Source: a bacterium (lineage in GTDB: Bacteria > UBA8248). Taken from it: a DNA stretch of 64,000 nt. Shown piece by piece: positions 1-64,000 of this stretch; the stretch's first letter is position 1; the number at the start of each line of letters is the position of its first letter. Both the position numbers and the translations under genes were made by a program. The notes under the pieces were generated by a model. It saw only the letters and a list, made by a program, of their open reading frames with translations, did no database searches and had not been told where the DNA came from. The stretch lies in NCBI GenBank assembly GCA_965200245.1, contig CBDATS010000004.1, positions 1,280,001 to 1,344,000 of the forward strand, in the 5' to 3' direction.

Positions 1-585
1 GTGCTCAAGAAAACACAACTCACGGCTTTCAGTAACCCGAGGACAGGCGGCATCATTGCGGTCAATCTCGATGAGGGAGACGAACTCATCGGCGTGGCAC
101 AAACCGACGGCAGCCGCGATGTTTTCCTTGGAACGAGAGGCGGCAAGGCTATCCGTTTCCCCGAGAACAAGGTTCGCGCCATGGGCAGGAGCGCGCGCGG
201 GGTGCGCGGAATCGATCTGGCGCAAGACGATTGCGTCATTGGAATGGAAGTCGTCTTGCCGGGAAACATCATCCTGACCGCCACGGGGTTCGGCTACGGC
301 AAGCGCAGCCGCGTGGACGATTACCGGTTGACGAACCGGGGCGGCAAGGGCGTGATCAACATCAAGGTAACGGAGAAGAACGGACCGGTTATCGGAACCC
401 GGCGCGTGACCGAAGACGATGAATTTATGCTCATCACCATCGGGGGGCAGCTTATTCGCTCCCGGGTTCAGGATGTTTCCATCATCGGACGCGCCACGCA
501 GGGTGTTCGCCTCATCGGGGTCAAGGAAGGAGACCGCGTCGCGGCCTTGGCCCGCATCGAGGAAGATGGAACCGGCTCTCCATAA
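1..585 (+). CDS. gyrA: DNA gyrase subunit A, C-terminal beta-pinwheel (5'-partial)
   Basis: Repeated pinwheel motifs (RAMGRSARGVRGI, RGGKGVINIK, IIGRATQGVRLI); ORF runs off the window start. Confidence 0.93.
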   Translation: MLKKTQLTAFSNPRTGGIIAVNLDEGDELIGVAQTDGSRDVFLGTRGGKAIRFPENKVRAMGRSARGVRGIDLAQDDCVIGMEVVLPGNIILTATGFGYGKRSRVDDYRLTNRGGKGVINIKVTEKNGPVIGTRRVTEDDEFMLITIGGQLIRSRVQDVSIIGRATQGVRLIGVKEGDRVAALARIEEDGTGSP

Positions 586-599
586 ACGCTGGGTAGCCA

Positions 600-2123
600 A
601 TGCAGAAAAAGAAAAAAATGATGGCGTCTCCGACTCTCTTCCCGGTCTCGGTGTGTTTGCTCATGTTGGCTTTTACGCTTTCTGGATGTGATTCCACAGA
701 GGTGCTCGTCCAGAAGACGCTAATGCCGGAGCCAGGAACGAAACAGCCTGATCCCTTCCCAGCACAAAGGCTCAAGCGAACGCCATCGCCAGCCAACACA
801 CCCTCTTTACCCAAGCCACTTCCTGCACAGCCGGTCTCTCCGCAGGAGTCCGGGTCATTTCCAGAACCGTCTCCACCGAGCCTCGCCGAGAATTTGAGTG
901 CAAAAGGAGAGTCTGCGTATCGGCAAGAGGATTATAATCTCTCCGAGAAACGGTTTCGCGAGGCGCTCGTTCATGAGCCGGAACTCCTTCATGCCCTCAC
1001 TGGCCTGGGTTGGACGCTCTACGATTCGGAACGCCCCGATGAGGCCTTCTTCTATTTCGAGCGGGCGAAAAACCTTTACCCTGAAAGCGGAAGCGCCCGG
1101 CGTGGATTCGCCTACTTGCTTTATCGCTACGGACGCCTGAAGGAGGCGAGAGCGTTGCTCGGTTCGCTCGACAAGGCGAGGTGGCCCGAACTCGCCAACA
1201 TCGACGAAGGAATCATGACGCGCGCCGGCAAGAAAATGGTTTCTCCTCCGCTGAAAACACCTGAACCGAAAATACAACCGGAATCAAAACCGGATCCCAG
1301 GCCGAAAACCGAAACAGCAAAACCCAGGCCCCCCGAACCTGCGCCTGAAACTGTGAAATCGTCGCTCCTGCCTGTGAAACCTGTGCCCCCGCCTCCCGTC
1401 CGCAAGCCCTCTCTTGAGGGAATGGTAAAAATTCCTGGCGGGTCCTTCATGATGGGCATCAAGTTCACCACCAGGAAACGCTCACGTGCAAGATGGCGCC
1501 GCAGGCGGGCGGCTGTGAAAGTATCGGGAGGCAGGCCCGTCGAGGTTGCATCTTTTCGGCTCGACAAGTTCGAGATCACGAATTCTCTTTACGCGGATTT
1601 CTTGCGGGCAACGAAGGGAGCCGAACCTCCTTTTTGGCATAAAGTCCATTTTACGGGTCCGCACCTTCCCGTGGTGGGAGTGACGTGGGATGAGGCGCGA
1701 GCGTATTGCTCCTGGGCGGGAAAACGGTTGCCTACGGAAGCGGAATGGGAGTATGCTGCCCAAGGTGCGGGCAAGGGAAGGCGGTACCCGTGGGGGAATA
1801 CGCAGCACGACAGAAACGCCGTTTTCGGCCTGAGCCCCGACGCCGGAGGACCCAAGGCCGTAGGCAGGCGTCCCGAGGGCACCGGCCTGCACGGGGTCGA
1901 GGATCTGGCCGGGAACGTCTGGGAGTGGGTAGCAGATGAGTTCAGGACGAATCCCGGAGATACCCGGCCGATCACCCGAAACGGACAGGTACTGCGAACG
2001 CTCAAGGGCGGTTCCTGGGTGAACGGGTGGTGGGCGCTGGCCTCGTCACACAGAACGGGCGACATTCCGGACCGCCGATTGCCCGCATACGGTTTTCGCT
2101 GTGCGGCGGATGCGCCGGAATGA
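600..2123 (+). CDS. Lipoprotein with TPR region and C-terminal formylglycine-generating enzyme (FGE-sulfatase/SUMF1) domain
   Basis: Lipobox-like LSGC after a hydrophobic stretch; TPR-like helices; FGE motifs PVVGVTWDEARAYC, RLPTEAEWEYAA, DLAGNVWEW, GFRCA. Confidence 0.85.
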   Translation: MQKKKKMMASPTLFPVSVCLLMLAFTLSGCDSTEVLVQKTLMPEPGTKQPDPFPAQRLKRTPSPANTPSLPKPLPAQPVSPQESGSFPEPSPPSLAENLSAKGESAYRQEDYNLSEKRFREALVHEPELLHALTGLGWTLYDSERPDEAFFYFERAKNLYPESGSARRGFAYLLYRYGRLKEARALLGSLDKARWPELANIDEGIMTRAGKKMVSPPLKTPEPKIQPESKPDPRPKTETAKPRPPEPAPETVKSSLLPVKPVPPPPVRKPSLEGMVKIPGGSFMMGIKFTTRKRSRARWRRRRAAVKVSGGRPVEVASFRLDKFEITNSLYADFLRATKGAEPPFWHKVHFTGPHLPVVGVTWDEARAYCSWAGKRLPTEAEWEYAAQGAGKGRRYPWGNTQHDRNAVFGLSPDAGGPKAVGRRPEGTGLHGVEDLAGNVWEWVADEFRTNPGDTRPITRNGQVLRTLKGGSWVNGWWALASSHRTGDIPDRRLPAYGFRCAADAPE

Positions 2124-2195
2124 AATATATGGGTATAATTCCTCATACGCCATAATGAAGAAACGAAACACGACTCCCCGCAAAAGGAGAGTATC

Positions 2196-2723
2196 ATGCG
2201 CCCGAAAAGGGAATGGGTTTTATCGTTGTTGCTGGCGGTGTTCGGCGCTTTCCTTCTGGCGGCAAGCGCCGGGGCACAGAGCCTGACACCGCCCGAGTCG
2301 CAACCTGCTCCGGAGGGGATCGCTCCCGGCCAGCCCCAGGCGGCACCTGCGCTGGCTCCGCCCGCGGCAGCGACTCCGTTGCAAGTGCCGCTTACGCCGG
2401 TGAAGCCACAGCGCCCACTGGATATCATTGTCACCATCACGCTGGCGACGGGGAAATCCGAAACCTTTGCCCGCGAGATCGACAGGCTTGAGATCGTCAC
2501 CCGTTCCGGCGGAGAGATCAAGATGATCCATCTGCTCTTGGTCACCGGCGGGGAGCGCAACACACACGTTTGGTACAACTACGCCCAGGTCGCCAAGCTG
2601 AGCTATCGCTTCGTCACCCCCGAGGGAAAGGCGAAGGTATACGTGCGACCGTTGCAGGCGTCGCCTTCGACGAGGGAGCTCACGGACAGGCTCGAACCGC
2701 TGAGCCCGCGTGAGTTTCGCTAA
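2196..2723 (+). CDS. Hypothetical exported protein
   Basis: AAGGAG RBS, signal peptide ending AGA-Q, Pro/Ala linker; same-strand operon context. Confidence 0.7.
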   Translation: MRPKREWVLSLLLAVFGAFLLAASAGAQSLTPPESQPAPEGIAPGQPQAAPALAPPAAATPLQVPLTPVKPQRPLDIIVTITLATGKSETFAREIDRLEIVTRSGGEIKMIHLLLVTGGERNTHVWYNYAQVAKLSYRFVTPEGKAKVYVRPLQASPSTRELTDRLEPLSPREFR

Positions 2724-2732
2724 GGCGCAGCA

Positions 2733-3635
2733 GTGATGAATGAGAAAGGCTACGAGAATCCAGATCTTGTCTTGACGCCGGCGCAGCTTGCCGAACGCAT
2801 TGGCGACCGCAAGGGGGACGAGCTCGTCATCATCGACACGAGGCAGGCACCGGAGTTTTGTGGAGGCCATATCGAGGGTGCCGCGCATCTGGATCTCTAC
2901 GGAATTTCGCTGAACGACACCTGTCCGCAGGCACTGGCCGCCTTCACGTGGATGCTCGCCTATCTCATGGAGATACGAGGCGTCGATTACGAAAAGACGG
3001 TAATCTTCTATCAGGAAAACTCGGGTTTCCGTTCCGCGCGCGGGTTCTGGTTCCTGGAGTATCTCGGGCATAAGGACGTTCATGTTCTGGATGGCGGCAT
3101 CGACGCATGGAAGGCCGCAGGGCTTCCCTTGACACGCGATGCCTGGCCGATGGCGGGCGGTCCCTATGAAACCGGGGTGAAGGGCCACAGGCGCATTCTG
3201 AGAACTTCATTCGCAAGCCACCTGAAACCCTTTGAAGAAGGCCGCATCGCCACGGCGGACTACATCCTGAGTCATCTGAACGATCCTGGTGTTGCAATTC
3301 ACGATACACGCTCTGAAGGCGAGTTTTTCGCCGAGAATGTCCGGGCCGCGCGCGGCGGCGCGATTCCTGGTTCGGTTCACCTCGAATGGACCGAAGCCAT
3401 CGCCGCGGACGGCTCGCTCAAGCCCGCCTCCGAAATCACGGCACTTCTCGAATCGAGAGGGCTGACGCCCGGGAGGGAAATAGTGCCGCTTTGTCAGGGT
3501 GGTTACCGATCGGCGCACGCCTATCTTGTCTATCGACTGCTCGGCTACCCGAGAATCCGGAACTATCTCGGTTCCTGGAAAGAGTGGGGAGACAAGAAAT
3601 ATCTGCCTATCGAAGTCCCCGAGCGAAGCGCCTAG
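2733..3635 (+). CDS. Two-domain rhodanese / thiosulfate sulfurtransferase
   Basis: GHIEGA, VLDGGIDAW, active-site CQGGYRS, YLGSWKEWG. Confidence 0.9.
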   Translation: MMNEKGYENPDLVLTPAQLAERIGDRKGDELVIIDTRQAPEFCGGHIEGAAHLDLYGISLNDTCPQALAAFTWMLAYLMEIRGVDYEKTVIFYQENSGFRSARGFWFLEYLGHKDVHVLDGGIDAWKAAGLPLTRDAWPMAGGPYETGVKGHRRILRTSFASHLKPFEEGRIATADYILSHLNDPGVAIHDTRSEGEFFAENVRAARGGAIPGSVHLEWTEAIAADGSLKPASEITALLESRGLTPGREIVPLCQGGYRSAHAYLVYRLLGYPRIRNYLGSWKEWGDKKYLPIEVPERSA

Positions 3636-4150
3636 CCACCCTTAATGATGCGCACGACTGTCTGCGCGACAACACCCGCCAGAGGCGGAATCCAGAACAC
3701 CGAGATGACGCGGAAGGTGAAAAACTCCGTTCCGAGGATGGGGATTTCATACGCGAATGCGCGGACCGGGCCTATCAGGGCCGATGCGGTGAGCATCGTA
3801 ATCATCGGCCCGAAACCTGCGCCTCCCTGCATGAGTCCGGCCACGAGCGGATAGAGGACGAAGGGCGCACCCATGGGAAACATGAACCCCGCCAGCCAGC
3901 CGATGAATATCCCGCGCCAGCCGGAGCGATCGGAGAGCCAGTTCTGCAGGATTTCCCTGGGCAGGATGTCGGCGATTAGCGCGCCTATGAACATACCGAG
4001 AATGAGCTTCGGAAGGATGGTCACGATGAGGCTTCCTGCACGACCCGCTGGAGCCCAGGGCAGTTCGCCGGTTTTCTGATACGCGAGGAACGCCAGGAGC
4101 AGCGCAATGCTCGCGAGAAAAAGGGAACTCTTGTCGAAAATGCCGGACAT
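3632..4150 (-). CDS. Predicted permease (DUF318-like small membrane protein)
   Basis: Several TM helices; PMGAPFVLYPLVAGL motif. Confidence 0.7.
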   Translation of the reverse strand: MSGIFDKSSLFLASIALLLAFLAYQKTGELPWAPAGRAGSLIVTILPKLILGMFIGALIADILPREILQNWLSDRSGWRGIFIGWLAGFMFPMGAPFVLYPLVAGLMQGGAGFGPMITMLTASALIGPVRAFAYEIPILGTEFFTFRVISVFWIPPLAGVVAQTVVRIIKGG

Positions 4151-4308
4151 GTTCGATCCTCATGAAAAGTGAGCCGCAAAAACGCCGGAAAAGTCCACTC
4201 GGCAGGAATCGTGAGTATAGCCCCAAGGGCCGCAGAGAGTGAACCGATTCAGCCGATCCCTGTCTGGATGGCGAAGCAGTTGATCTGCAAGGATTCGGGG
4301 AAGGGAAA

Positions 4309-5580
4309 ATGAAAGGGGTCTACCTCACTGCTTCGCTGGGTGGAATCGGCGGGCGCCTGCGTGCTAGGCGTGAGGATTTTCGGGTCGAGGAGATTCCCCT
4401 CGCACCCCCGAGCGGTGATGGGGAGTATCTCCACTTGTGGGTGGAGAAGCGTGGTGTCTCGACCATCCACGCGTTGCGCTCCCTGTGCCGCGTATTGCAT
4501 GTCCCCGAGGCGGAAGCGGGCTATGCGGGACTCAAAGACACCGACGCGGTAACGAGGCAGTGGTTTTCCTTCAAGACGAAAATGCAAGAGGCCCCTGTCG
4601 CCCCGAGTCTGGAGGATATCGGGATACGGGTACTGGGAACCGCCAGGTCTCGAACCCTTATCCGGCGCGGCGCGCTTGGGGGCAATCGTTTCGATATATT
4701 GATTCGAGACGCCCTGCCTGAGTCGGAGCCTGTGGCACGCGAGATTTTGGATTGCCTCGCAGTGCGCGGGCTGCCCAATGCGTTCGGCGATCAGAGGTTC
4801 GGGGTTCACGGCCATACGGCGCGAATCGGACTTGCGCTCGCGAAAGGGAACTGGCGAGATGCGCTTGATTCGCTCCTTGGTTTCGCCAGGCTGTCTTTTG
4901 CGCCGAAGCGTGTCGATGAGCGGCTTTCCGAGGCAGTCCGAAGGTATGAAGCGGGCGATTTCGGTGGAGCACGGAAACTCTATCCCCTTTCTTGGGAGGC
5001 GGAAAGACGCGCCCTCGCCAGCCTGGCGGCAGGCACCTCGCCCCGGCAGGCGACGGCTTCGATTCCCCTGAGGGAACGGATATTGTATGGCGGTGCGTTT
5101 CAGGCCGCTGTGTTCAATTCGTGTCTGGCAGAAAGGCTGGAAGCCGACGCACATGATCGCATCTTGGCGGGCGACGTGGTTTTTCACCACGAATCGGCCA
5201 AAACCAGGAGAGTGAGTACACCCGAGGTGCAGACGCACTCGCTTGAGCGCTTCGAGGTGAGTCCTGCGGGGCCTCTCATAGGCCAAAAACTCATCGAAGC
5301 CCGCGCAGGGGCGGGAAAACTCGAACGAAGCGTGCTAGACTCCCTGGGCGTCGGGGGGCCGGAGGTCCTCGACGGATTGAAGCGTCTCAGGCTTTATGGC
5401 TCCAGACGCCCGTATCGCGTACAAATGAAAGAGGTAAGCCTGAAACCGGACGAGGAGGGCCTGCGCCTCGGCTTCACCCTGCCGCCGGGTGCGTATGCAA
5501 GCGAAGTATTACGGGAGTTGACAAAGAACGAACCCCCGGTGGGCGCCGTCACGCGCATCGGGGAAGGGGGAGGTAGTTGA
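4309..5580 (+). CDS. truD: tRNA pseudouridine(13) synthase
   Basis: EDFRVEE, YAGLKDTDAVTRQWFS, GNRFDI, PNAFGDQRFG, FTLPPGAYA. Confidence 0.93.
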   Translation: MKGVYLTASLGGIGGRLRARREDFRVEEIPLAPPSGDGEYLHLWVEKRGVSTIHALRSLCRVLHVPEAEAGYAGLKDTDAVTRQWFSFKTKMQEAPVAPSLEDIGIRVLGTARSRTLIRRGALGGNRFDILIRDALPESEPVAREILDCLAVRGLPNAFGDQRFGVHGHTARIGLALAKGNWRDALDSLLGFARLSFAPKRVDERLSEAVRRYEAGDFGGARKLYPLSWEAERRALASLAAGTSPRQATASIPLRERILYGGAFQAAVFNSCLAERLEADAHDRILAGDVVFHHESAKTRRVSTPEVQTHSLERFEVSPAGPLIGQKLIEARAGAGKLERSVLDSLGVGGPEVLDGLKRLRLYGSRRPYRVQMKEVSLKPDEEGLRLGFTLPPGAYASEVLRELTKNEPPVGAVTRIGEGGGS

Positions 5581-6485
5581 ACATGAAGGTTTTTCTGACG
5601 GGCGGAACGGGATATGTCGGCGGCACGCTTCTGTCGCTTCTGTCGCTGGCGGGTCATGAGATAAGGGTACTTTCGCGTGACCCCGAACCGGCGAGGCAAC
5701 GCCTCACCTCGACAAGCGGGGTCTATCCCGTACGCGGTGACATCACCGCCTATTCTGTCGATCAACTCGCCGAGTTGATGAAGAAACAGGACGCCGTGGT
5801 CCACCTGGTGGGTATCATCATCGAGAAAGGAACGCCCGGTTTCGAGACGGTCCATACCGAGGGCACACGCCGGATCGTGGCCGCCGCCGAGCAGGCAGGA
5901 GTGAAGCGCTTCGTGCACATGAGCGCCTTGGGTACCAGGGAAAACGCCGTCGCCCGCTACCACAAAACGAAATTTGCTGCCGAGCAGTTCGTTCGCGAGA
6001 GCGAGCTGGAATGGACGATATTCAGGCCATCCATCATCTTCGGCGAGAACGACGAGTTTTTGAATACTTTCGCCGGCATCGCGCGAATGGCGCCCGCCCT
6101 TCCCCTCATCGGCGGGGGGAAAGGAAAGCTCCAGCCCATATGGGTGGAGGACGTGTGCCGATGCTTCGCGCAGTGCCTGAGCATGCCTGAAACTGTCGGG
6201 CAGACTTACGAAATGGGCGGAGACGCCGCCTATCCGATCAAGGATATCCTTTCCATGCTGGTCAAGGCGATGGGCAAGAGAAGGCTGCTCGTGAGTCTGC
6301 CCACGCCCATCGCGCGCCTGCAGGCCAGGTTGTTCAACCTGCTCCCGATGAAGCCCCCCTTCACCGAGGATCAGATAACGATGCTGGGTGAGGACAATGT
6401 ATGCGATCCGGCGCCCATGAAGGAGGTCTTTGGCCTGACGCCCAGGACGCTTGAGAGTTATCTGGCAGAACGGTTCGGGGGCTAG
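5577..6485 (+). CDS. NAD(P)-binding atypical SDR (complex I NDUFA9-like)
   Basis: TGGTGYVG, HMSALG, YHKTK, RPSIIFG, QPIWVEDV. Confidence 0.85.
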   Translation: MNMKVFLTGGTGYVGGTLLSLLSLAGHEIRVLSRDPEPARQRLTSTSGVYPVRGDITAYSVDQLAELMKKQDAVVHLVGIIIEKGTPGFETVHTEGTRRIVAAAEQAGVKRFVHMSALGTRENAVARYHKTKFAAEQFVRESELEWTIFRPSIIFGENDEFLNTFAGIARMAPALPLIGGGKGKLQPIWVEDVCRCFAQCLSMPETVGQTYEMGGDAAYPIKDILSMLVKAMGKRRLLVSLPTPIARLQARLFNLLPMKPPFTEDQITMLGEDNVCDPAPMKEVFGLTPRTLESYLAERFGG

Positions 6486-6521
6486 CCGGGCATACTCCTC
6501 AACGGAGCCCAACCCCGGGCC

Positions 6522-7664
6522 TTATCGCGCACGGTTTCCCTCCGTACCAGGGAGTGCAAGCTTGGCAGCGTGCCATGCCGTCCGCTGGGCAGTGGAGACG
6601 GCGAGCACGCGAGAATCCTCCTCGGAAACCCACAGAAAATCCTCTTGCTCGGCCACCGGTGCATCTTTCTCGCAATTTTCCGCCAGATGCACGGCGAACA
6701 GGATCTTTCTGTGCGTCAGGATTCTCATGGTTCTGGCCAACTCACGCACCGGCACCCAGCCCGGCCCCAGCAGCCTTGCGCATTCCGCTTTCAGGCGGCG
6801 CGGGTCGGCCTTTTCCAGATGGCCCTTCTCCATGAAGCCGGGAAGTTCCCACATGCCGCCGAACAGGCCTGTCTTCTCCCTTTGGCTCAGAAGGGCGTGT
6901 CCGTCACGCACCGCCAGGAACTGGAAGAGGGTATACGTCGCAGGCGGTTTTCTGGCGGTTTTGACCGGCAGGGCGTTCTGTGTTCCGGCCCGATGGGCCG
7001 CGCACAGATTTCGGACAGGGCATTGCGCGCAATCAGGATTTTTGGGGAGGCAGATTCTGGCACCCAAGTCCATTAGCGCCTGGTTGAAGTCGCCCGGCCT
7101 TGTGCGCGGTACGAGCGACTGTGTTTCCTCGCGGACGACTTTTTGGGCAGGCGGAGCGTCTATGGGATCAGGGAGGTTCAGTATCCGGCTCATGACTCGC
7201 AGGACATTCCCGTCGATGGCAGCGCATGGTTCCCCGAAGGCGATGCTGGCGATCGCCCCTGCCATATAGGGCCCGACCCCCGGAAGAGCCAGCATCGCAT
7301 CGCGCGTATCAGGCATCCTGCCCTCGTCACGTACCTGTTGTGCGGCACGGTGCAAGTTTCTCGCGCGGGTGTAATAACCGAGCCCCTGCCATTCGGCCAG
7401 CACGGCGTCCAGCGGCGCGTCGGCAAGAGAAGCGAGAGAAGGGAAGCGATTAATGAAAGCCGGGTAGCGGCCCCGTACGGTCTCCACCCGGGTCTGCTGG
7501 AGCATGGCTTCCGACACCCAGATGCGGTAGGGGTCTTTCTCCCCGCGCCAGGGGAGTTCTCTCTTCTCCCGCTCGTACCAGCTCAGGATGCGCCTTTTGA
7601 ACCTTCTCTGCCCGGAAGGAGTGTGCAGCGGGGCTCCGGGCTTGCTTTTCGGTTTGTTTGACAT
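6522..7664 (-). CDS. mutY: A/G-specific adenine glycosylase
   Basis: WVSEAMLQQT, GLGYYTRARNL, HhH LPGVGPY, 4Fe-4S motif C-x6-C-x2-C-x5-C. Confidence 0.93.
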   Translation of the reverse strand: MSNKPKSKPGAPLHTPSGQRRFKRRILSWYEREKRELPWRGEKDPYRIWVSEAMLQQTRVETVRGRYPAFINRFPSLASLADAPLDAVLAEWQGLGYYTRARNLHRAAQQVRDEGRMPDTRDAMLALPGVGPYMAGAIASIAFGEPCAAIDGNVLRVMSRILNLPDPIDAPPAQKVVREETQSLVPRTRPGDFNQALMDLGARICLPKNPDCAQCPVRNLCAAHRAGTQNALPVKTARKPPATYTLFQFLAVRDGHALLSQREKTGLFGGMWELPGFMEKGHLEKADPRRLKAECARLLGPGWVPVRELARTMRILTHRKILFAVHLAENCEKDAPVAEQEDFLWVSEEDSRVLAVSTAQRTAWHAAKLALPGTEGNRAR

Positions 7665-7739
7665 GCGTGGGGCCAGCCGTTATCAAGCGGTATAGGGTTT
7701 TCAATCACAGCGCTCGAAGTTTCGGGGTAATAATAGAAC

Positions 7740-8912
7740 ATGAGCGTGGCGAAAAAAAACAGATGGAGCATCGGGCAGATGGTGTTGCTGGTGGCCTTTT
7801 TTTACGCCTTCGCTCTGGCTGTGGGTGCGGCCCCGGTGGAGAGACTCGCCGTCGGTATCGTACTCGACCTGTCGGGCCCGGGCGCTGATGCAGGCCGGGA
7901 GGCACGCAATGCGGTTCTGATCGAAATGGCGCGAATCAACCGCCGGGGCGTCGCCGGCGGGCGCATGTCTCTCCTCACCCGGGACACCAGGGGAAACCCC
8001 CAGGTGGCGGTCGCCGCTGTCCGCGAACTGGCACGCAAGCGTGAGGTCGTTGCCGTAATCGGACCAATCGAGCATTTTGCCGTCATCGCCGCTGCCGAGG
8101 CAGCGCAAGAAGAACGGATTGCGCTTTTCTCGCTGGCAGCGCCCGAGGAGATTCTCGTGCCGCCGCGCAGATGGGTGTTCTCCACCGCGATTCCGGCGTC
8201 CCTGACCGTTCGCATGATACTGGGGCATCTCAAGAGCAAGGGGATCAAGCGCGTGGCGATGCTGGGCTCCTCCCTGGGCTACGGTACAGAGGGGCGTGAG
8301 CAAATTACCGCGCTGGCGCCCGATTTTGGCGTGTCCATCTTGTTGAACGAATCCTTCAAGCCGGGCGAGCATAATTTTCTGCCATTCCTGAAGCACGCCT
8401 CACTGCGCGGTGCGGGAGCCTTCCTGCACTGGGCGCGGGGAGATACTCACCTGGATCTGGTGCGCGCCCGCGCTGCACTCGACCTCGATTTGCCGATCTA
8501 CTTCTCTCGTGCGACACCGGGAATGTTCGGCACCCAAAGTGGTGGCCGGGCCGCAGAAGGGGTGGTGTTTCCGGCCTCGTGGATTGTAGCGGCTCATCTT
8601 CTGGCTGAGTCCCACCCCGCCAAAAAGGGCCTCATGATGTTTCGGAACGAGTATCTGAAGGCCCACAAAGACGCGCCGGGTGAGGCGGCCGCCACCGCCG
8701 CCGACGCGCTGAGCCTTCTTGCTTGGGCGGCGCGTGGCGTGGGGGCAAGCCGGGCGCGAATTCCCGAAGGTGTGGAGGAGGCACGCTATTACATGGGACT
8801 GAACGGGACCTACGGGTTTTCAAAAAACGACCACAGCGGCATGAACGCTGACTCGCTCGTGCTCGTGCAGGTGCGAAAGGGCAGGCGGGAACTGGTGGAA
8901 AAGGGGAGGTAG
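7740..8912 (+). CDS. Branched-chain amino acid-type ABC transporter substrate-binding protein
   Basis: Signal peptide, DLSGPGADAG, INRRGVAGG, periplasmic binding protein type I pattern. Confidence 0.8.
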   Translation: MSVAKKNRWSIGQMVLLVAFFYAFALAVGAAPVERLAVGIVLDLSGPGADAGREARNAVLIEMARINRRGVAGGRMSLLTRDTRGNPQVAVAAVRELARKREVVAVIGPIEHFAVIAAAEAAQEERIALFSLAAPEEILVPPRRWVFSTAIPASLTVRMILGHLKSKGIKRVAMLGSSLGYGTEGREQITALAPDFGVSILLNESFKPGEHNFLPFLKHASLRGAGAFLHWARGDTHLDLVRARAALDLDLPIYFSRATPGMFGTQSGGRAAEGVVFPASWIVAAHLLAESHPAKKGLMMFRNEYLKAHKDAPGEAAATAADALSLLAWAARGVGASRARIPEGVEEARYYMGLNGTYGFSKNDHSGMNADSLVLVQVRKGRRELVEKGR

Positions 8913-9112
8913 GGGGCAGCGCGCGTGGCTCGATGTACGCATAGGCATGGATCATATCGCTTATCTTCTTGACACGAGCCTGTATCGGGCGTATACATAC
9001 GACTGGTCGGGTCGGCGACCATTTTAGTCGCATATGGCTTGAGAAAGGCACCGCTGGCTTCCAGGCAGCCGAATTTGACGACAACCCTTTATGGTTCAAG
9101 GTGGCATGGAGC

Positions 9113-9538
9113 ATGTTCACGATTGCGAAGCGCACGGATTACGGCCTGATGGCGCTCTCCTGCCTTGCGGAGCAGGAAGAGAGCGAGGCCATCACCTCGC
9201 GCGCCATCGCGGAGCGGTTCTGCATTCCCACCGAACTGCTTGCGAAGACGATGCAGCTTCTGGCAAAAAACGGAATCGTGGAATCGAGAAACGGCCCCAA
9301 GGGCGGCTATGTTCTCTCACGCAGGCCCGAGAGCATCTCGGTGGCCGAGGTCATCCGGGCTATCGAGGGACCCATCGCGATGGCGACGTGCCAGGTCGGC
9401 GACGCCGCAGGCTGTGAACAATACGAGAAATGCACCATTTTTTATCCCATGGAAAGGATTCAGAAAAAGGTGACCCACCTGCTTGAGGGCATGAGCCTGC
9501 TCGATATGGTGGGTACGCCTGCAGGAGAGATCAGATGA
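9113..9538 (+). CDS. iscR: Rrf2-family regulator (IscR-like)
   Basis: [21 protein letters not shown], three C-terminal Cys; heads the isc cluster. Start moved to ATG 9113. Confidence 0.8.
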
Positions 9539-10755
9539 GCTTGAAGTTCCCCATCTATATGGATTATCAGGCGACGACGCCCATGGACCCCCGGGTTCTC
9601 GAAGAGATGGAGCCCTATTTCGGCGACAAGTTCGGAAACGCCGCGAGCCGAAACCACAGCTTCGGCTGGGAGGCGGAAAAGGCCGTGGACGGCTCCAGGG
9701 AGAGACTTGCATCCGTCATAGGCGCGGATCCGCGCGAGATCATCTTCACGAGCGGGGCCACGGAATCGGACAACATGGCGCTCAAGGGTGTTGCCGAGAT
9801 GTACAGGAAAAAGGGCAATCACGTTGTCACCTCGGCAATCGAGCACAAGGCCATCATCGACTCCGCCAAGCGCCTGGAGAAGCGGGGGTTCGACGTCACC
9901 TACATCGAGCCTCCCGAGGACGGCATCACGACGGCGGAGATGATCGAGGAAGCCCTGCGCGACGATACCATACTCGTCTCCATCATGGCGGCGAACAACG
10001 AGGTCGGCGTGCTCAATCCCATTGCCGAGATTGGCGCGCTGTGCCGGGGTCGCGGCATCCTCTTCCACACCGACGCCACGCAGGGCTTTGGCAAAATTCC
10101 CATCGATGTGGAGGAGATGAACATCGATCTCCTCTCGGCCACCGCACACAAGATTTACGGCCCCAAGGGAGTGGGGTTGATTTACGTTCGCAGGCGCAGG
10201 CCGCGCGTGCGACTTTCCGCCATCATCGACGGCGGCGGCCACGAGCGAGGCATGCGCTCGGGCACGCTGAACGTCACAGGCATCGTCGGCTTCGGCAAGG
10301 CGGCCGAGTTGTGCATGGAAGAGATGGAGGAGGAACATATCCGCCTTACGAACCTGCGCGAGAAGTTCAGGGCCACCATGTTCGAGAGCCTGGAAGACGT
10401 ATACGTGAACGGCCATGAGACCAGGCGACTCTCGGGCAACCTGAACCTGAGTTTCCCCTACGTGGAGGGCGAATCGCTCATCATGGGACTCAGCGACGTG
10501 GCCGTTTCTTCGGGTTCGGCCTGTACCTCGGCAAGCTTGGAACCAAGCTACGTGCTCAAGTCCATGGGCCGGGGTGACGAGTTGGCGCACTCCTCGATTC
10601 GCTTCGGTTTCGGGCGTTTCACCACCGAGGAGGAAATTGACTATGTGGCCGAGAAGACGACGGACATCGTGAACCGGCTTCGCGAGATGAGCCCGCTGTA
10701 TGAGATGGTAAAAGAGGGTGTGGACCTCTCCAAGGTGGAGTGGCAGTCGCACTAG
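9535..10755 (+). CDS. iscS: Cysteine desulfurase
   Basis: [37 protein letters not shown]. Confidence 0.97.
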
Positions 10756-10846
10756 CTAAAGGAGCATTCCGGGCGTGTTATTCGTATAGAGCCTGCAGTT
10801 CACGGAAACCCTGAATTGCAGCGATTTGGAAAAGGAGAACAGAAAA

Positions 10847-11257
10847 ATGGCCTACAGCGACAAGGTAGTCGATCACTACAATAATCCGCGCAACGTCGGC
10901 TCGCTCAACAAGAACGACCAGGCGGTGGGCACGGGTATCGTCGGCGCACCCGAATGCGGCGACGTGATGAAGCTCCAGATCAAGGTGAGCGAGGGCGGCC
11001 TCATCGAGGACGCGAAGTTCAAGACCTTCGGCTGCGGAAGCGCCATCGCGTCGAGTTCCTTGGCCACCGAGTGGCTCAAGGGCAAGACGGTGAATGAGGC
11101 CGAGGAAATCAGGAACACGCAGATCGTCGAGGAACTGAACCTCCCGCCGGTCAAGATCCACTGCTCTGTGCTGGCCGAAGACGCCATCAAGACCGCGCTC
11201 AACGACTATCGCGAGAAAAACGGCATGCCGGTCGTCGAGCGCAAGGGCCACCACTAG
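10847..11257 (+). CDS. iscU: Fe-S scaffold protein
   Basis: MAYSDKVVDHY, GAPECGDVMKLQ, FGCGSAIASSS, LPPVKIHCSVLAEDA. Confidence 0.97.
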   Translation: MAYSDKVVDHYNNPRNVGSLNKNDQAVGTGIVGAPECGDVMKLQIKVSEGGLIEDAKFKTFGCGSAIASSSLATEWLKGKTVNEAEEIRNTQIVEELNLPPVKIHCSVLAEDAIKTALNDYREKNGMPVVERKGHH

Positions 11258-11288
11258 AAGCGGACGACTCGCAGGGGAGGAGCAGGAT

Positions 11289-11645
11289 ATGGAAATCACT
11301 GCGAAGAAACCGGGCATCGAAATCTCCGACAAGGCCGTGGATCACGTGAACCGCTTCATGGAGAAAGAGGGTGCGCAAGGCAAGGTTCTCCGCGTCGGCG
11401 TAAAGGGAGGCGGTTGCTCCGGGCTTTCCTACGTCCTTCAGTTCGAGGGCGAGGAGCGCATCAACCCTCTGATGGACGAGGTGTTCGAGAAAGGCGGCGT
11501 TCGTGTGGCCGTGGACAAGAAGAGCCTGTTTTTCTTGACCGGCACTACGCTCCATTACGAGGATGGACTGATGGGCAAGGGATTTACGTTCAAAAATCCC
11601 AATGCCCGCCAGTCCTGCGGTTGCGGAGAAAGCTTTTCCGCGTAA
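11289..11645 (+). CDS. iscA: A-type Fe-S carrier
   Basis: GGGCSG and CGCGESF motifs. Confidence 0.93.
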   Translation: MEITAKKPGIEISDKAVDHVNRFMEKEGAQGKVLRVGVKGGGCSGLSYVLQFEGEERINPLMDEVFEKGGVRVAVDKKSLFFLTGTTLHYEDGLMGKGFTFKNPNARQSCGCGESFSA

Positions 11646-11658
11646 CGCAACCAGGATG

Positions 11659-11706
11659 AAACGCGCCGCGCCCATGCCACATGGGATAGCGACGCGTTTT
11701 TCTTTT
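11659..11706 (+). terminator. Hairpin with U-tract between iscA and hscB (terminator or processing structure)
   Basis: AAACGCG..CCCATG/CATGGG..CGCGTTT imperfect stem followed by TTTTTCTTTT. Confidence 0.5.
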
Positions 11707-11729
11707 GTGTTCAAGCAGCCCGTCGCTCT

Positions 11730-12392
11730 ATGCGGGCCTGGAATCGCGTGATGAATGAAATGACGAGAGAACCCCCTTTCTCGGTCTTCAACGAAGAGGG
11801 CGAAATCGAGACGATTCCCGCCGGGGTGGATCATTTTGCCCTGTTGGGGCTGGAGCGCAGGTGCGGCATTGACGCCGAGGCGCTCGAATCGGAGTTCTAC
11901 GAACTGAACCGCAAGCTCCACCCCGATTTTTTCATGAATGCGCCCGCCTCGGTACGAATCCGGAGCCTGGACGCAACAGCCCGAATCAACGAGGCGTACC
12001 GGATCCTCAAGGACCCGGTAGCGCGTGTCGTCTATCTCGTGCAGATCGAAAGCGGAAAACTCGCCGAGAACGAGAGAACGCCCCCGCCCGAACTTTTCGA
12101 GGCGATATTCGAGGCGCAGGAGGCGGTCGAGGAGTTTCAGTGCTGCATGGACGAGGAGGAGGCCGAGAGCTTGCGCGAGCGCCTGAACGCGGCCATGGGG
12201 TGCTTTTCGGCCCTTCGGGACGGACAGCACGCGGCGCTTGAAAAGCTGGGAACCGCTTGGGACAAGGCGCTTGAGAAAGATGAATCCGTCCCGACCGATG
12301 TAGTGAAGAAGATGCGCTCCGTTCTCGGACAGAGGAACTACATCGAAAACACCCTCGCGAGCCTCAAGCGCACGCTGGAGGAAAGCGAATGA
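11730..12392 (+). CDS. hscB: Fe-S co-chaperone (J-domain)
   Basis: LHPDFF J-domain motif, [14 protein letters not shown]; exact start uncertain. Confidence 0.9.
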
Positions 12393-14224
12393 GCGATATC
12401 GTCGGGATCGACCTGGGCACGACGAACAGCCTGGTCGCTTCCGTATCGGAAGGCGAACCGGCGATTCTTGCGCCCGAGGGCGAACGCGGCATCGTGCCCT
12501 CCGTGGTAAGTTTTCGTTCGGACCATGTTCTTGTCGGCGATGAAGCGCAGGCCGAGCGTGTTTCCAACAGCCGGGACACCATCTTTTCCGTCAAGCGGTT
12601 CATGGGCAGAGGCTACGATGACGTAAAGGACGAGATGCGCCACTTGCCCTTCGACGCGGACCCCGAGGAGAAAGAGGTCGCCCACGTACTGGCGCAGGGG
12701 CGATCCTATAGCGCACCCGAAATCAGCGCCCTGGTGTTGAGACGGCTGAAGGCCCGGGCGGAAAAAGCGCTCGGCAGGCCCGTGTTGAGAGCGGTGTTGA
12801 CGGTGCCCGCGTATTTCAACGACGCGCAGCGTCAGGCGACCAAGGATGCAGGAAGGCTCTCGGGCCTGGAAGTGCTCCGCATCATCAACGAACCCACTGC
12901 GGCTTCACTGGCCTACGGTCTGCATGAACGAAACCGGGGTATCATCGCGGTCTACGACCTGGGCGGTGGCACGTTCGACATCTCACTGCTGAAGACCAAG
13001 GACGGCGTGTTCGAGGTTCTCTCCACAGGCGGCGACACCCATCTCGGAGGGGATGATTTCGATCAGGCGATCTCCCGCCACATCCGGGAGGAAGTCCTCA
13101 AGCGACACGGCGTGGATTTGAGCGCAATGCCTGAAGCGTTGGCCGAACTCGCGGTTTTGGCCGAGCACGTCAAGAAGACCCTTTCCGAGAGCGATTCCAC
13201 CGAATATATCCTCGAAAACCCGGGTGGCGTCCCGCTCTCTCACAAGGGGTGCCTCACCCGCGAGGAGGTGGAGGCGTTCCTCTGGCCCATCGCCCATCGC
13301 ACCCTGGCGCCTTGCAGGCAGGCCTTGGCGGATGCGGATCTTGCGCCCGGCGAGGTGGATGAAGTCGTGCTGGTGGGTGGGTCCACCCGCATGCCCCTCA
13401 TACGTCGCATGGTGGAGGAACTGTTCGGGAAAAAACCACACGCGGATTTGGACCCGGACGAGGTGGTGGCCCTGGGTGCCGCCGTGCAGGCGGACATCCT
13501 CGCGGGCGGCAGGAAGGACATGCTTCTGCTCGACGTGACGCCTCTTTCTTTGGGTATCGAGACCATGGGCGGCGTCATGGAGTGGATCATTCCCCGCAAC
13601 ACCACCATACCGACGAGCGCGCGAGAAACCTATACCACTTTCAAGGATAACCAGACGGGCGTGGATATCCACGTGCTGCAGGGCGAGCGCGAGCTCGTGA
13701 AGGACAACCGCTCGCTTGCACGGTTTCGCCTCGCGGTCGATCCGGTGCCTGCCGGCCTCGCCCGGGTGGAGGTGACGTTTCTGCTTGACGCGAACGGTAT
13801 CCTGAACGTAGCGGCCCGGGACCTGAAGAGCGGCAAGGCCACCTCGGTGGAGGTACAGCCCTCCTGCGGGCTGACGGACGAACAGGTGGAGCGCATGCTC
13901 ATCGAATCTTTCGAGCACGCCGAACAGGACATACACTCGCGCCAGGTTCTCGACGCCAGAACCGAGGCGGAGACGATCCTGATGGCCACGGGCCGCGCGT
14001 TGAACGATTATGGCGAGGATGCGATATCTCCCGGGGAGCGCGCGAAGATTCAGGAAGCCGTGAACGCGCTCGAGATAGCCTGCCGGGGCGAGGGCGCAGG
14101 CTCGATTCGCGACATGGTCGATGCGCTCAATGAAGTTACGATGCCGCTCGCGGAGCGGATGATGGATAACGTTTTGAAGTCTGCCTTGGAGAACAAGAGG
14201 GCAAGCGAAACCCTCAATGACTAG
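12389..14224 (+). CDS. hscA: Fe-S chaperone Hsp70
   Basis: [40 protein letters not shown]; lies between hscB and fdx. Confidence 0.93.
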
Positions 14225-14263
14225 AATTCGCGGCAGGGGACACGCGGGACGCAGGGGAAGAAA

Positions 14264-14620
14264 ATGGCGAAACTTTATTTCACGGAAGAAAAACAGACGA
14301 TAGAAATCCACGTGGGCGAGAATATTCTCGAAGCGGCGCTCGAAAACGGCATCGATCTGGATCACGCCTGCGGCGGCGTGTGTGCCTGCTCGACGTGTCA
14401 CGTGAAGATCAGGACCGGTGCCGATTTTTTCAACGAATCCACCGAGGACGAGGAAGATCAACTCGACGACGCGCGCGACGTGGACCTCGACAGCCGCTTG
14501 GCCTGTCAGGCGACGCTGGAGAGCGATACGGATGAGGTGATCGAAATCGAGGTGCCGTTCTGGAACGTGAACCTCGTGCAGGAGGGTCCGGATGCGGCCC
14601 GTGAGCAAAGCACCCATTAA
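14264..14620 (+). CDS. fdx: ISC 2Fe-2S ferredoxin
   Basis: HACGGVCACSTCHV ... SRLACQ. Confidence 0.93.
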   Translation: MAKLYFTEEKQTIEIHVGENILEAALENGIDLDHACGGVCACSTCHVKIRTGADFFNESTEDEEDQLDDARDVDLDSRLACQATLESDTDEVIEIEVPFWNVNLVQEGPDAAREQSTH

Positions 14621-14644
14621 GAGATTCGGTTCAGGAGAAAACCC

Positions 14645-14863
14645 GTGGACACGTTTGGCTGGGAAGACGCCGAGGATATCGGCATCGTGCTGTACGAGAA
14701 ATTTCCGGATCTGGATCCGCTCTCCGTGCGGTTTACCGATCTGCACGAGTGGGTGTGCGGACTGGAAGAATTCGACGACGATCCCAGATCTTCGACGGAA
14801 GGCAAGCTCGAGGCCATTCAGATGGCCTGGCTTGAAGAATACAGGGATGCGCAGGGAGACTAG
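14645..14863 (+). CDS. iscX: Fe-S assembly protein IscX
   Basis: DPLSVRFTDLHEWV, LEAIQMAWLEE. Confidence 0.92.
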   Translation: MDTFGWEDAEDIGIVLYEKFPDLDPLSVRFTDLHEWVCGLEEFDDDPRSSTEGKLEAIQMAWLEEYRDAQGD

Positions 14864-14881
14864 TTTTCTCCTCATGTGGAA

Positions 14882-14908
14882 AGGGTGCGGCCTTCCGGCC
14901 GACACCCT
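14882..14908 (+). terminator. GC-rich hairpin closing the isc cluster
   Basis: AGGGTG-CGGCC-ttcc-GGCCG-a-CACCCT; no clear U-tract. Confidence 0.4.
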
Positions 14909-14950
14909 CTCGCGATTCCTGTTTACAGAGGATGATTCGAGGCGAATGAA

Positions 14951-15760
14951 GTGAGCGAAGAACGACGTGTGGACGGAAAAATCCTGCTCTCCCGCAAGGA
15001 TGCGGTGGCGACGATCACCTTCAACGCGCCCGAGCGGCTGAACGCCATCGAGTATGAGATGTGGGTGGAGATTGGCAACCTCATGCCCGAACTCGACGCT
15101 GACGATTCGGTACGCGCCGTTGTTTTCAAAGGCGCGGGCGGACGGGCCTTTTCCGCCGGTGCCGATATCTCGCGCTTCAGGCAGGAGCGTTACAGTTCCG
15201 CTCAAGCCAGGCATTTCTCGGAAACAGGATTCCTGCGCGGTCTCGACGCGGTGGATGCATTCTCGAAACCCGTCATCTGCCTCATACGCGGTGCCTGCGT
15301 GGGCGGAGGCGTGGAACTCGCCGCCGCTGCGGATTTGCGGGTCGCGGGCGAGAATTCGCGCTTCGGGATCCCTGTGGCCAGGCTCGGCCTCGTGGCGGGC
15401 TATTCCGAACTCAGGCGTTTCGTGTATTCCATCGGCCCTGCGCGGACGCTGGACATGCTGTTTACGGCCAAGCTCTTCACCGCGCAGGAGATGCTCGATG
15501 CGGGCTTTCTGGCGCGCGTCGTGCCGGATGAGGAGGTGGAAGCCGCAGCGTATGAAATGGCGGAACGCATCGTTTCTCTGGCACCCCTCGTTCACAGGTG
15601 GCACAAAGGTTTCGTGAAGAAGGTGTTGCTCGATCCGAGCCTCTCCACCCTCACCGAGGAAGAGAGGGCGCGTGAGTTCGCCTGTTTCGATACCGAAGAC
15701 TTCCGAGAGGGCGTGGACGCTTTCCTGAACAAGCGCACGCCGGAATTTCAGGGAAAGTAG
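14951..15760 (+). CDS. Enoyl-CoA hydratase/isomerase family
   Basis: AFSAGADI, GACVGGGVELA, DFREGVDAFLNKR. Confidence 0.9.
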   Translation: MSEERRVDGKILLSRKDAVATITFNAPERLNAIEYEMWVEIGNLMPELDADDSVRAVVFKGAGGRAFSAGADISRFRQERYSSAQARHFSETGFLRGLDAVDAFSKPVICLIRGACVGGGVELAAAADLRVAGENSRFGIPVARLGLVAGYSELRRFVYSIGPARTLDMLFTAKLFTAQEMLDAGFLARVVPDEEVEAAAYEMAERIVSLAPLVHRWHKGFVKKVLLDPSLSTLTEEERAREFACFDTEDFREGVDAFLNKRTPEFQGK

Positions 15761-15765
15761 AACAA

Positions 15766-16968
15766 ATGAACCGAAAGACGGGCGGGCCCCTGGAAGGCGT
15801 ACGCGTCCTGGAGGTCTGCCAGGTAATGGCCGGCCCGTTCTGTGGGTGTCTGCTGGCCGACATGGGCGCGGACGTCATCAAGATCGAAAACCCGGACGGC
15901 GGCGACAGCGCGCGCCATCTGGGGCGTTATTTCGACGGCGGCGAGGCGCATGGTTTCATGAACCTGAATCGCAATAAGCGCAGCGTTGCGGTGAACATGA
16001 AAGCGCACGAGGGCGTCGCGCTCATGAAAGAACTGGCCCGGAAAGTCGACGTGTTCGTTGAGAATATACGGCCCGGCATCATGACGAGACTCGGTCTGGG
16101 CTATGAGGACCTGAAAGAACTCAATCCGGGCCTCATCTACGCATCCATCTCCGGTTACGGCGATACGGGGCCTTTCGCGGGCAAGGGCGGGTTCGATCTC
16201 GTCTCGCAGGGACTTTCGAGCCTCATGAGCTTCACGGGCGAGCCCGGCGGCGCGCCCGCAAAGATACCCGTGCCGATATGCGATCTGAACGCAGGGATGT
16301 ACACGGCGTTCTCGATTCTCTCGGCCTATATCCATAAACAGCGCACCGGACAGGGCCAGCGCATCGACGTGGCGCTGACCGACGCAGGCCTGGGCTACAC
16401 CTTCTGGCAGGCATCGCAGTTCTTCCCGTCCGGAGAGCCACCGGAACCTCTCGGCTCAGCGCACGAGATGACGGCGCCCTATCAGGCTTTTCAGTGCAGG
16501 GATGGTTACCTGGCTCTCGGCGCCGCCAACCAGAGAAACTGGGAACTCTTCTGCGCAACTATCGGGAGAGAAGACCTTCTGGAACGGGAAGAATACGCCA
16601 CTGACGGCTTGAGACGCGAAAACTATCTCGCACTCGCGGGGGAACTCGGAGAGGTGTTCATTGAAAAGACACGCGACGAATGGGTGGCGCTTCTGGATTC
16701 GGGCGGCATCCCCTGCGGGCCGATTCTCAACATGGAAGAAACCTTCGCGCATCCCCAGATTCAGGCGAGGGAAATGAGCGTCGAGATAGAGCACCCCGCG
16801 GCGGGCCGAATGCGGGTTCTGGGCTTTCCGCCCAAACTGTCCGGGACGCGCGTCGGTGTTCGTACGCCCGCGCCCCTGCTGGGCGAGCACACCGACGAGG
16901 TGCTGCGTGAGTTCGGAGCCAGCGAGGATGAAATAAACAACTTGCGGGCAGCGGGCTTCGTGGCCTGA
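15766..16968 (+). CDS. Class III CoA-transferase (CaiB/BaiF)
   Basis: AGPFCGCLLADMGADVIKIE, NRNKRS, PLLGEHTDEVL. Confidence 0.92.
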   Translation: MNRKTGGPLEGVRVLEVCQVMAGPFCGCLLADMGADVIKIENPDGGDSARHLGRYFDGGEAHGFMNLNRNKRSVAVNMKAHEGVALMKELARKVDVFVENIRPGIMTRLGLGYEDLKELNPGLIYASISGYGDTGPFAGKGGFDLVSQGLSSLMSFTGEPGGAPAKIPVPICDLNAGMYTAFSILSAYIHKQRTGQGQRIDVALTDAGLGYTFWQASQFFPSGEPPEPLGSAHEMTAPYQAFQCRDGYLALGAANQRNWELFCATIGREDLLEREEYATDGLRRENYLALAGELGEVFIEKTRDEWVALLDSGGIPCGPILNMEETFAHPQIQAREMSVEIEHPAAGRMRVLGFPPKLSGTRVGVRTPAPLLGEHTDEVLREFGASEDEINNLRAAGFVA

Positions 16969-16972
16969 GTAC

Positions 16973-17686
16973 ATGGCCAAACCGCCGCCGCCCCTCTCCC
17001 CCGGCGTCTACCTCGTCGCCACGCCTATCGGCAATCTCGAAGACATCACACAACGCGCCCGCAGGGTGCTGGAGGAATGCGACCTCATTGCGTGTGAGGA
17101 CACGCGCCACACGGGCAGGCTGCTCTCGCACATCGGCATCAGGAAACCACTCCTGAGCTACCACGAGCATAACGAGGCGAAGCGTGCGGACGATCTGGCC
17201 GCGCGCGCGCTCGGCGGTGCGCGCATCGCCGTGGTATCGGACGCGGGCACACCGGGCGTCTCGGACCCCGCCTACCGGGTAGTGCGCGCAGCAATCGAGG
17301 CGGGCGTCGCCGTCATCCCCGTTCCCGGCCCGTCTTCGGTTCTGGCGGCACTCACCGCATCGGGCCTTCCCACGGACAGTTTCGTCTTCGAGGGTTTTCT
17401 TCTCGCGAAGGGCCGGAAGAGACTCCAGAAGATAGAAACGCTGCTGGGCGAGGAACGCACGGTCGTCCTGTTTGAAGCCCCTCACAGGACGCCGAGGCTC
17501 GTGAGCGAGATTGCCGCTCTGGCGCCCGCGCGGCCCCTGGCCCTTGCGCGCGAGATCACGAAGCTCCACGAGGAGATATTGAGGGATGAGGCGCGAAAAC
17601 TCGCCGATGCACTCAAGGGAAAAAGAATCAGGGGCGAGTGCGTCCTGCTCATCGGGCCGAAGCGGATGGAGAAGGCGGACGATTGA
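16973..17686 (+). CDS. rsmI: 16S rRNA C1402 2'-O-methyltransferase
   Basis: LVATPIGNLEDIT, ACEDTRHT, SDAGTPGVSDP, REITKLHEE. Confidence 0.95.
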   Translation: MAKPPPPLSPGVYLVATPIGNLEDITQRARRVLEECDLIACEDTRHTGRLLSHIGIRKPLLSYHEHNEAKRADDLAARALGGARIAVVSDAGTPGVSDPAYRVVRAAIEAGVAVIPVPGPSSVLAALTASGLPTDSFVFEGFLLAKGRKRLQKIETLLGEERTVVLFEAPHRTPRLVSEIAALAPARPLALAREITKLHEEILRDEARKLADALKGKRIRGECVLLIGPKRMEKADD

Positions 17687-17935
17687 ACAGGGAGGGCGAC
17701 ATGGTACGATTTGTTGTATGAACGCCGTATCGCCTGCATTGCTCGACCCGCCTTCAGAAGACACGCCCATCCATTGCCGTAGTCGAAACCCCGACTCTCG
17801 CCATCCCTTTTGTCTTCATTGGCCAGTGCTGGACTGCATACACGCAGCCCGATGCTCCGTCATGCGAAAGGCGTTTCTGGAGCTTGCCGAATGCTGCAGG
17901 GTGAAGGGGCATGTCGAAAACCGAAGCAGCCCTCC

Positions 17936-19243
17936 CTACCTTGGCTCCAGGCCGTGTTTTTTCATGTAGGCCTGCAGCCAAAGCGCGAGGGCAATCGAGA
18001 TGAACATGAACAGGATAATCGTCAGGAAGGGAATGAGGTAACTTTTCGTGTAATCGAACATGAAACCCGCGAACGGAGGACCCACGACGCCTCCCAGGCC
18101 GTAGCAGATCTCCATGAAGCCGATGATGACGCCATAGGTACGGCCCCCGAAGCAGTCCCCCGCCAGGGCGGAATAGCATGCGCTCATGGCGCCGATGCCG
18201 ATGCCGTATATCAGCGCAAAGGCATAGCCGGGCAGGATGCCCCCGCCGAAATGGGGAATGAGGATGAGCAATGCCAGGCCCGCCGCCACCACCACGGCGG
18301 AAAGGGCCACCCCGTGCCCTCGCCCGATGATGTCGCCTACCCAACCGCCGCCGATGCTGCCGAACGTTCGGATGAATCCCACAGAACCGAAGATGACCGC
18401 CGCAAGAGCCGTGGAGTATTTGATGTCCACGAGATAGAGCTGCAGCTGGCTCATGATGGTGTTGTTGTTGAGCCCGATGGCGAAGACCATCAGAAGGAGG
18501 CACCAAAAGCGGATATCGCGCCTAACGACAGAGAATACCTCCCATACTCCCTTGCCTTCACCACCATGGCCGACGCCCGATTTCGCCATCTCTTCAGGCG
18601 TGCGCGGTGGGTCCCCGTCTGGCCCCTGGCCGACGTCCTCGGGCACGTCGCGAAGGAGCAGGAAACCCGAGGGCGCAACGATGAACAACAGGACCAGGCC
18701 GAAGATCATGTACGTGTAGCGCCAGCCGGCAGACGCGATGAGCCGCTCGATGAGAGGGGCCAGGACAAGGATACCGATTCCGATGCCCGAGAGTGCGATA
18801 CCAGTGGCGCGCCCCCTTTTTTTGACGAACCAGCGCGGCACGATGGCACTGTGCGTGGAGAAACCGCTCAACGAGAGACCATAGCCGGCGAAAAGCCCGA
18901 ACAGGATATAGAGGTGCCACAGAGAGGACACGAAAAAACACGAGATGAACGTGAGGCCCAGTATCACCGAACCCCAGGGCATGATGGCGCGCGGACCTTT
19001 TTTCTCAAGCAACGAGCCCGCAAACGGTGCACCGAAAGCGTAGGTGGCCATCGAGAGCGAGAACGCACCGCTCAGAAGACCCCGGCTCCAGCCGAATTCC
19101 TCAATAAGGGGGACTTGGAAGATGCCAAAGGAGAACCGTGTGACGACGTGGAATCCCAGCGTGGCGAAAGAAAGCCAGACGATGAGCCAGCCGTAGTAGA
19201 ATCGGGGTTTCCCGGCGGAGCCGCTTCCTGGAGGTTTAGTCAT
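17936..19243 (-). CDS. MFS transporter (OFA/MCT-like)
   Basis: FYYGWLIV, WFVKKRGRATGIA, about 12 TM helices. Confidence 0.9.
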   Translation of the reverse strand: MTKPPGSGSAGKPRFYYGWLIVWLSFATLGFHVVTRFSFGIFQVPLIEEFGWSRGLLSGAFSLSMATYAFGAPFAGSLLEKKGPRAIMPWGSVILGLTFISCFFVSSLWHLYILFGLFAGYGLSLSGFSTHSAIVPRWFVKKRGRATGIALSGIGIGILVLAPLIERLIASAGWRYTYMIFGLVLLFIVAPSGFLLLRDVPEDVGQGPDGDPPRTPEEMAKSGVGHGGEGKGVWEVFSVVRRDIRFWCLLLMVFAIGLNNNTIMSQLQLYLVDIKYSTALAAVIFGSVGFIRTFGSIGGGWVGDIIGRGHGVALSAVVVAAGLALLILIPHFGGGILPGYAFALIYGIGIGAMSACYSALAGDCFGGRTYGVIIGFMEICYGLGGVVGPPFAGFMFDYTKSYLIPFLTIILFMFISIALALWLQAYMKKHGLEPR

Positions 19244-19319
19244 TCGTTTCCTTGTTCAAGTGAATCACGGGACTTGAGGGGAGTATACACGGCGCCCGCG
19301 TTTCGGGAGAAGCAATATC

Positions 19320-20222
19320 TCAAACCTCCCAAAAGCACATCGCCGTTTGGACATGGATATCCACGGTGTCCGCAGGGTTCAGGGCGTATCCTCCGCCCAG
19401 GGTTCCTGCGACGGGAATCTCCCGCGCACGGCACTCTCCCAGAACGTACGCGTCGCGCCGCCGGAGTCCCTCTTTCGAGAGCTTGAGCGTTCCGAGCTGA
19501 TCCCCGGCATACGCATCGGCCCCCGCCTGGTACATCACCAGGTCGGGTTTATGTTCATCGAGAATCCTCGGGATGTGTTTTTCCAGGTGCGGCAGGTATT
19601 CATCCTCCGTCGCGAGGTCATAGAGGCCAATGTCCAGATCGCTTCTTTTCTTTTGCGGGTAGATGTTCTCCTGATGGATGGAAAACGTGAACACTGCCTC
19701 CTCGCGCCTGAAGATGACGGCGGTCCCGTTTCCCTGGTGCAGGTCGCAGTCGATGACGGCAGCACTTTCGATGACACCCTCTTTCATGAGAACCCGCACG
19801 GCGACTGCTAGGTCGTTCACGTAGCAAAAGCCCTCGGCCTGATCGGCGAAGGCGTGGTGAAAGCCTCCCGTGAGGTTGAGCGCCCGGCTTCTTTTCAGTG
19901 CCTCGCTCGCGGCGAGAATCGTGCCGCCTGTCGCCAGGAAGCTCGCGTCCACGATCTGTTTGCTTATCGGGAGTTCGCTCGGTGCCGTGCGCGCGGTTTG
20001 GACGCCTGATCGCAGATCCGCCAGATATTCCGGCGTGTGGACGAGGGCCAGTTCCTCCTGGGTCGCGCCGCGGGGCACGAGAAAAGCGCTGTCGGGCAGT
20101 CCGGCCCTTCTGAGTCTGGCGTGGGTTTTCTGGTATTTCCCGGCTTGCAGGACATGAGTGCCGATGTCGGCGTAATAACCTTCGTGAAAGATGAAAGCGC
20201 AGTGCTCGGCAGGTGCGTTCAT
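19320..20222 (-). CDS. Histone deacetylase-family (Zn-dependent) amidohydrolase
   Basis: GGFHHA, GFCYVND, DCDLHQGNGT, QAGAD, GGGY. Confidence 0.92.
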   Translation of the reverse strand: MNAPAEHCAFIFHEGYYADIGTHVLQAGKYQKTHARLRRAGLPDSAFLVPRGATQEELALVHTPEYLADLRSGVQTARTAPSELPISKQIVDASFLATGGTILAASEALKRSRALNLTGGFHHAFADQAEGFCYVNDLAVAVRVLMKEGVIESAAVIDCDLHQGNGTAVIFRREEAVFTFSIHQENIYPQKKRSDLDIGLYDLATEDEYLPHLEKHIPRILDEHKPDLVMYQAGADAYAGDQLGTLKLSKEGLRRRDAYVLGECRAREIPVAGTLGGGYALNPADTVDIHVQTAMCFWEV

Positions 20223-20228
20223 CTCCGG

Positions 20229-21428
20229 CTAGATGATGCCCTTGTCTTTTAGGCCAGCGATTGCCGCGCTGTCGTAACCGATACTTTCCAGCACCTCGTC
20301 GGTGTGTTTGCCCATCGGAGGTCCTGCCCAGCGGATGCCGCCCGGCGAGCCGTTCAGCCTCGGAATGACGTTTTGCATCTTGATGGGTCCGAGTTCTTCA
20401 TCCTCCACGGTGGTGATGGTCCCGCGCGCCTGCACGTGGGGGTCCGCCATGAACTGGGCCACGTCGTAAATGGGGCCCAGGGCGCATTCGTGTTTCTCGA
20501 AATGGGCGATCGTCTCATCAAGCGCGTGTTTGCCTATCCAGTCCTGGATGGCGTCGTCGAGTTCGGCCATGTTCTCCACCCGGCCCGCCTGGGTCGCCAT
20601 CCTCGGGTTGTCGCCCAGGTCCTCACGCCCCACGGCGCGCATGACGCGCCTGAAGATGTTCTCCGCACTTGCGGATATCACGACATAGCGCCCGTCCTTG
20701 CATCGGTAAGTGTTTCTCGGTGCAGCGAAGGGAATGGCGTTTCCCGTGCGAGTCTGGATGTAGCCGAGCTGGTCGTATTCGATCGGCTGAGGACCCAGCA
20801 CCATGGTGATGGGCTCGAAAATGGCGATGTCGATTTCCTGGCCGGGCGCGTCGTGCACGTCGCGGTGGTAGAGTGCCATCATCACGGCGTAGGTGCCGCA
20901 CAGCGCACTGATGCCATCGGCCAGGGCGAAGGGTGGCAGTGTGGGTGGTCCGTCGGGAAACCCCGTGATGTGCGCGAAGCCGCTCATCGCCTCGGCAAGT
21001 GTGCCGAAACCGGGCCTTTGTGCGTAGGGGCCCTTCTGTCCGAAACCGCTCGTTCGCGCGAGGATGAGCCTAGGGTTGAGAGCATGGAGACTTTCCCAGG
21101 AAAAGCCCCATCTTTCCATCGTGCCGGGGCGGAAATTCTCCACCAGGACGTCCGCGCTTTCACACAGCTTGCGGACGATCTCCTGTCCTTCGGGCGAGGA
21201 GATGTTGCAGGTGATGGACTTCTTGTTCCGGCTCGCCAGTTTCCACCAGAGCGAGACGCCGTCCTTCTGGGAAGCGAAGTTTCTGAGCGAATCACCGCGT
21301 GGGTGCTCTATTTTGATGACATCGGCTCCGAAATCTGCCATATAGGTGGCTATCCAGGGGCCGGCGAACAGGGTTCCTATGTCGATGACCCGCACGCCTT
21401 CGAGCGGCATTTTGTTGTGTTCATTCAT
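20229..21428 (-). CDS. Class III CoA-transferase (CaiB/BaiF)
   Basis: AGPWIATYMADFGADVIKIE, ENFRPGTMERWG; start moved to ATG 21428. Confidence 0.92.
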   Translation of the reverse strand: MNEHNKMPLEGVRVIDIGTLFAGPWIATYMADFGADVIKIEHPRGDSLRNFASQKDGVSLWWKLASRNKKSITCNISSPEGQEIVRKLCESADVLVENFRPGTMERWGFSWESLHALNPRLILARTSGFGQKGPYAQRPGFGTLAEAMSGFAHITGFPDGPPTLPPFALADGISALCGTYAVMMALYHRDVHDAPGQEIDIAIFEPITMVLGPQPIEYDQLGYIQTRTGNAIPFAAPRNTYRCKDGRYVVISASAENIFRRVMRAVGREDLGDNPRMATQAGRVENMAELDDAIQDWIGKHALDETIAHFEKHECALGPIYDVAQFMADPHVQARGTITTVEDEELGPIKMQNVIPRLNGSPGGIRWAGPPMGKHTDEVLESIGYDSAAIAGLKDKGII

Positions 21429-21663
21429 GAAGCACTGTTCCTGAAGATTGGGGGCTGTCACCTTGCGGCCACAGACGGGTTCACGAAACACGTTCGTGGG
21501 ACGCTCCGATGGTAGCAAAGCCCGCTTGTTCCGGCAACGATTTGCGGGGATTCTCGGGAACGCCCTTCTCTCTTGTTTGCCGTGGACTTGGGCCCCGTAT
21601 ATTGGGATAATCGGGAGAGTTGATACGCCCTCTCGAGGGTCTGACCACATCTGGAGGTTTCGT

Positions 21664-22782
21664 ATGAAATCTTTTCTCATCGCCGTGCTGTTTGCGTTTT
21701 TGTTCCTGGCCCCCACGCACCTGGGTGCGCCCGTGCGCACACCTGATGGTCTGGTTCTGGTGACCCAGGACGCCGAGGCGAGGCGCTTCGGCGGTTTCCG
21801 CTCTTTCGGGTTTCGTGGCTCGAGGGGGTTCGGCAGTTTCGGGCGCAGGGGTTTTTCGAGACGCTCCCTCGGCGCGCGTCCCGGCGCGCGCAGCCTCTCG
21901 CGCAGGCCGCTCCAGAGATCCTCGTTCCTGGGCAGCGGTTTTGGCTCCGGTCTGTTCGCGGGCATCGGAGGGTTCTTGCTGGGTGGCATGCTGGGGAGCA
22001 TGTTCTTCGGCGGCATGGGCTCCGGCATGGGGATGGGAGGAGGTTTCGGTCTTCTGGAGATACTCCTCATCGGTGGCATCATCTTCTTCATCTTCCGCAT
22101 GATCAGGAACCGCGCGTCAGCTTCCTACCAGGAACCCCGCTATTCGGGGGATCGCTACGCCGAGGCCGACCCCTACGGTGTGGGGGGGTACGGGGAAGAG
22201 CCGCGCGACAGGGACGAAGAACCCCGCAGTTACGAGAGGTCGGGTGGCGTGTATCGTGGCCAGGACATCGGCCCGGCGGGCGGCGGCGCAGGCCGTTCAT
22301 CAAGCGGCTTTCGTGAAAGCCCGAAGCGCAATTCCGCGAGCGATGAGTCGCTTCGGAGAATAAGCGAGAGTGACGCATCTTTTTCGGAGCAGGCCTTCGT
22401 CGGCCTGGCGAAGGAAAACTTCCTCCGCTTTCAGAACGCCTGGACGGCGCGCGATCTCTCCCCCGTGCGCGACCTGATGGACAAGGAGATATACGCGGAA
22501 GTCCAGCGCGACATCGAGGGCCTGATGAGCCAGGGGAAGATTAACAGGATCGACGATGTGGACGTCAGGAAAGCGGAAATCGTGGAAGCTTGGAACGAGG
22601 AGGGCTTCGATTTTATCACTGTGTGCTACGAGGCGAGTCTTTGCGACTGCGTGGTTGACGAGCGGAGCGGGGAGTTGATCGAGGGCAGCCGCACGGAACG
22701 GGTGAATTTCGCAGAGCACTGGACATGGGCGCGGCCCGAGGGGCCGAACCAGTGGTTCCTCTCCGCCATTGAACAGGCGTGA
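21664..22782 (+). CDS. Tim44-like domain membrane protein
   Basis: Signal peptide AEA-RRFGG, Gly-rich TM segment, C-terminal Tim44 domain (FQNAW, EHWTW, WFLSAIEQ); start at ATG 21664. Confidence 0.85.
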   Translation: MKSFLIAVLFAFLFLAPTHLGAPVRTPDGLVLVTQDAEARRFGGFRSFGFRGSRGFGSFGRRGFSRRSLGARPGARSLSRRPLQRSSFLGSGFGSGLFAGIGGFLLGGMLGSMFFGGMGSGMGMGGGFGLLEILLIGGIIFFIFRMIRNRASASYQEPRYSGDRYAEADPYGVGGYGEEPRDRDEEPRSYERSGGVYRGQDIGPAGGGAGRSSSGFRESPKRNSASDESLRRISESDASFSEQAFVGLAKENFLRFQNAWTARDLSPVRDLMDKEIYAEVQRDIEGLMSQGKINRIDDVDVRKAEIVEAWNEEGFDFITVCYEASLCDCVVDERSGELIEGSRTERVNFAEHWTWARPEGPNQWFLSAIEQA

Positions 22783-22794
22783 AGCGGGAATTTC

Positions 22795-23157
22795 CTAGGG
22801 AGTGGAAACCTTGTCCGAATCAGGGGTGGGGGTTTGTTCTTCCTCCTCGCCGTAGCGTCTGCCTCCTTCCATGTCCTTGAGCGACCACCAGAAATAGATG
22901 ATGCTGCCCAGGATTGCCGTCATGACGATGGCGAAGCCCACGAGGAAGTAAGAAGGCAGCGCGGAACGGTAGGCGAGCGGCGAAACGCTTGTGCCCGAGG
23001 CCACGGCGGGGGCCGTTTGCGCAGGCGCTTTCGCCTGTATCATGGCCTGTTCGGCTTGGAAGGCCATGTAGCCCCAATACACCATCCCGCCCAGAAGCGC
23101 GAGAATCAGGACGGTGCATACGGGCCATTTGAGACCTGTTTTTTTCACCTCGCTCAA
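22795..23157 (-). CDS. Hypothetical two-TM membrane protein
   Basis: Two hydrophobic helices; overlaps the stop of the upstream LLM gene. Confidence 0.65.
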   Translation of the reverse strand: MSEVKKTGLKWPVCTVLILALLGGMVYWGYMAFQAEQAMIQAKAPAQTAPAVASGTSVSPLAYRSALPSYFLVGFAIVMTAILGSIIYFWWSLKDMEGGRRYGEEEEQTPTPDSDKVSTP

Positions 23158-24104
23158 TTTCCCATCTCCGGAATCAGTTCTTCCGCCAGCAGCGCCATCT
23201 GATCCATCTCTTCATCGGCGGGCCCCGCGTGCTTGAAGATGAAATGTGTGGCTCCTGCTTCCTGAAACGCCGCTATCTGTTCCATGCAACGCTCGCTCGG
23301 CCCATAGAATAAATACTTTTGGGCGATGCCGTCAAAATCCATGTTGTAGCGCTTGGAGAGATTCCTGATGCCCTCGCGCAGGGCATGTTCGGTATCCTCG
23401 TGAACGTAGATGAACGCATGGTGCGCGGGCACCCACGTGCCGCCTTCGATATCAAGAGGCGTGCCCGCTTCTTCCGCCCATCGCTTCATGTCTTCAAGCC
23501 CCTTGGCGAAGCGCGGAGCCGAAAACATGTAGGAGACGTAACCGTCACAGTGAAGGGCCGCCCTTTTCCGGGCGGCGTCGCTTCGGCCACCCACCCAGAT
23601 GGGGGGTCCCCCGGGCGTGAGCGGGGCCGGGGTCTGGCGTGCACCGGTAAAGCGCCAAAAGCGCCCCTCGTGGCTCACCGCCTCGCCACTCCAGAGTTTT
23701 CGCACGATCTCGATGGACTCATCCGTCCGCGCGCCGCGCTCTTTCACGGGCACGCCGCAAAGTTCGAATTCGGTTTTTCCCTCGCCGCCCACGCCGACGC
23801 CGAAAACGAAACGGCCTCCGCCCGTGAGGTAATCCACCGTGGCCGCGGTCTTGGCGGCGATGGCGGGTCTTCTGAGAGGCAGTAGATAGACGCCGGTGCC
23901 CAGCGTGATGCGGCTGGTGCGCGCAGCGAAGGCGGCCAGCGTGGTAAGACTCTCGGTGTAATGGCCATTGAAGGAGATATGATCGCCTATCCACAGGGAA
24001 TCGTAGCCGAGCGCTTCGGCTGCTTCCGCGAACGCATACGTCTCCCCGGGCGTATAGATGCGTTCCGGGTGCATACCGAAGCTGACGCCGAATCTCGTTT
24101 TTAT
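23154..24104 (-). CDS. Luciferase-like monooxygenase (LLM) flavin/F420-dependent oxidoreductase
   Basis: AEALGYDSLWIGDH, RITLGTGV, RGARTDE, PPIWVGG; start uncertain (see finding). Confidence 0.88.
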   Translation of the reverse strand: MKTRFGVSFGMHPERIYTPGETYAFAEAAEALGYDSLWIGDHISFNGHYTESLTTLAAFAARTSRITLGTGVYLLPLRRPAIAAKTAATVDYLTGGGRFVFGVGVGGEGKTEFELCGVPVKERGARTDESIEIVRKLWSGEAVSHEGRFWRFTGARQTPAPLTPGGPPIWVGGRSDAARKRAALHCDGYVSYMFSAPRFAKGLEDMKRWAEEAGTPLDIEGGTWVPAHHAFIYVHEDTEHALREGIRNLSKRYNMDFDGIAQKYLFYGPSERCMEQIAAFQEAGATHFIFKHAGPADEEMDQMALLAEELIPEMGN

Positions 24105-24340
24105 CTCCAGCCTCCTCTCGCTCGTGATTGCGGCGCATCCGGCCCCATGCGAGGCTCTGTGGAAATTAAAGCACACGCCTGTTCGGGTCAATTCGCTCGC
24201 CCGAAGTGCCGCAGCGCGAGTGGTTCTTTGCAGAATGTCTCGTATTCCCGATATGTTTTGACAGTCTCGATTCGCGACCTTACTATCCCCTTTGTCGCTG
24301 GCCTCATCTTTTCGTATCGTTTTCCTGAAGGGAGTTTTCC

Positions 24341-25654
24341 GTGGTTGAGATAAGGGCGTTTCACGCGCTGAGATATGCGAATATTGCACCTGAAGAAATG
24401 GGAGAGGTCTCCTCTCCGCCGTACGACGTTTTTACGCCCGCGATCAGACGTTCATTCTATGAACGCCACCCCCTGAACATCGTACGGCTGATTCAGGGCG
24501 AAATCCTGGAGGGTGAAGAAGAGGACGCGGGCCGCGTGGGGCGCGCGGTGGAGTATCTCAGGAACTGGCGCGCGAACAGGGATATGGTCTTGGACAATAC
24601 GCCCGCACTCTATCCCTACCGCCAGCGCTTTGCGCTGCCCGATGGAACGCATCTGGAACGGAACGCATTTTTTGCGGCGGTGAAACTGGAGCCCTACGGC
24701 GAGGGTGAAATTCATCCCCACGAGCAGACCTTCCCGAAGCCCAAGGACTACCTGTTCGATCTGTGGGGCAGGAGCGGTGCGCATCTGGGGCCGATATTCG
24801 GTTTTTACGACGAATCCCGGCAAACGGCGAACAACGCCCTGAAGAGTGCGGACAAGGGCGTTCCCATCGCCGATTTCGAGGATGACGGTGTGCGCCACAC
24901 CTTGTGGCGATGCAATGATCCGGAGGTCATCGCGCGCGCACAGGAATCGCTCGTCGGCAGGGAAGTGTTCATTGCCGACGGCCATCACCGCTACGAAACG
25001 TCCCTGAACTTGCGGGACGCCGCCCGCGCGGATGGTGCGCCCGTGGGGGGCGAAGCGGATTACACGCTCATGTGCCTGGCCAACGCCGCGGATCCGGGCA
25101 TGGTGATCCTTCCCACCCACAGACTCCTCAAGAAGGTCTCCGCGACGACGGAAGAGGCTCTGGCGACGCTTGCCGGGAAATACGATATCCTCGAAGAGCC
25201 GGCGCCCGAGGCCGGCACGGGAGGCTTGGCGACCGAGCGTCTGACCGCCTTGTGCGAGGAAAACGGGGGAGCCAGCGTGTATTGTCTTTATGACGGTGGT
25301 GCGAGTGTCCGCTATCTCATCGGCAGGCATGCCACCGTGACCGCCTCCGTAGATGAGGCCGTCGCCGCGCTCGACGTGAGCCGCCTGCATGCGGATATCG
25401 TGGATTGCGCGTTCAAGGCCTCTCACGAGGAAGAGGACATCGCTTTCACGCCCGACCCGGAAATTGCGCTCTCCTCCGCGAGAAGCGGTGAGTGCACGGC
25501 AGCCCTTTTGCTGAATCCCACGCCCATCGAGTCGGTGTGCGAGATCGCGAAGGCGGGTGGCAAAATGCCGCACAAATCCACGTATTTCTACCCCAAGATA
25601 CGCACGGGCCTCGTCGTTCACGCTTTCGCTCCCCCGGCGGGGGACGCATCCTGA
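24341..25654 (+). CDS. DUF1015 family protein
   Basis: SSPPYDV, IHPHEQT, IADGHHRYET, MPHKSTYFYPK. Confidence 0.9.
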   Translation: MVEIRAFHALRYANIAPEEMGEVSSPPYDVFTPAIRRSFYERHPLNIVRLIQGEILEGEEEDAGRVGRAVEYLRNWRANRDMVLDNTPALYPYRQRFALPDGTHLERNAFFAAVKLEPYGEGEIHPHEQTFPKPKDYLFDLWGRSGAHLGPIFGFYDESRQTANNALKSADKGVPIADFEDDGVRHTLWRCNDPEVIARAQESLVGREVFIADGHHRYETSLNLRDAARADGAPVGGEADYTLMCLANAADPGMVILPTHRLLKKVSATTEEALATLAGKYDILEEPAPEAGTGGLATERLTALCEENGGASVYCLYDGGASVRYLIGRHATVTASVDEAVAALDVSRLHADIVDCAFKASHEEEDIAFTPDPEIALSSARSGECTAALLLNPTPIESVCEIAKAGGKMPHKSTYFYPKIRTGLVVHAFAPPAGDAS

Positions 25655-25664
25655 CGTTTGCGAC

Positions 25665-26291
25665 ATGAGAATCCAAAGCGCGCGGTTCATCAAAAGCGCC
25701 GCCGGGCGTTCGGGCTGGCCGAGGGCGGATCTGCCTGAGATCGCCTTCGCCGGTAGGAGCAACGTGGGCAAATCCTCGCTCATCAATTTCCTGACCAACC
25801 GCAAGAGCCTCGCTAGGACGAGCGCGACGCCGGGCAAGACGCAGCTCGTCAATTTCTTCGGTGTAGACAACCTCTTCAACCTCGTGGACTTGCCGGGCTA
25901 CGGTTACGCGCGGGTGCCGCTCGTCGAGAAGGCTCGATGGCAACCCATGATCGAGACCTATCTCGAACATCGCGAGACACTCCAGGGCGTGGTGGTGCTC
26001 ATTGATTCGCGCCGGGGGGCACGCGAAATGGACCTGCACTTGCTCGAATGGCTCGCGGCGGTGAACCTGCCTGCGTGTCTGGTGCTCACCAAGGCGGACA
26101 AACTGAAACAAAACGAGCGCAAAGGTGCCCTGGGCATGCTCGTCAAGACCATGATGGGCGAAAGCGAACTGTACGGACGTTGGTCCGGACCGATACTTTG
26201 CAGCGCGAACACGGGGCTGGGTAAGCGGGAAATCATTGCGCAGATGGCCGAGTGGCTTGGCGAGCCGCCCCGCGACGCGCCCGCCGCCTGA
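25665..26291 (+). CDS. engB: Ribosome biogenesis GTPase YihA/YsxC
   Basis: EIAFAGRSNVGKSSLIN, TPGKTQ, DLPGYGYA, TKADK; start at ATG 25665. Confidence 0.95.
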   Translation: MRIQSARFIKSAAGRSGWPRADLPEIAFAGRSNVGKSSLINFLTNRKSLARTSATPGKTQLVNFFGVDNLFNLVDLPGYGYARVPLVEKARWQPMIETYLEHRETLQGVVVLIDSRRGAREMDLHLLEWLAAVNLPACLVLTKADKLKQNERKGALGMLVKTMMGESELYGRWSGPILCSANTGLGKREIIAQMAEWLGEPPRDAPAA

Positions 26292-26406
26292 ATTTCAAGA
26301 GGAGAATTCTCGCAGCATGCGTGCATATCTGCTAGAGTGGGCCATAGACCGCCTGAAAGAGCGTTCCGAGAAGAAAACATACCTTCGCGCAACAAATCGA
26401 CCGAGG

Positions 26407-27417
26407 ATGAGCGTGCCGGAAAAGAAAAAAGCGTCTCCCAGGACAGCCGTGAAAAAGAAAGCGACGAAGCCCAGGGCTGATGTACGCGGCTGGGCACCGG
26501 GGGTTCCGAAGGAAAAACCGAAGGGCAGAACCTATGACGGCCCCTTGAATGTGAACGCGAAACCCAGGCGGGCGGACAGGATTTTCTTCGGCACGGGCGG
26601 GGTTCCGCACTCCGCCAAACCGCAGACCCACCCGGAAGCGGTGCGCAGGCTTCACGAACTGGATCTCGGCGTCTACGAGATGGAGTTCGTCCACGGCGTT
26701 CGCATCCGCGAACAAACCTGTGATGAGGTGCGTGATGCCCAGGCCGATACGGGCGTTCAGGTTACCGCGCACGGACCCTACTACGTGAACCTCTATTCGC
26801 TTGAAGAAGAAAAGGTGACGGCGAGCCGAAAGCGCGTGCTCGACACCGCGCGTGCCTTGGCGAAGTGTGGGGGAAACGGTGCGTGTTTCCACCCGGGTTT
26901 CTATCAGAAACGGGACCCGAAAGAAGTATACGACTTCATCAGCAGCCAGATTGGAGAACTCGCCGACATCCTGGAGGAGGAGGGCTGTCCGGTTCGCCTG
27001 GATCCCGAGACGACGGGCAAGGGCACGCAGTTCGGATCGCTTGAGGAGGTCGCCGATATGGGGGGTGCTCTCAAGGGCAAGAATGTCGGTTTCACGATAG
27101 ATTTCGCCCACATTCACGCGCGGTCGGCCGGTGCGCACAACACGTATGATGAGTTCGGGGCGCAGCTGGAGCTTCTCAGGAACAGGATGGGCGACGGTGC
27201 GCTCAGGGACATGCACATCCACCTTTCGGGCATCGCGTATTCGGACAAGGGCGAGGCGCATCACCTGGAACTCGACGAGTCGGACATGAATTACCCTGAT
27301 CTTTTCCGCGCGCTCATCGATTTCGGCGTGGAGGGCTGGGTGGTGTGCGAGAGTCCGGCGCTCGAATACGACGCGCTTATCATGCAGAAAGCCTACAGAA
27401 AGCTGAACGGCGGCTAG
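26407..27417 (+). CDS. nfo: Endonuclease IV-like TIM-barrel protein with Lys-rich N-terminal extension
   Basis: HGPYYVNL, FHPG, PETTGKGTQFG, DFAHIHAR, HIHLSGI, ESP; start uncertain. Confidence 0.8.
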   Translation: MSVPEKKKASPRTAVKKKATKPRADVRGWAPGVPKEKPKGRTYDGPLNVNAKPRRADRIFFGTGGVPHSAKPQTHPEAVRRLHELDLGVYEMEFVHGVRIREQTCDEVRDAQADTGVQVTAHGPYYVNLYSLEEEKVTASRKRVLDTARALAKCGGNGACFHPGFYQKRDPKEVYDFISSQIGELADILEEEGCPVRLDPETTGKGTQFGSLEEVADMGGALKGKNVGFTIDFAHIHARSAGAHNTYDEFGAQLELLRNRMGDGALRDMHIHLSGIAYSDKGEAHHLELDESDMNYPDLFRALIDFGVEGWVVCESPALEYDALIMQKAYRKLNGG

Positions 27418-27470
27418 CCCGCGCGACAGGAATTCCCCTCTCACGTCCGGTTCGACGAAGGAGCAGATTC

Positions 27471-28841
27471 ATGACGATTGTGGAGCAAATGGCGGCGATG
27501 GCAGCGAACAGCAGTTTCGATGACCTCTCGGGCGAAATGCGCTCGCAGATAAAAACCTTGATGGTCGACACCATCGGCTGTGCCATCGGCTCGCTGGGCG
27601 AAGGTCCTGTCCGCTATCTGCGTGAACAGGCGGATGATTTTGGCGGTGCGGCACTCTGCACACTCATCGGTGGTAGCAAGACGGCGCCCGACGCCGCCGC
27701 GTTCTACAACACCTCACTCATCCGCTATCTCGATTTCAACGACGGCTTCATGGGAAAACTCGCCACCTCGCACCCGAGCGACAACACGGGCGCCGTGATG
27801 GCGGCGGCCGAGTACGCCGACGCGAGCGGAGCGGAATTCATGACGGCGCTTGCTCTTTCGTATGAAGTGCAGTGCCGCCTATGCGACAGGGCACCCTATG
27901 AGAAAAGAGGCTTCGACCAGCCAATGGCGGGTGCCTACGCCGTGGCGGCGGGCGCTTCGCGCGCCCTGGGGCTGGACGCCGGGAAGACGGCGAACGCCAT
28001 CGCGCTGAGCGGCGTACGCCAGAACCCCCTGCTCATCACGCGCACGGGCGAACTCTCCCACTGGAAGGGTTTTGCCTACGCGGCGGGCGGGCACAGCGGG
28101 GTGCACTCGACGTTTCTTGCCATGCGCGGAGTGACGGGGCCGCTCCTGCTGATGGAAGGCCCTCTGGGCGTTTTCGAGTCCGTGACGGGAGAATTCGATG
28201 TCGACTGGTCCGACACTTCCCTGAACAAGATGCTCGAGATCAGCGTGAAGCGATACAACGCAGGGCTTCATTCCCAGACGGCCATCGAGGGCGTGATCGA
28301 CATGAAACGGGAACACGGCTTTGCGCCCGGGGACATCGAGGACGTCGAAATCGGAATCTATGAGCGAGCCTACTTCATCATGGGCGAGGGCAAGGCGGGT
28401 GCGCGCGAGCACGTGCTGAACAAGGAGACGGCGGATCACAGCTTGCCCTACGTGGTTTCCGCCGCCATCATTGACGAACAGGTCCTTCCTGCACAGTACG
28501 AGGAAGAGAGAATACGCGCAGACGATGTGCAGACGCTGTTAAGGAAAGTACGTACCACCAACTCCGATGAGATGACGGCCAGGTACCCTGCGCAGTCGCC
28601 CGTGCTCATCACCATCACGCTCAGGGACGGGACGGTCCATAAACTGGACAAGCCCACCTGGGAGGGACATTTCTCCACACCGATGAACTGGTCCACGGTG
28701 AACGGGAAGTTCGAGGCCTTGAGCGATGCACACACGGACACCGCATTGCGCGGGGAGATTGTGGACGCCGTATCGAGACTCGATTCGATCCGGATAAGGG
28801 ATCTGACAGCCCTGCTCGAGCGGGTGAACACGCCCGGATAA
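27471..28841 (+). CDS. MmgE/PrpD family (2-methylcitrate dehydratase-like)
   Basis: RYLDFND, SHPSDN, GELSHWKG, ETADHSLPY; start at ATG 27471. Confidence 0.9.
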   Translation: MTIVEQMAAMAANSSFDDLSGEMRSQIKTLMVDTIGCAIGSLGEGPVRYLREQADDFGGAALCTLIGGSKTAPDAAAFYNTSLIRYLDFNDGFMGKLATSHPSDNTGAVMAAAEYADASGAEFMTALALSYEVQCRLCDRAPYEKRGFDQPMAGAYAVAAGASRALGLDAGKTANAIALSGVRQNPLLITRTGELSHWKGFAYAAGGHSGVHSTFLAMRGVTGPLLLMEGPLGVFESVTGEFDVDWSDTSLNKMLEISVKRYNAGLHSQTAIEGVIDMKREHGFAPGDIEDVEIGIYERAYFIMGEGKAGAREHVLNKETADHSLPYVVSAAIIDEQVLPAQYEEERIRADDVQTLLRKVRTTNSDEMTARYPAQSPVLITITLRDGTVHKLDKPTWEGHFSTPMNWSTVNGKFEALSDAHTDTALRGEIVDAVSRLDSIRIRDLTALLERVNTPG

Positions 28842-28926
28842 CGAAAGGCACTGCCGGGATCGATATGGATAATGCTGCGCGCTCGAAAGCCCGGGCGACG
28901 CATGCCGGTTTCAGGGGAGGTTTGAG

Positions 28927-29172
28927 ATGACCGAATTGGAAGTGACGGTCTATTCGTCAACGTTCTGAGCGCCGTGCAAGGCGGTGAAAGAGTTTCTTTT
29001 CCATCATGATGTGGCGTATACGGAAAAACTCGTGGATCAGGACGAAGAAGCACTGGAAGAACTGTTCCAGAGGGCGAACATGCGGGCCACGCCCGTTGTT
29101 TTCGTCGGAGAGGAGAAAGTGGTCGGTTTCGACAGGGCGAAGCTCGAAGCGCTTCTGGGGCTCGCTGCCTGA
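28927..29172 (+). CDS. Glutaredoxin/NrdH-like selenoprotein (UxxC active site)
   Basis: GGAGG RBS then ATG 28927: MTELEVTVYSSTF-TGA-APCKAVKEFL...ATPVVFVGEEKVVGFD. TGA at 28966-28968 occupies the first Cys of the CxxC motif, in frame with the 28984..29172 ORF. Confidence 0.88.
28983..29002 (+). promoter_or_regulatory. Candidate bacterial SECIS hairpin
   Basis: GG-T-GAAAGA-GTT-TCTTTT-CC; G-first apical loop about 24 nt 3' of the UGA. Confidence 0.6.
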
Positions 29173-29308
29173 GCGGGATGCGCGTGGTACCCCTGTGCCG
29201 CTTCTTCAAAACGAGATGACCCTGAAGGGAACTTGCGCTGGCGTGATCGGTTCGTCATTCGATGTTACATTGTATATAATCCATTTCCCCTAGTTCTGGA
29301 GATTCGAA

Positions 29309-30262
29309 GTGGCTGAGCGTGATTTTGACATCATCATCATAGGGGCGGGACCAGCCGGTCTGACGGCGGGGCTGTATACGGCACGCTCGAAACTGAACGT
29401 GGTGTGTTATGAAAAGCTCGCCCCGGGCGGTGAGATTCTCAACACCGAGCACGTGGAAGACTACCCGGGCTTCGAGTTGGTCGGCGGCCAGGAACTTGCG
29501 GCCAAGTTCACCGAACACGCCATGAAATTCGGCTTGAAAATCGAGATGGAAGAGGTCACCGAAGTTCGCAAGGACGGGGATGATTTCATCGTCACGACCG
29601 ACATGGGCGAACGTCGCTGCGGGGCGGTGATCTACACCCCCGGCGGGTACCCGAGAAAGCTCGGCATTCCGGGCGAGGAGAAATACGCGGGCAAGGGTGT
29701 AAGCTACTGCGCGCTTTGCGACGGCGCGTTCTTCCAGGATGAGGTCATCACCGTAATCGGCGGCGGGAACAGCGCAGTGGAAGAGGGGCAGTTTCTCACG
29801 AAGTATGGTACGAAGGTCTACATCATCCACCGGCGCGATCAATTCCGTGCCCATGCAGTGTTGGTGGACAAGATTCGCGAGAACCCGAAAGTCGAAATCA
29901 TTACCGACTACGTGCCCGAAGAAGTCATCGGCGATGATCGGGAGATGAAGAAGCTGCGCATCCGGAACGTCAAAACCGACGAGACGCAAGAGATCGATGC
30001 CACGGGCCTTTTTGTATTCATCGGTTTCATTCCGAACACGGATTTGATAAAAGATCCTGTGGGAAAGGACGAGGCTGGCTTCATCCTCACGGACCAGAAC
30101 ATGGAAACGAACGTGCCGGGCCTGTTCGTGGCCGGTGATTGCAGAAGCCAGTTGATTCGTCAGATCACCAACGCGTCAGGCGACGCAACGACGGCGGCGG
30201 TGGCGGCCGAAAAATATCTCGAGGCCCAGGAAGAGGCCAAAAAGGCCGCGGCGGTTTCATAG
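29309..30262 (+). CDS. trxB: Thioredoxin-disulfide reductase
   Basis: IIGAGPAGLTA, GVSYCALCDGAFF, GGGNSAVEEG, HRRDQFRA. Confidence 0.95.
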   Translation: MAERDFDIIIIGAGPAGLTAGLYTARSKLNVVCYEKLAPGGEILNTEHVEDYPGFELVGGQELAAKFTEHAMKFGLKIEMEEVTEVRKDGDDFIVTTDMGERRCGAVIYTPGGYPRKLGIPGEEKYAGKGVSYCALCDGAFFQDEVITVIGGGNSAVEEGQFLTKYGTKVYIIHRRDQFRAHAVLVDKIRENPKVEIITDYVPEEVIGDDREMKKLRIRNVKTDETQEIDATGLFVFIGFIPNTDLIKDPVGKDEAGFILTDQNMETNVPGLFVAGDCRSQLIRQITNASGDATTAAVAAEKYLEAQEEAKKAAAVS

Positions 30263-30284
30263 AGTTCAAGTCGAGGAGAGGGAA

Positions 30285-30833
30285 ATGGCATTCACCAGAG
30301 GGATTCAGAAATTCTTTCTCTGGGACATCGTGAAGGGCATGTCCGCCACGTTGCGGCATATGTTCAAAAAACCCGTCACGCTGCAATATCCGACCGAGCG
30401 CTGGGAGCCGCCCGAGCGTTTTCGCGGATTTCTGGGTCTGACGCGCGACTTCAAGACAGGCGAGGAACTCTGCATCGGCTGCCTGAACTGCGAGAAAGCC
30501 TGTCCGGTCGACTGCATCACCATAGTCACGGCGGGCAAGGGCCGCGAGATGTATGCCAAGGAGTTCTATATCGACTACATGCGCTGCATGTATTGCGGGC
30601 TTTGCACCGAGGCGTGTCCCACGACGCCCAAATCCATCGTTCACACCCACCAGTACGAGACGACCGGATATTTCCGTGACGATCTCGTTTACGAAAAAGA
30701 GCGCCTCTACGACGTCTGGGAGAAAGAGGTGAACTACACCGGCCCCAGGCCCTGGGGCAAGCTGTTCGGTCTCAGGAACCAGGAGACAGACATGCGGCCC
30801 GAATCTCCTGCCGAGACGGCATCCGCCGAATAG
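30285..30833 (+). CDS. nuoI: NADH-quinone oxidoreductase subunit I (2x4Fe-4S)
   Basis: VTLQYP, RFRG, CIGCLNCEKACP, RCMYCGLCTEACP. Confidence 0.88.
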   Translation: MAFTRGIQKFFLWDIVKGMSATLRHMFKKPVTLQYPTERWEPPERFRGFLGLTRDFKTGEELCIGCLNCEKACPVDCITIVTAGKGREMYAKEFYIDYMRCMYCGLCTEACPTTPKSIVHTHQYETTGYFRDDLVYEKERLYDVWEKEVNYTGPRPWGKLFGLRNQETDMRPESPAETASAE

Positions 30834-30858
30834 CGGGTTTCTCCGGCGGAGTTCACCC

Positions 30859-32031
30859 TTGAGTCTTTTCACCGCTGATTTCGGTGACATCCGCTCGGGC
30901 AAGGTGGCGGACGTCTACTTCGAACGGACACTGCGGATTCTCGAGGCAAAGGACATCCGAAAAAACGTGCGCGCGGAATTCGCCGCCAAGTCGCTTCCTT
31001 CCGGCTGGGGCGTGTTCACGGGCCTGGAGGAAATCCTGCGCCTTCTCGAAGGATTCCCCGTAGACGTTCGCGCTGTGCCTGAGGGAACGGTTTTCCGGCC
31101 CTCCCAACCGGTTCTCGAGATTACGGGAACCTATAACGATTTTTGCAGGCTGGAGACCTCGGTCCTGGGGCTGATGTGCCAGGCGAGCGGAATCGCCACC
31201 AAGGCGGCGCGGTGCCGCATCGCAGCGGAGGGCAGGCAACTCGTAAGCTTCGGCGCGCGGAGGATGCACCCCGCGATCGCGCCGATGGTCGAGCGCGCGG
31301 CCTACGTTGGCGGCTGTGACGGTGTCGCCCTTGTCAGGGGAGCCGAGCTTCTCGAGATTCCGGCGGCGGGTACGATGCCCCACGCACTGGTGATTCTCCT
31401 GGGCGGCCTCGTGTCCGCGGCGAGGGCGTTCGATGAGGTTATCGAGCCGGAGGTGGGCCGCGTCGCGCTCGTGGACACGTTCGCCGATGAGCGGTTCGAG
31501 GCCTTGGCGGCAGCGCGCGCGCTGACAGACAGGCTCTCCGCCGTGCGCGTGGACACGCCGGCATCGAGGCGGGGAAACCTGCGCGAGATATTGGAAGAAA
31601 TCCGCTGGGAACTCGACCGGGCGGGTTTCCCGCATGTGAAGCTCTTTGTGAGCGGGGGGCTGGACGAGGAGAAGATTCTCGAACTCAACCCCGTGGTGGA
31701 CGGCGGCTACGGGGTGGGAACTTCCGTCAGCGCCGCTGCCACGATCGATTTCTCGATGGACATCGTCGAAGTGGATGGCGAGGCTATCGCCAAGCGCGGC
31801 AAACACCCCGGTGCAAAACACCTGCTGCGCTGCCGTGACTGCGGAGAGGAGCGTGTCATCCCCATCGACAGACCTTACGGGGATTGCGAATCCTGCGGCG
31901 GGGTGATGGAACAACTCCTCGCCAACGTCATGACGGGCGGCGACCGGACAGATGATGCGCCTTCGGCCAGGGAGATCAGAAGCTGCGTTTTGCGCCAGAT
32001 TCATCGCGTGAGCCTCGATTCATTCTCATGA
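30859..32031 (+). CDS. pncB: Nicotinate phosphoribosyltransferase
   Basis: DVYFERT, SFGARRMHP, GTMPHAL, LVDTF, VSGGLDE. Confidence 0.9.
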   Translation: MSLFTADFGDIRSGKVADVYFERTLRILEAKDIRKNVRAEFAAKSLPSGWGVFTGLEEILRLLEGFPVDVRAVPEGTVFRPSQPVLEITGTYNDFCRLETSVLGLMCQASGIATKAARCRIAAEGRQLVSFGARRMHPAIAPMVERAAYVGGCDGVALVRGAELLEIPAAGTMPHALVILLGGLVSAARAFDEVIEPEVGRVALVDTFADERFEALAAARALTDRLSAVRVDTPASRRGNLREILEEIRWELDRAGFPHVKLFVSGGLDEEKILELNPVVDGGYGVGTSVSAAATIDFSMDIVEVDGEAIAKRGKHPGAKHLLRCRDCGEERVIPIDRPYGDCESCGGVMEQLLANVMTGGDRTDDAPSAREIRSCVLRQIHRVSLDSFS

Positions 32032-32044
32032 GCACGAAGGCGGC

Positions 32045-33076
32045 ATGAGAATGGAGACGAAAGAAGGCCAGAGCCGCTTTCAGCCTCTAAGAGATTTTCT
32101 CGCAAGGCACGAGCACTTCCTGCTTCTCACCCACATCGGACCGGACGGCGACGGCCTGCTCGCATGCGTCGCGCTCAGCCGCTATCTCCGTGAGATCGGA
32201 AAAAACGCCACCGTCGTCACCGAGGGCAGTGTTCCCGCCTTTGTCGCGTCCTTCGACCCGGAAGGACTCGTGCGCTCGCAGGAAGATCTTCTCGCACAGA
32301 AAGACTGGGCGGAGCGCTTCGACGCGAGCCTCATTCTCGATACGGGCAAGGCAAGCCGCCTAGGCAGGCTGGAGGAGCCGCTCAGGGCCGCTGGGCTGCC
32401 TCTGGCCGTGGTGGATCACCACATCCGCGAGGAAGACAATATCGATTGCCCCTCCGTCATCGACGCAGAAGCTGCCGCGGTGGGCGAGATGATTGCCGAT
32501 TTCATGGAAGAAGAAGGATATCCATTCGACAATCCCCTCATCACGCGCGCGCTCATGGCGTGCCTGGTCTACGACACGGGCCAGTTCCGCTTCACAAATA
32601 CCACCAGGCGCACCCTGAACTGGGCGTCTCGTTTCGTGGAGCTCGGCGCGAACCCCGGGGAAGCCTACTCTATCTTCTGGGAGTCGAACGGCGCGGGTTC
32701 GGTAAAGCTGCTCGGCGAGTTGATGAACCGCATGACGCTCGACTGCGGGGGGCGCCTCGTATGGTTCACGATGAGTGCCGGGGATCTGAGGCGCTACGGG
32801 GTCTCGCGCGATGAGACGGAGGAATACATATCGGTTCCCCGCTCCATAGAGTCCGTAGAGGTCGTCGCCTTTTTGTCCGAACTCGAGAACGGGCGAATCC
32901 GCGTAAGCCTGCGCTCGAAGGGCCGGGTGGAGATTCACGACGTGGCACGCATGTTCGGCGGCGGCGGCCACGCCTTCGCCGCGGGCGCGCGCATGCGGCC
33001 CCCTCTCGATGAGGCGGCGAGGCTCGTCACTGCCGCGCTCGCCGAGAAGATACGGGACGTTCTCGGTCCCGACTAG
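32045..33076 (+). CDS. nrnA: DHH/DHHA1 phosphoesterase (NrnA-like)
   Basis: THIGPDGDG, VDHH, DTGQF, SLRS, GGGGHAFAAG. Confidence 0.88.
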   Translation: MRMETKEGQSRFQPLRDFLARHEHFLLLTHIGPDGDGLLACVALSRYLREIGKNATVVTEGSVPAFVASFDPEGLVRSQEDLLAQKDWAERFDASLILDTGKASRLGRLEEPLRAAGLPLAVVDHHIREEDNIDCPSVIDAEAAAVGEMIADFMEEEGYPFDNPLITRALMACLVYDTGQFRFTNTTRRTLNWASRFVELGANPGEAYSIFWESNGAGSVKLLGELMNRMTLDCGGRLVWFTMSAGDLRRYGVSRDETEEYISVPRSIESVEVVAFLSELENGRIRVSLRSKGRVEIHDVARMFGGGGHAFAAGARMRPPLDEAARLVTAALAEKIRDVLGPD

Positions 33077-33084
33077 AACTGCGC

Positions 33085-33462
33085 CTAGACGCCGAACTCC
33101 TTGAACACACGCAGAGACTCATCCGTCGCGCCCACGGCGTTGGGAGCGCCTGCGTATATTGCGCACACCATGATGATCTCCTGAATCTCTTCTTTCGTCA
33201 TGCCGATGCGAAGCGCCGCCTTTGCGTGATAGCCGAACTCCCTGTCCCGTCCCAGGGCACACAGGACGGAGAGAATGACGGTTTCACGCATCTTGTCGTC
33301 AATGCCGTCACGCGCGTAGAGATCGCCGTACACGGTTTCGGTCACGAACTGGGCGAACGCGGGGCTCGCCTCCGCGAAAGCCTGGCGCCTCTCCTCTCCT
33401 TCTTCGCCAAAGATTCTCGCGCGGGTTCTGAGTCCTCTTTCGAGGCGTGATTCTTCGTTCAT
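33085..33462 (-). CDS. Carboxymuconolactone decarboxylase family protein
   Basis: YGDLYARDG, HAKAALRIGMTKEEIQE, IYAGAP; start at ATG 33462. Confidence 0.85.
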   Translation of the reverse strand: MNEESRLERGLRTRARIFGEEGEERRQAFAEASPAFAQFVTETVYGDLYARDGIDDKMRETVILSVLCALGRDREFGYHAKAALRIGMTKEEIQEIIMVCAIYAGAPNAVGATDESLRVFKEFGV

Positions 33463-33620
33463 CAAAACGACCTCCTGTCTGGGGACGGGCGACACACCCG
33501 TCCGGAAAATGCGGGCGGCCCCATACGGGCGCACACGGTGGTTTTGCCGGGACGCTTCTTGGAGCTTATATTGAATAACGTATACAGGAGCGCATTTCCA
33601 CGCCGTCAGGGAGATTCGAC

Positions 33621-33872
33621 GTGAAACTGGACGCCGTGAAATTCGGTCTGGCCGCAGGCATCATCTACGGGGCCCTGTTTTTCCTGTACGCTCTGTTGGG
33701 CGCGCTGTTCGGCGTCGGCGGGGAAATGCTGAAAGTGATAGGCGATTTTCATCCAGGCGTTTCCCCCACCTATCCGGGAGCGATCATCGGCGCGGCCTGG
33801 GGATTCGCGATAGGTTTTCTTTTCTTCGCAGTACTGGCGTGGATATACAACCGCCTGCTGGGCAGGGAGTAG
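33621..33872 (+). CDS. Small two-TM membrane protein (holin-like/DUF family)
   Basis: MKLDAVKFGLAAG ... GAIIGAAWGFAIG ... AWIYN. Confidence 0.65.
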   Translation: MKLDAVKFGLAAGIIYGALFFLYALLGALFGVGGEMLKVIGDFHPGVSPTYPGAIIGAAWGFAIGFLFFAVLAWIYNRLLGRE

Positions 33873-34132
33873 CGACTTCCTGGCGGGGCCGTCGAAAAAA
33901 TCCGGGAATTGTATACTTGAATCCACAAGCCTGAACACCTGAATTCAAGAAAACGGACCCTTCGGCCACCGTTTTCCCGGGAGAAAGCCCGTTCCTCACC
34001 GCAAAAACGAGAAAAACGTCAAAAAACTTCTTGCTTTCCCACCGGAATATCCCATACCTAGTTCATGATAACGATGCAAAAAGGCGTAGTGGATATGAAC
34101 CCATCCTCATTTCTCCAGGAAAGGAACCCAGA

Positions 34133-34399
34133 ATGAAATCTGCTGCCGAGATGCGCGAGCACCTGATCGAGAAGGCTAGCGACAGTGAGGAGTTCCGTGC
34201 CCGTCTTATCTCCGATCCGAAGGCCGTGATATCGGAGGAGTTAGGAGTAGCGATGCCGGAGAATTTCAACCTGCATGTGATGGAGGACGACGCCGAGAAC
34301 AGCTATCTCGTCCTTCCGCCTGCGTCCCAGCTCACCGAGGAAGATCTGGAAGCCGCTCAAGGCGCATTTTATCATGAAGATGGAACTCCGTGGGTCTGA
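34133..34399 (+). CDS. NHLP (nitrile hydratase leader) RiPP precursor 1; predicted core FYHEDGTPWV
   Basis: AAGGA RBS, ATG 34133; leader KA..DEEFRARLISDPKAVI..ELG..P...LHVMED....YLVLPP, then LTEEDLEAAQGA cleavage motif. Confidence 0.9.
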   Translation: MKSAAEMREHLIEKASDSEEFRARLISDPKAVISEELGVAMPENFNLHVMEDDAENSYLVLPPASQLTEEDLEAAQGAFYHEDGTPWV

Positions 34400-34600
34400 T
34401 CTGTGTGATGAGGAACAGCCGGAAACCGTTCCCGGCGGATATTTGCAGAATTGAGGTCGTGATCCCTGTACGAAAAAAGCTGACACGAACATACGCGAAC
34501 CTACAATGGAAACAGATTCAACCTTCAGGTCTCGGTGGCCTGCAGGGTTTCTCAGGGTGTTGTTGCCCTGAATGCCGGTTGTCAAAAAGGAGACGGGAAA

Positions 34601-34882
34601 ATGGCTGGCGAGTTCCAGGCCGTGGACGAATTTCATGATTATCTGCGCAACAGGGCGGTAGAGGACGAGGCGTTCAGGGCCCGCCTGCTGTCCGATCCCA
34701 GGATGGTGATAGAAGAAGAGCTGGACATGACCATTCCGGAAGGCTTCAGCATCGAGGTGCACGAGGACACGGCCGCGACCGCTCACCTGGTGCTTCCGCC
34801 TTCGGCAGTGCTCGCCGAAGAGGACCTGCAAGCCGTCAGCGGGGGCGATATGGACTGGTGCACGTCATCGGGGGCGGTATGA
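34601..34882 (+). CDS. NHLP RiPP precursor 2; predicted core DMDWCTSSGAV
   Basis: AAGGAG RBS, ATG 34601; RAVEDEAFRARLLSDP...VHEDTAATAHLVLPP...LAEEDLQAVSGG double-Gly site. Confidence 0.9.
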   Translation: MAGEFQAVDEFHDYLRNRAVEDEAFRARLLSDPRMVIEEELDMTIPEGFSIEVHEDTAATAHLVLPPSAVLAEEDLQAVSGGDMDWCTSSGAV

Positions 34883-34946
34883 GCTGGCGCAGTCCCATCT
34901 AAATGACCAGCGGTCACGACTGAATCGAAAGCAGGGACACACGCAC

Positions 34947-36128
34947 TTGTCTGACGGATTTCAGTTTCGCCAGCAACAGCGCGATAGCCTGTCCTTCGGG
35001 AGTTTTCTCGCAGGAATGAGGCAAATGTTTCCGTCGGCCCTGTTGAGCGGCGGAGGGTGGGAACGTATTCAGGTCATGGCGGAACGGCTGCCTGTTGATG
35101 TGATCGACCAGCCGTTCGGTTTCGAGTTTGATCTTGACCGAGAATCGGCCAAGGCTGACTTCTGTGTATGCCCGGCGAGCGGCTTCGCCCTTGCCGGGCA
35201 CTACATTCGTGAGGGGGCCGAGGCACCAGAAGGTTCTGCCGCGGCTGCCCTTGGTGCTTGTCTTGCCCGAGATGAGGACGACCCCGTTTCGTTTCTGTCA
35301 CGCAGAGACGGTGGTATTATTCTTGAGTACGACGTGCCGGATGTGCTCCCGGAGGAGCCGGCAGTTCCGGGTGTCTTCTTCGTGCCCCGTGCCAAGACTG
35401 CAAGTGCTGCCCGGAAGCTCCACGACGATCCATCGGAAACCGTGGCCGCACTTTGGGATGTGGCCGCCTGGCGCGCTGACGCCGAGGAACTGCGCTAGGT
35501 CCAACGGGTATACGAGGCTCTCTCCGGTGCCAGTTACTTTGTTCAGGCGGGCGTGTTACCGGGGCGGCAGCAGCGCGCGGTGCGTCTGGCAGTGCATCGT
35601 ATAGACACCGCCGAACTTCCCGGTCTGCTCGAACAACTGCGCTGGCCGGGCTCTCCTGACGCGGTTATGTCAGTAATCGCGGATACGGAAGACCTTACCC
35701 AACCCGGTAGCGTGCTCAGTCTTGATGCCGCCGCGAGCGGCATTTCGCCGCGCGTGGGGCTGGAATTGTTTCGTTCCGTGGAGAGGGCTCGCGTCGACCA
35801 TGCAGGTTGGCAGCCGATGATCAATCGGTTGGCGGACAGGTCGTGTTGTGTGCCTGCGAAGGCCGAGGGCCTGCGCGCGTGGCCGCGTGCCGAGCGGTTG
35901 CTCGGCCCCGGTGGCGTCTATCGGCTTCATTTGACCATCAGCCACATCAAGGTGAGCTTTCCGGGTTTCGCGCCGCGCTTGTCGGCATCTCATGTGCCGA
36001 TCAGACGTCCGCCTCGCCTGGGTGAGCACACCAGTGAACTGTTGGGCACCGAACTCGCGTTGGACGATGCGCAGATCGATGCACTGCGAGACGCCGGGGT
36101 GATCGGCGGCCCGCCGCCATCCGATTGA
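34947..36128 (+). pseudogene. Putative RiPP maturase (prenyltransferase-like, inferred), interrupted by in-frame TAG and fused to a class III CoA-transferase tail
   Basis: ORFs 34947..35498 and 35553..36128 share one frame across TAG 35496-35498. Motifs FGFEFDL, ILEYD, PRVGLE, SHIKV; last ~55 aa match CaiB-type C-termini. Confidence 0.6.
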
Positions 36129-36153
36129 CTTCCCAGACGCCTGGAGGAGGGAT

Positions 36154-37369
36154 ATGCCGGCACTGGATGGAATGAAAGTCCTCGACATGACCCAGTACGA
36201 GGCGGGCCCAGCGTGCACGCAACTCCTGGCGTGGTTCGGGGCGGAGGTAGTCAAGGTCGAGTCTCCCGAACGAGGCGATGGAGCCCGCGTTTTCTCCCGG
36301 GGGGGGCGGCTCCAAAGGTTACGCAGCTTTCTTCTGCGCCTGGAACGCGAACAAGCGCAGCCTGGCGGTGGACCTCCGCAGCCGGCAGGGTCGGGATCTG
36401 TTTCTGCGTTTGGTACCGCTGTTCGATGTCCTGGTGGAAAACTACGGACCCGGCGTAGTCGAACGATTCGACATCGGCTACGAAAGGCTCAGCGCCATCA
36501 ACCCGGGCCTGATCTGCGCCCGGATCAAGGGCTTCGGTGTCAGTGGCCCCTATTCAGGTTTCCCCAGCGTCGATCCGACGGCGCAAGCGGCCGCGGGGGC
36601 GTTCTCTGTCAACGGCGAGGCGGCCGGGCCGCCGATGATGCCGGGTCCGCTGATGGCTGATTCGGGCACCGGTCTACAGGCGGCGATGGCAGTGCTGGCG
36701 GCTTGGGCGCAGAAGCAGCGGACAGGTGAAGGGCAACTGGTCGAGTTGTCGATGCAGGAGTCGGTAACATACTACCTGCGCTCCCACTTCTTCCGCGCAA
36801 GGGACAGAACGCGGGCGGCGCCGCGCACTGGCAACGTATACGGCCTGCCGCCGGCTGGTCTATATCCGTGCAAACCGTTCGGCGCCAATGACTACATCTA
36901 CCTTCAACCTCTCACCGATGCCCACTGGGACGCTCTGTGCAAGGCCATGGATCGTGACGACATGCGCACCGATCCGCGCTTCTACAGCCAGCGCTGGCGC
37001 CTGCAGAACGCTGACGCGCTGCGCGAAGAGATCGGCGCCTGGGCTGCCGAACGTACCAAATACGAGGCCATGGAGACCATCGCCGGCGCCGGCGTGCCCT
37101 GTTCCGCATGTCTGGATACGATCGATCTGCACCGGGACCGCCACCTGACCGCGCGCGGTTTCATCCACGAACTGGATCTACCGGTGCATGGAAAGGTGCG
37201 AATGCTGGGATTCGCTCCGGGGCCTTCGACATCGTGCGTCACAATGAAGCGCCCGCCCCGCCTCGGCGAGCATACCGACGAAGTACTCAACGAGGAGCTG
37301 GACCTGAGCGACGCGGAACTCAAGGCGCTGCACGACGCTGGTGTCATCCGGAACGCCGCTCGTCAGTAA
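36154..37369 (+). pseudogene. Formyl-CoA transferase-like class III CoA-transferase with +1 frameshift
   Basis: N-terminus ([21 protein letters not shown]) and remainder ([28 protein letters not shown]) are in different frames joined at a G8 run, 36299-36306. Confidence 0.85.
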
Positions 37370-37400
37370 CGGACGGGTTGCCCCCCCGCCAGGTGCACCG

Positions 37401-37640
37401 TTAAGTTATCTGGCGACGCGTCAGGTCGCGAAAGACGCCCGGCATATCGATCAGTTCCGCAAAGGTCCCTTTCCTGCGCCACCCGCCCCTCGTCGAGCAG
37501 GTAGATTCGGTCCACCTTGTGGATAGTGGACAGCCGATGGGCAATGACGATGCGGATGACGGCAAGTTGCTCGATCTGCGCATGATCTCTGCCTGGATGT
37601 TGTTGTCGAGGGAACTGGTGGTCTCGTAGAGCAGCACAGC
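37401..37640 (-). pseudogene. Remnant of an ABC exporter ATPase C-terminus
   Basis: Across frameshifts: LLYETTSSLDNNIQ (degenerate Walker B/D-loop), RIVIAHRLSTI..DRIYLLDEGRV, GTFAELI..PGVFRDLTRRQI. Confidence 0.8.
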
Positions 37641-37846
37641 GCGGCTGTGCTCCAGGCTGGCCAGCGGTGGGCAGGATCGAGGCCATCTGGCGTCGTTGGG
37701 GTATTGCAGTGGAATGCGAAACCGCCAGCATAAACCCGTGGGCTTCGTGGGGCAAAATCCGCACTGCTTCTGAGCGGGCCGGACTATGAAGTATGCAATT
37801 TTCGGTTGCGATTGGCGATATTGACACCTTTGATCTATGATCCAGA

Positions 37847-39223
37847 TTGGGTTCGACCTTGATTGGGCGGCCCTGTCCTGTCAACCTGCGACAGGTGGAA
37901 AAAGTGACTAAATTCGACCGTATTCCTGGCGTGAGCACAAATCGGAAAGACCTTGAGGCGCGATCGTGGGACTTCGGGCGAATGACCCGCAGGATTCCAG
38001 AAGCTGTGACCACGCCGACAACCACCGAGGAAGTGGCCGGGTTCGTGCGCCGGGCGGCCAGAGACGATTTTCAGTTGACTGTTCGAGGGGGAGGTCACTC
38101 CCAGGGTGGACAGAGCCTCACGAACCGGGACCTGATGCTGGACATGAAGGATCTCAATCGCGTCGAACTCCAAGGGACGGAATTCGTACGCGCGCAAGGC
38201 GGTGCACAGTGGGGCAAAGTAGTAGACACGCTGCGCAGTACGCGGCGGCTACCACCGGTACTCAATGACATCGGCGAAGTGACCGTGGGCGGAACGCTGT
38301 CCGCCGGAGGGTTGGGTACCACGTCGCACCGCTACGGGGCGCAGGTCGGACAGGTCGAACAACTCGAGGTGGTGACTGGAACTGGCGAGCGGACACTGTG
38401 CTCGGCGACCCAAAACAAAGAACTCTTCGACGCGGTGAGAGGCGGCCAGGGACAGTTCGGCATTATCACTGAGGCGTGGATCCGGCTGAGACCAGTCGGA
38501 AGCCGGGTTCGCCTGTACGAGCTCCGCTACCTCGACCTCGATCGGTTCGCCAGTGACCTTGAGCAGTTCGCCGCCGGCGACCGCTTCGATCATTTGCGGG
38601 GAGAGGCTAGGGTCCACGAGGGTGAGTTCTTCCTCCACGCCGGTATCGAGTACGACGAGAACCTCGAAGACGCGAAAGCACTGGAAGGATTGCGATTCGA
38701 CGAGGTTGCATCGACAATAGATACGGCGGAAGTCGGACGTGGACTGATATTTCCAACATCAATGTTTTATTGGAAACATCGCCATCCGTGGCGGGACTGG
38801 TTCATGCCATGGGAAACCCTGCGGACGCTGCTCGCCCAACCGTGGCTGGATCACGACTTGTTGCCTCCCGGGCACGGGACCTGGATCGGTGTGTACCCGG
38901 TCAGGACGACGGCAATCAACGCTCCACACTTCATGCATCCGCCGGGGAAACGCATGATTTCTTACTCAATCCTTACTGTAGTAGATGAGAGGGATTTAAT
39001 GCGTGCGTATCGGCTGGTGAGCAAACTGGACGAGATCGATAAGACTCTCGTCGGACTCGGTGGCAAGAGCTATCTTTCAGGTGGTGTGCGTTACGGGCCC
39101 ACGCAGTGGGCGCAGCACTATGAAGACATGCTAACGAGGGCCATTGGATGGAAGCGGGAATTCGATCCCTTGCAGGTATTTCATAGCAACGGTATGCCGT
39201 TCGGCAATGACAGGTCGTCTTGA
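37847..39223 (+). CDS. FAD-linked oxidoreductase, VAO/BBE superfamily (cytokinin dehydrogenase-like)
   Basis: VRGGGHSQGGQS, TVGGTLSAGG, GGQGQFGIIT, HPW, KREFDP; true start probably a later GTG such as 37931. Confidence 0.85.
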   Translation: MGSTLIGRPCPVNLRQVEKVTKFDRIPGVSTNRKDLEARSWDFGRMTRRIPEAVTTPTTTEEVAGFVRRAARDDFQLTVRGGGHSQGGQSLTNRDLMLDMKDLNRVELQGTEFVRAQGGAQWGKVVDTLRSTRRLPPVLNDIGEVTVGGTLSAGGLGTTSHRYGAQVGQVEQLEVVTGTGERTLCSATQNKELFDAVRGGQGQFGIITEAWIRLRPVGSRVRLYELRYLDLDRFASDLEQFAAGDRFDHLRGEARVHEGEFFLHAGIEYDENLEDAKALEGLRFDEVASTIDTAEVGRGLIFPTSMFYWKHRHPWRDWFMPWETLRTLLAQPWLDHDLLPPGHGTWIGVYPVRTTAINAPHFMHPPGKRMISYSILTVVDERDLMRAYRLVSKLDEIDKTLVGLGGKSYLSGGVRYGPTQWAQHYEDMLTRAIGWKREFDPLQVFHSNGMPFGNDRSS

Positions 39224-39665
39224 GAGTCTGTTTCATACCAAACCAACAAACCAATCATCCACCAGTGTTTGTGGCTGGGTTCACTGTTGCCTGGTGTCGT
39301 CTCCGGGGGATGCCGTGCGGTTGATTGGTGAAGTCCTTCCAGACCTCGCCGCCAGTGACCTAGACCTCATGTGTTGTTCCTTGGCTTTATAGGTTTTGTG
39401 GTGGTCGGCCTGGGTTTTGTGATTTTTCAACTCGTCATACGAAGTGAGATCGGAGAAGTGCGATGTAATGCCCCCACGGTTTGTTTTATTGGAATGGCCG
39501 CGACGCGCCCTACCCTCCCCCATATGTCCACAGACAGAAAACTTGATCGCGATCACGACCGAACCTTGGCCTAAATCGTCTGGCCCGTCCGTTACGGTAA
39601 CCAAGTCAGACAAGGGGTTGTCCACATTGTCTGCATCGACAAAACGACACCGGCGGCTGCCACGT

Positions 39666-40757
39666 TCAGGCTGTATGGGCTTCCTGTGCCATTGATCGGC
39701 TCAACCGGCGATATTCACCGAACGAAATGAGCTTGCCTCGCTGTTCGTCCCAGAGCGCGAGATTCAGCGACTTGAACCCTTCCCGCAACGTGATTCGATG
39801 GGCGGACCACAACTCCGGATTCTCGTCGTGACAGCGTTGCAACCGGTAGTTTGGGATGCGAGGACTCAGATGGTGCACGTGATGCAAGCCGAAGCTGGCG
39901 GTCAGCCACTGCAACGGTTTCGGGAGTGCGAGCCATGACGAGCCCTGCAATCCTGCGTCGAAGAAATCCCACTCGCCGGCCCTGCACCAGTAGGCGTCTT
40001 CGAACTGATGCTGCGTGTGGTTCATCCAGCCAGCGATCGCGCATCCGTAAAGCATGATCATGCCCTGGATGATCAGGACATGCAGGAGAGTTTCGACACC
40101 GGCGGCCAGCCAGATGCCCGCCAGCAATACCGCTAGGGCGGCGTTGGTTCGCCATACCGAGCGTCGTTCCCGCGTCTAGGAACGCGGTATGCCGAATGTA
40201 AAACGGTGCACGACCACGAACTTCAAAGTAATAAGGATACCGATCATCACGATGGGATTGCGAAGCAAGCGGTACGCGAGCCGGCCCCTCCACTCCCGCG
40301 CACTGTATTGGGCTGTCGTGAGGGTGAGGATATCACCGCCCCTGTGACTGTCCAGTTTGCCCGAGTCCGCATGATGAAATGCGTGAGTCGTATTCCAGTA
40401 GTCGTAGGGGTTGAGGACCAGCACCGCGAGCGCGTTACCGACAGCGTCGCATGCCCGTCGCGACGTGAAATAGGAGCCGTGGCCGCAGTCATGCTGAATG
40501 ACGATCAGCCGCACCATCAAACCCGCCGCAGGCAAGGCGATGATCGCGGTCGCCCAATAGCCGATCTCCACACTCTGGAGCAATACGACCCACGCGAGGC
40601 CGTACAGGATCAGGGTGACTGCCAGTTGCGACAGACTGCGGCGATTGTCCGCCCCTTCGTAGGGAGCCAATATCTGTCTCCACCGTTCCTTCTACATCGC
40701 CTGGCGGATCAACAGGTCAAGGGTACCTAGGGTTGCGTTAGCGGGTTTGGAGGCCAC
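39666..40757 (-). pseudogene. Membrane fatty acid desaturase with in-frame TAG codons
   Basis: His boxes HDCGH, HAFHH, HHVHH; one frame from GTG 40757 (AGGAG RBS) with TAG at 40692-40694 and 40176-40178. Confidence 0.85.
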
Positions 40758-41636
40758 TGTATTTCTCCTGGATTTCCTTGAACGGGTTTGGCCTGAAAGG
40801 TCGTGTCCCCTTTCGGGCGCGCTCAGTCAACCATGGGCGAAGCACCTAGCCCTCGTGTCTCCTCAGTTTGAGGCGGAACCTCGCCCGAAATTATGAGCCG
40901 GATATTTCATTTTCTGTCCACGCATCATCAAACGTACGCCGAAAAGCGAGCATCCTTGAATAATTCTCATAATACAATATTTATATTGGATTTCAAGAAA
41001 AAACAGTGTTTCAGTTGGGACGGGGACCTACCGGATTCATTGACCAGAAAATTCAGACTGAGACGCTGTCGATATCGATTTGTACGTATTGCATCGACAA
41101 GGATAATGCATTCTAGGCTGGAGATTGCCTGAAAACGAGGGATATGTCCCAAGGGGTGTGGGATTTGTCGGTGACGAGTTCCTGTGTGGAATATTCCAAA
41201 CGGCCCGCTGGAGATGTTTGACAGGTTCGGACAATTTACCCGATGGCGTTGGTCGATCACATGGGTTCGTTGCAGGACGCTGGTCAGTCCCGGCCTCGTG
41301 TGTGATTCTTGCGCAATGCGGGTCGGCGCTGCCTGCGGGCAGTGCGGTCATCAGTTGATTTCGAGATGCGTTTGCATGAAGAGATGCCGCTATTCAACAT
41401 GTCAATCGATGTGCCGCGCAATGCACCGATCACTGACTATGTGACAGAATGCGGTCAGTTCAGCGATGCATGCGAAAGTGATCGGAATCTTCCCTCTCGA
41501 AACGATGAGTTTCGATCCGTTCCCCTGCCTTGTTTTGCGTCCGTTTTCTTGACGAATTTCACATTCCGCAAAAACGCCTTTGCCAGGTTCTCCATTAAAA
41601 CAGGGAATGGCAACTATGTAGTCTGACTTATCGAGC

Positions 41637-41729
41637 TGGCGGAGAGGGAGGGATTCGAACCCTCGAGGCACCTTGTGGGCACCTATACGATTTCCAGTCG
41701 TACTCCTTCGGCCTCTCGGACACCTCTCC
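41637..41729 (-). tRNA. tRNA-Ser (GGA)
   Basis: GGAGAGG acceptor stem, anticodon arm TACGA-CTGGAAA-TCGTA, long variable arm, GGTTCGAATCC T-loop, encoded CCA end. Confidence 0.96.
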
Positions 41730-41867
41730 GCAAGGTGGGGCCGCCACATGAATCATCAGGCGGCCGTGCGGGGGTTTGTATATCACGGAAAATGAGGGGC
41801 TGTCAGTCCGCCGTCTCTGTCGCGTCTTGACTTTTTGCCATTCTTCGCTGATTATTCGAAGCACGTC

Positions 41868-41991
41868 AGAAAGGAGGTGATCCTAATATGAAAATACACT
41901 GTAGGGACGAGGTGACCGGAGCCTAGGGGAGATGCCCTCGGGAGATTCCCACGGGTTCATCTTCGCCCAGGCGAATCCCCACCAGGTCACC
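41868..41991 (+). ncRNA. Candidate structured small RNA containing an extended Shine-Dalgarno and a 12-aa ORF (41888..41926, MKIHCRDEVTGA)
   Basis: AGAAAGGAGGTGATCC then ATG; nested stems GGTGACC/GGTCACC, GGGGA/TCCCC, GATG/CATC, GGGA/TCCC, TTCGCC/GGCGAA. Confidence 0.5.
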
Positions 41992-42001
41992 GAACGATGG
42001 G

Positions 42002-42031
42002 AAACCCCGGTCCATGAGGGCCGGGGTTTTT
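42002..42031 (+). terminator. Rho-independent terminator
   Basis: AAACCCCGG-tccatgaggg-CCGGGGTTTTT. Confidence 0.75.
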
Positions 42032-42099
42032 CACGTCACGTCATTTATAAAGCTTTCATCTTTCACTCCAATTTTTTCAATGCATAAGGAGCATGTTTC

Positions 42100-42558
42100 A
42101 TGTCTCAGGCGAGTTGGACAGTCTACCTCTCGGGAGAAGTGCACACGGACTGGCGCGAGCGGATCACCGAGGGTACCGAGAAAGCGGGCCTGCCGGTTAC
42201 CTTTCTTGCCCCCGTCACAGATCACGGTGCGAGCGATGATTGCGGCGTGTCCATCTTGGGGGATGAGGAAAAATCCTTCTGGAAAGACCGTAAGGGCGCG
42301 GGCGTGAACGCCATCAGAACGCGCACGTTGATTGAAAAGGCGGACGTGGTGGTCGTGCGCTTTGGCGATAAATACAAACAGTGGAACGCTGCATTCGATG
42401 CGGGTTACGCAGCGGCCCTGGGGAAGGCCATCATTACACTGCACGACCCGGGTCACACCCATGCACTCAAGGAAGTCGATGCCGCCGCCATGGCCGTGGC
42501 TGAGGAACCCGATCAGGTGGTGCGGATTCTCAACTACGCCATCAATGGAACTTTATAG
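42100..42558 (+). CDS. YtoQ family protein
   Basis: VYLSGEVHTDWRE, PVTDHGASDDCG, RFGDKYKQWNAAFDAGYAAALGK. Confidence 0.88.
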   Translation: MSQASWTVYLSGEVHTDWRERITEGTEKAGLPVTFLAPVTDHGASDDCGVSILGDEEKSFWKDRKGAGVNAIRTRTLIEKADVVVVRFGDKYKQWNAAFDAGYAAALGKAIITLHDPGHTHALKEVDAAAMAVAEEPDQVVRILNYAINGTL

Positions 42559-42762
42559 AAGGGTCATTTGCAGCAACATATGATTTTCCCTGTTCCCCGG
42601 CGTACCTGTATTTCCATGCAGGAATTTGTTTTGGTGATTGATCGCCTAGCAATGCATGCCGACCATATTGCCGGGGAAACAAAAGAAGAATCCATGCAGG
42701 AATATCCATTTCGGGTATTCCTGCAAAAGGTGACTCTTCGATATGATTCCCCTCGAATTCCC

Positions 42763-43770
42763 TCACCTCCCTCGCGAGAGAACCTCGTAGACTTCCGGGT
42801 TCACAAGAGTGGACGGCCGCTCGCCCCGAAAATAGGCGAGGACGCATTCGGTCGAATGGCGGAGCGTATTGCGGATCGCGTCCTCCCCCCGGCCGCCGAG
42901 ATGGGGAGCGAGTACGGCGTTATCGAGCGTGAAGATGGGATGATCGTAATCGGGTGGTTCTTCAGGGAACACGTCGATGCCCGCACCCCGTATGACGCCG
43001 TTTTGCAAGGCCTCGGCCACGGCGTCAAGGTCGAATACGGGCCCGCGCGAGGTGTTGAAGACGTAGGCGTCAGGCTTCATGAGGCGTAAGGTCTCGCGGT
43101 TGATGATGTGCGTCGTCTCTGGTGTTAAGGGTACGTGACATGTCAGGTAGTCCGATTCCCTCGCCAACTCTTCCAGGCTTACGAAACGCACGCCGAGTCC
43201 GGCGGCCGTTTCCTCATCACGCACGATATCGTGGGCGATCACGTTCATGTCGAAGGCGACGGCCCTTTTTGCCACCTGTCTGCCGATGTTGCCGAAACCC
43301 AGTATTCCCATCGTCATTCCGTTCAAAGGGCGCATGGGCGGCTGAATCTCCCGCCAAAGGCCTTTTCTGATGTTCATGTCCAGCCAGCCGATGCGCCGGA
43401 CGGCACAGAGCAGGAGGCCGAACAGGTGCTCGGCCACGGACTGTGAGTTCTGTCCCGCCGCGTTCGTGACGAGTATGCCCCGCTCGGTGGCCGCAGCGAC
43501 GTCCACGTTGTTCACGCCCACGCCGGCTCGCGCGATGATTTTCACATCGGGTGTATTGTCCATGACGTTGGCTGTATAGGGCTCCGCTCCTGCGATGACG
43601 GCGGTGACGCCCGGCAGCGCTGCGATCACGTCTTCTTCGGGCATGTAGCCCTGGCATTCGTCGAGGCGGACCTTGAGCCCTTCCTCCACCAGTGACTGGA
43701 ACATCTCCATGGGGTCATCGAAGTTTAGTATGAATGGGGTTCCCACCCAGACCACGGGTTTATCGCTCAT
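42763..43770 (-). CDS. D-isomer-specific 2-hydroxyacid dehydrogenase (SerA-like)
   Basis: ARAGVGVNNVD, GILGFGNIG, NTSRGP, DVFPEEP, APHLGG; start at ATG 43770. Confidence 0.9.
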   Translation of the reverse strand: MSDKPVVWVGTPFILNFDDPMEMFQSLVEEGLKVRLDECQGYMPEEDVIAALPGVTAVIAGAEPYTANVMDNTPDVKIIARAGVGVNNVDVAAATERGILVTNAAGQNSQSVAEHLFGLLLCAVRRIGWLDMNIRKGLWREIQPPMRPLNGMTMGILGFGNIGRQVAKRAVAFDMNVIAHDIVRDEETAAGLGVRFVSLEELARESDYLTCHVPLTPETTHIINRETLRLMKPDAYVFNTSRGPVFDLDAVAEALQNGVIRGAGIDVFPEEPPDYDHPIFTLDNAVLAPHLGGRGEDAIRNTLRHSTECVLAYFRGERPSTLVNPEVYEVLSRGR

Positions 43771-43828
43771 TCGTATTGGTCTCCATTTCATTCCCGTTTT
43801 TTCTCGGCGATGTACGAAACTCAGCGCC

Positions 43829-44596
43829 TTATCTGCCCCGCCAAACGGGTTTTCTCTTCTCGCGGAAGGCAAGGATGCCTTCCCTGGAATCCTCCGTGTG
43901 CAGGATGCGGTTCGCCACGTCGCGTGACATGTAGACCCTGTCGCGATAGCCCAGGTCCTCGCCCCGGCGCGCCGCTTCCTTGATGGCGCACACCGCCATC
44001 GGAGCGGCTTCGAGAATCTCTTGCGCGTAGCGTTCCGCCGTCGGGAGAAGTTCCTCGTGTGATACCACCTCGGTGGCAATGCCAAGACGGAGGCACTCCT
44101 CGGCAGGGATGAACTTGCCGCGCATGAGGTAGCTCATCGCCTGCGTCCAGGGAATCGAATGCGCGCACATGGACGGGCCGCTCACCGAAGATATTCCCCT
44201 TAGCGCCTGCGGCCAGCCCATGGAAGCGCGCTCGGAAAAAATGAGAATGTCCGAGTTCAGTGCAAAGCCCGCTCCCTGGGCGAGGCAGGGACCGTTGATG
44301 GCGCAGATGACCGGCTTGTAGAGATAGCGCAGGTAGAGGTAGAGTCCGTCGTTCGACATCACCTCTGCGTCGCCTTCCGGCATCTTTTCCACGATGTCCT
44401 TGCCCGAGCAGAACACGTCACCCGCCGCCGTTATGATGGCTACCCAGATGTCGGGATTGTGCTTGATGTCCACATAGGCGTCCTGCACCTCCTTGCGCAT
44501 GGCATAGTTGATGGCGTTTTTCTTTTCCGGCCGGTTCAGGGTGAGATACGCGACGTGGTTTTTCACTTCATACGTGGTTGCTTCGCGGTTCGCCAT
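43829..44596 (-). CDS. Enoyl-CoA hydratase/isomerase family
   Basis: LNRPEKKNAI, FCSGKD, EDSREGILAFREKRKP. Confidence 0.88.
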   Translation of the reverse strand: MANREATTYEVKNHVAYLTLNRPEKKNAINYAMRKEVQDAYVDIKHNPDIWVAIITAAGDVFCSGKDIVEKMPEGDAEVMSNDGLYLYLRYLYKPVICAINGPCLAQGAGFALNSDILIFSERASMGWPQALRGISSVSGPSMCAHSIPWTQAMSYLMRGKFIPAEECLRLGIATEVVSHEELLPTAERYAQEILEAAPMAVCAIKEAARRGEDLGYRDRVYMSRDVANRILHTEDSREGILAFREKRKPVWRGR

Positions 44597-44790
44597 GGAC
44601 GGGATTCCTTTTTCTGGTGGATACGGGAGCGACGCTTTCCGCTCCTGGAATTCTAATGAGATAGGGGGACATTGTACCCAAAACCACCCGTATGCGCGCT
44701 CCTCGCACGGAAATTTCCTTCACCGGAGACTTGTGAGAAACTCAACTCCATCGCTCAAAGCAAATCTACCGAACCGATAGGAGAAGCCAC

Positions 44791-46440
44791 ATGCGCGTCG
44801 TCGACGTCATCGCAGAAATCCTCAAGTGCGAAGGGGTGAACCACCTGAACTGCTATCCCACGACTGTCCTGATCGAGGCGGCCGCCCGGACAGGGATACG
44901 ACCCATCGTTTGCCGCCAGGAACGCGTGGGTATCGGCATCGCCGATGGTTTCGCCCGCGTCACAAACGGGGCGTCGCCTTCGGTTTTCGCCATGCAGTAC
45001 GGACCGGGGGCGGAAAACGCCTTTCCGGGCATCTCGACCGCATATTCGGATTCCACGCCCATGTTGCTGATTCCCCTGGGGCATGTCAGGTTGCGCGACC
45101 GCGTGTTCCCCATGTTCAGTTCGGTCGACTCCTACGCCTCGGTGACAAAATCGGCCGAGCAGATAAACACGCCCGAGCGAACACTTGACGCCATGCGCCG
45201 CGCATTTCACGCACTCAGGAACGGGCGCCCCGGTCCCGTTCTCGTGGAGTTGCCCGCTGACGTGGCGGGAATGGAGGTCAGCGAAGAAATGCTCGAACGC
45301 TATACGCCCGTGAAGCGCGCACGCTCCCAGGCGGATCCACAGGATATAGAGAGCGCTGCAGATGCGCTGCTGGCGGCAGAGCGCCCGGCGATCATAGCGG
45401 GCGCGGGTGTGCTCTACGCCGAGGCGACGGATGAGTTGGATGAACTTGTGGAACTTCTCCAGATTCCCGTCATGACCACCATGGAGGGCAAGAGCGCGAT
45501 CTCCGAACTCAATCATCCCCTGGCGCTCGGCGTCGCCTCGAGCGTCATGAGCGGTCCCGCCTATCATTTCCTGAAAGATTCAGACCTCGTGTTCGCCGTC
45601 GGATCGAGTCTCACCGACCATGGGCTCGCCACGCCCGTTCCCGGCGGAAAAACCATAATCCACGCGACGAACGACCCCGTTGACCTGAACAAGAGTCATC
45701 ACGCTGCCCACCCCGTGCTCGGGGACGCGAAACTCGTACTGCGGCAGTTCATCGACTGCTGCGCCGAGCGGGTGAAGGGAATGGAAAGGGGAAAGGGAGT
45801 GAAGGCGCAGGTGGCGCAGATGCGGAAGGTCTGGCTCGATGAGTGGGGGCCAAAGCTCACATCTGAAGAGGCGCCTATCAACCCCTACCGCGTCATTTGG
45901 GAATTGATGCAGAATGTGCCGCCCGCGGAGGCCATCGTGACCCACGATTCGGGGAACCCACGATACGAGACGCTGCCCCTGTACCAATGCGACGGACCGA
46001 GGTCTTATCTCGGCTGGGGGAAATCCCACCAACTCGGCACGGGGCTCGGTCTCGCCATGGGCGCCAGGCTCGCCGCGCCCGATAAATTCTGCGTAAACTT
46101 CATGGGTGATGCGGCCTTCGGCATGACGGGTCTCGATTTCGAGACCGCCGTTCGCGAGAACCTGCCCATCTGCACGGTGGTGCTCAAGAACTCCACCATG
46201 GCGGTGGAGACCAGACACATGACGATTTCGCATGAAAAATACGGTACGCGCGACGTGGGCGGCGAGTATGCCGACATCGCGAGGGCGCTGGGTGGCTGGG
46301 CGAAGCGTGTGGAAGACCCGGCGGAAGTCGGCACGGCGTTCTTGGAAGCGAGGCGAAAGACCGAAGAAGGAACGCCTGCTCTGCTCGAGTTCATCACGAG
46401 CGAAGAATTGGCCTACTCCCACGCCCATCCGTTCAACTGA
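44791..46440 (+). CDS. Thiamine pyrophosphate-dependent enzyme (acetolactate synthase-like)
   Basis: RQERVG, YGPGAEN, GRPGPVLVELP, GDAAFGM TPP motif. Confidence 0.9.
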   Translation: MRVVDVIAEILKCEGVNHLNCYPTTVLIEAAARTGIRPIVCRQERVGIGIADGFARVTNGASPSVFAMQYGPGAENAFPGISTAYSDSTPMLLIPLGHVRLRDRVFPMFSSVDSYASVTKSAEQINTPERTLDAMRRAFHALRNGRPGPVLVELPADVAGMEVSEEMLERYTPVKRARSQADPQDIESAADALLAAERPAIIAGAGVLYAEATDELDELVELLQIPVMTTMEGKSAISELNHPLALGVASSVMSGPAYHFLKDSDLVFAVGSSLTDHGLATPVPGGKTIIHATNDPVDLNKSHHAAHPVLGDAKLVLRQFIDCCAERVKGMERGKGVKAQVAQMRKVWLDEWGPKLTSEEAPINPYRVIWELMQNVPPAEAIVTHDSGNPRYETLPLYQCDGPRSYLGWGKSHQLGTGLGLAMGARLAAPDKFCVNFMGDAAFGMTGLDFETAVRENLPICTVVLKNSTMAVETRHMTISHEKYGTRDVGGEYADIARALGGWAKRVEDPAEVGTAFLEARRKTEEGTPALLEFITSEELAYSHAHPFN

Positions 46441-46452
46441 TGGCGACGCGGA

Positions 46453-47442
46453 CTAGACCTCGACGACGATCTTGCCCATCTGCGCGTTCGACTCCATGAA
46501 TTTGTGCGCTTCCACCATGTCGTCGAGCGGAAATGTCCTGGCGATGAGGGGCTTCAGCGCGCCCGATTCTAGGCCGTCATAGATAAACTTCTTCCCTTTC
46601 TCCCTTTTTTCCGGGAACTTCGTGATCTCCATGATCGTATAGCACCGGAAGGTCAGTCCTTTCCTGAGAGACGGAAACAGGGGGATTACCGCAGGCTCGG
46701 GCGAGAGACGGCCGTACAGGAAGATCGAACCCTGATAGGCGGCCGCATCGGCGAGTTTTTCCAGAGAGGAGCCGACGACGGGGTCGAAGATGACATCGGC
46801 GCCCGCGCCTCCCGTGATTTCCTTGACCGACTGCGCCAGGTCCTCCTCTTCGGTGACGACAACGTGGTCGGCGCCCGCGTTCAGGATGAAATCCTTCTTG
46901 CCCGATCCGCGCGTCGTGGCGATCACCCGTGCACCCACTGATTTCGCAATCTGGGTTGCCGCGACCCCGACGCTGCTGCTTGCCGCTGTGAGCAGTACGG
47001 TGTCCCCTTCCTTCACCCGCCCGAATTCAATGAGCGCGCCGTATGCAGTGAAATACTGCATCCATATGGCCGCACCCTCGGCGGGCGTCAGGTTGTCGGG
47101 ATAGCGGGCGGCTGCGAACGCAGGCACGACCGCCTGCTCGCCGTCCACTCCGTGTTCCACCATCGAGAAACAGGGAATCGTGCTCACCCGATCCCCTATG
47201 GACAGACCCTCCACGCCAGGGCCCAGGGCGTCTATCGCTCCGCAGGCCTCGTAGCCTATTCGGCAGGGGAACACGGGTTTGTCGTGGTAGTGTCCCTCTC
47301 GGAAGAGAACCTCCGCCCGGTTGAGTCCCATAGCCTCTACGGCGATGCGCACCTCACCCTCGCCCGGTTCCAGATCCGGAACCTCGGCCACGTGCAGCAC
47401 GTCCACGCCACCTAATTCGTCGAACAAAACGGCTTTCGGCAT
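46453..47442 (-). CDS. MDR-family NADPH:quinone reductase-like oxidoreductase (copy 1, intact)
   Basis: GLNRAE, GYEACG, TAASSSVG, MESNAQMGKIVV. Confidence 0.9.
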   Translation of the reverse strand: MPKAVLFDELGGVDVLHVAEVPDLEPGEGEVRIAVEAMGLNRAEVLFREGHYHDKPVFPCRIGYEACGAIDALGPGVEGLSIGDRVSTIPCFSMVEHGVDGEQAVVPAFAAARYPDNLTPAEGAAIWMQYFTAYGALIEFGRVKEGDTVLLTAASSSVGVAATQIAKSVGARVIATTRGSGKKDFILNAGADHVVVTEEEDLAQSVKEITGGAGADVIFDPVVGSSLEKLADAAAYQGSIFLYGRLSPEPAVIPLFPSLRKGLTFRCYTIMEITKFPEKREKGKKFIYDGLESGALKPLIARTFPLDDMVEAHKFMESNAQMGKIVVEV

Positions 47443-47522
47443 GTCTTCTATCTCCTCTGGTCTCGTTTGCAGGTGCGATCCCGATGGCCCGTTCCCGTGC
47501 CCGCCCGTTCGGGTAGACCCGC

Positions 47523-48512
47523 TTACACCTCGACGACGATCTTGCCCATCTGCTCGTTCGATTCCATGTATTTGTACGCCCCCACGATGTCGTCTAGCGG
47601 GAACGTCCTGGCGATGATGGGCCTGAACGCGCCCGATTCGAGGCCGTCAAAAATGAATTTTCTCGCCTGTTCTCTCAGGTTTTCGTCTCTGGATATTTCC
47701 ATGATTGTATAACCCCTGAAGGTAAGTCCTTTCCTGATAGCCGGGTACAGGGGCAAAACCGGAGGATCGGGCGATAGGTGGCCGTAGGAGAAAATCGTGC
47801 CGTGGTAGGCGGCCGCTTCTGCGAGAACCGGAAGATATGACCCGACGACGGGATCGAAAATGACATCGGCACCCGTGCCTCCCGTGATGTCCATCACAGA
47901 TGCCGCCAAATCCTCCTCATCCGTCACGACGACGCGCTCTGCCCCGATGTTCAGGAGAAAATCCTTCTTCCCCGCTCCGCGCGTCGTGGCAATGGGCCGC
48001 GCGCCCAGGGATTTCACAATCTAGATCGCCGCGATCCCGACGCTGCTGCTCGCTGCGGTGATGAGGACGTTGTCTCCCTTCTTCACCCGCCCGTATTCGA
48101 CGATTGCGCCATATGCCGTCATGTACGCCATCCAGATGGCGGCGCCCTTTACGGACGTGAGGTTGTCGGGATAGCGGGCGGCTGCGAACGCAGGCACGAC
48201 AGCCTGCTCGCCGCACACCCCGTGTTCTATCATCGAAAAACACGGAATCGTGCTCACGCGATCCCCTACGGACAGACCCTCCACGCCAGGCCCGACTGCG
48301 TCTATCACTCCGCAGGTCTCGTAACCGATTCGGGACGGGAACACGGGCATTACGTGGTAGACGCCCTCGCGGAACATGATCTCCGCCCGGTTGAGCCCGA
48401 GCGCCTCCACCTTGATGCGAACCTCGCCCTTGCCCTCCTCGAGATCGGGAACCTCGGCGACGCGGAGCACATCCGCACCGCCTGATTCATCAAACAAAAC
48501 GGCCTTCGGCAT
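47523..48512 (-). pseudogene. MDR-family oxidoreductase tandem paralog (copy 2) with in-frame TAG
   Basis: Collinear with copy 1; TAG at 48021-48023 aligns to CAG (Gln) at 46951-46953 of copy 1. Confidence 0.88.
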
Positions 48513-48536
48513 ACCTTCATCCTCCCAGGGTTTCGT

Positions 48537-49364
48537 TTACAGGGCCGGGCCGATGGGCCATTCGAGGACCGTCACCCCCAGAAACCACAGGGGCTCGATC
48601 CGGTAGGTCCACAGATTTGCCCCGGTGTCTCCGGCAAGGGCCGCGGCGGATATCCATGTCGTGATCTCGTTGCCGCCGTTTCCGCCCGCATCTATTTTGG
48701 CCTGCGGCCACGCGGCGAGATCCTTCGCGGCCGCACCACACAGCAAATCGATCACCTCGCGATCCCACATCTCGTCGATATCGCCCTGCTCGGGAGTTCC
48801 AATCCAGTGCGAGGGCGCGCCCGTCGCCAATATGGCCATACGCTCGAGGCCTGCATAATCCTCGAGTAATCGCCTGAGCGAGAGGCCAAGATCGTATGCC
48901 CTCGCGGCAGGCGGCAGGGGCGGAGCCACGGTGTTTTGAAGAACAGGAACGATGGGAAGCCCCGTATCGCCCATAAGCGCCATAGGCGATACGAAGGAAT
49001 GATCCAGCGCCAGTTCGCGGCACAGAAGAGGATCGAAGCCAGCCGCCAGAAGCCCCCGTGCGAGATGGGAGGCCAGCGCTTCCGCACCCTCGTATACGTC
49101 GCTCGGCAAGAAGGGTTCCGTCTCGACAGGGCCGAACCTGGCCCCCACGCCTATCGCCAGGGCAGGGTATCTGTCCATGGAGAAGGCGTGCAGATGGTCG
49201 TTCCCCAGCAGGACCATTGCCTGGGCGCCCCGCGCTACGATCTCCCGGGCCATTCTGCGGTAGGAGGAGAAGACCTCTTCTCGCACGTCTTCGGCGGGCG
49301 CGTCATGTCTCAGCAGGAAAAGAGGCGTATGGCTCGCCGCGAAGGCTCCGGTGATCTTCGCCAT
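48537..49364 (-). CDS. Class III extradiol ring-cleavage dioxygenase, catalytic subunit (LigB-like)
   Basis: ASHTP, NDH, LDHS, SHW, GNGGNEITTW. Confidence 0.85.
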   Translation of the reverse strand: MAKITGAFAASHTPLFLLRHDAPAEDVREEVFSSYRRMAREIVARGAQAMVLLGNDHLHAFSMDRYPALAIGVGARFGPVETEPFLPSDVYEGAEALASHLARGLLAAGFDPLLCRELALDHSFVSPMALMGDTGLPIVPVLQNTVAPPLPPAARAYDLGLSLRRLLEDYAGLERMAILATGAPSHWIGTPEQGDIDEMWDREVIDLLCGAAAKDLAAWPQAKIDAGGNGGNEITTWISAAALAGDTGANLWTYRIEPLWFLGVTVLEWPIGPAL

Positions 49365-49365
49365 C

Positions 49366-49644
49366 CTAAATCTCCCCCTCGTCTGGACGCGGATAGGAAA
49401 AACCCGCCAGCGCCGCCCTGAAATCCTCGTCCGTTATCCCCGCGCGCATCTGCAGCACGCGCAGCAGGTAGGGGTTCGCGCCAAACGACCAGAGTGCCCG
49501 CACGTCGGAATCGCGGACCGCCGATAACTCCGCGTCGGTGACGTCATACCCGCGCGCGAATTCGTGCGGATCGCGCAGGAACGCCTCACGCCTGGCGAGC
49601 GGTTGAATATCGTGGATCAATCGATTCAATGATAATTTCGACAT
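49366..49644 (-). CDS. Extradiol dioxygenase small subunit (LigA-like)
   Basis: REAFLRDP..F...YDVTDAE..AV...DVRAL...GANPYLL; directly upstream of the LigB-like gene. Confidence 0.8.
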   Translation of the reverse strand: MSKLSLNRLIHDIQPLARREAFLRDPHEFARGYDVTDAELSAVRDSDVRALWSFGANPYLLRVLQMRAGITDEDFRAALAGFSYPRPDEGEI

Positions 49645-49777
49645 GGAGGAAGCCTACAGGAGAAACCCGTGAAAATAAATCATCCAAACGGTCTGAGACG
49701 TCACTTGCAGATGAGGGTCAGCCGGGGCAACTACGTACTGATCGATTCGTCTCCGGCGTGGTTATGGTCCTACCGTC

Positions 49778-50640
49778 TTGTCGGACAGGGAGCGCATCAT
49801 GGGATGCATGCCAGACCCGACTCTTCCGCCGGGGCGCGGAAAACCGGGCAAGGAAATGATGCCCGAAAAAGCGAGGGGCTTCAAACTTTTGGGACACTGC
49901 GATTTCGGCGGCCGCAACAAGGGCGACGTCATTCAGCTTCCCGTGAAGGATGGTTTCATTCCCTGCGGCCACATGGGCATGTCGGGCACGGGCGTCATCG
50001 ACGCATCGAACCCCAGAAAACCTAGGGTCATGAACCAGATTCCCGCCCCTCGGAACACGCACAACAACAAGCTCCAGATTGTCGGCGGCATCATGGTCGT
50101 CAACAACGAGCAGTTCGGCGGACGAGGCCCTGAGCCATTAAGGCGGGAATCGACATGTACGACGCTTCGAACCCGCCCGAACTTTGTCCGCTGGGGTATT
50201 TCCACACAGGCGGGCGCGGTGTTCACCGATTATGGTTCGGCGACGGCCGCTACACCTTCCTGACGACCGGGGACGATGAATTTATCGATCAGTTCCTGAA
50301 GATCATCGATTTGAAAGACCCCATACAGCCTAGGGAGGCGGGCTGTTGGGCGATACCGGGGATGCATAACGACGAGGAGCGTGATCGGTACCGGATGGGA
50401 CAGTTCCGCTTTAAGAGAAACCATGAAGATGAATACATCCCGCCTGGCGGAGAAGTGCCCGAAGAGATTGGGAAAAAACGCGTCTGCGTGTACATGTATA
50501 TGGATGTGGACGACATGTCTGCGGCACGTGGTGGGATCCTCGCTTCATCATCCTCGACATCTCGGTCATCATGAACCCCATCCTCATCAGGGGAATTGCT
50601 TTTCAGGAATGACGGACGACCTGTCCATCAATGAAATATG
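49778..50640 (+). pseudogene. LVIVD-repeat protein, frameshifted and truncated
   Basis: GHMG..GTGVIDASNPRKP, frameshift near 50140-50155, then YFHTGGRGVHRLW, IIDLKDPIQPREAG.W; the reading frame then breaks down. Confidence 0.7.
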
Positions 50641-51127
50641 AGCGAAAGCAAAAGGGACCGAGCGTGACCCTGTGTTTTTCCTGCTGCATTGCCCGCAGAA
50701 GTGATCTCAATCCCTGCGTCTTTGTGCCGGTATCCCGTCGAATACAACACGGGAACATGCCCGCCGGCACCATCGGGCAAACCGCGGGATTCCGGCCTGA
50801 AGCGCATATGACCGAACCCGGGAGAGACGATTGCAGGGCCGCTTCCATGGAATCCTTCGGGGAGATCCAGCTGATTCCGGCCCTTGCCCTTGAGGAGATA
50901 CCGCGGAAAACAGTGGTCCGGGCGCATCTGCGATACAGTTGCATTTTGCATCCGTTCGGATGCCCCCATCCATGGTCCTGTTCAAGAGGTCGTGTCCTTT
51001 GTCGCCGCATGCAGGTTTCCCTCCATTCCCTGTCCGATCCGCTCTTGCCCTTGCCCTGCAGCGGGAAACGCAGTAACATTATTCATCATCAGTTATCAAG
51101 GTTTGACCTGCGGCGTCCTCGGAGAAC

Positions 51128-53715
51128 GTGGCTGCCGCCTGCCCAAAGGGAGGAAAGTTGCAACATGAACGGAATTTGGAATTTCTTCGGCATTTTGAAC
51201 TTGACAAGCCGGGCGGGTGCCAGCAACATCGACGCAGGCCAGTCTTTCCGCCTGAATCCTGTTCTTCCCTTCCCGCCGACGGGCGCTCCGCTTCCCGCGG
51301 TCGCGCACCATCCTTCAGAAGTTACGGCCTCTGCACCCTTGGCATCCTGCTGCTGACCTTCCTGCTCGCCGGCCCGGCCGCCGCGGACAACTAATGCGGC
51401 GACCCGCCCACCACCGGCAACCCCAGAGTCATCACCTGCAGCGATTCCACCTACGACCCGGGTCCCAACGACGACCCCGGCATCGAGTATGAATTCGATG
51501 CCTCCGACGAAAACAACTACACCATCAACGTCTCCGGCACCATTGCTGTCAACACGACAGCCGAGGATGACTACGGCCTTTATGGAATACACAAGGGCGG
51601 CGGCGACCTCACGATCAGGATGACCGGCGGCAGCATTGGGACCACTGGGAACTATGCCTCCGGCATCTTCGGATACATTTTCAGTTCTGGCTCAACCGGC
51701 GATGTCTGGATCGAACTGAAGGACAACGGCTCCATCGAGACGGCAGGACAGCAGGCCCACGGGATCTACGGAAACCACACCGGAGGCTCCGGCGATCTCG
51801 TCATCAGCCTTGCGGACACGAACAGCAACGCCGAGACCACCAGCATCACGACGGAAGGAAATAGCGCCAACGGCATATACGGGCGGTTGACCGGAGCGGG
51901 CTCCATCACCATTGACGTGACCGGCGGCCAGATCAGCACGGGCAAGGAGAACGACGACGGGACCGTAACCGTAATGGCCAGTCACGGCATCTTCGGAGAC
52001 CACGAAGGCGCCAGCGGCCTCACCATCAACCTGACCGGCGGCGACATCGCAACGATAGGGGGGAACTCCTACGGCATCTACGGCAGCCACGCCGGCGAGG
52101 GCGCCCTCTCCATCACCATGTCGGGCGGCAGCATCGACACGGACGGGATCTCCGCCCACGGCCTTCATGGCTACCATGAACACAACACGGCCCTCGCCAT
52201 CACCATGTCCGGGGGCACCATCCAGACCGGCAAGGTGAACACTGACGGAAGCGTTACCGGAAATTCCGCCTACGGCATCCACGGGCGGCACGCCGGGGAA
52301 GACCTCGCCACTTCCAGCCTCACCATAGGCATGACCGGCGGCAGCATCATGACCGGTGGCGGTCACGGCATCGCCGGGGTACACCGCAGCGGCACCATCG
52401 ACGTCACCGTGTCGGGCGGCCGCATCGTGACCACCGGCAGCGGCGCGAACCATATCCATTTCGCCGCTACGGACGCGGCCAGGACCCTGACGCTTCGCAG
52501 GGCCCGGCTGATACGCCCGGCCGACGCCGGCGGCAGTTACGGAAGTCGATCCTCTTCGGGGGCGACGCCGACGACAGACTGACCATTGAAGGGCACATCG
52601 AGCAGACCACGATCCGGGGCGATGTGGCGTTCGGCGGCGGCAGCGACACGCTTGTCTTCAGTACCTGCCGGGAGGCCGATATCAGCGAGAACACTGCCTG
52701 CGAGGAGCAGACAGCCAGCGCGGGCGATCTCACCCTGAGCCATACCACCGGGATGTTTACCGGGCTGGAGAGCATCCGCAAGATCGGCTCGGGCACAGCT
52801 CGGCTGACCGATCTGGGCGCGGCGGGTGCGATGATGTCGCTGGAGGACGGCGACCTGCGCCTGACGGAGGCCGTCCTGGAGGGGTATCCGGTGCGCAGGG
52901 GAAGCGGTCCGGACGGGCGTTCGGTGAGGTTCGGGCTCCGCGGGGGTTCCGGAACCCGCGCCGTCTCCCTCGACATGGACCTGCGTCTCGGGGCGTCGGT
53001 GGCCCCCCTCGCCGAGGCGTTCTCGGATTCCCGGGACGAATCGGCCGAGGTCGAGCTCACGGGCGAGGTCTACGCGGCCGGTCTGGGCTGGCGGGGAGAC
53101 GCGTTTTTCTCCGACGTGGCGCTCGCCCACGGCCGCTCGCGCGTATCATCACGGACGCTGGAGGCCACTGGCCTGTTCAGGGGCTCGTTCGACGTGAAGC
53201 AGACCCATGCCGAAGCGAGGGCAGGTCGGCTGTTCCCCGCCGGAGGCATGCGCATCACCCCGTCGGTGTCGGTGTTCGCCGGTTCCCTGGACCACGGGGG
53301 CCACACGGCGGAGGGCGCGGTGATGAGGGCCGAGATCCCGGGCTACTCGCAGGACTACCGGGGATGTCGGGCCGGGGTGGAGGTCGCGACGGCGGAGTGG
53401 CTGGAACTCTCCCCCGCGCTGCGCTGGCGGCCCGACCTGCAACTGGATCTGGCACACACCACGACGGACGGACCGGAGACGCTGACGGTGCGCAAGGCGG
53501 ACCATGCCGGGGTCATAAGCTTCCCCGAGAAAAAACGGGTGATCGGCGTGCCCCGGGAGGCGTTCCGCCTCGGTCTGGGCGTCACGCTGAAAGGCAGTTC
53601 GGATGCCTGGAGCCTGCGCCTCGGTTACCGGGGAGAATGGACCGGCGGCGAGGACGAATGGGCCGGCCGTGAGGACGAACATTCCGTGCAGGCGGGCTTC
53701 TCGATACGGTTCTAG
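51128..53715 (+). pseudogene. Autotransporter (type V) adhesin-like gene, disrupted
   Basis: Signal peptide (LLLTFLLAGPAAA), in-frame TAA 51392-51394, repetitive Gly/Thr/His passenger, frameshift near 52530-52580, beta-barrel ending VQAGFSIRF; start uncertain. Confidence 0.75.
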
Positions 53716-53723
53716 AACCACTT

Positions 53724-53764
53724 CCCGACAGCCCGGCAGTCCCCGTGACTGCCGGGCTGTCGGG
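53724..53764. repeat. Perfect 18-bp inverted repeat after the autotransporter stop
   Basis: CCCGACAGCCCGGCAGTC-cccgt-GACTGCCGGGCTGTCGGG. Confidence 0.85.
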
Positions 53765-54774
53765 CGGGGCAGTGGATCCCGGTCGGGCCCGAGGCGAAGC
53801 ACCGACCGGGAAACGTCTTTCGGGCAGCACGCAACCCCTCCCCGTAACAGGTTAACCTGGATATATGTCTCCCCTTATCAACCACACCCAGTGGCCGCCC
53901 AGGGAGAACTCGGCCATGCGTTCTGTGTTGCCCTTGCCTGAATGAAACATCTGTATTGTTTCCGATGAATGCATGGTAGAGGACATGGAGGGTATCCAGA
54001 AGCAAGCCCGCGTGATGGCTATATCGGATGAGAACCCCCCCAAAGGCGCTCTCCACCTTCCTGCAGCCCGAAGGTGATTACGACGAGCGCTGCGGACGGC
54101 AAGGCCTATATCAGCCAACACCTCGGCGCTGGCGTTTGGATTCCTGAGTCCGACTTTTGGGGGCGAGAATCGTTCAACGCCAGAGAAATGAATGAGATAA
54201 TTTATTGAACGACCTTACACATATTTTCCTGGATATTGAACATGATCTTGACAATTGGGACGATGCCTGTCAGCGTTCGCTCGGCTCCCGAGAAAAACGG
54301 ACTCGCGTTCAACGATTCGCACGAGGCCGCTACCGCGCTTGATGTGCTGGCCCGATGATTCCTGCCCCGGGGTCAGCCTGATTTTCATAACTTCATGGAA
54401 ACGTTCGGCTTCTCGCCACAGGCCTGTTTCTTCGATCTCGGCCTGCTGTTCTATACGGGCGCTCGTTTCACCGGCGACAGATTCGGTGTCACTGATACTT
54501 TCGATGGTTTTGATCGTCCCTTCCGCTGTACTTTCGATGTCTCGGGTTATCAGCACTGCGGAAATGACGCGACGAACCCCGCCACCGCTGAGCCGTCGGT
54601 CTTCCGCCGCGATCCGATCGACAGGTTTGACCCCCATGCGGTGGAGGTAGCTCGCCGGAATGGCGTTCCCCTCGGATATATCCATTATCCACGGCTGTTC
54701 GTAATCGCCGATATCGATCTTGCCATGCAAAAGGTTCGCGCAGTTTCAGTATCCCCGCGTCTCGGTTGCCTTGG

Positions 54775-55500
54775 TTATTCCAGCCCCAGTTTCTCACCGA
54801 AAAACGCGAGCGTCTTCTCCCAGGAGTCCTCGCTTTGCGCGGCGCGGAAGCGCTCGGGGTGGTCCTCCCACTGAAATGCGTGGCCCGCGCCGTCGTAGCG
54901 GTGAAAGACGTATTCCACGCCCGCGTTCCTGAGCGCCGCCTCATAGTCGTCCACATCCTCGGGCGAGGGGTTCTGATCCTCGTTTCCGAAGATGCCGATG
55001 ACGGGGCGCACGATGTTCGCTGTCAGTTCGATGGCGGGCGGATTGCCCGCGCCGCGTACTTCCTTCACGCCGCCGCCGTAGAAGACCGCGCATGCGGCGT
55101 AGCGCGAATCCGTGCATGCGCCCAGCCAGCTCACGCGCCCGCCCCAGCAATGCCCGACGATGCCGATCCTTGCCGCGTCCACGCTATCGAGCGCCGCCAG
55201 GGCGTCGAAGCCCGCTTTCAGGTCGAGTGTCGTCTGCGCGTCGTTGAACTCGTCACGTTTTATCTGCATGTCGTCTTCTTTCGACCACCAGTGGTAGAGA
55301 AACGGAACGGACACCGCGTAGCCGTTCGCCCGGTAGCGCTCCGCAGTCTTGAGGGTGAAGGGGTCGCCCTCGATTCCCTGATGACCCGGTATGTGCTGGC
55401 AGAGCACCAGTCCCGGATGCGGACCGTCGCCTTCGGGTTCATACAGGAAAATCTCCATCTCGCTGCCCTGGACCTGCGTCGTCTCGATTCGATACGTCAT
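54775..55500 (-). CDS. Dienelactone hydrolase family
   Basis: GHCWGG nucleophile motif, GNEDQNP, YDGAGHAF; start at ATG 55500. Confidence 0.9.
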   Translation of the reverse strand: MTYRIETTQVQGSEMEIFLYEPEGDGPHPGLVLCQHIPGHQGIEGDPFTLKTAERYRANGYAVSVPFLYHWWSKEDDMQIKRDEFNDAQTTLDLKAGFDALAALDSVDAARIGIVGHCWGGRVSWLGACTDSRYAACAVFYGGGVKEVRGAGNPPAIELTANIVRPVIGIFGNEDQNPSPEDVDDYEAALRNAGVEYVFHRYDGAGHAFQWEDHPERFRAAQSEDSWEKTLAFFGEKLGLE

Positions 55501-55611
55501 TTTTTCTTTTCTCCCTGTTGAAATATGAAGCCGCTTTGTTTTGCCCAAAGACTATTACAGGAAACTTCTTCTTCGTGCATGACCGCCAGTGCTCGCGCCG
55601 ACGCTCGCGCT

Positions 55612-56580
55612 TCAGGCGTCCTCGAACACCAGGTTCTGTGGCTTTCCCCGGACAAAAGCCTCCACGTTGTCCACTGCCATGCGTGCCTCTCGCTCCACCG
55701 CCCCTTCGGTATGCGCAGCGACGTGCGGAGTCAGGATCACGTTATCCAGCGAACGGAAAGGAGAGTGTTCCGGCAAGGGTTCTTCCGGTTCGAACACGTC
55801 GAGGCCCGCGCCGGCGATTCTCTTTTCCCGCAGTGCTTCGAGCAGGGCGTCCATGTCCACGAGCGCCGCGCGGGAGGTGTTGATCAAAAACGCCTCGGGT
55901 TTCATCTGCGCGATTCGCTCGCGGGAGATGATGCCCCTGGTCTCCGACGTCGCGTGAAGCTGGACCGTCACGAAATCGGCAAGCATGCATTCATCGAGAG
56001 TGGCCGCGTGCGCACCGGCCCCGGCAGCGCGCGCGGGCGTCATGTGTTTCGACCACGCGAGCACTTCCATCCCGAAGCCACGCGCCATGGGGACGACCTT
56101 GCTCCCGATGTGCCCGAAGCCGATCACAGAGAGCGTCTTGCCCAGAAGCTCCACGCCCCGGATGCGTCGCCACTCCCCCGCACGCATGGCTGGTCCCTGG
56201 CAGGGAAGCCGCTTCGCGAGGGCGAGCACCATCATCATCGTGTGCTCGGCCACCGATGGACTTCCCGCCCCGGGCGTCACGGAGACCGAAACGCCGTGCT
56301 CACGCGCGCCCTTCATGTTCACCGCACGGGGGCGCGTTCCCCATATGGAGATGAAGCGAAGCGCACGCGCGGCGTCGAGCAGTGTCGTGTTCCTGAAGTC
56401 CGTCTGAAAGCGCACGGTCAAGATGACCTCTGCGTCGGTGATGCGCTCGATCATCTCTTCCTCATTTTCCGGACGCTCGGTGAAATGTGCCACCTCGCCC
56501 AGTTTCTCGAGACGCGCGAGATGGGGCGAGTTCCTGAACTCTTCTCCATAGTCATCGGGAATCACGATTTTCATGCACAT
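55612..56580 (-). CDS. D-isomer-specific 2-hydroxyacid dehydrogenase
   Basis: VIGFGHIG, INTSRAAL, GLDVFEPEEP, TPHVAA. Confidence 0.9.
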   Translation of the reverse strand: MCMKIVIPDDYGEEFRNSPHLARLEKLGEVAHFTERPENEEEMIERITDAEVILTVRFQTDFRNTTLLDAARALRFISIWGTRPRAVNMKGAREHGVSVSVTPGAGSPSVAEHTMMMVLALAKRLPCQGPAMRAGEWRRIRGVELLGKTLSVIGFGHIGSKVVPMARGFGMEVLAWSKHMTPARAAGAGAHAATLDECMLADFVTVQLHATSETRGIISRERIAQMKPEAFLINTSRAALVDMDALLEALREKRIAGAGLDVFEPEEPLPEHSPFRSLDNVILTPHVAAHTEGAVEREARMAVDNVEAFVRGKPQNLVFEDA

Positions 56581-56687
56581 ACGCTCCGGTCAGCACCTTC
56601 GTGGGCAGCGAGGCGCCTCATCCATTCACGGGTTTACGCATCCATGGTATACCCCAATATGATTGACAGAAAATATCGACTCAAGTA

Positions 56688-57929
56688 GTGCTATGGAATC
56701 GGACGAAACATCGTCTCCCTCCCCGCATTCGGAGGATGTATCCGAACGCCATGATGCCGGATCTGAGCCCCGAAGAATCCGAGATGGTACGCCGTGCGCG
56801 TGCAATCGCCCGCGAGGACATCCTTCCCATCGCCGCCGAGAGGGACAGAAACTACGCGCCGGGCGAGGCCTATCCCTGGCATATCGCTGATAAGCTTGAT
56901 GCCGCGGGCTTGAGGACACTCACCGTGCCCGAGAAATTCGGTGGCTTCGGCGCGCGCCATCTGGTACAGGCGATGGTGGCCGAGGAGATCGCCTACGGTG
57001 ATCTGGGTGTCGCCGTTTCGATGGATCAGACCTACAAGTTCACACAACTTCTCACGAACGAGACCACGCAGGCGCAGCGCGATTTGTACCTCGAGGACTT
57101 CATGAGCGATCCCCGGGCGCTCCTCGCCCTTGCCACGACGGAACCCCAAAGCGGAACCGACACTTTCCTAATGTACGACGCGCCTCACGCAGGACCGCGC
57201 ATGACAGCGAAGCGGGAGGGCGATTTCCATGTCCTGAACGGGACCAAGCACTACATCTCAAACGGCGGCTTGGCGAAGTATTATTTCATCTTTGCACGCA
57301 CCGCGCCCGAGAGGAAAATGAGCGAGGGACTTACCTGTTTTCTCGTGCCGCGCGACACCGAGGGTTTCGAGATCGGGGAGGCGCACTCGAAGCTTGGCAG
57401 GCGCCTTCTGCAGAACGGCGAACTCGTGCTCAGAAACTGCCGCGTACCCGCGCACAATCTCTTCGGCGAGTGGAACGGGGGACTCTCCATTCTGAAACGC
57501 ATGGTGAGCGGCGCGCTCATTCCGGTGATGGGTCCCTCGCGCCTCGCGTATGACCTCGCGCGGAGCGCGGCGCAGGAGAACGGCGCTGCGAGTGAACAGT
57601 GGGCGCAGATGGCGTTCACGGAAATGTATATGCTGATTGAGGCGGCGCGAACCTACCTGTATTCTGCGGCCTGGCATGCGGAAAAACCGACGGACGATTC
57701 AAAGCGCCGCCTGATGTCCAAGGTGTTCGCCTCGGAGGCGGGCATCAGGGTATGCCGCATGGCGATGGAACTTTGGGGAAGGACGGGCGCGACACGGCGC
57801 GATGACGGGCCGACGCCAGAGAAATGCTGGCGCGACGTCCTGAGCTATTTGCATGGCTTCGGCACGAACGAGGCCGTCAAGCTGAAGGCCGCGCCGCTTT
57901 TGGCCCCCGCCGGAGTGGATGAGTGGTAA
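56688..57929 (+). CDS. Acyl-CoA dehydrogenase-fold flavoprotein
   Basis: VPEKFGGFG, TTEPQSGTD, LNGTKHYISNG, KLGRR; true start probably later (56737-56754). Confidence 0.85.
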   Translation: MLWNRTKHRLPPRIRRMYPNAMMPDLSPEESEMVRRARAIAREDILPIAAERDRNYAPGEAYPWHIADKLDAAGLRTLTVPEKFGGFGARHLVQAMVAEEIAYGDLGVAVSMDQTYKFTQLLTNETTQAQRDLYLEDFMSDPRALLALATTEPQSGTDTFLMYDAPHAGPRMTAKREGDFHVLNGTKHYISNGGLAKYYFIFARTAPERKMSEGLTCFLVPRDTEGFEIGEAHSKLGRRLLQNGELVLRNCRVPAHNLFGEWNGGLSILKRMVSGALIPVMGPSRLAYDLARSAAQENGAASEQWAQMAFTEMYMLIEAARTYLYSAAWHAEKPTDDSKRRLMSKVFASEAGIRVCRMAMELWGRTGATRRDDGPTPEKCWRDVLSYLHGFGTNEAVKLKAAPLLAPAGVDEW

Positions 57930-57976
57930 AGCGGAATTGACGAGGTTTTCGTCACACACCTGAAAAGGAGATTGAA

Positions 57977-58945
57977 ATGCCTTCGTACAGGAAATCGGAC
58001 TCACGCGCCTACTGCAGGGAAAACATGAAGGGAATCTGGGCCGCCATCCCCTATCCGTTCGATGAGAACGACAACATCGACGAGGCGGGCCTGCGTGTCG
58101 ACATCCGCCACTATATCGACAATCTCGACATCAAGGGATTTTTCGTCGGCGGCATGATCGGTGAATTCTGGTGCCTCACCAAGGAAGAGCGCCTGAGGGG
58201 CCAGGCGATCGCCTGCGACGAGGCGGGAGACGTGCCCATCATCGCGCATACTGGCCACACCTCGGCCAAAGAGGCCATCGAACTCACCAACGCGGCGATC
58301 GAGGCGGGCGCGACCTACGCGATTCTGGCGAACCCCTATCTCGGGGCGCAGGGCATCCCCGAGCGCGTTCGCGCGTATTTCAGGGAGTTCTGCAGCAACG
58401 TGGACATCGGGGTGTCCCTGTTCAACACGGCGGCGGCCGGCTATTCCCTCTCGCCGACGCTGGTACGTCAGATCGTCGACGACAACGAGAACCTGTGCTG
58501 CATCAAGAACGCGCAGCCCAAATACCACTGCGACGAGGTGCGTGAAGCCGTCGGCGAGGACATCGTCGTGAGCGATCCGATGGAGACCCAGTGGTTCTTC
58601 AACCGCGCTTATCACAGGCAGCAAACCTACATGAGCGGACCCGACCCGTTCCTCATCCAGCGCACGGGCAATCTCGGGATGCAGAAATATACCGATCTGA
58701 TCGACGAGGGGAACCTGGAAGAAGCCTGGACCGCGCGCGAATCCATGAACCCGATTCGCCGTGTGGCCGACAAATGGCTGTGGGAACCCTGGGCGAGAGG
58801 AGCGTTCCCCATCGCCGCGCTCAAGGACTGGATGGACCTCATGGGAATGCACGGCGGCCCCTCGCGCGCGCCGATGATCCCCCTGAGCACGGACGAGAAG
58901 GCGGAACTGACCTCGGACCTGAAGAGCGTGGGTCTCATCGACTAG
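57977..58945 (+). CDS. DHDPS/DapA-family aldolase or hydratase-aldolase
   Basis: PFDENDNIDEAG, GEFWCLT..ER, Schiff-base CIKN, GGPSRAP. Confidence 0.85.
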   Translation: MPSYRKSDSRAYCRENMKGIWAAIPYPFDENDNIDEAGLRVDIRHYIDNLDIKGFFVGGMIGEFWCLTKEERLRGQAIACDEAGDVPIIAHTGHTSAKEAIELTNAAIEAGATYAILANPYLGAQGIPERVRAYFREFCSNVDIGVSLFNTAAAGYSLSPTLVRQIVDDNENLCCIKNAQPKYHCDEVREAVGEDIVVSDPMETQWFFNRAYHRQQTYMSGPDPFLIQRTGNLGMQKYTDLIDEGNLEEAWTARESMNPIRRVADKWLWEPWARGAFPIAALKDWMDLMGMHGGPSRAPMIPLSTDEKAELTSDLKSVGLID

Positions 58946-58979
58946 TCGGTCCGTTTCCTGCGTTCACAAGGATTCACGC

Positions 58980-60125
58980 ATGGACTTTTCTCCCGCAGAA
59001 GCCACGGTTGCGCTTCTGGGCCTGGCGCGCGATTTCGCGCGACAGGCGATAGCCCCGTTCACGGAAGTGCTCGACAGGGAAAAAGACCCGGCAAACCGAT
59101 TCCCCGGAGAAATTCTGGAAAAGGGCGATGCCTTGGGTCTCCGCACCCTCTCCGTCCCCGAGAGCCTGGGAGGTGGGGGTGCCGACTCGTTGAGCCTTTG
59201 TTTCGTGGCGGAGGAGATCGGCTGGGGGGATTTGGGCATCGGCGTCATCCATGCGCAGAGCTGGGCGCTCGCAAAAGCCGTATCCCGCCTGTGGGGCGAG
59301 GCGGGCCATGAGGCGTTCGCAGGTAATTTCGTGCAGAATCACGCACTCCATCTGGCCCACGTTAAAATCTCCGATGCGCCCGCGCCCGAGGATAAAAGCC
59401 CTTATCCTCTGGATATGCGGCAAGGTGCATCTGTTGAGGGAGATGGCGACGGCCTGCGTCTCGCAGGCGGTGCGCGGCACGTGATGAACGGTTCCGGGGC
59501 CGGTCTTTTCCTCCTGGAATCAGATTTGAGCGAAAACGCGCGGCGCATTTTTCTACTCGAGAACCGGGAGGAAGCGGGTATCGGGATCGCCGGTTACCAC
59601 GATTCAATGGGCATGCGATCCTGTCCGGATGTAGACCTGCGTTTCGAGGATGTGGCTCTCGGCGACCCGTATGATTGCGCGGAGGAGGATTGGCGAGACG
59701 CCACTCACGCTCTCCGCATCCTCCCTGCGGCGGCGGGAGTCGGTACAGCGAGAAAATCCCACGAGCACGCGCTCGACCACGCCCGCGAGCGTGTGCAGGG
59801 AGGGAAACCCATCATCGAGCACCAGACGGTGGGTTTCATGCTTTGCGATAATCTCATGGAACTCGATGCCGCCAGAAGGAGTCTCCAGGCGGCGGCCTGG
59901 GCAGCGGATCGAAACGAGGAGGCAGACCCCTGGCGCAGCTTTCTGGCGAAGGCCTTCACCACGGAGTCGTGCGAGCGCGTCGCGCGCCGATCGATGGAGG
60001 TGTGGGGAGGCGCGGGCTATATGACTGAAGCGCCCATGGAAAGGCTCGTGCGCGACATTGTGTCCTTCTCCCACGCCTTCGGCATGGGCCACATCGCGCG
60101 ATGCGCCGCGATGGAGTTGCTGTAA
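58980..60125 (+). CDS. Divergent acyl-CoA dehydrogenase-fold protein
   Basis: VPESLGGGG, RVQGGKPIIEHQ, WGGAGYM..APMERLVRD; lacks the TEPxxGSD motif. Confidence 0.8.
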   Translation: MDFSPAEATVALLGLARDFARQAIAPFTEVLDREKDPANRFPGEILEKGDALGLRTLSVPESLGGGGADSLSLCFVAEEIGWGDLGIGVIHAQSWALAKAVSRLWGEAGHEAFAGNFVQNHALHLAHVKISDAPAPEDKSPYPLDMRQGASVEGDGDGLRLAGGARHVMNGSGAGLFLLESDLSENARRIFLLENREEAGIGIAGYHDSMGMRSCPDVDLRFEDVALGDPYDCAEEDWRDATHALRILPAAAGVGTARKSHEHALDHARERVQGGKPIIEHQTVGFMLCDNLMELDAARRSLQAAAWAADRNEEADPWRSFLAKAFTTESCERVARRSMEVWGGAGYMTEAPMERLVRDIVSFSHAFGMGHIARCAAMELL

Positions 60126-60174
60126 GATGCGCAGTGAACGTCTCGATGACGCGGTACGATGGAGGATGAAGAAA

Positions 60175-61086
60175 ATGAGTGAGAGAATCGCCTACATCAA
60201 TGGCCGGTTCGTCCCGGAATCGGAAGCGAACGTGTCCATCCTGGACAGGGGTTTCCTTTACGGCGACAGCGTGTACGACGCATCACGCACTTTCAACGGC
60301 CAGCCCTGGCATCTGAGAGCGCACATCGACAGGCTCTACCTGTCATGCCGCTATGCGCGGCTCGACCCCGGAATGAGTGCGGACGAGATGGAATCTCTCA
60401 CCATGGAACTGATCGGGCGCAACCGGGGCGTATACGCCGGGGGAGAGGAGTTCCGTATCAACCACTGGGTCACGCGGGGAGGCGGCATCAGTTCCGCCGC
60501 CACCCACACGCATGGGGCGCATACGGTGGTCATCTTCACACTGCCGATGGACTATACACGCTACGCCCACGGCTACAGGGAAGGCGTGCCCTCGGTCGTC
60601 ACCGGCGTGCGCCGCATACCGCCGGAGTGTATCGAGCCGCGTGCGAAGGTGGGCAACAAGATGAACCACGTCCAGGCCGACTTCCAGGCTCAGGAGGCGG
60701 GTGCGTGGCCCATCATGCTCGACATGAACGGCTTCGTGGCCGAGGGGTCGAGTTACAACTGCTTTTTCGTGAGAGACGGTGAAATCCTCACCCCTGCGGA
60801 TCACAACTGCCTGGTCGGCGTCACGCGCACCCATGTCATCGACATGGCGAAGGAACTCGGTATCCCTGTCCGCGAGATGAACCTCACGCGCTACGACCTG
60901 CTGATCGCGGACGAGGCCTTCCACACCGGGAACAGTATCTGCATTCTCCCGGTTTCCTCGGTTGACGGAACTAGGATGACCCACGGCGCGCCCGGCCCTG
61001 TTACCAAACGCCTCATGGATCTGTGGGCGAGCCAGGTAGGCTGCGACTGGGCGGCGAAATCACTGGCCGCTGTCGAGGAAGAATAA
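60175..61086 (+). CDS. Class IV PLP aminotransferase (branched-chain/D-amino acid family)
   Basis: DRGFLYGDSVYD, HIDRL, EGSSYN, LVGVTR; start at ATG 60175. Confidence 0.9.
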   Translation: MSERIAYINGRFVPESEANVSILDRGFLYGDSVYDASRTFNGQPWHLRAHIDRLYLSCRYARLDPGMSADEMESLTMELIGRNRGVYAGGEEFRINHWVTRGGGISSAATHTHGAHTVVIFTLPMDYTRYAHGYREGVPSVVTGVRRIPPECIEPRAKVGNKMNHVQADFQAQEAGAWPIMLDMNGFVAEGSSYNCFFVRDGEILTPADHNCLVGVTRTHVIDMAKELGIPVREMNLTRYDLLIADEAFHTGNSICILPVSSVDGTRMTHGAPGPVTKRLMDLWASQVGCDWAAKSLAAVEEE

Positions 61087-61398
61087 AAGACCCGGGCGAC
61101 ATGGCCGGAAAAAACCCAGGGCGTGCAGCAGTTCGTGTACGATGACACAGACGGTTCTTTCTTCAGGGAAACCACGGACCCTCTCGCTGTCTATCAACAT
61201 GTGAGAAGAATCGGCCTCCGGCACTTCGCCCCGCCGCGTTCGAGAATTGTACCAGGAAAATGTCTGCGATTGCGTATTGCCGACCACGTTCTCGCCGGGC
61301 GGCGACATCCCGGCTCCGTTCCATCGCACCGCCGTTACCGCTCCATCGCTATAGTCATTTGCCGACAATCCCGATATATTGTCCGCTGTCAAACGCAC
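61087..61398 (-). pseudogene. Fragment of a zinc metallopeptidase gene
   Basis: Antisense ORF carrying IVHELLHALGF; shifting one base in the T6 run gives HELLHALGFSGH. Confidence 0.45.
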
Positions 61399-61446
61399 AT
61401 GTTCCTGTTTTCACTTCGCGCGGAGATTTTCGGGGAGGAAGCTCTC

Positions 61447-62481
61447 ATGAAGGCCATGGCGTTGCGGGAAAAAGGTGCGCCATTTTCCTTGGAGGACGTG
61501 CCCGACCCCAGGCCCGGGGATGGAGAGGCCGTGGCACGCGTCATCGCCTGCGGCTCGGGCCTCACGATCCACCACGCGCGTGCAGGCCGCGTGGAGATCG
61601 ACTACCCGATGATCATCGGCCACGAAGTGGTGGGCGAGATCGTCGAGACGGGTAGCGGGGTCTCGAACCTGGAGGTGGGCGACATCGTGACCTTCCACTG
61701 CTATCTCACGTGCGGGCATTGTCGCTGGTGCCGGGTGAACAGGGAACCCATATGCGACAACATGGCCGGTTTCATCGGCAGACACCGCGACGGTGGCTAC
61801 GCAGAATACATCAACCTTCCCGCGCGGAATTACGTCCATATACCGGAGACCCTGGATTACAGGGCGCACCCCGCCGAGGTGGCCGTCATCTGCGACGCCA
61901 TCGTCACTCCCTACAAGGTATTGCGTCGCGCGAGGATTGAGCCGATGGAGACCGTCGCCGTCATCGGTGCGGGCGGCGGCGTGGGGATCCACATGGTAAT
62001 GCTCGCCCGCTGGGCGAACGCGCGCGTCATCGCCGTGGACGTTTCCGGGGAAAAACTCGCCAAGTGCATGGAAATCGGGGCAGAGGCAGTCGTCGACGTC
62101 TCGAAGGACGACCTGACCGAAGCCCTCCTCGAACTCACGGGCGGCGTGGGCGTGAACGTGGCGATCGATTTCGTATCGCAGGACACCACACTTGAAGCGG
62201 CAGCTGCAGCCCTCGACAGGGGTGGCCGCCTGGTGACGCTCGGCGGTTTCACGCCCCGGCCGTTTCGTCTCTCCGCAGGCAGTCTCCTGAACGGGGAACT
62301 CGAGATCATGGGCAGCCGATCGTTCACCAGGCAGGAGATCATCGAATCACTCGAACTATGCGCGCGCGGAGAAGTCTGGCCGCTGGTGACGGAGACCTAC
62401 CGGCTCGAAGAGGCCGAAAAAGTGCATGAACGCCTGGAGGCGGGCGTGATTACGGGCCGCGCGGCCATTGTGATGGACTAG
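61447..62481 (+). CDS. Zn-dependent alcohol dehydrogenase (MDR family)
   Basis: GHEVVG, structural Zn motif CGHCRWC..C, GAGGGVG; start at ATG 61447. Confidence 0.9.
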   Translation: MKAMALREKGAPFSLEDVPDPRPGDGEAVARVIACGSGLTIHHARAGRVEIDYPMIIGHEVVGEIVETGSGVSNLEVGDIVTFHCYLTCGHCRWCRVNREPICDNMAGFIGRHRDGGYAEYINLPARNYVHIPETLDYRAHPAEVAVICDAIVTPYKVLRRARIEPMETVAVIGAGGGVGIHMVMLARWANARVIAVDVSGEKLAKCMEIGAEAVVDVSKDDLTEALLELTGGVGVNVAIDFVSQDTTLEAAAAALDRGGRLVTLGGFTPRPFRLSAGSLLNGELEIMGSRSFTRQEIIESLELCARGEVWPLVTETYRLEEAEKVHERLEAGVITGRAAIVMD

Positions 62482-62511
62482 GCGTATTTCACTGGACACC
62501 AAAGGCGGACG

Positions 62512-63687
62512 ATGGATTTCACCCTCACAGAAAGACAGCTTGAACTACAGAAACTCGCGCACGATTACGCAGAAAACGAACTGCGACCCCACGTACGCGA
62601 GCGCGAACGAATCACTGACCCGGGCGAACGGTTCCCCTGGGATATCCTCGAAACCGGGAGCAGGCTCGGCCTGCGGACACTGTCCATTCCCGAGGAGAAA
62701 GGCGGCGGCGGGGCCGACATTCTCACGCTTTGCATCGTGGGCGAGGAGATCGGCTGGGGGGATTTGGGCGTGGCCGTCACCTTCGATCAGACCTGGAAGG
62801 TCATTCATTTTCTCGACATTGTCTGGAACGAGACGCAGCGCGAAAAATTCCTGCCCGCATTCCTCGAGGATCACCGCTTCCACCTCGCCGTGGGGATGAC
62901 GGAGCCCGAGGTAGGCTCCGAGAACTTCATCCCCGAAGAAGGCCCGGGACTCGGCGTCCGCACGAGCGCGGTGCGGGACGGGGAGGACTGGATAATCAAC
63001 GGCAGGAAACATTATATCAGCAACGGCGGCATCGCCAGGCTCTACGTTCTCGTATGCCGCACGGATCCCACCGTCGGCGTATCGCAGGGCGTCACCTACT
63101 TCATGGTGACGCCGGGGATGGCGGGATTTTCCATCGGCAGGATTCACGAGAAGATGGGCCAGCAACTCTCCCAGAATGCGGAACTCATCTTCGAGAACTG
63201 CCGCGTTTCGGACGATTACCGCGTCACGGCGGTAGGCGGGGGCGTGGCGGCCCGTTCGGGTCCATTCTCGCGCGGTTCGGTAATCGAATCCGCTGCCACG
63301 GCACTGGGTCCCGCCCGCGCGTCCTATGAGGACGCCCTCGAATTCGCAAAGACGAGAATTCAGGGCGGGAAACCCATCATCGAACACCAGGGTGTGGGCT
63401 TCATGCTTGCGGACTGCTTCGTCGAGTACGAGGCATCGCGCCGAATGCTGCACTACGCCGCCTGGCGGGCGATGCGCGAGGGCTACGACCCGAAGCTCGG
63501 CTACATGGCGAAGGCCTACGCATCGGAAGCCGGTTTCCGCATCGCAACGCGCGCGCTCGAGATTTGGGGCGGAACGGGCTACATGACGGACGCGCCGATG
63601 GAGAAATACCTGCGCGACGTCATCAGTTTCCTCCACTCCGCGGGCACCAACCAGGCGCAGCGGATCCGCACCATGAAGTATTTCTGA
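62512..63687 (+). CDS. Acyl-CoA dehydrogenase-fold flavoprotein
   Basis: MTEPEVGSE, INGRKHYISNG, RIQGGKPIIEHQ, WGGTGYM..APMEKYLRD. Confidence 0.88.
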   Translation: MDFTLTERQLELQKLAHDYAENELRPHVRERERITDPGERFPWDILETGSRLGLRTLSIPEEKGGGGADILTLCIVGEEIGWGDLGVAVTFDQTWKVIHFLDIVWNETQREKFLPAFLEDHRFHLAVGMTEPEVGSENFIPEEGPGLGVRTSAVRDGEDWIINGRKHYISNGGIARLYVLVCRTDPTVGVSQGVTYFMVTPGMAGFSIGRIHEKMGQQLSQNAELIFENCRVSDDYRVTAVGGGVAARSGPFSRGSVIESAATALGPARASYEDALEFAKTRIQGGKPIIEHQGVGFMLADCFVEYEASRRMLHYAAWRAMREGYDPKLGYMAKAYASEAGFRIATRALEIWGGTGYMTDAPMEKYLRDVISFLHSAGTNQAQRIRTMKYF

Positions 63688-63757
63688 TCACGAAACGCAT
63701 GTTTCTGTCTCGGTTCTCATTCTCTGGGGGCGCAGGCCCCGAAAGGCAGGGTGCAAC

Positions 63758-64000
63758 ATGAACGAGAAGATAGCGGTACTGGGTGCAGGCGCCATTGGCG
63801 GCAGCGTGGCCGCCGATTTGACCGACGCGGGTCTGGACGTCACCGTCATCGACCAATGGCCCGGGCACGTGGAGGTGATGCGGGAGAAGGGTCTGCATGT
63901 CGAGATGCCGGATCTGGACCTGAAAACGCCGCCCCTGCACGCCCACCATCTGTGCGAACTGGCCTCGCTCAGGACGACCTTCGACATTGTTTTGCTCATC
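63758..64000 (+). CDS. Ketopantoate reductase family (3'-partial; absent from the ORF track)
   Basis: ATG 63758: MNEKIAVLGAGAIGGSVAADLTDAGLDVTVIDQWPGHVE...; runs off the window end. Confidence 0.85.
   Translation, partial: MNEKIAVLGAGAIGGSVAADLTDAGLDVTVIDQWPGHVEVMREKGLHVEMPDLDLKTPPLHAHHLCELASLRTTFDIVLLI

Follow-up and report, generated by a model that had tools for sequence, protein, structure and literature searches.

Cyanobactin prenyltransferases of the F family modify Tyr, Trp, Arg, His, Ser or Thr in RiPPs. The substrates of DMATS/CymD-type enzymes are free amino acids or small molecules rather than peptides attached to a leader. In the ergot alkaloid and cannabinoid pathways and in the Morus Diels-Alder pathways, a VAO/BBE-type oxidase acts after the prenyltransferase. 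Cytokinin dehydrogenases oxidise an N-prenyl side chain. To our knowledge, no Family III CoA-transferase acts in an NHLP cluster. Trp prenylation of short RiPP cores is itself already known, from the ABBA-type enzyme MppC and from enzymes with the isoprene-synthase fold (PalQ/ComQ). MppC is described as a soluble α-β-β-α prenyltransferase of about 340 residues that depends on the long structured leader of its RiPP substrate and attaches a prenyl group to a single Trp in a short core (Wakeel, McShan & Agarwal, JACS 2025, PMC12715784); the same paper describes cyanobactin prenyltransferases as leader-independent, acting on excised, mostly macrocyclic cores. In the PalQ/PalX system of Paenibacillus alvei, an NHLP-type precursor with the core DNVRRFFW is prenylated at Trp in a reaction that its NHLP domain enhances (PMC10853753). 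The srp clusters of sponge microbiomes combine a precursor, SrpE, of core LCCCW with the YcaO protein SrpC and the brominase SrpI (PMC10286304, PMC10858898); in the portions of these two papers covered here, no mention of a prenyltransferase was found.

The locus described here is a decayed copy of a RiPP gene cluster, probably acquired horizontally, that lies at 34.6-40.8 kb of the window, the whole 64,000-nucleotide stretch of DNA analysed (C4:1280001-1344000). Two NHLP precursors, A and B, are followed by an enzyme gene termed X, CoA_transf_3 sequence, an ABC remnant, a FAD_binding_4 oxidase and FA_desaturase sequence. X resembles MppC in its predicted α-β-β-α prenyltransferase architecture, its leader-bearing RiPP precursor and its short Trp core. 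It is set apart from MppC by description, not by sequence comparison: MppC acts on a Nif11-type precursor after LanM cyclisation, whereas the precursors at X loci are of the NHLP type and LanM is absent there, and the parts of PMC12715784 covered here describe no CoA-transferase or VAO-type oxidase partner of MppC. X loci share an NHLP-type precursor with a short Trp core with PalQ/PalX, but PalQ/ComQ has the isoprene-synthase fold, not the ABBA barrel predicted for X, and its Trp must be C-terminal (PMC10853753). The F-family enzymes (PagF, PirF, DciF) have the barrel fold that is predicted for X (Foldseek: PirF, 6pgm, E 7.4e-4; DciF, 9lwv, E 4.7e-3), but show no sequence match to it (NCBIfam, Pfam, profile search of PDB sequences). 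The srp clusters share habitat and precursor class with the window cluster (PMC10286304, PMC10858898), and differ in their YcaO SrpC and brominase SrpI, as neither YcaO nor halogenase occurs in the window cluster or its genome. Species of the genus carry a 372-375-aa X homologue adjoining a precursor ending in AG-LCCCW (LSCCW in one of ten), and in the sole annotated locus of this type (G014) X adjoins a YcaO gene. What looks new is the CoA-transferase pair and FAD oxidase alongside an NHLP precursor and an ABBA-like X; a sequence-only reading of the locus did not recognise its gene combination, and literature searches likewise yielded no description of it.

Results

Gene content of the locus and its two precursors

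All the elements that the sequence-only reading had listed were found in place (Table 1), with four corrections, which concern X, the CoA-transferase, the desaturase and precursor A. The genome is a metagenome bin (95.8% complete, 8.1% contamination) with duplicated contig ends. GC content is 0.546 at 40001-42000, compared with about 0.60-0.62 in the flanks.

Table 1 Features of the cluster and its flank, in positions of the window
Feature	Position	Strand	Evidence
Precursor A repeat, conserved upstream part (~230 bp)	33900..34132	+	blastn of 33700-34700 against the genome
NHLP precursor A, leader and core FYHEDGTPWV directly after GA-type cleavage site	34133..34399	+	TIGR03793, 68.6 bits
NHLP precursor B (cognate), core DMDWCTSSGAV directly after GG-type cleavage site	34601..34882	+	TIGR03793, 58.1 bits
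X pseudogene, predicted ABBA fold, prenyltransferase-like	34947..35954	+	Translation; intact orthologues; fold from intact relatives
CaiB1 (first class III CoA-transferase), C-terminal remnant	35955..36128	+	TIGR03253/NF003809; tblastn
CaiB2 (second class III CoA-transferase), frameshifted	36154..37369	+	Pfam CoA_transf_3 over two frames
NHLP-type ABC exporter, C-terminal remnant	37366..37764	-	TIGR03797 over residues ~150-185 of the frame
VAO/PCMH-type FAD oxidase, cytokinin-dehydrogenase-like, intact ORF	37982..39223	+	Pfam FAD_binding_4
DesA-like membrane fatty-acid desaturase pseudogene	39666..40811	-	FA_desaturase and NF052548 on both halves
tRNA-Ser(GGA), flanking the cluster	41637..41729	-	ARAGORN

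Both precursors exceed the curated cut-off of TIGR03793 leader_NHLP (50.9 bits), in agreement with the NHLP identity first proposed. They had been taken as tandem precursors of the locus, which holds for B and fails for A, a dispersed repeat that is not locus-specific. The repeat spans ~470 bp, with similarity between about 33900 and about 34370 that stops at the leader/core boundary, and is matched at 22 or more other places in the genome (76-87% identity, blastn); no Rfam family matched its conserved upstream part. Precursor A (88 aa), whose leader belongs to the largest dispersed precursor family of the genome, is a separate dispersed precursor with a hypervariable core; its maturation probably takes place in trans, through an intact X paralogue encoded at another site of the genome. 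Precursor B is 71% identical to the precursor of the intact acidobacterial locus L055, the first sequence of the precursor alignment. The pair W-C is invariant in all nine aligned precursors, B included, and a Pro is kept in the eight precursors of the relatives, where SSGA stands in B. Cores among the precursors are only 3-18 residues long and rich in aromatic residues (Tyr/Trp).

The window contains no match for radical SAM enzymes (19 matches genome-wide), and YcaO, LanM DUF4135 and Trp_halogenase gave no match in the whole genome, in line with the initial observation that these maturases are missing from the window, although the zero for DUF4135 is weak because that search gave no match in any control genome either. 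A proteusin of the polytheonamide type, with a long core matured by a radical SAM epimerase, methyltransferases or YcaO, was considered and rejected given the window without radical SAM, the genome without YcaO and the shortness of the cores.

X belongs to a large family with a predicted prenyltransferase barrel

X is a single reading frame interrupted by an in-frame TAG at 35496-35498, a position at which intact orthologues (up to 81% identity) have R or Q. Homology to these orthologues ends after '...SHIKV' at ~35954 and is followed by the last ~55 codons of a CoA-transferase, whereas the orthologues extend ~22 residues further with an invariant A-K-A-Y strand. The last X strand, with its invariant K-x-Y, is gone from the window copy; a single deletion of ~1.1 kb took this strand together with most of the first CoA-transferase.

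The window gene has no Pfam or NCBIfam match, none of 61 family members matches PTase_Orf2, Trp_DMAT, DUF5838 or NCBIfam prenyltransferase models at E<=0.1, and an X profile found nothing relevant among PDB sequences at E<=10; in these searches the family is not linked by sequence to any characterised prenyltransferase. Profile searching returned 3612 cluster representatives at E<=1e-3. An NHLP match lay in 28 of the 30 X-homologue loci examined with 1.5-kb flanks. Of 20 loci examined, 16 had such a match no more than about 3 kb away from X. Full-length copies of X adjoin precursors at six places in this genome (seven with a fragment). None of the 21 other species genomes searched within the genus contains window-type X, whose nearest relatives are acidobacterial; together with the flanking tRNA-Ser, this speaks for acquisition of the cluster.

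AlphaFold2 models of two intact relatives, one X paralogue and one window-type orthologue (pLDDT 92.7 and 89.7), both have the element order (ααββ)5, with five ααββ repeats forming a predicted 10-stranded barrel. Foldseek searches of the PDB gave 41 and 44 matches at E<=1e-3, all aromatic (ABBA) prenyltransferases among the matches listed, including AmbP1, NphB/Orf2, EpzP, CloQ, DMATS1, CdpNPT, CymD with Trp bound and PirF. The similarity is moderate (TM 0.41-0.58, rmsd 6-9 Å), and CymD with Trp is the top match of the window-type model, a likeness to the DMATS/CymD indole prenyltransferases at the level of predicted structure. Those ESM Atlas neighbours of X that have a Pfam family belong to Trp_DMAT, PTase_Orf2 or DUF5838. 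Residues E50, D61, E112, D114, E256, H318, K320, K335 and Y337 are (near-)invariant and lie on predicted barrel strands, several of them spaced i/i+2; R191 and K290 are also (near-)invariant in the family. X is predicted to be an ABBA-fold, aromatic-prenyltransferase-like protein, and its large unnamed family to carry the ABBA prenyltransferase barrel. The early proposal that this enzyme could prenylate an aromatic residue gains from the AlphaFold2/Foldseek result and finds no counterpart in any sequence-family match.

Remnants of the CoA-transferase pair, exporter and desaturase

The CaiB1 remnant runs on in frame from X, with the junction at a K-V common to both; TIGR03253/NF003809 cover only their last ~45 profile positions, and residues 326-404 of the intact CaiB1 of L055 align to 35886-36125 (tblastn). 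The reading frame of CaiB2 changes at a run of eight G (36299-36306): the L055 orthologue (84-88% identity) aligns in frame 1 as far as 36306 with its residues 1-51, and in frame 2 from 36308 onwards with its residues 51-404, and the main frame scores 279 bits with CoA_transf_3. Both intact L055 proteins match the Family III CoA-transferase YfdW/Frc along their whole length (CaiB1, E 3.6e-64; CaiB2, E 2.8e-66) and retain the catalytic Asp in the G-D motif, which the window also has in 'MADSGTG'. The two-subunit benzylsuccinate CoA-transferase 9fn0 A/B is among the CaiB matches.

A 36-residue stretch of the ABC remnant is 73-86% identical to the end of the ABC exporter in four of the eight relatives' loci compared, one of these ends adjoining CaiB2 in L055, and a longer stretch matches at 38-43% in the other four. 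The genome carries an intact HlyD, C39-ABC and second ABC set at C8:219608-225626, where TIGR03797 scores 685 bits, just below its cut-off of 709. The oxidase of the window scores 101 bits with FAD_binding_4 and 20.3 bits with Cytokin-bind, under the cut-off of 23, which the X-adjacent oxidases of loci L105 and L107 pass (34 and 38 bits). Among solved structures, the window oxidase is closest to cytokinin dehydrogenases (E 4.4e-35), followed by EncM and berberine-bridge enzymes. The window CoA-transferase is 77-84% identical to those of the relatives, the oxidase only 35-42%, and the oxidase may not be an orthologue of those in the intact loci. The desaturase is 77% identical over 374 aa to an intact L055 orthologue, which has Q and W where the window gene has in-frame TAGs (40692-40694 and 40176-40178); a frameshift in this gene was ruled out by read-through translation.

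The lesions were checked by comparing the window with contigs of public runs from two studies (run X1 may itself be the source sample of the assembly). Contigs of X1 showed no differences over 34292-35760, which takes in the TAG of X, and were identical across the junction of X and CoA-transferase (35735-36113), contigs of runs X1 and X3 were identical over 39897-40500 with a desaturase TAG, and no indel at the G run of CaiB2 was listed in the comparison. TAG is an ordinary stop codon here, terminating several long ORFs of the window. The copy is decaying, as first suspected, and the pathway is dead in the window: X is cut and carries a nonsense codon, CaiB1 is deleted, CaiB2 has a frameshift, only a stump is left of the exporter, and nonsense codons interrupt the desaturase.

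Intact relatives in another phylum

Twelve window-type X loci were collected, all from Vicinamibacteria (Acidobacteriota) MAGs, a phylum other than that of the host; they are not independent, because all come from one bacterial class. Their intact order is NHLP precursor, X, two class III CoA-transferases, cytokinin-dehydrogenase-like FAD oxidase and ABC exporter, and the precursor core has 5-10 residues ending in W-C-[S/T/C]-P-[V/I]. The CoA-transferase pair is present in 11 of the 12 loci (a single CoA-transferase in the twelfth), as are the ABC exporter (11/12) and a W-C-x-P-[V/I] precursor (11/12); the oxidase lies directly downstream in eight, with a homologue upstream in two more (10/12). 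The expectation that NHLP precursors, a CoA-transferase pair and a FAD oxidase recur together was borne out in these loci, with X among them, whereas the desaturase, placed in the same set by the sequence-only reading, accompanies only three of the 12. Operon-like order and short spacing are kept in both phyla and among X proteins as little as 59% identical; in L061, gaps of 25-132 bp separate the five genes and a Mu-type transposase adjoins. The module is present twice in one genome, once next to a transposase. In a distant X subfamily (31-34% identical), a cytokinin-dehydrogenase-like oxidase adjoins X in loci L103, L105, L107 and L108, which have 2-5 precursors each, mostly Trp-terminal.

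Discussion

The locus as a whole is best explained as a decayed, acquired copy of a RiPP cluster whose intact form would employ X, the oxidase and the CoA-transferases, a reading to which we assign a probability of about 0.6. X would bind the NHLP precursor and prenylate the conserved Trp of its short core, and the FAD oxidase would then oxidise or cyclise the prenylated residue. CaiB1 and CaiB2, with their catalytic Asp kept, may work together on a carboxylate group, either in the peptide or in a co-substrate, and the C39-peptidase ABC exporter would cleave after Gly-Gly and export the product. The tailoring of a lipid group by the CoA-transferases, suggested by the sequence-only reading, is conjectural.

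The RiPP system might instead comprise precursor, X and ABC exporter only, with the CoA-transferases, oxidase and desaturase as ordinary metabolic neighbours. CoA-transferases accompany one X subfamily only (0/15 loci of other subfamilies, and none at the other X loci of this genome), the genome has some 20 CoA-transferase paralogues, of which another two lie in the window, the desaturase is infrequent, and the intact loci come from one class; this reading is unlikely, yet carries real weight. It is opposed by the conserved operon-like arrangement across two phyla, by the duplicated module with its transposase, by the independent adjacency of oxidase and X in the distant subfamily, and by the fact that known members of the oxidase group process prenyl groups. 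It is rather improbable that X is an ABBA barrel of another function, such as a leader-binding scaffold, a cyclase or a transferase of some other donor, perhaps one made by the CoA-transferases. The dissimilarity of X in sequence to known prenyltransferases, TM-scores of about 0.5 and a tight CoA-transferase link that is unusual for prenylation would fit such a role; however, the solved-structure matches listed at E<=1e-3 are only prenyltransferases, and the conserved Lys, Arg, Tyr, His and acidic residues on the predicted barrel strands are kept although most X subfamilies lack CoA-transferases.

Maturation of the cores in trans by another class of enzyme (a radical SAM cyclophane synthase or a P450), with X as an accessory, would suit aromatic-rich cores and the presence of a radical SAM gene (C8:197448-197933) about 1 kb from an NHLP precursor, but none of the 19 radical SAM matches lies in the window or adjoins an X locus, and the recurrent neighbour of the precursors is X, which makes such maturation very unlikely. 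It is hardly credible that mistakes in assembly or sequencing produced the lesions and that the cluster is functional: one lesion does lie in a G8 homopolymer, and contamination and duplicated contig ends mark the bin, but the contigs from two studies' runs reproduce the TAGs and the deletion junction with no G-run indel listed, read errors do not typically delete 1.1 kb or truncate an ABC gene, and TAG is a normal stop codon here.

A bolder extension of the preferred reading of a prenylating, oxidising and CoA-transferring pathway is that intact clusters make short lipopeptide signals of a new type, which we regard as improbable. Here, the Trp would be prenylated by a leader-dependent ABBA enzyme from a family with thousands of unrecognised members, and the prenyl-Trp would be oxidised or cyclised by the cytokinin-dehydrogenase-like flavoenzyme; the CoA-transferase pair would turn the C-terminal carboxylate of the peptide into a CoA thioester, and the invariant Cys, four residues from the end, would take over the thioester to form a thiolactone via peptidyl-CoA. 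If true, the product would unite ComX-like and AIP-like chemistry, and its synthesis would involve the first peptidyl-CoA intermediate in RiPP biosynthesis. The intact clusters of other bacteria appear to represent an undescribed pathway to short peptides that carry a lipid tag.

A decayed NHLP precursor cluster in the window

The two NHLP precursors claimed in the sequence-only reading both scored above the TIGR03793 cut-off in a search with the leader model, and are followed 3′ by X, an unannotated gene with a prenyltransferase-like predicted fold, a CoA_transf_3 sequence, an ABC exporter remnant, a FAD_binding_4 oxidase and a FA_desaturase sequence. The decay proposed for this copy was borne out by stops, a ~1.1 kb deletion, a frameshift and an ABC stump. 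X is a single frame interrupted by a TAG codon at a position where intact orthologues, up to 81% identical, carry R or Q. Intact orthologues run ~22 residues beyond '...HIKV', through a family-invariant A-K-A-Y strand; the window frame continues into the final ~55 codons of a CoA-transferase, indicating that a single ~1.1 kb deletion took the 3′ end of X together with the greater part of the first CoA-transferase. The second one changes frame at a G8 run, the exporter is represented by its C-terminal end only, and the desaturase has two in-frame TAGs, opposite Q and W of a 77%-identical orthologue. The oxidase ORF is uninterrupted. Two studies provided public sequencing runs, labelled sponge metagenome or 'organism A', whose contigs show 0 differences from the window at the desaturase TAG, the X TAG and the deletion junction and list no indel at the G8 run; one run behind the lesion-confirming contigs may be the source of the assembly itself.

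Each of the three in-frame stops in the cluster is a TAG, which raised the question of recoding. Recoding was rejected, since read-through adds short tails to many long, ordinary ORFs of the window, so that TAG terminates real genes, and since orthologues have Q, R or W opposite the cluster TAGs. The window copy is a relic, of value as a pointer to intact clusters. An ABC ATPase match elsewhere in the window's genome (G000; C4:1045451-1046050) also has an in-frame TAG, so pseudogenes may extend beyond the cluster. Contigs from two metatranscriptome runs cover 34292-35758, 38053-38452 and 39897-40800, with none on 35892-37900; as contigs are unable to show transcription or its absence, this coverage is a weak hint.

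Features of the window cluster and their recurrence in twelve intact loci
Feature	Position in window	Observation in window	Intact loci
Precursor-A repeat	33900-34370	~470 bp; 230 bp upstream + leader	
NHLP precursor A	34133-34399	TIGR03793 68.6 bits; core after GA FYHEDGTPWV	
NHLP precursor B	34601-34882	TIGR03793 58.1 bits; core after GG DMDWCTSSGAV	
Precursor, core ending W-C-[S/T/C]-P-[V/I]			11/12
X	from 34947	TAG at 35496-35498	
Tandem CoA-transferase pair after X	36154-37369 (second)	G8 run at 36299-36306	11/12, single in 12th; second 77-84% identical to window's
ABC exporter end			11/12
FAD oxidase directly downstream			8/12, 40-42% identical to window's
Oxidase homologue upstream			2 further of 12, 35-36% identical
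Desaturase			3/12, 67-86% identical
tRNA-Ser(GGA)	41637-41729	just past desaturase	

Intact relatives in another phylum

The nearest relatives of the window X (59-71% identity) were found in Vicinamibacterales/Vicinamibacteria and 'Acidobacteria' metagenome-assembled genomes, a phylum other than that of the window. They gave twelve distinct intact loci (L054-L061, L092, L093, L095 and L102; L094 duplicates the contig of L056), all from one bacterial class. The predicted co-occurrence of an NHLP precursor, X and the CoA-transferase pair did recur in these genomes, with the pair in 11 and an oxidase in 10 of the 12 loci; in L061 the five genes (7631-12971) are spaced by 25-132 bp and flanked by a Mu-type transposase.

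From the paralogues of G000 alone, the CoA-transferases, the oxidase and the desaturase would pass for unrelated neighbours. The orthologous loci reversed this reading for the CoA-transferases and the oxidase; the desaturase, present at three loci out of twelve, is less well supported as a member of the cluster. About 20 class III CoA-transferase paralogues, 27-33% identical to the cluster copy, are present in G000, two of which lie elsewhere within the window (15790-16962 and 20232-21410). In loci of other X subfamilies no CoA-transferase was found (0/15), and an oxidase adjoins X in four (L103, L105, L107 and L108; X 31-34% identical). These four hold 2-5 precursors each, mostly Trp-ending, and two of their oxidases exceed the Pfam Cytokin-bind cut-off.

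At L055, one of the intact loci, the two CoA-transferases can be aligned over their whole length to YfdW/Frc, with the catalytic Asp retained in each; their matches also include the two-subunit benzylsuccinate CoA-transferase. Among solved structures, the window oxidase is closest to cytokinin dehydrogenases (E 4.4e-35) and next closest to EncM and berberine-bridge-type enzymes.

X has a predicted aromatic prenyltransferase fold

The closest orthologue of the window X, P0152, is 81% identical, and intact orthologues, where named, are all 'hypothetical protein'. Of 1.84 billion cluster representatives (50% identity), 3612 matched a profile of X paralogues at E<=1e-3, and 2554 still did so at E<=1e-10. 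No relevant match to Pfam or NCBIfam was obtained for 61 members at E<=0.1, and nothing relevant was found by searching the profile against PDB sequences. Five ααββ repeats are seen in both AlphaFold2 predictions, one for an intact paralogue (pLDDT 92.7, pTM 0.92) and one for the window-type orthologue of L055 (pLDDT 89.7, pTM 0.89). Foldseek returned 41 and 44 PDB matches, respectively, at E<=1e-3, and those listed were all aromatic prenyltransferases. The paralogue model matched AmbP1 best (E 1.1e-7) and the orthologue model Trp-bound CymD (E 1.8e-5); TM-scores ranged from 0.41 to 0.58. No more than a lead, those ESM Atlas neighbours that have a family assignment belong to Trp_DMAT, PTase_Orf2 or DUF5838. 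In the models the barrel strands carry conserved E, D, K, H and Y residues, a number of them spaced i/i+2. Complex prediction for the intact X of L055 with its precursor gave 0.18 and 0.25 (mark 0.32), which counts neither way on binding. Two family proteins, P0132 (679 aa) and P0150 (694 aa), are ~2x the usual length with profile matches in two stretches, and are possible tandem X-X fusions.

X recurs beside NHLP precursors

X was found in 15 of the 22 genomes of the genus and in no other genus among 51 genomes of the phylum; 28 of the 30 genus loci, with 1.5-kb flanks, contain an NHLP match, and one orthologue group adjoins precursors with cores such as TQTWQDFANAWNSLNQNS. In the class containing the genome of L058, an intact locus, X was detected at E<=1e-40 in 36 of 401 sampled genomes, and 16 of the 20 loci fetched from this sample have an NHLP match within ~3 kb. 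From these sequences the X family appears to be a regular partner of NHLP precursors.

The family recurs in sponge-associated bacteria, and srp-type LCCCW precursors, which belong to NHLP clusters with YcaO and a brominase, are abundant in sponges. X homologues of 372-375 aa adjoin srp-type ...AG-LCCCW precursors (L039-L047 and L050; LSCCW in 1/10). In a related species (G014), L051 (C1:1405500-1425000) has the order ABC, 447-aa NHase-like protein, 812-aa FA_desaturase and GlnE-like fusion, YcaO and X. With X homologues beside srp-type precursors in related species, a prenyltransferase-fold gene seems to be part of this widespread sponge cluster. Similarity of the G014 desaturase domain to the window desaturase was not significant, and the two were rejected as one shared partner. 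In G000, an intact HlyD/C39-peptidase ABC/ABC export set (C8:219608-225626) adjoins a copy of X interrupted by an in-frame TAG and what is left of a decayed precursor, ending ...AGLC (L053, C8:216443-225626); the locus appears to be a relic srp-type cluster from which YcaO has been lost.

A possible precursor library in a genome without YcaO or halogenase matches

G000, in which the window occupies C4:1280001-1344000, is a 3.68-Mb metagenome bin of 15 contigs (95.8% complete, 8.1% contamination). It contains 39 NHLP matches, 34 above the cut-off, an upper bound given identical precursor pairs on different contigs, and seven full-length X copies, four uninterrupted, plus contig-end duplicates and fragments; full-length X adjoins NHLP precursors at six places (seven with a fragment). 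Precursor or X sequences are identical between C2:1-8400 and C15:1-2500, C4:571249 and C8:198971, and C4:114684 and C15:389839, which points either to contig ends that overlap or to strain duplicates within the contaminated bin, so that copy numbers are upper bounds.

Core lengths in G000 range from 3 to 18 residues, and Tyr, Trp and Asp are frequent in the cores. Precursor A sits within a dispersed repeat present at 76-87% identity in at least 22 further places (e.g. C4:1517854-1518304 and C5:32336-32726), whose similarity stops exactly at the hypervariable 3-18-residue core, so that the family resembles a combinatorial precursor library. Its leader type adjoins, among other places, the intact X copy C15:99123-100112. 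Rfam searches of 33500-35000 gave chance matches only and none for the upstream part of the repeat. Summed contig depth over the precursor-A leader (34100-34323; runs X1, X3 and X7) is 10-60x that of neighbouring bins, with a value of 316 in one of the metatranscriptome libraries; many paralogous copies, and possibly strong expression, would be consistent with this, and contigs cannot tell the two apart.

The absence from the window of YcaO, LanM, radical SAM and halogenase genes, noted from the sequence, agreed with profile searches. YcaO and Trp_halogenase had 0 matches across the whole of G000, radical SAM had 0 in the window versus 19 genome-wide, and LanM DUF4135 had 0 in G000, a weak zero as control genomes likewise gave none. 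The best radical SAM match (C8:197448-197933) lies ~1 kb from an NHLP precursor (C8:198971-199171) that ends ...TTEQRLFKADCMIIPIMAHN and has no GG site.

The tRNA-Ser(GGA) flanking the cluster and the GC content, which falls to 0.546 in 40001-42000, may mark an island boundary. Window-type X is absent from the 21 other species genomes of the genus, which together with the flanking tRNA fits horizontal acquisition followed by decay.

Proposed pathway and significance

From predicted fold and synteny, we infer a pathway in which X would bind the NHLP precursor and prenylate its conserved Trp, the flavoenzyme would then oxidise or cyclise the prenylated residue, the CoA-transferase pair would work on a carboxylate, speculatively the peptide C-terminus, and the C39-ABC exporter would cut after GG. 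The C-terminus is always three residues past the invariant Cys of the precursor cores.

To our knowledge, RiPP prenylation has so far been tied to three groups, the cyanobactin F-family, ComQ/PalQ and a few recent lanthipeptide prenyltransferases. Leader-dependent ABBA prenylation is described for MppC, a Nif11 lanthipeptide enzyme (PMC12715784), and Trp prenylation guided by an NHLP leader for PalQ, an enzyme unrelated to the ABBA type (PMC10853753). In a full-text literature search, with the founding srp paper and all supplements outside its coverage, neither ABBA-type enzymes accompanying NHLP precursors nor the X/CoA-transferase/oxidase gene combination turned up, and the conserved pairing of two CoA-transferases with a cytokinin-dehydrogenase-like oxidase is without counterpart in the searched literature. 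If X prenylates, the family would form a large class of leader-guided enzymes for peptide lipidation that has yet to be mined, would offer leader-directed catalysts for peptide engineering, and would account for the maturation of hypervariable short cores in a genome with 39 NHLP matches and without YcaO, LanM or halogenase.

What the first reader, a model, noticed from the sequence alone, without database searches (positions are those of the whole stretch)
41828..42031. Stand-alone mini transcription unit: 16-nt anti-16S match, 12-codon ORF, multi-stem RNA and terminator
Seen: divergent from tRNA-Ser lies TTGACT (41828) with a weak -10 (GATTAT, 17-nt spacer). AGAAAGGAGGTGATCC (41868-41883) follows, then ATG 41888 encoding MKIHCRDEVTGA-stop. 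The ORF end opens a nested fold: GGTGACC (41911) pairs with GGTCACC (41985), enclosing GGGGA/TCCCC and two hairpin arms (GATG..CCC..GGGA/TCCC..GGG..CATC and TTCGCC/GGCGAA). A strong terminator follows. Known: the 16-mer is the exact complement of the common 16S 3' end GGAUCACCUCCUUUCU, far longer than a normal SD. Inference: a ribosome-binding or ribosome-sequestering small RNA, a micropeptide gene, or a translation-coupled attenuator for the downstream ytoQ. It matches no RNA family I can name.
Basis: partly seen in the sequence, partly recalled or inferred. Interest (0 to 1): 0.75.

Follow-up and report, generated by a model that had tools for sequence, protein, structure and literature searches.

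The report
Ribosome-baiting mini-ORF RNA, Ms_IGR-5 family
This is a small stand-alone RNA gene, a distant copy of a known but unexplained small RNA found in many bacterial groups, that carries a perfect landing site for the ribosome and a tiny reading frame running into a folded RNA domain.

Summary
The 16-mer at 41868-41883 is the exact complement of this genome's own 16S 3' tail. It occurs nowhere else in the 3.68-Mb assembly except in the 16S gene.

The unit is a conserved single-copy gene, found in 43 of 51 genomes of the window's phylum. It is not a ytoQ leader: ytoQ follows it in one genus only.

It does belong to a described family. Orthologues in 3 of the 51 genomes pass Rfam's cut-off for RF02471, Ms_IGR-5 "Actinobacteria sRNA". 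The window's copy scores only 12.5 bits. Related copies occur in many phyla.

The family shares a stem (P0) around the ribosome-binding site and a start codon. An 11-15-codon frame is kept open through 3-nt indels. Its stop lies exactly 15 nt after an invariant GAGGUG and uses all three stop codons. A covarying helix (P1) masks that GAGGUG.

My best reading is an RNA that works by being loaded and translated, with the peptide as a by-product. No function has been published. The mechanism is inferred.

The parts
41827..41855 (+). Promoter: -35 TTGACT (41827-41832), 17-nt spacer, -10 GATTAT (41850-41855)
   Evidence: 9 of 12 matches, the only site in 1.3 kb. TTGAC is invariant in 24 of 24 aligned loci while the spacer varies. 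TTGAC-like boxes stand at the same distance in most other phyla.
41862..42031 (+). Inferred transcript of about 170 nt. The 5' end is inferred from the -10 box and the 3' end from the terminator.
   Evidence: Inference. Models R1 and R2 match 41863-42033 and 41860-41992. A 182-nt metatranscriptome contig covers 41876-42057 with no differences.
41864..41867 (+). P0 5' strand, CGUC
   Evidence: Pairs with GACG at 41906-41909. It covaries as CAUC/GAUG, CGCG/CGCG, GCAG/CUGC, GCUG/CAGC, CCAGAG/CUCUGG, CCAAAG/CUUUGG, CACG/CGUG.
41868..41883 (+). SD1: a 16-nt exact complement of the single-stranded 3' tail of this genome's 16S rRNA
   Evidence: GAAAGGAGGTG[AG]TCC is kept in nearly all family members.
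41888..41926 (+). Mini-ORF: ATG, 12 codons (MKIHCRDEVTGA), TAG
   Evidence: Frame, start and stop are conserved across the family.
41906..41909 (+). P0 3' strand, GACG, inside codons 7-8
41909..41914 (+). SD2: invariant GAGGUG (codons Glu-Val), 9 nt upstream of the stop codon
   Evidence: Invariant in A4 and in 26 of 27 model-found loci. Its predicted duplex with the 16S tail is -14.9 kcal/mol.
41911..41919 (+). P1 5' strand, GGUGACC-GG
41926..41980 (+).
   Evidence: It hardly varies within the genus, so covariation says little. It is not kept in this form in other lineages.
41970..41978 (+). 3' motif GGCGAAUCC just before the P1 3' strand
   Evidence: A similar G-N-R-A-A/C-U-C-C stands at the same place in other phyla. 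Its partner is unclear.
41982..41991 (+). P1 3' strand, CC-A-GGUCACC, which resembles the anti-SD
   Evidence: The duplex with SD2 is -15.8 kcal/mol.
42002..42031 (+). Intrinsic terminator: 12-bp GC-rich hairpin with a U run
   Evidence: pairs kept, one double change. Not listed by the simple scan.

Best explanation
The locus is the window's single copy of a small, independently transcribed RNA gene. It is a divergent member of the Ms_IGR-5 sRNA family (Rfam RF02471). The RNA is built to be engaged by the ribosome. A short stem (P0) at the 5' end frames a loop that displays a complement to the whole free 3' tail of 16S rRNA, followed by a start codon. An 11-15-codon frame runs through the 3' strand of P0 and through the 5' strand of P1. 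That strand is a second SD-like box, GAGGUG, normally masked by an anti-SD-like strand (YCACC). The frame ends at the foot of the inner folded domain. I think translation itself is the selected event, not the peptide. A ribosome that loads and reads the frame must melt P0, P1 and the base of the inner domain. This frees the C-rich 3' strand and the GGCGAAUCC motif. At the stop codon the ribosome could re-pair its anti-SD with GAGGUG. The RNA would then switch between a folded, untranslated state and an opened, ribosome-bound state, so its activity would report how many ribosomes are free to initiate. Shown here: identity, conservation, P0 and P1, and frame maintenance. Inferred: the switch, its output, and that the peptide is a by-product.
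For: Identity. R1, built from 24 loci of the genus, finds one copy in 38 of 44 genomes of the order. R2 finds it in 43 of 51 genomes of the phylum. RF02471 gives a match at E<=1 in 41 of the 51; by my comparison of coordinates 36 of these lie on the element. It passes its 45-bit cut-off in 3 of 51: G056 55.1, G057 49.5, G041 47.5 bits. Of 8 loci from other phyla, RF02471 scores 93.6 and 52.3 bits on two and 29-36 bits on three. R1 finds 40 of 66 such loci at E<=0.01. The Rfam consensus shows the same plan: SD, UUG start, 12 codons, GAGGUG, UAG.

Translation. In 105 sequences (80 pattern loci plus 25 of the phylum; 68 distinct peptides) the stop lies exactly 15 nt after the G of GAGGTG in 102 (83 TAG, 12 TGA, 7 TAA). 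An in-frame ATG, TTG or GTG lies 7-13 nt after GGAGG in 102. Peptides are 11-15 aa, so length changes come in threes. In 27 model-found loci of another phylum, chosen without any motif, 26 show the same stop position (19 TAG, 3 TAA, 4 TGA). Ribosome footprints on Ms_IGR-5 homologues are reported for M. abscessus and M. smegmatis (PMC4974804, passage).

RNA rather than peptide. Only Glu-Val (GAGGUG) is invariant. The residues before it follow the covarying P0 strand, and the Cys is not kept in the other phylum.

Structure. On 46 diverse sequences, P0 plus P1 give 88.0% paired cells against 75.5 in shuffles (0 of 500). There are 81 double-changed cells against 25.6 (0 of 500), and every slid register scores lower. 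For P0 with a free register, own partners average -5.77 kcal/mol against -3.14 for swapped partners (0 of 5000 permutations).

Energies. SD1 with the 16S tail is -28.4 kcal/mol, SD2 with the tail -14.9, SD2 with the P1 3' strand -15.8.

Stand-alone unit. The -35 box is conserved and neighbours vary or converge. A 182-nt RNA-library contig lies on 41876-42057, while ytoQ contigs of three other runs start at 42090-42116.
Against: No experiment bears on the switch or its output. Two of the five measures do not exceed shuffles: pairs with a change on both sides 5 against 4.9 (463 of 500), and further pair types 19 against 18.5 (255 of 500). Related sequences can also beat column shuffles without any structure. 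P0 in one fixed register pairs only 72.8% of cells, and three Bryobacterales-type rows have no P0 (-0.1 to -3.5 kcal/mol). The inner domain is not conserved in form, so a common effector surface is not defined. The pattern used forced TGTA and GAGGTGRCYG, so those are invariant by construction in that set. The window's own RF02471 score (12.5 bits; E 2.7 genome-wide, 0.94 in 301 nt) is not significant alone. The RNA contig runs 26 nt past the U run. Contigs show no ends or strand, and DNA in the library is not excluded. The 16S tails of other lineages could not be read: no rRNA end was found in 5 genomes searched. Seven of the 26 loci lack ATG, GTG or TTG at the start position; by eye they carry CTG (6) or ATA (1). 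That could mean weak translation or none.
Confidence: 0.4

Rival explanations
1. A micropeptide gene. The 12-aa peptide (family pattern x2-6-[RGT]-x1-3-E-V-x-x-x) is the product, and the RNA fold only tunes its expression or stability.
For: Frame, start and stop are conserved, with 3-nt indels and all three stop codons. The ribosome-binding site is very strong. Ribosome footprints are reported on homologues (PMC4974804).
Against: Only Glu-Val is invariant, and it coincides with the SD-like and P1 nucleotides. Codons are fixed at the nucleotide level within the genus: CACTGTAGGGACGAGGTG is almost invariant, third positions included. The residues before Glu follow P0 covariation. Cys is not conserved. 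No modifying or partner gene is linked. Many copies carry weak start codons.
Confidence: 0.17
2. A ribosome-holding RNA (decoy or parking site). The full-length pairing with the 16S tail, weak starts, and a second SD-like box near the stop keep a 30S or 70S on the RNA. This would withdraw ribosomes or shield the 16S tail under some condition.
For: The -28.4 kcal/mol duplex spans the whole free tail and is unique in the genome. SD2 lies 11 nt before the stop, the same spacing as SD1 to the start, which is 7-13 nt with a mode of 10. TTG, CTG or ATA starts occur in many copies.
Against: There is one gene copy per genome and its expression level is unknown. A decoy needs no conserved stop position or downstream fold. 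Nothing here measures occupancy.
Confidence: 0.15
3. An ordinary base-pairing sRNA whose 5' SD acts as a stabiliser against 5' decay (STAB-SD-like; recalled from the cryIIIA literature). The ORF serves only to clear the ribosome.
For: The SD lies within about 7 nt of the inferred 5' end. C-rich strands (UCCCC, CACC) could pair with target ribosome-binding sites. Rfam files the family as an sRNA gene.
Against: A stabiliser needs no start codon, no frame kept through indels and no fixed stop. No target was sought or found here.
Confidence: 0.13
4. A leader or attenuator that controls read-through into ytoQ.
For: ytoQ starts 66-92 nt after the element in 21 of 23 loci of the genus, on the same strand. 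The RNA contig runs 26 nt past the terminator.
Against: ytoQ follows in 0 of 20 loci of other genera. Downstream genes there are Cupin-HTH, URO-D, glyoxalase, amidase or LexA, or are convergent. The same holds in other phyla. No conserved antiterminator was seen, and the terminator is strong and conserved. ytoQ contigs in three RNA runs begin at 42090-42116 and do not include the element.
Confidence: 0.05

Closest known systems
Ms_IGR-5 sRNA, Rfam RF02471. First reported in Mycobacterium smegmatis by Li et al. 2013, RNA 19:74; that paper is not held and I know it only from a reference list and the Rfam title.
   Same: Same gene by orthology and architecture: an SD complementary to the 16S tail, a start codon, about 12 codons, GAGGUG, the stop 9 nt later, the P1 helix, and single-copy stand-alone placement. 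Homologues are transcribed in Streptomyces lividans and S. avermitilis, and are ribosome-protected in M. abscessus and M. smegmatis (passages of PMC8079986, PMC8780764, PMC4974804).
   Different: The window's copy scores 12.5 bits against the 45-bit cut-off. It lies in another phylum. It uses ATG and a U-tract terminator, and its inner domain is a compact three-way junction. Rfam's drawn structure pairs the SD with downstream bases and lacks P0. I found no published function, ORF description or cross-phylum range.
CC2171 sRNA of Caulobacter, Rfam RF01867
   Same: The Rfam consensus begins with the same GAAAGGAGGUGAUCC followed by GUG, and ends in a terminator. It is an expressed sRNA with no known condition or function (bioRxiv 10.1101/2022.01.24.477521, passages).
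   Different: It scores only 20 bits on the window against a cut-off of 75, and the matching columns are the SD and the terminator. The relationship was not tested with real CC2171 sequences.
Attenuator-derived small RNAs with a mini-ORF, such as rnTrpL/peTrpL of Sinorhizobium (PMC6614838, PMC7298713; abstracts seen in a search listing only)
   Same: A short transcript holding a tiny ORF and a terminator, where the RNA, and there also the peptide, act in trans.
   Different: Those arise from a leader of a specific operon and sense a cognate amino acid through its codons. Here there is no conserved downstream gene and no codon run.
STAB-SD 5' stabilisers of Gram-positive mRNAs (recalled; no call)
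   Same: A long SD-like box near the 5' end that would bind 30S subunits.
   Different: STAB-SD needs no start codon. Here a start, a frame and a fixed stop are conserved.

Membership tests
Rfam RF02471 (Ms_IGR-5) | Score at or above the curated gathering cut-off (45 bits) with the family's covariance model | tested here: not met
   The window's copy scores 12.5 bits (E 2.7 over the genome, 0.94 over 301 nt). It is nevertheless the only hit in the genome at E<=10. Under stricter filters there is no hit in G000.
Rfam RF02471 (Ms_IGR-5) | Homology to sequences that do pass the cut-off | tested here: met
   Elements found by R1 at E 1e-19 to 1e-24 in G056, G057 and G041 score 55.1, 49.5 and 47.5 bits with RF02471 at the same coordinates. 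The Actinomadura locus L082 scores 93.6 bits. Actinomadura loci are also found by R1 and R2.
Rfam RF02471 (Ms_IGR-5) | Shared sequence plan of the consensus: SD, start, about 12 codons, GAGGUG, stop, closing helix | tested here: met
   Consensus line compared; alignment A4.
Rfam RF02471 (Ms_IGR-5) | A separately transcribed small RNA (Rfam type: Gene; sRNA) | tested here: inconclusive
   The promoter and terminator are conserved, and a 182-nt RNA-library contig lies on the element. Contigs show no ends or strand.
Ribosome-dependent transcription attenuator (leader peptide) | A conserved regulated gene downstream on the same strand | tested here: not met
   ytoQ is present in one genus only, 21 of 23 loci against 0 of 20. 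Neighbours elsewhere are unrelated or convergent.
Ribosome-dependent transcription attenuator (leader peptide) | An antiterminator that competes with the terminator | not tested
   Inspected by eye only. A 6-bp GACCGG/CCGGUC pairing is possible in the window but is not kept in L050. No systematic test was run.
Rfam RF01867 (CC2171) | Score at or above 75 bits | tested here: not met
   20 bits; the aligned columns are the SD and the terminator only.
STAB-SD stabiliser | An SD-like box not used for initiation (no start codon at working distance) | tested here: not met
   ATG lies 10 nt after GGAGG. An in-frame start 7-13 nt after GGAGG is present in 102 of 105 sequences.

The most novel reading that the evidence does not exclude
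Ms_IGR-5 and its relatives are one ancient, multi-phylum, single-copy ribosome-sensing RNA. By pairing with the entire free 16S tail, and by needing a full initiation-to-termination cycle to open its fold, it would gauge the pool of initiation-competent ribosomes with an intact 3' tail. It would pass that reading on through its unmasked 3' strand or through the ribosome it holds at the SD-like box next to the stop.
Probability: 0.15. Interest if true: 0.85.

Novelty: new member of a known kind. Interest (0 to 1): 0.55.

Why it matters
The family has been in Rfam as an "Actinobacteria sRNA" with no function. This window shows the same gene in another phylum. The searches show it in about half of a 151-genome sample of one large phylum and a sixth of another, and in records titled as Binatia, Acidobacteria, Sumerlaeota, Tectomicrobia and others.

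Across that range three things are kept: a complement to the whole 16S tail, a tiny frame whose length changes only in threes, and a helix that masks a second SD-like box just before the stop. That points to a function carried out on the ribosome itself.

It also gives clear, cheap tests in model Streptomyces or M. smegmatis. If the translation-gated reading holds, it would be a widespread way for cells to read out ribosome availability. If not, the family is still one of the most widely conserved unexplained mini-ORFs.

Tried and rejected
Rfam on the window alone gave nothing significant. The link to RF02471 appeared only through relatives.

I first took the genome for a Bacillus-like firmicute because of the name ytoQ. 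The phylum search returned the same 51 genomes as the class search. Public records with identical elements are titled Nitrospinota MAGs or just "bacterium".

The G027 and G028 hits are terminator-like only; R2 does not find them. I dropped L025 (G038), a 24-nt match, as spurious. I treated L084, L141 and L150 as chance hits in coding DNA. L057 sits at a contig start, lacks the SD and was left out of the counts.

A fixed-register test of the inner helices gave at least 4 of 5 pairs for P2 in 5 of 23 sequence types and for P4 in 12 of 23. The competing pairing GCCU/AGGC was set one base off in that script, so its 2 of 23 says nothing. The idea rests on one compensatory event, in L016 and L017.

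I looked for a conserved neighbour gene across phyla and found none.

The 16S tails of other lineages could not be read. The pattern found no rRNA end in 5 genomes; two of the three hits were the element itself.

Searching papers for the SD motif returned 970 papers, because the motif is the common 16S reverse primer. The GGTGGTCC forms were in none of the 20 papers listed.

In the RNA-seq runs, parts of the window without contig cover prove nothing.

Supplementary files of papers were not opened; the sRNA tables of PMC10454040 and PMC4974804 may hold expression data for Ms_IGR-5.

Unpublished genomes. G059 (locus L081) underlies the 30.4-bit RF02471 hit, one R1 hit, two Pfam neighbours and one of the 5 genomes. 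The count of 75 of 151 includes six unpublished genomes (G080, G063, G110, G182, G150, G144), all with a match. Their loci L222 and L225 were left out.
Full report
**What is there.** The one correction is that the -35 hexamer TTGACT starts at 41827, not 41828. The consensus scan finds this TTGACT-17-GATTAT as the only promoter-like site in 41400-42700. tRNA-Ser(GGA) lies divergently at 41637-41729. The gene at 42100-42558 is a YtoQ-type protein (PF11071, E 1.3e-65).

The 16-mer AGAAAGGAGGTGATCC (41868-41883) is followed by ATG at 41888, twelve codons (MKIHCRDEVTGA) and TAG at 41924-41926. The assembly's own 16S gene ends ...GGATCACCTCCTTTCTAAGG. The 16-mer and all its 13- to 15-nt sub-words occur only in this element and in that rRNA gene, within 3.68 Mb on both strands. 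The predicted duplex with the tail is -28.4 kcal/mol, against -9.5 for the ytoQ ribosome-binding site. So the match is real and exceptional for this genome.

**It is a conserved gene of its own, not a ytoQ leader.** A DNA search found the stretch in all 22 other genomes of the genus and in one other genus. In the alignment the -35 TTGAC is invariant while the spacer drifts. The stretch from ACGTCAGAAAGGAGGTGATCC through CACTGTAGGGACGAGGTG is almost invariant, third codon positions included.

A covariance model from these 24 loci (R1) finds one copy in 38 of 44 genomes of the order. It also finds weaker full-length matches in a second family. A broader model (R2) finds it in 43 of 51 genomes of the phylum, one match each.

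ytoQ follows the element in 21 of 23 loci of the genus but in 0 of 20 loci of other genera. There the downstream genes are Cupin-HTH, uroporphyrinogen decarboxylase, glyoxalase, amidase or LexA, or they are convergent. Upstream genes vary as well. A divergent tRNA-Ser(GGA) is present in 23 of 23 loci of the genus. In the 15 loci of other genera of the family, 8 carry tRNA-Ser(GGA), 6 carry tRNA-Cys(GCA) and 1 carries none. It is absent from all 5 loci of the second family.

**It belongs to a described family.** It returned 116 stretches, of which 80 are held as loci. Judging by sequence and ORF features, 77 of the 80 are the same kind of element. Their records are titled Actinomadura, Acidimicrobiia, Binatia, "Deltaproteobacteria", Terriglobia/Bryobacterales, Sumerlaeota/BRC1, Tectomicrobia, Spirochaetales and others.

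Scanning 8 of these loci against Rfam gave RF02471, "Ms_IGR-5, Actinobacteria sRNA", on five of them: 93.6 and 52.3 bits (cut-off 45), then 36.1, 30.4 and 29.4. Three gave nothing.

Run over the window's own phylum, RF02471 gives a hit at E<=1 in 41 of 51 genomes. By my comparison of coordinates, 36 of these lie on the element. Three pass the cut-off, at 55.1, 49.5 and 47.5 bits. On the window itself the score is 12.5 bits. That is insignificant alone, but it is the only hit in the genome at E<=10 and it sits exactly on 41863-42015.

R1 in turn finds 40 of 66 loci from other phyla at E<=0.01. R2 finds the element in 75 of 151 sampled genomes of the phylum of an Actinomadura record, and in 25 of 151 of the phylum of a Bryobacterales record. 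Six of the 75 are unpublished genomes. The window's element is therefore a divergent member of Ms_IGR-5, and the family reaches far beyond Actinobacteria.

**What the family keeps.**

(a) *The complement to the 16S tail.* GAAAGGAGGTG[AG]TCC is nearly universal. The G variant would give one G-U pair.

(b) *An open frame.* In 105 sequences (not deduplicated; 68 distinct peptides) the stop lies exactly 15 nt after the G of GAGGTG in 102, as TAG 83, TGA 12 and TAA 7. An in-frame ATG (82), TTG (13) or GTG (7) lies 7-13 nt after GGAGG in 102. The peptides are 11-15 residues long. The three exceptions are the chance hits.

The pattern forced TGTA and GAGGTGRCYG, so I repeated the test on 27 loci found by R2 alone. 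In 26 of them the core is present and the stop is again at +15 (TAG 19, TAA 3, TGA 4). Starts are TTG 15, ATG 2 and GTG 1. Seven have none of these; by eye they carry CTG (6) or ATA (1) in frame. Length differences in multiples of three, and free exchange among the three stop codons, are what selection for translation predicts. Selection on RNA shape alone would not predict them.

(c) *Little peptide conservation.* Only Glu-Val is invariant, and it is the GAGGUG box. The window's Cys is not kept in the second set.

(d) *Two helices.* P0 joins the 4-6 nt just before the SD to the 4-6 nt just before (A)GGUG. It takes at least ten forms: CGUC/GACG here, then CAUC/GAUG, CGCG/CGCG, GCAG/CUGC, GCUG/CAGC, CCAGAG/CUCUGG, CCAAAG/CUUUGG, CACG/CGUG and others. 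P1 joins GGUGRCYGR to ...YRG(N)YYRCC.

On a MAFFT alignment of 46 diverse sequences, these 11 pairs give 88.0% paired cells against 75.5 +/- 1.1 in shuffles (0 of 500). There are 81 double-changed cells against 25.6 (0 of 500). The covariation score is 0.355 against 0.161 (0 of 500), and all slid registers are lower, at 56.4% or less.

Two measures do not differ from shuffles: pairs with any double change (5 against 4.9) and extra pair types (19 against 18.5). Kinship inflates such tests. With a free register, P0 partners of the same sequence average -5.77 kcal/mol against -3.14 for swapped partners (0 of 5000 permutations). Three Bryobacterales-type rows lack P0.

Outside the genus that form is not kept. 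A motif like GGCGAAUCC before the P1 3' strand recurs.

**Expression.** Four metatranscriptome runs of one study hold parts of 41700-42300. In one, a 182-nt contig lies wholly on 41876-42057 with no differences. In the other three, contigs start at 42090, 42103 and 42116 and cover ytoQ only. This is a weak hint of a separate small transcript. Contigs show neither ends nor strand, DNA carry-over is not excluded, and the contig runs 26 nt past the U run.

In print (passages read): the Ms_IGR-5 homologue is RNA-seq validated in S. lividans (PMC8079986). It is a small-RNA transcription unit with mapped ends in S. avermitilis (PMC8780764). It was detected again in M. smegmatis (PMC10454040). Homologues carry ribosome footprints in M. 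abscessus and M. smegmatis (PMC4974804). I found no paper that gives a function, describes the mini-ORF or reports the wider range. The first description (Li et al. 2013) is not held, and supplements were closed.

**How it most likely works.** The following is shown. The RNA displays, inside the P0 loop, a site that should bind the 30S subunit far more tightly than a normal ribosome-binding site. A start codon sits at working distance. The frame is kept. The frame's last five codons are the 5' strand of P1, and the stop sits at the foot of the inner domain.

It follows from the known size of the ribosome's mRNA channel that a ribosome initiating here must open P0. One reaching the stop must have opened P1 and the first bases of the inner domain.

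The rest is inferred. Because only nucleotides, the frame and the helices are conserved, the act of translation is the signal and the peptide is a by-product. Opening P1 frees the anti-SD-like, C-rich 3' strand and the GGCGAAUCC motif, which could pair or bind in trans. The GAGGUG box lies 11 nt before the stop, the same spacing as SD1 to the start. It pairs with the 16S tail about as well (-14.9 kcal/mol) as with its own partner (-15.8). It could therefore hold the terminating ribosome.

I put identity as an Ms_IGR-5 member at about 0.9 and selection for translation at about 0.8. "RNA rather than peptide is the effector" stands at about 0.55, and the specific translation-gated switch at about 0.3. 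The rivals are a true micropeptide, a ribosome decoy, an sRNA with a stabilising SD, and a ytoQ attenuator. They are weighed in their own sections, and only the last is clearly disfavoured.

**Verdict.** The element is a new, remote member of a known but unexplained sRNA family. The cross-phylum range, the frame-conserved mini-ORF, P0 and the masked second SD-like box appear not to be in the searchable literature, and they make the family's function directly testable.

Noticed in passing
window 41861-42029: Rfam RF01867 (Caulobacter sRNA CC2171) aligns at 20 bits. Its consensus begins with the same GAAAGGAGGUGAUCC followed by GUG. It may be a sister family with the same ribosome-baiting 5' end. 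Its function is also unknown.
   Followed up: partly
L220, L221, L233, L235, L238, L239, L240: Seven of the 26 family members in the phylum of G058 have CTG (6) or ATA (1) where others have TTG or ATG. The frame stays open to the conserved stop. So a maximal SD is combined with a near-cognate start.
   Followed up: partly
L016 and L017 against the window, 41921 and 41972: GCC to ACC just before the stop codon occurs together with GCG to GTG in the 3' motif. It is a single evolutionary event.
   Followed up: partly
window 39715-40670, minus strand: Two overlapping ORFs (192 and 164 aa). The second matches only the first half of a fatty-acid desaturase domain (PF00487, positions 3-119 of 253). 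This may be a frameshifted or split desaturase gene.
   Followed up: no
window 41640-41689, plus strand: A sub-threshold Rfam hit to a plastid psbI-rps4 3'UTR family (28.8 bits, cut-off 68). It is simply the antisense of the tRNA-Ser T-arm and has no meaning.
   Followed up: yes
L057 (G047:C63:12-166): This copy sits at the very start of a contig and has different bases where the SD should be. The same genus has a normal copy in L049. It is probably a contig-end artefact.
   Followed up: no
family f1 loci L001-L063: The element is always next to a divergent tRNA gene, Ser-GGA or Cys-GCA, in this family only. In L050 and L053 a phage-integrase-like gene lies beyond the tRNA-Cys.
   Followed up: partly
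G060:C25:12181-12315; G083 and G359: A few genomes show a second, weaker match to R2, so occasional duplicate copies may exist.
   Followed up: no
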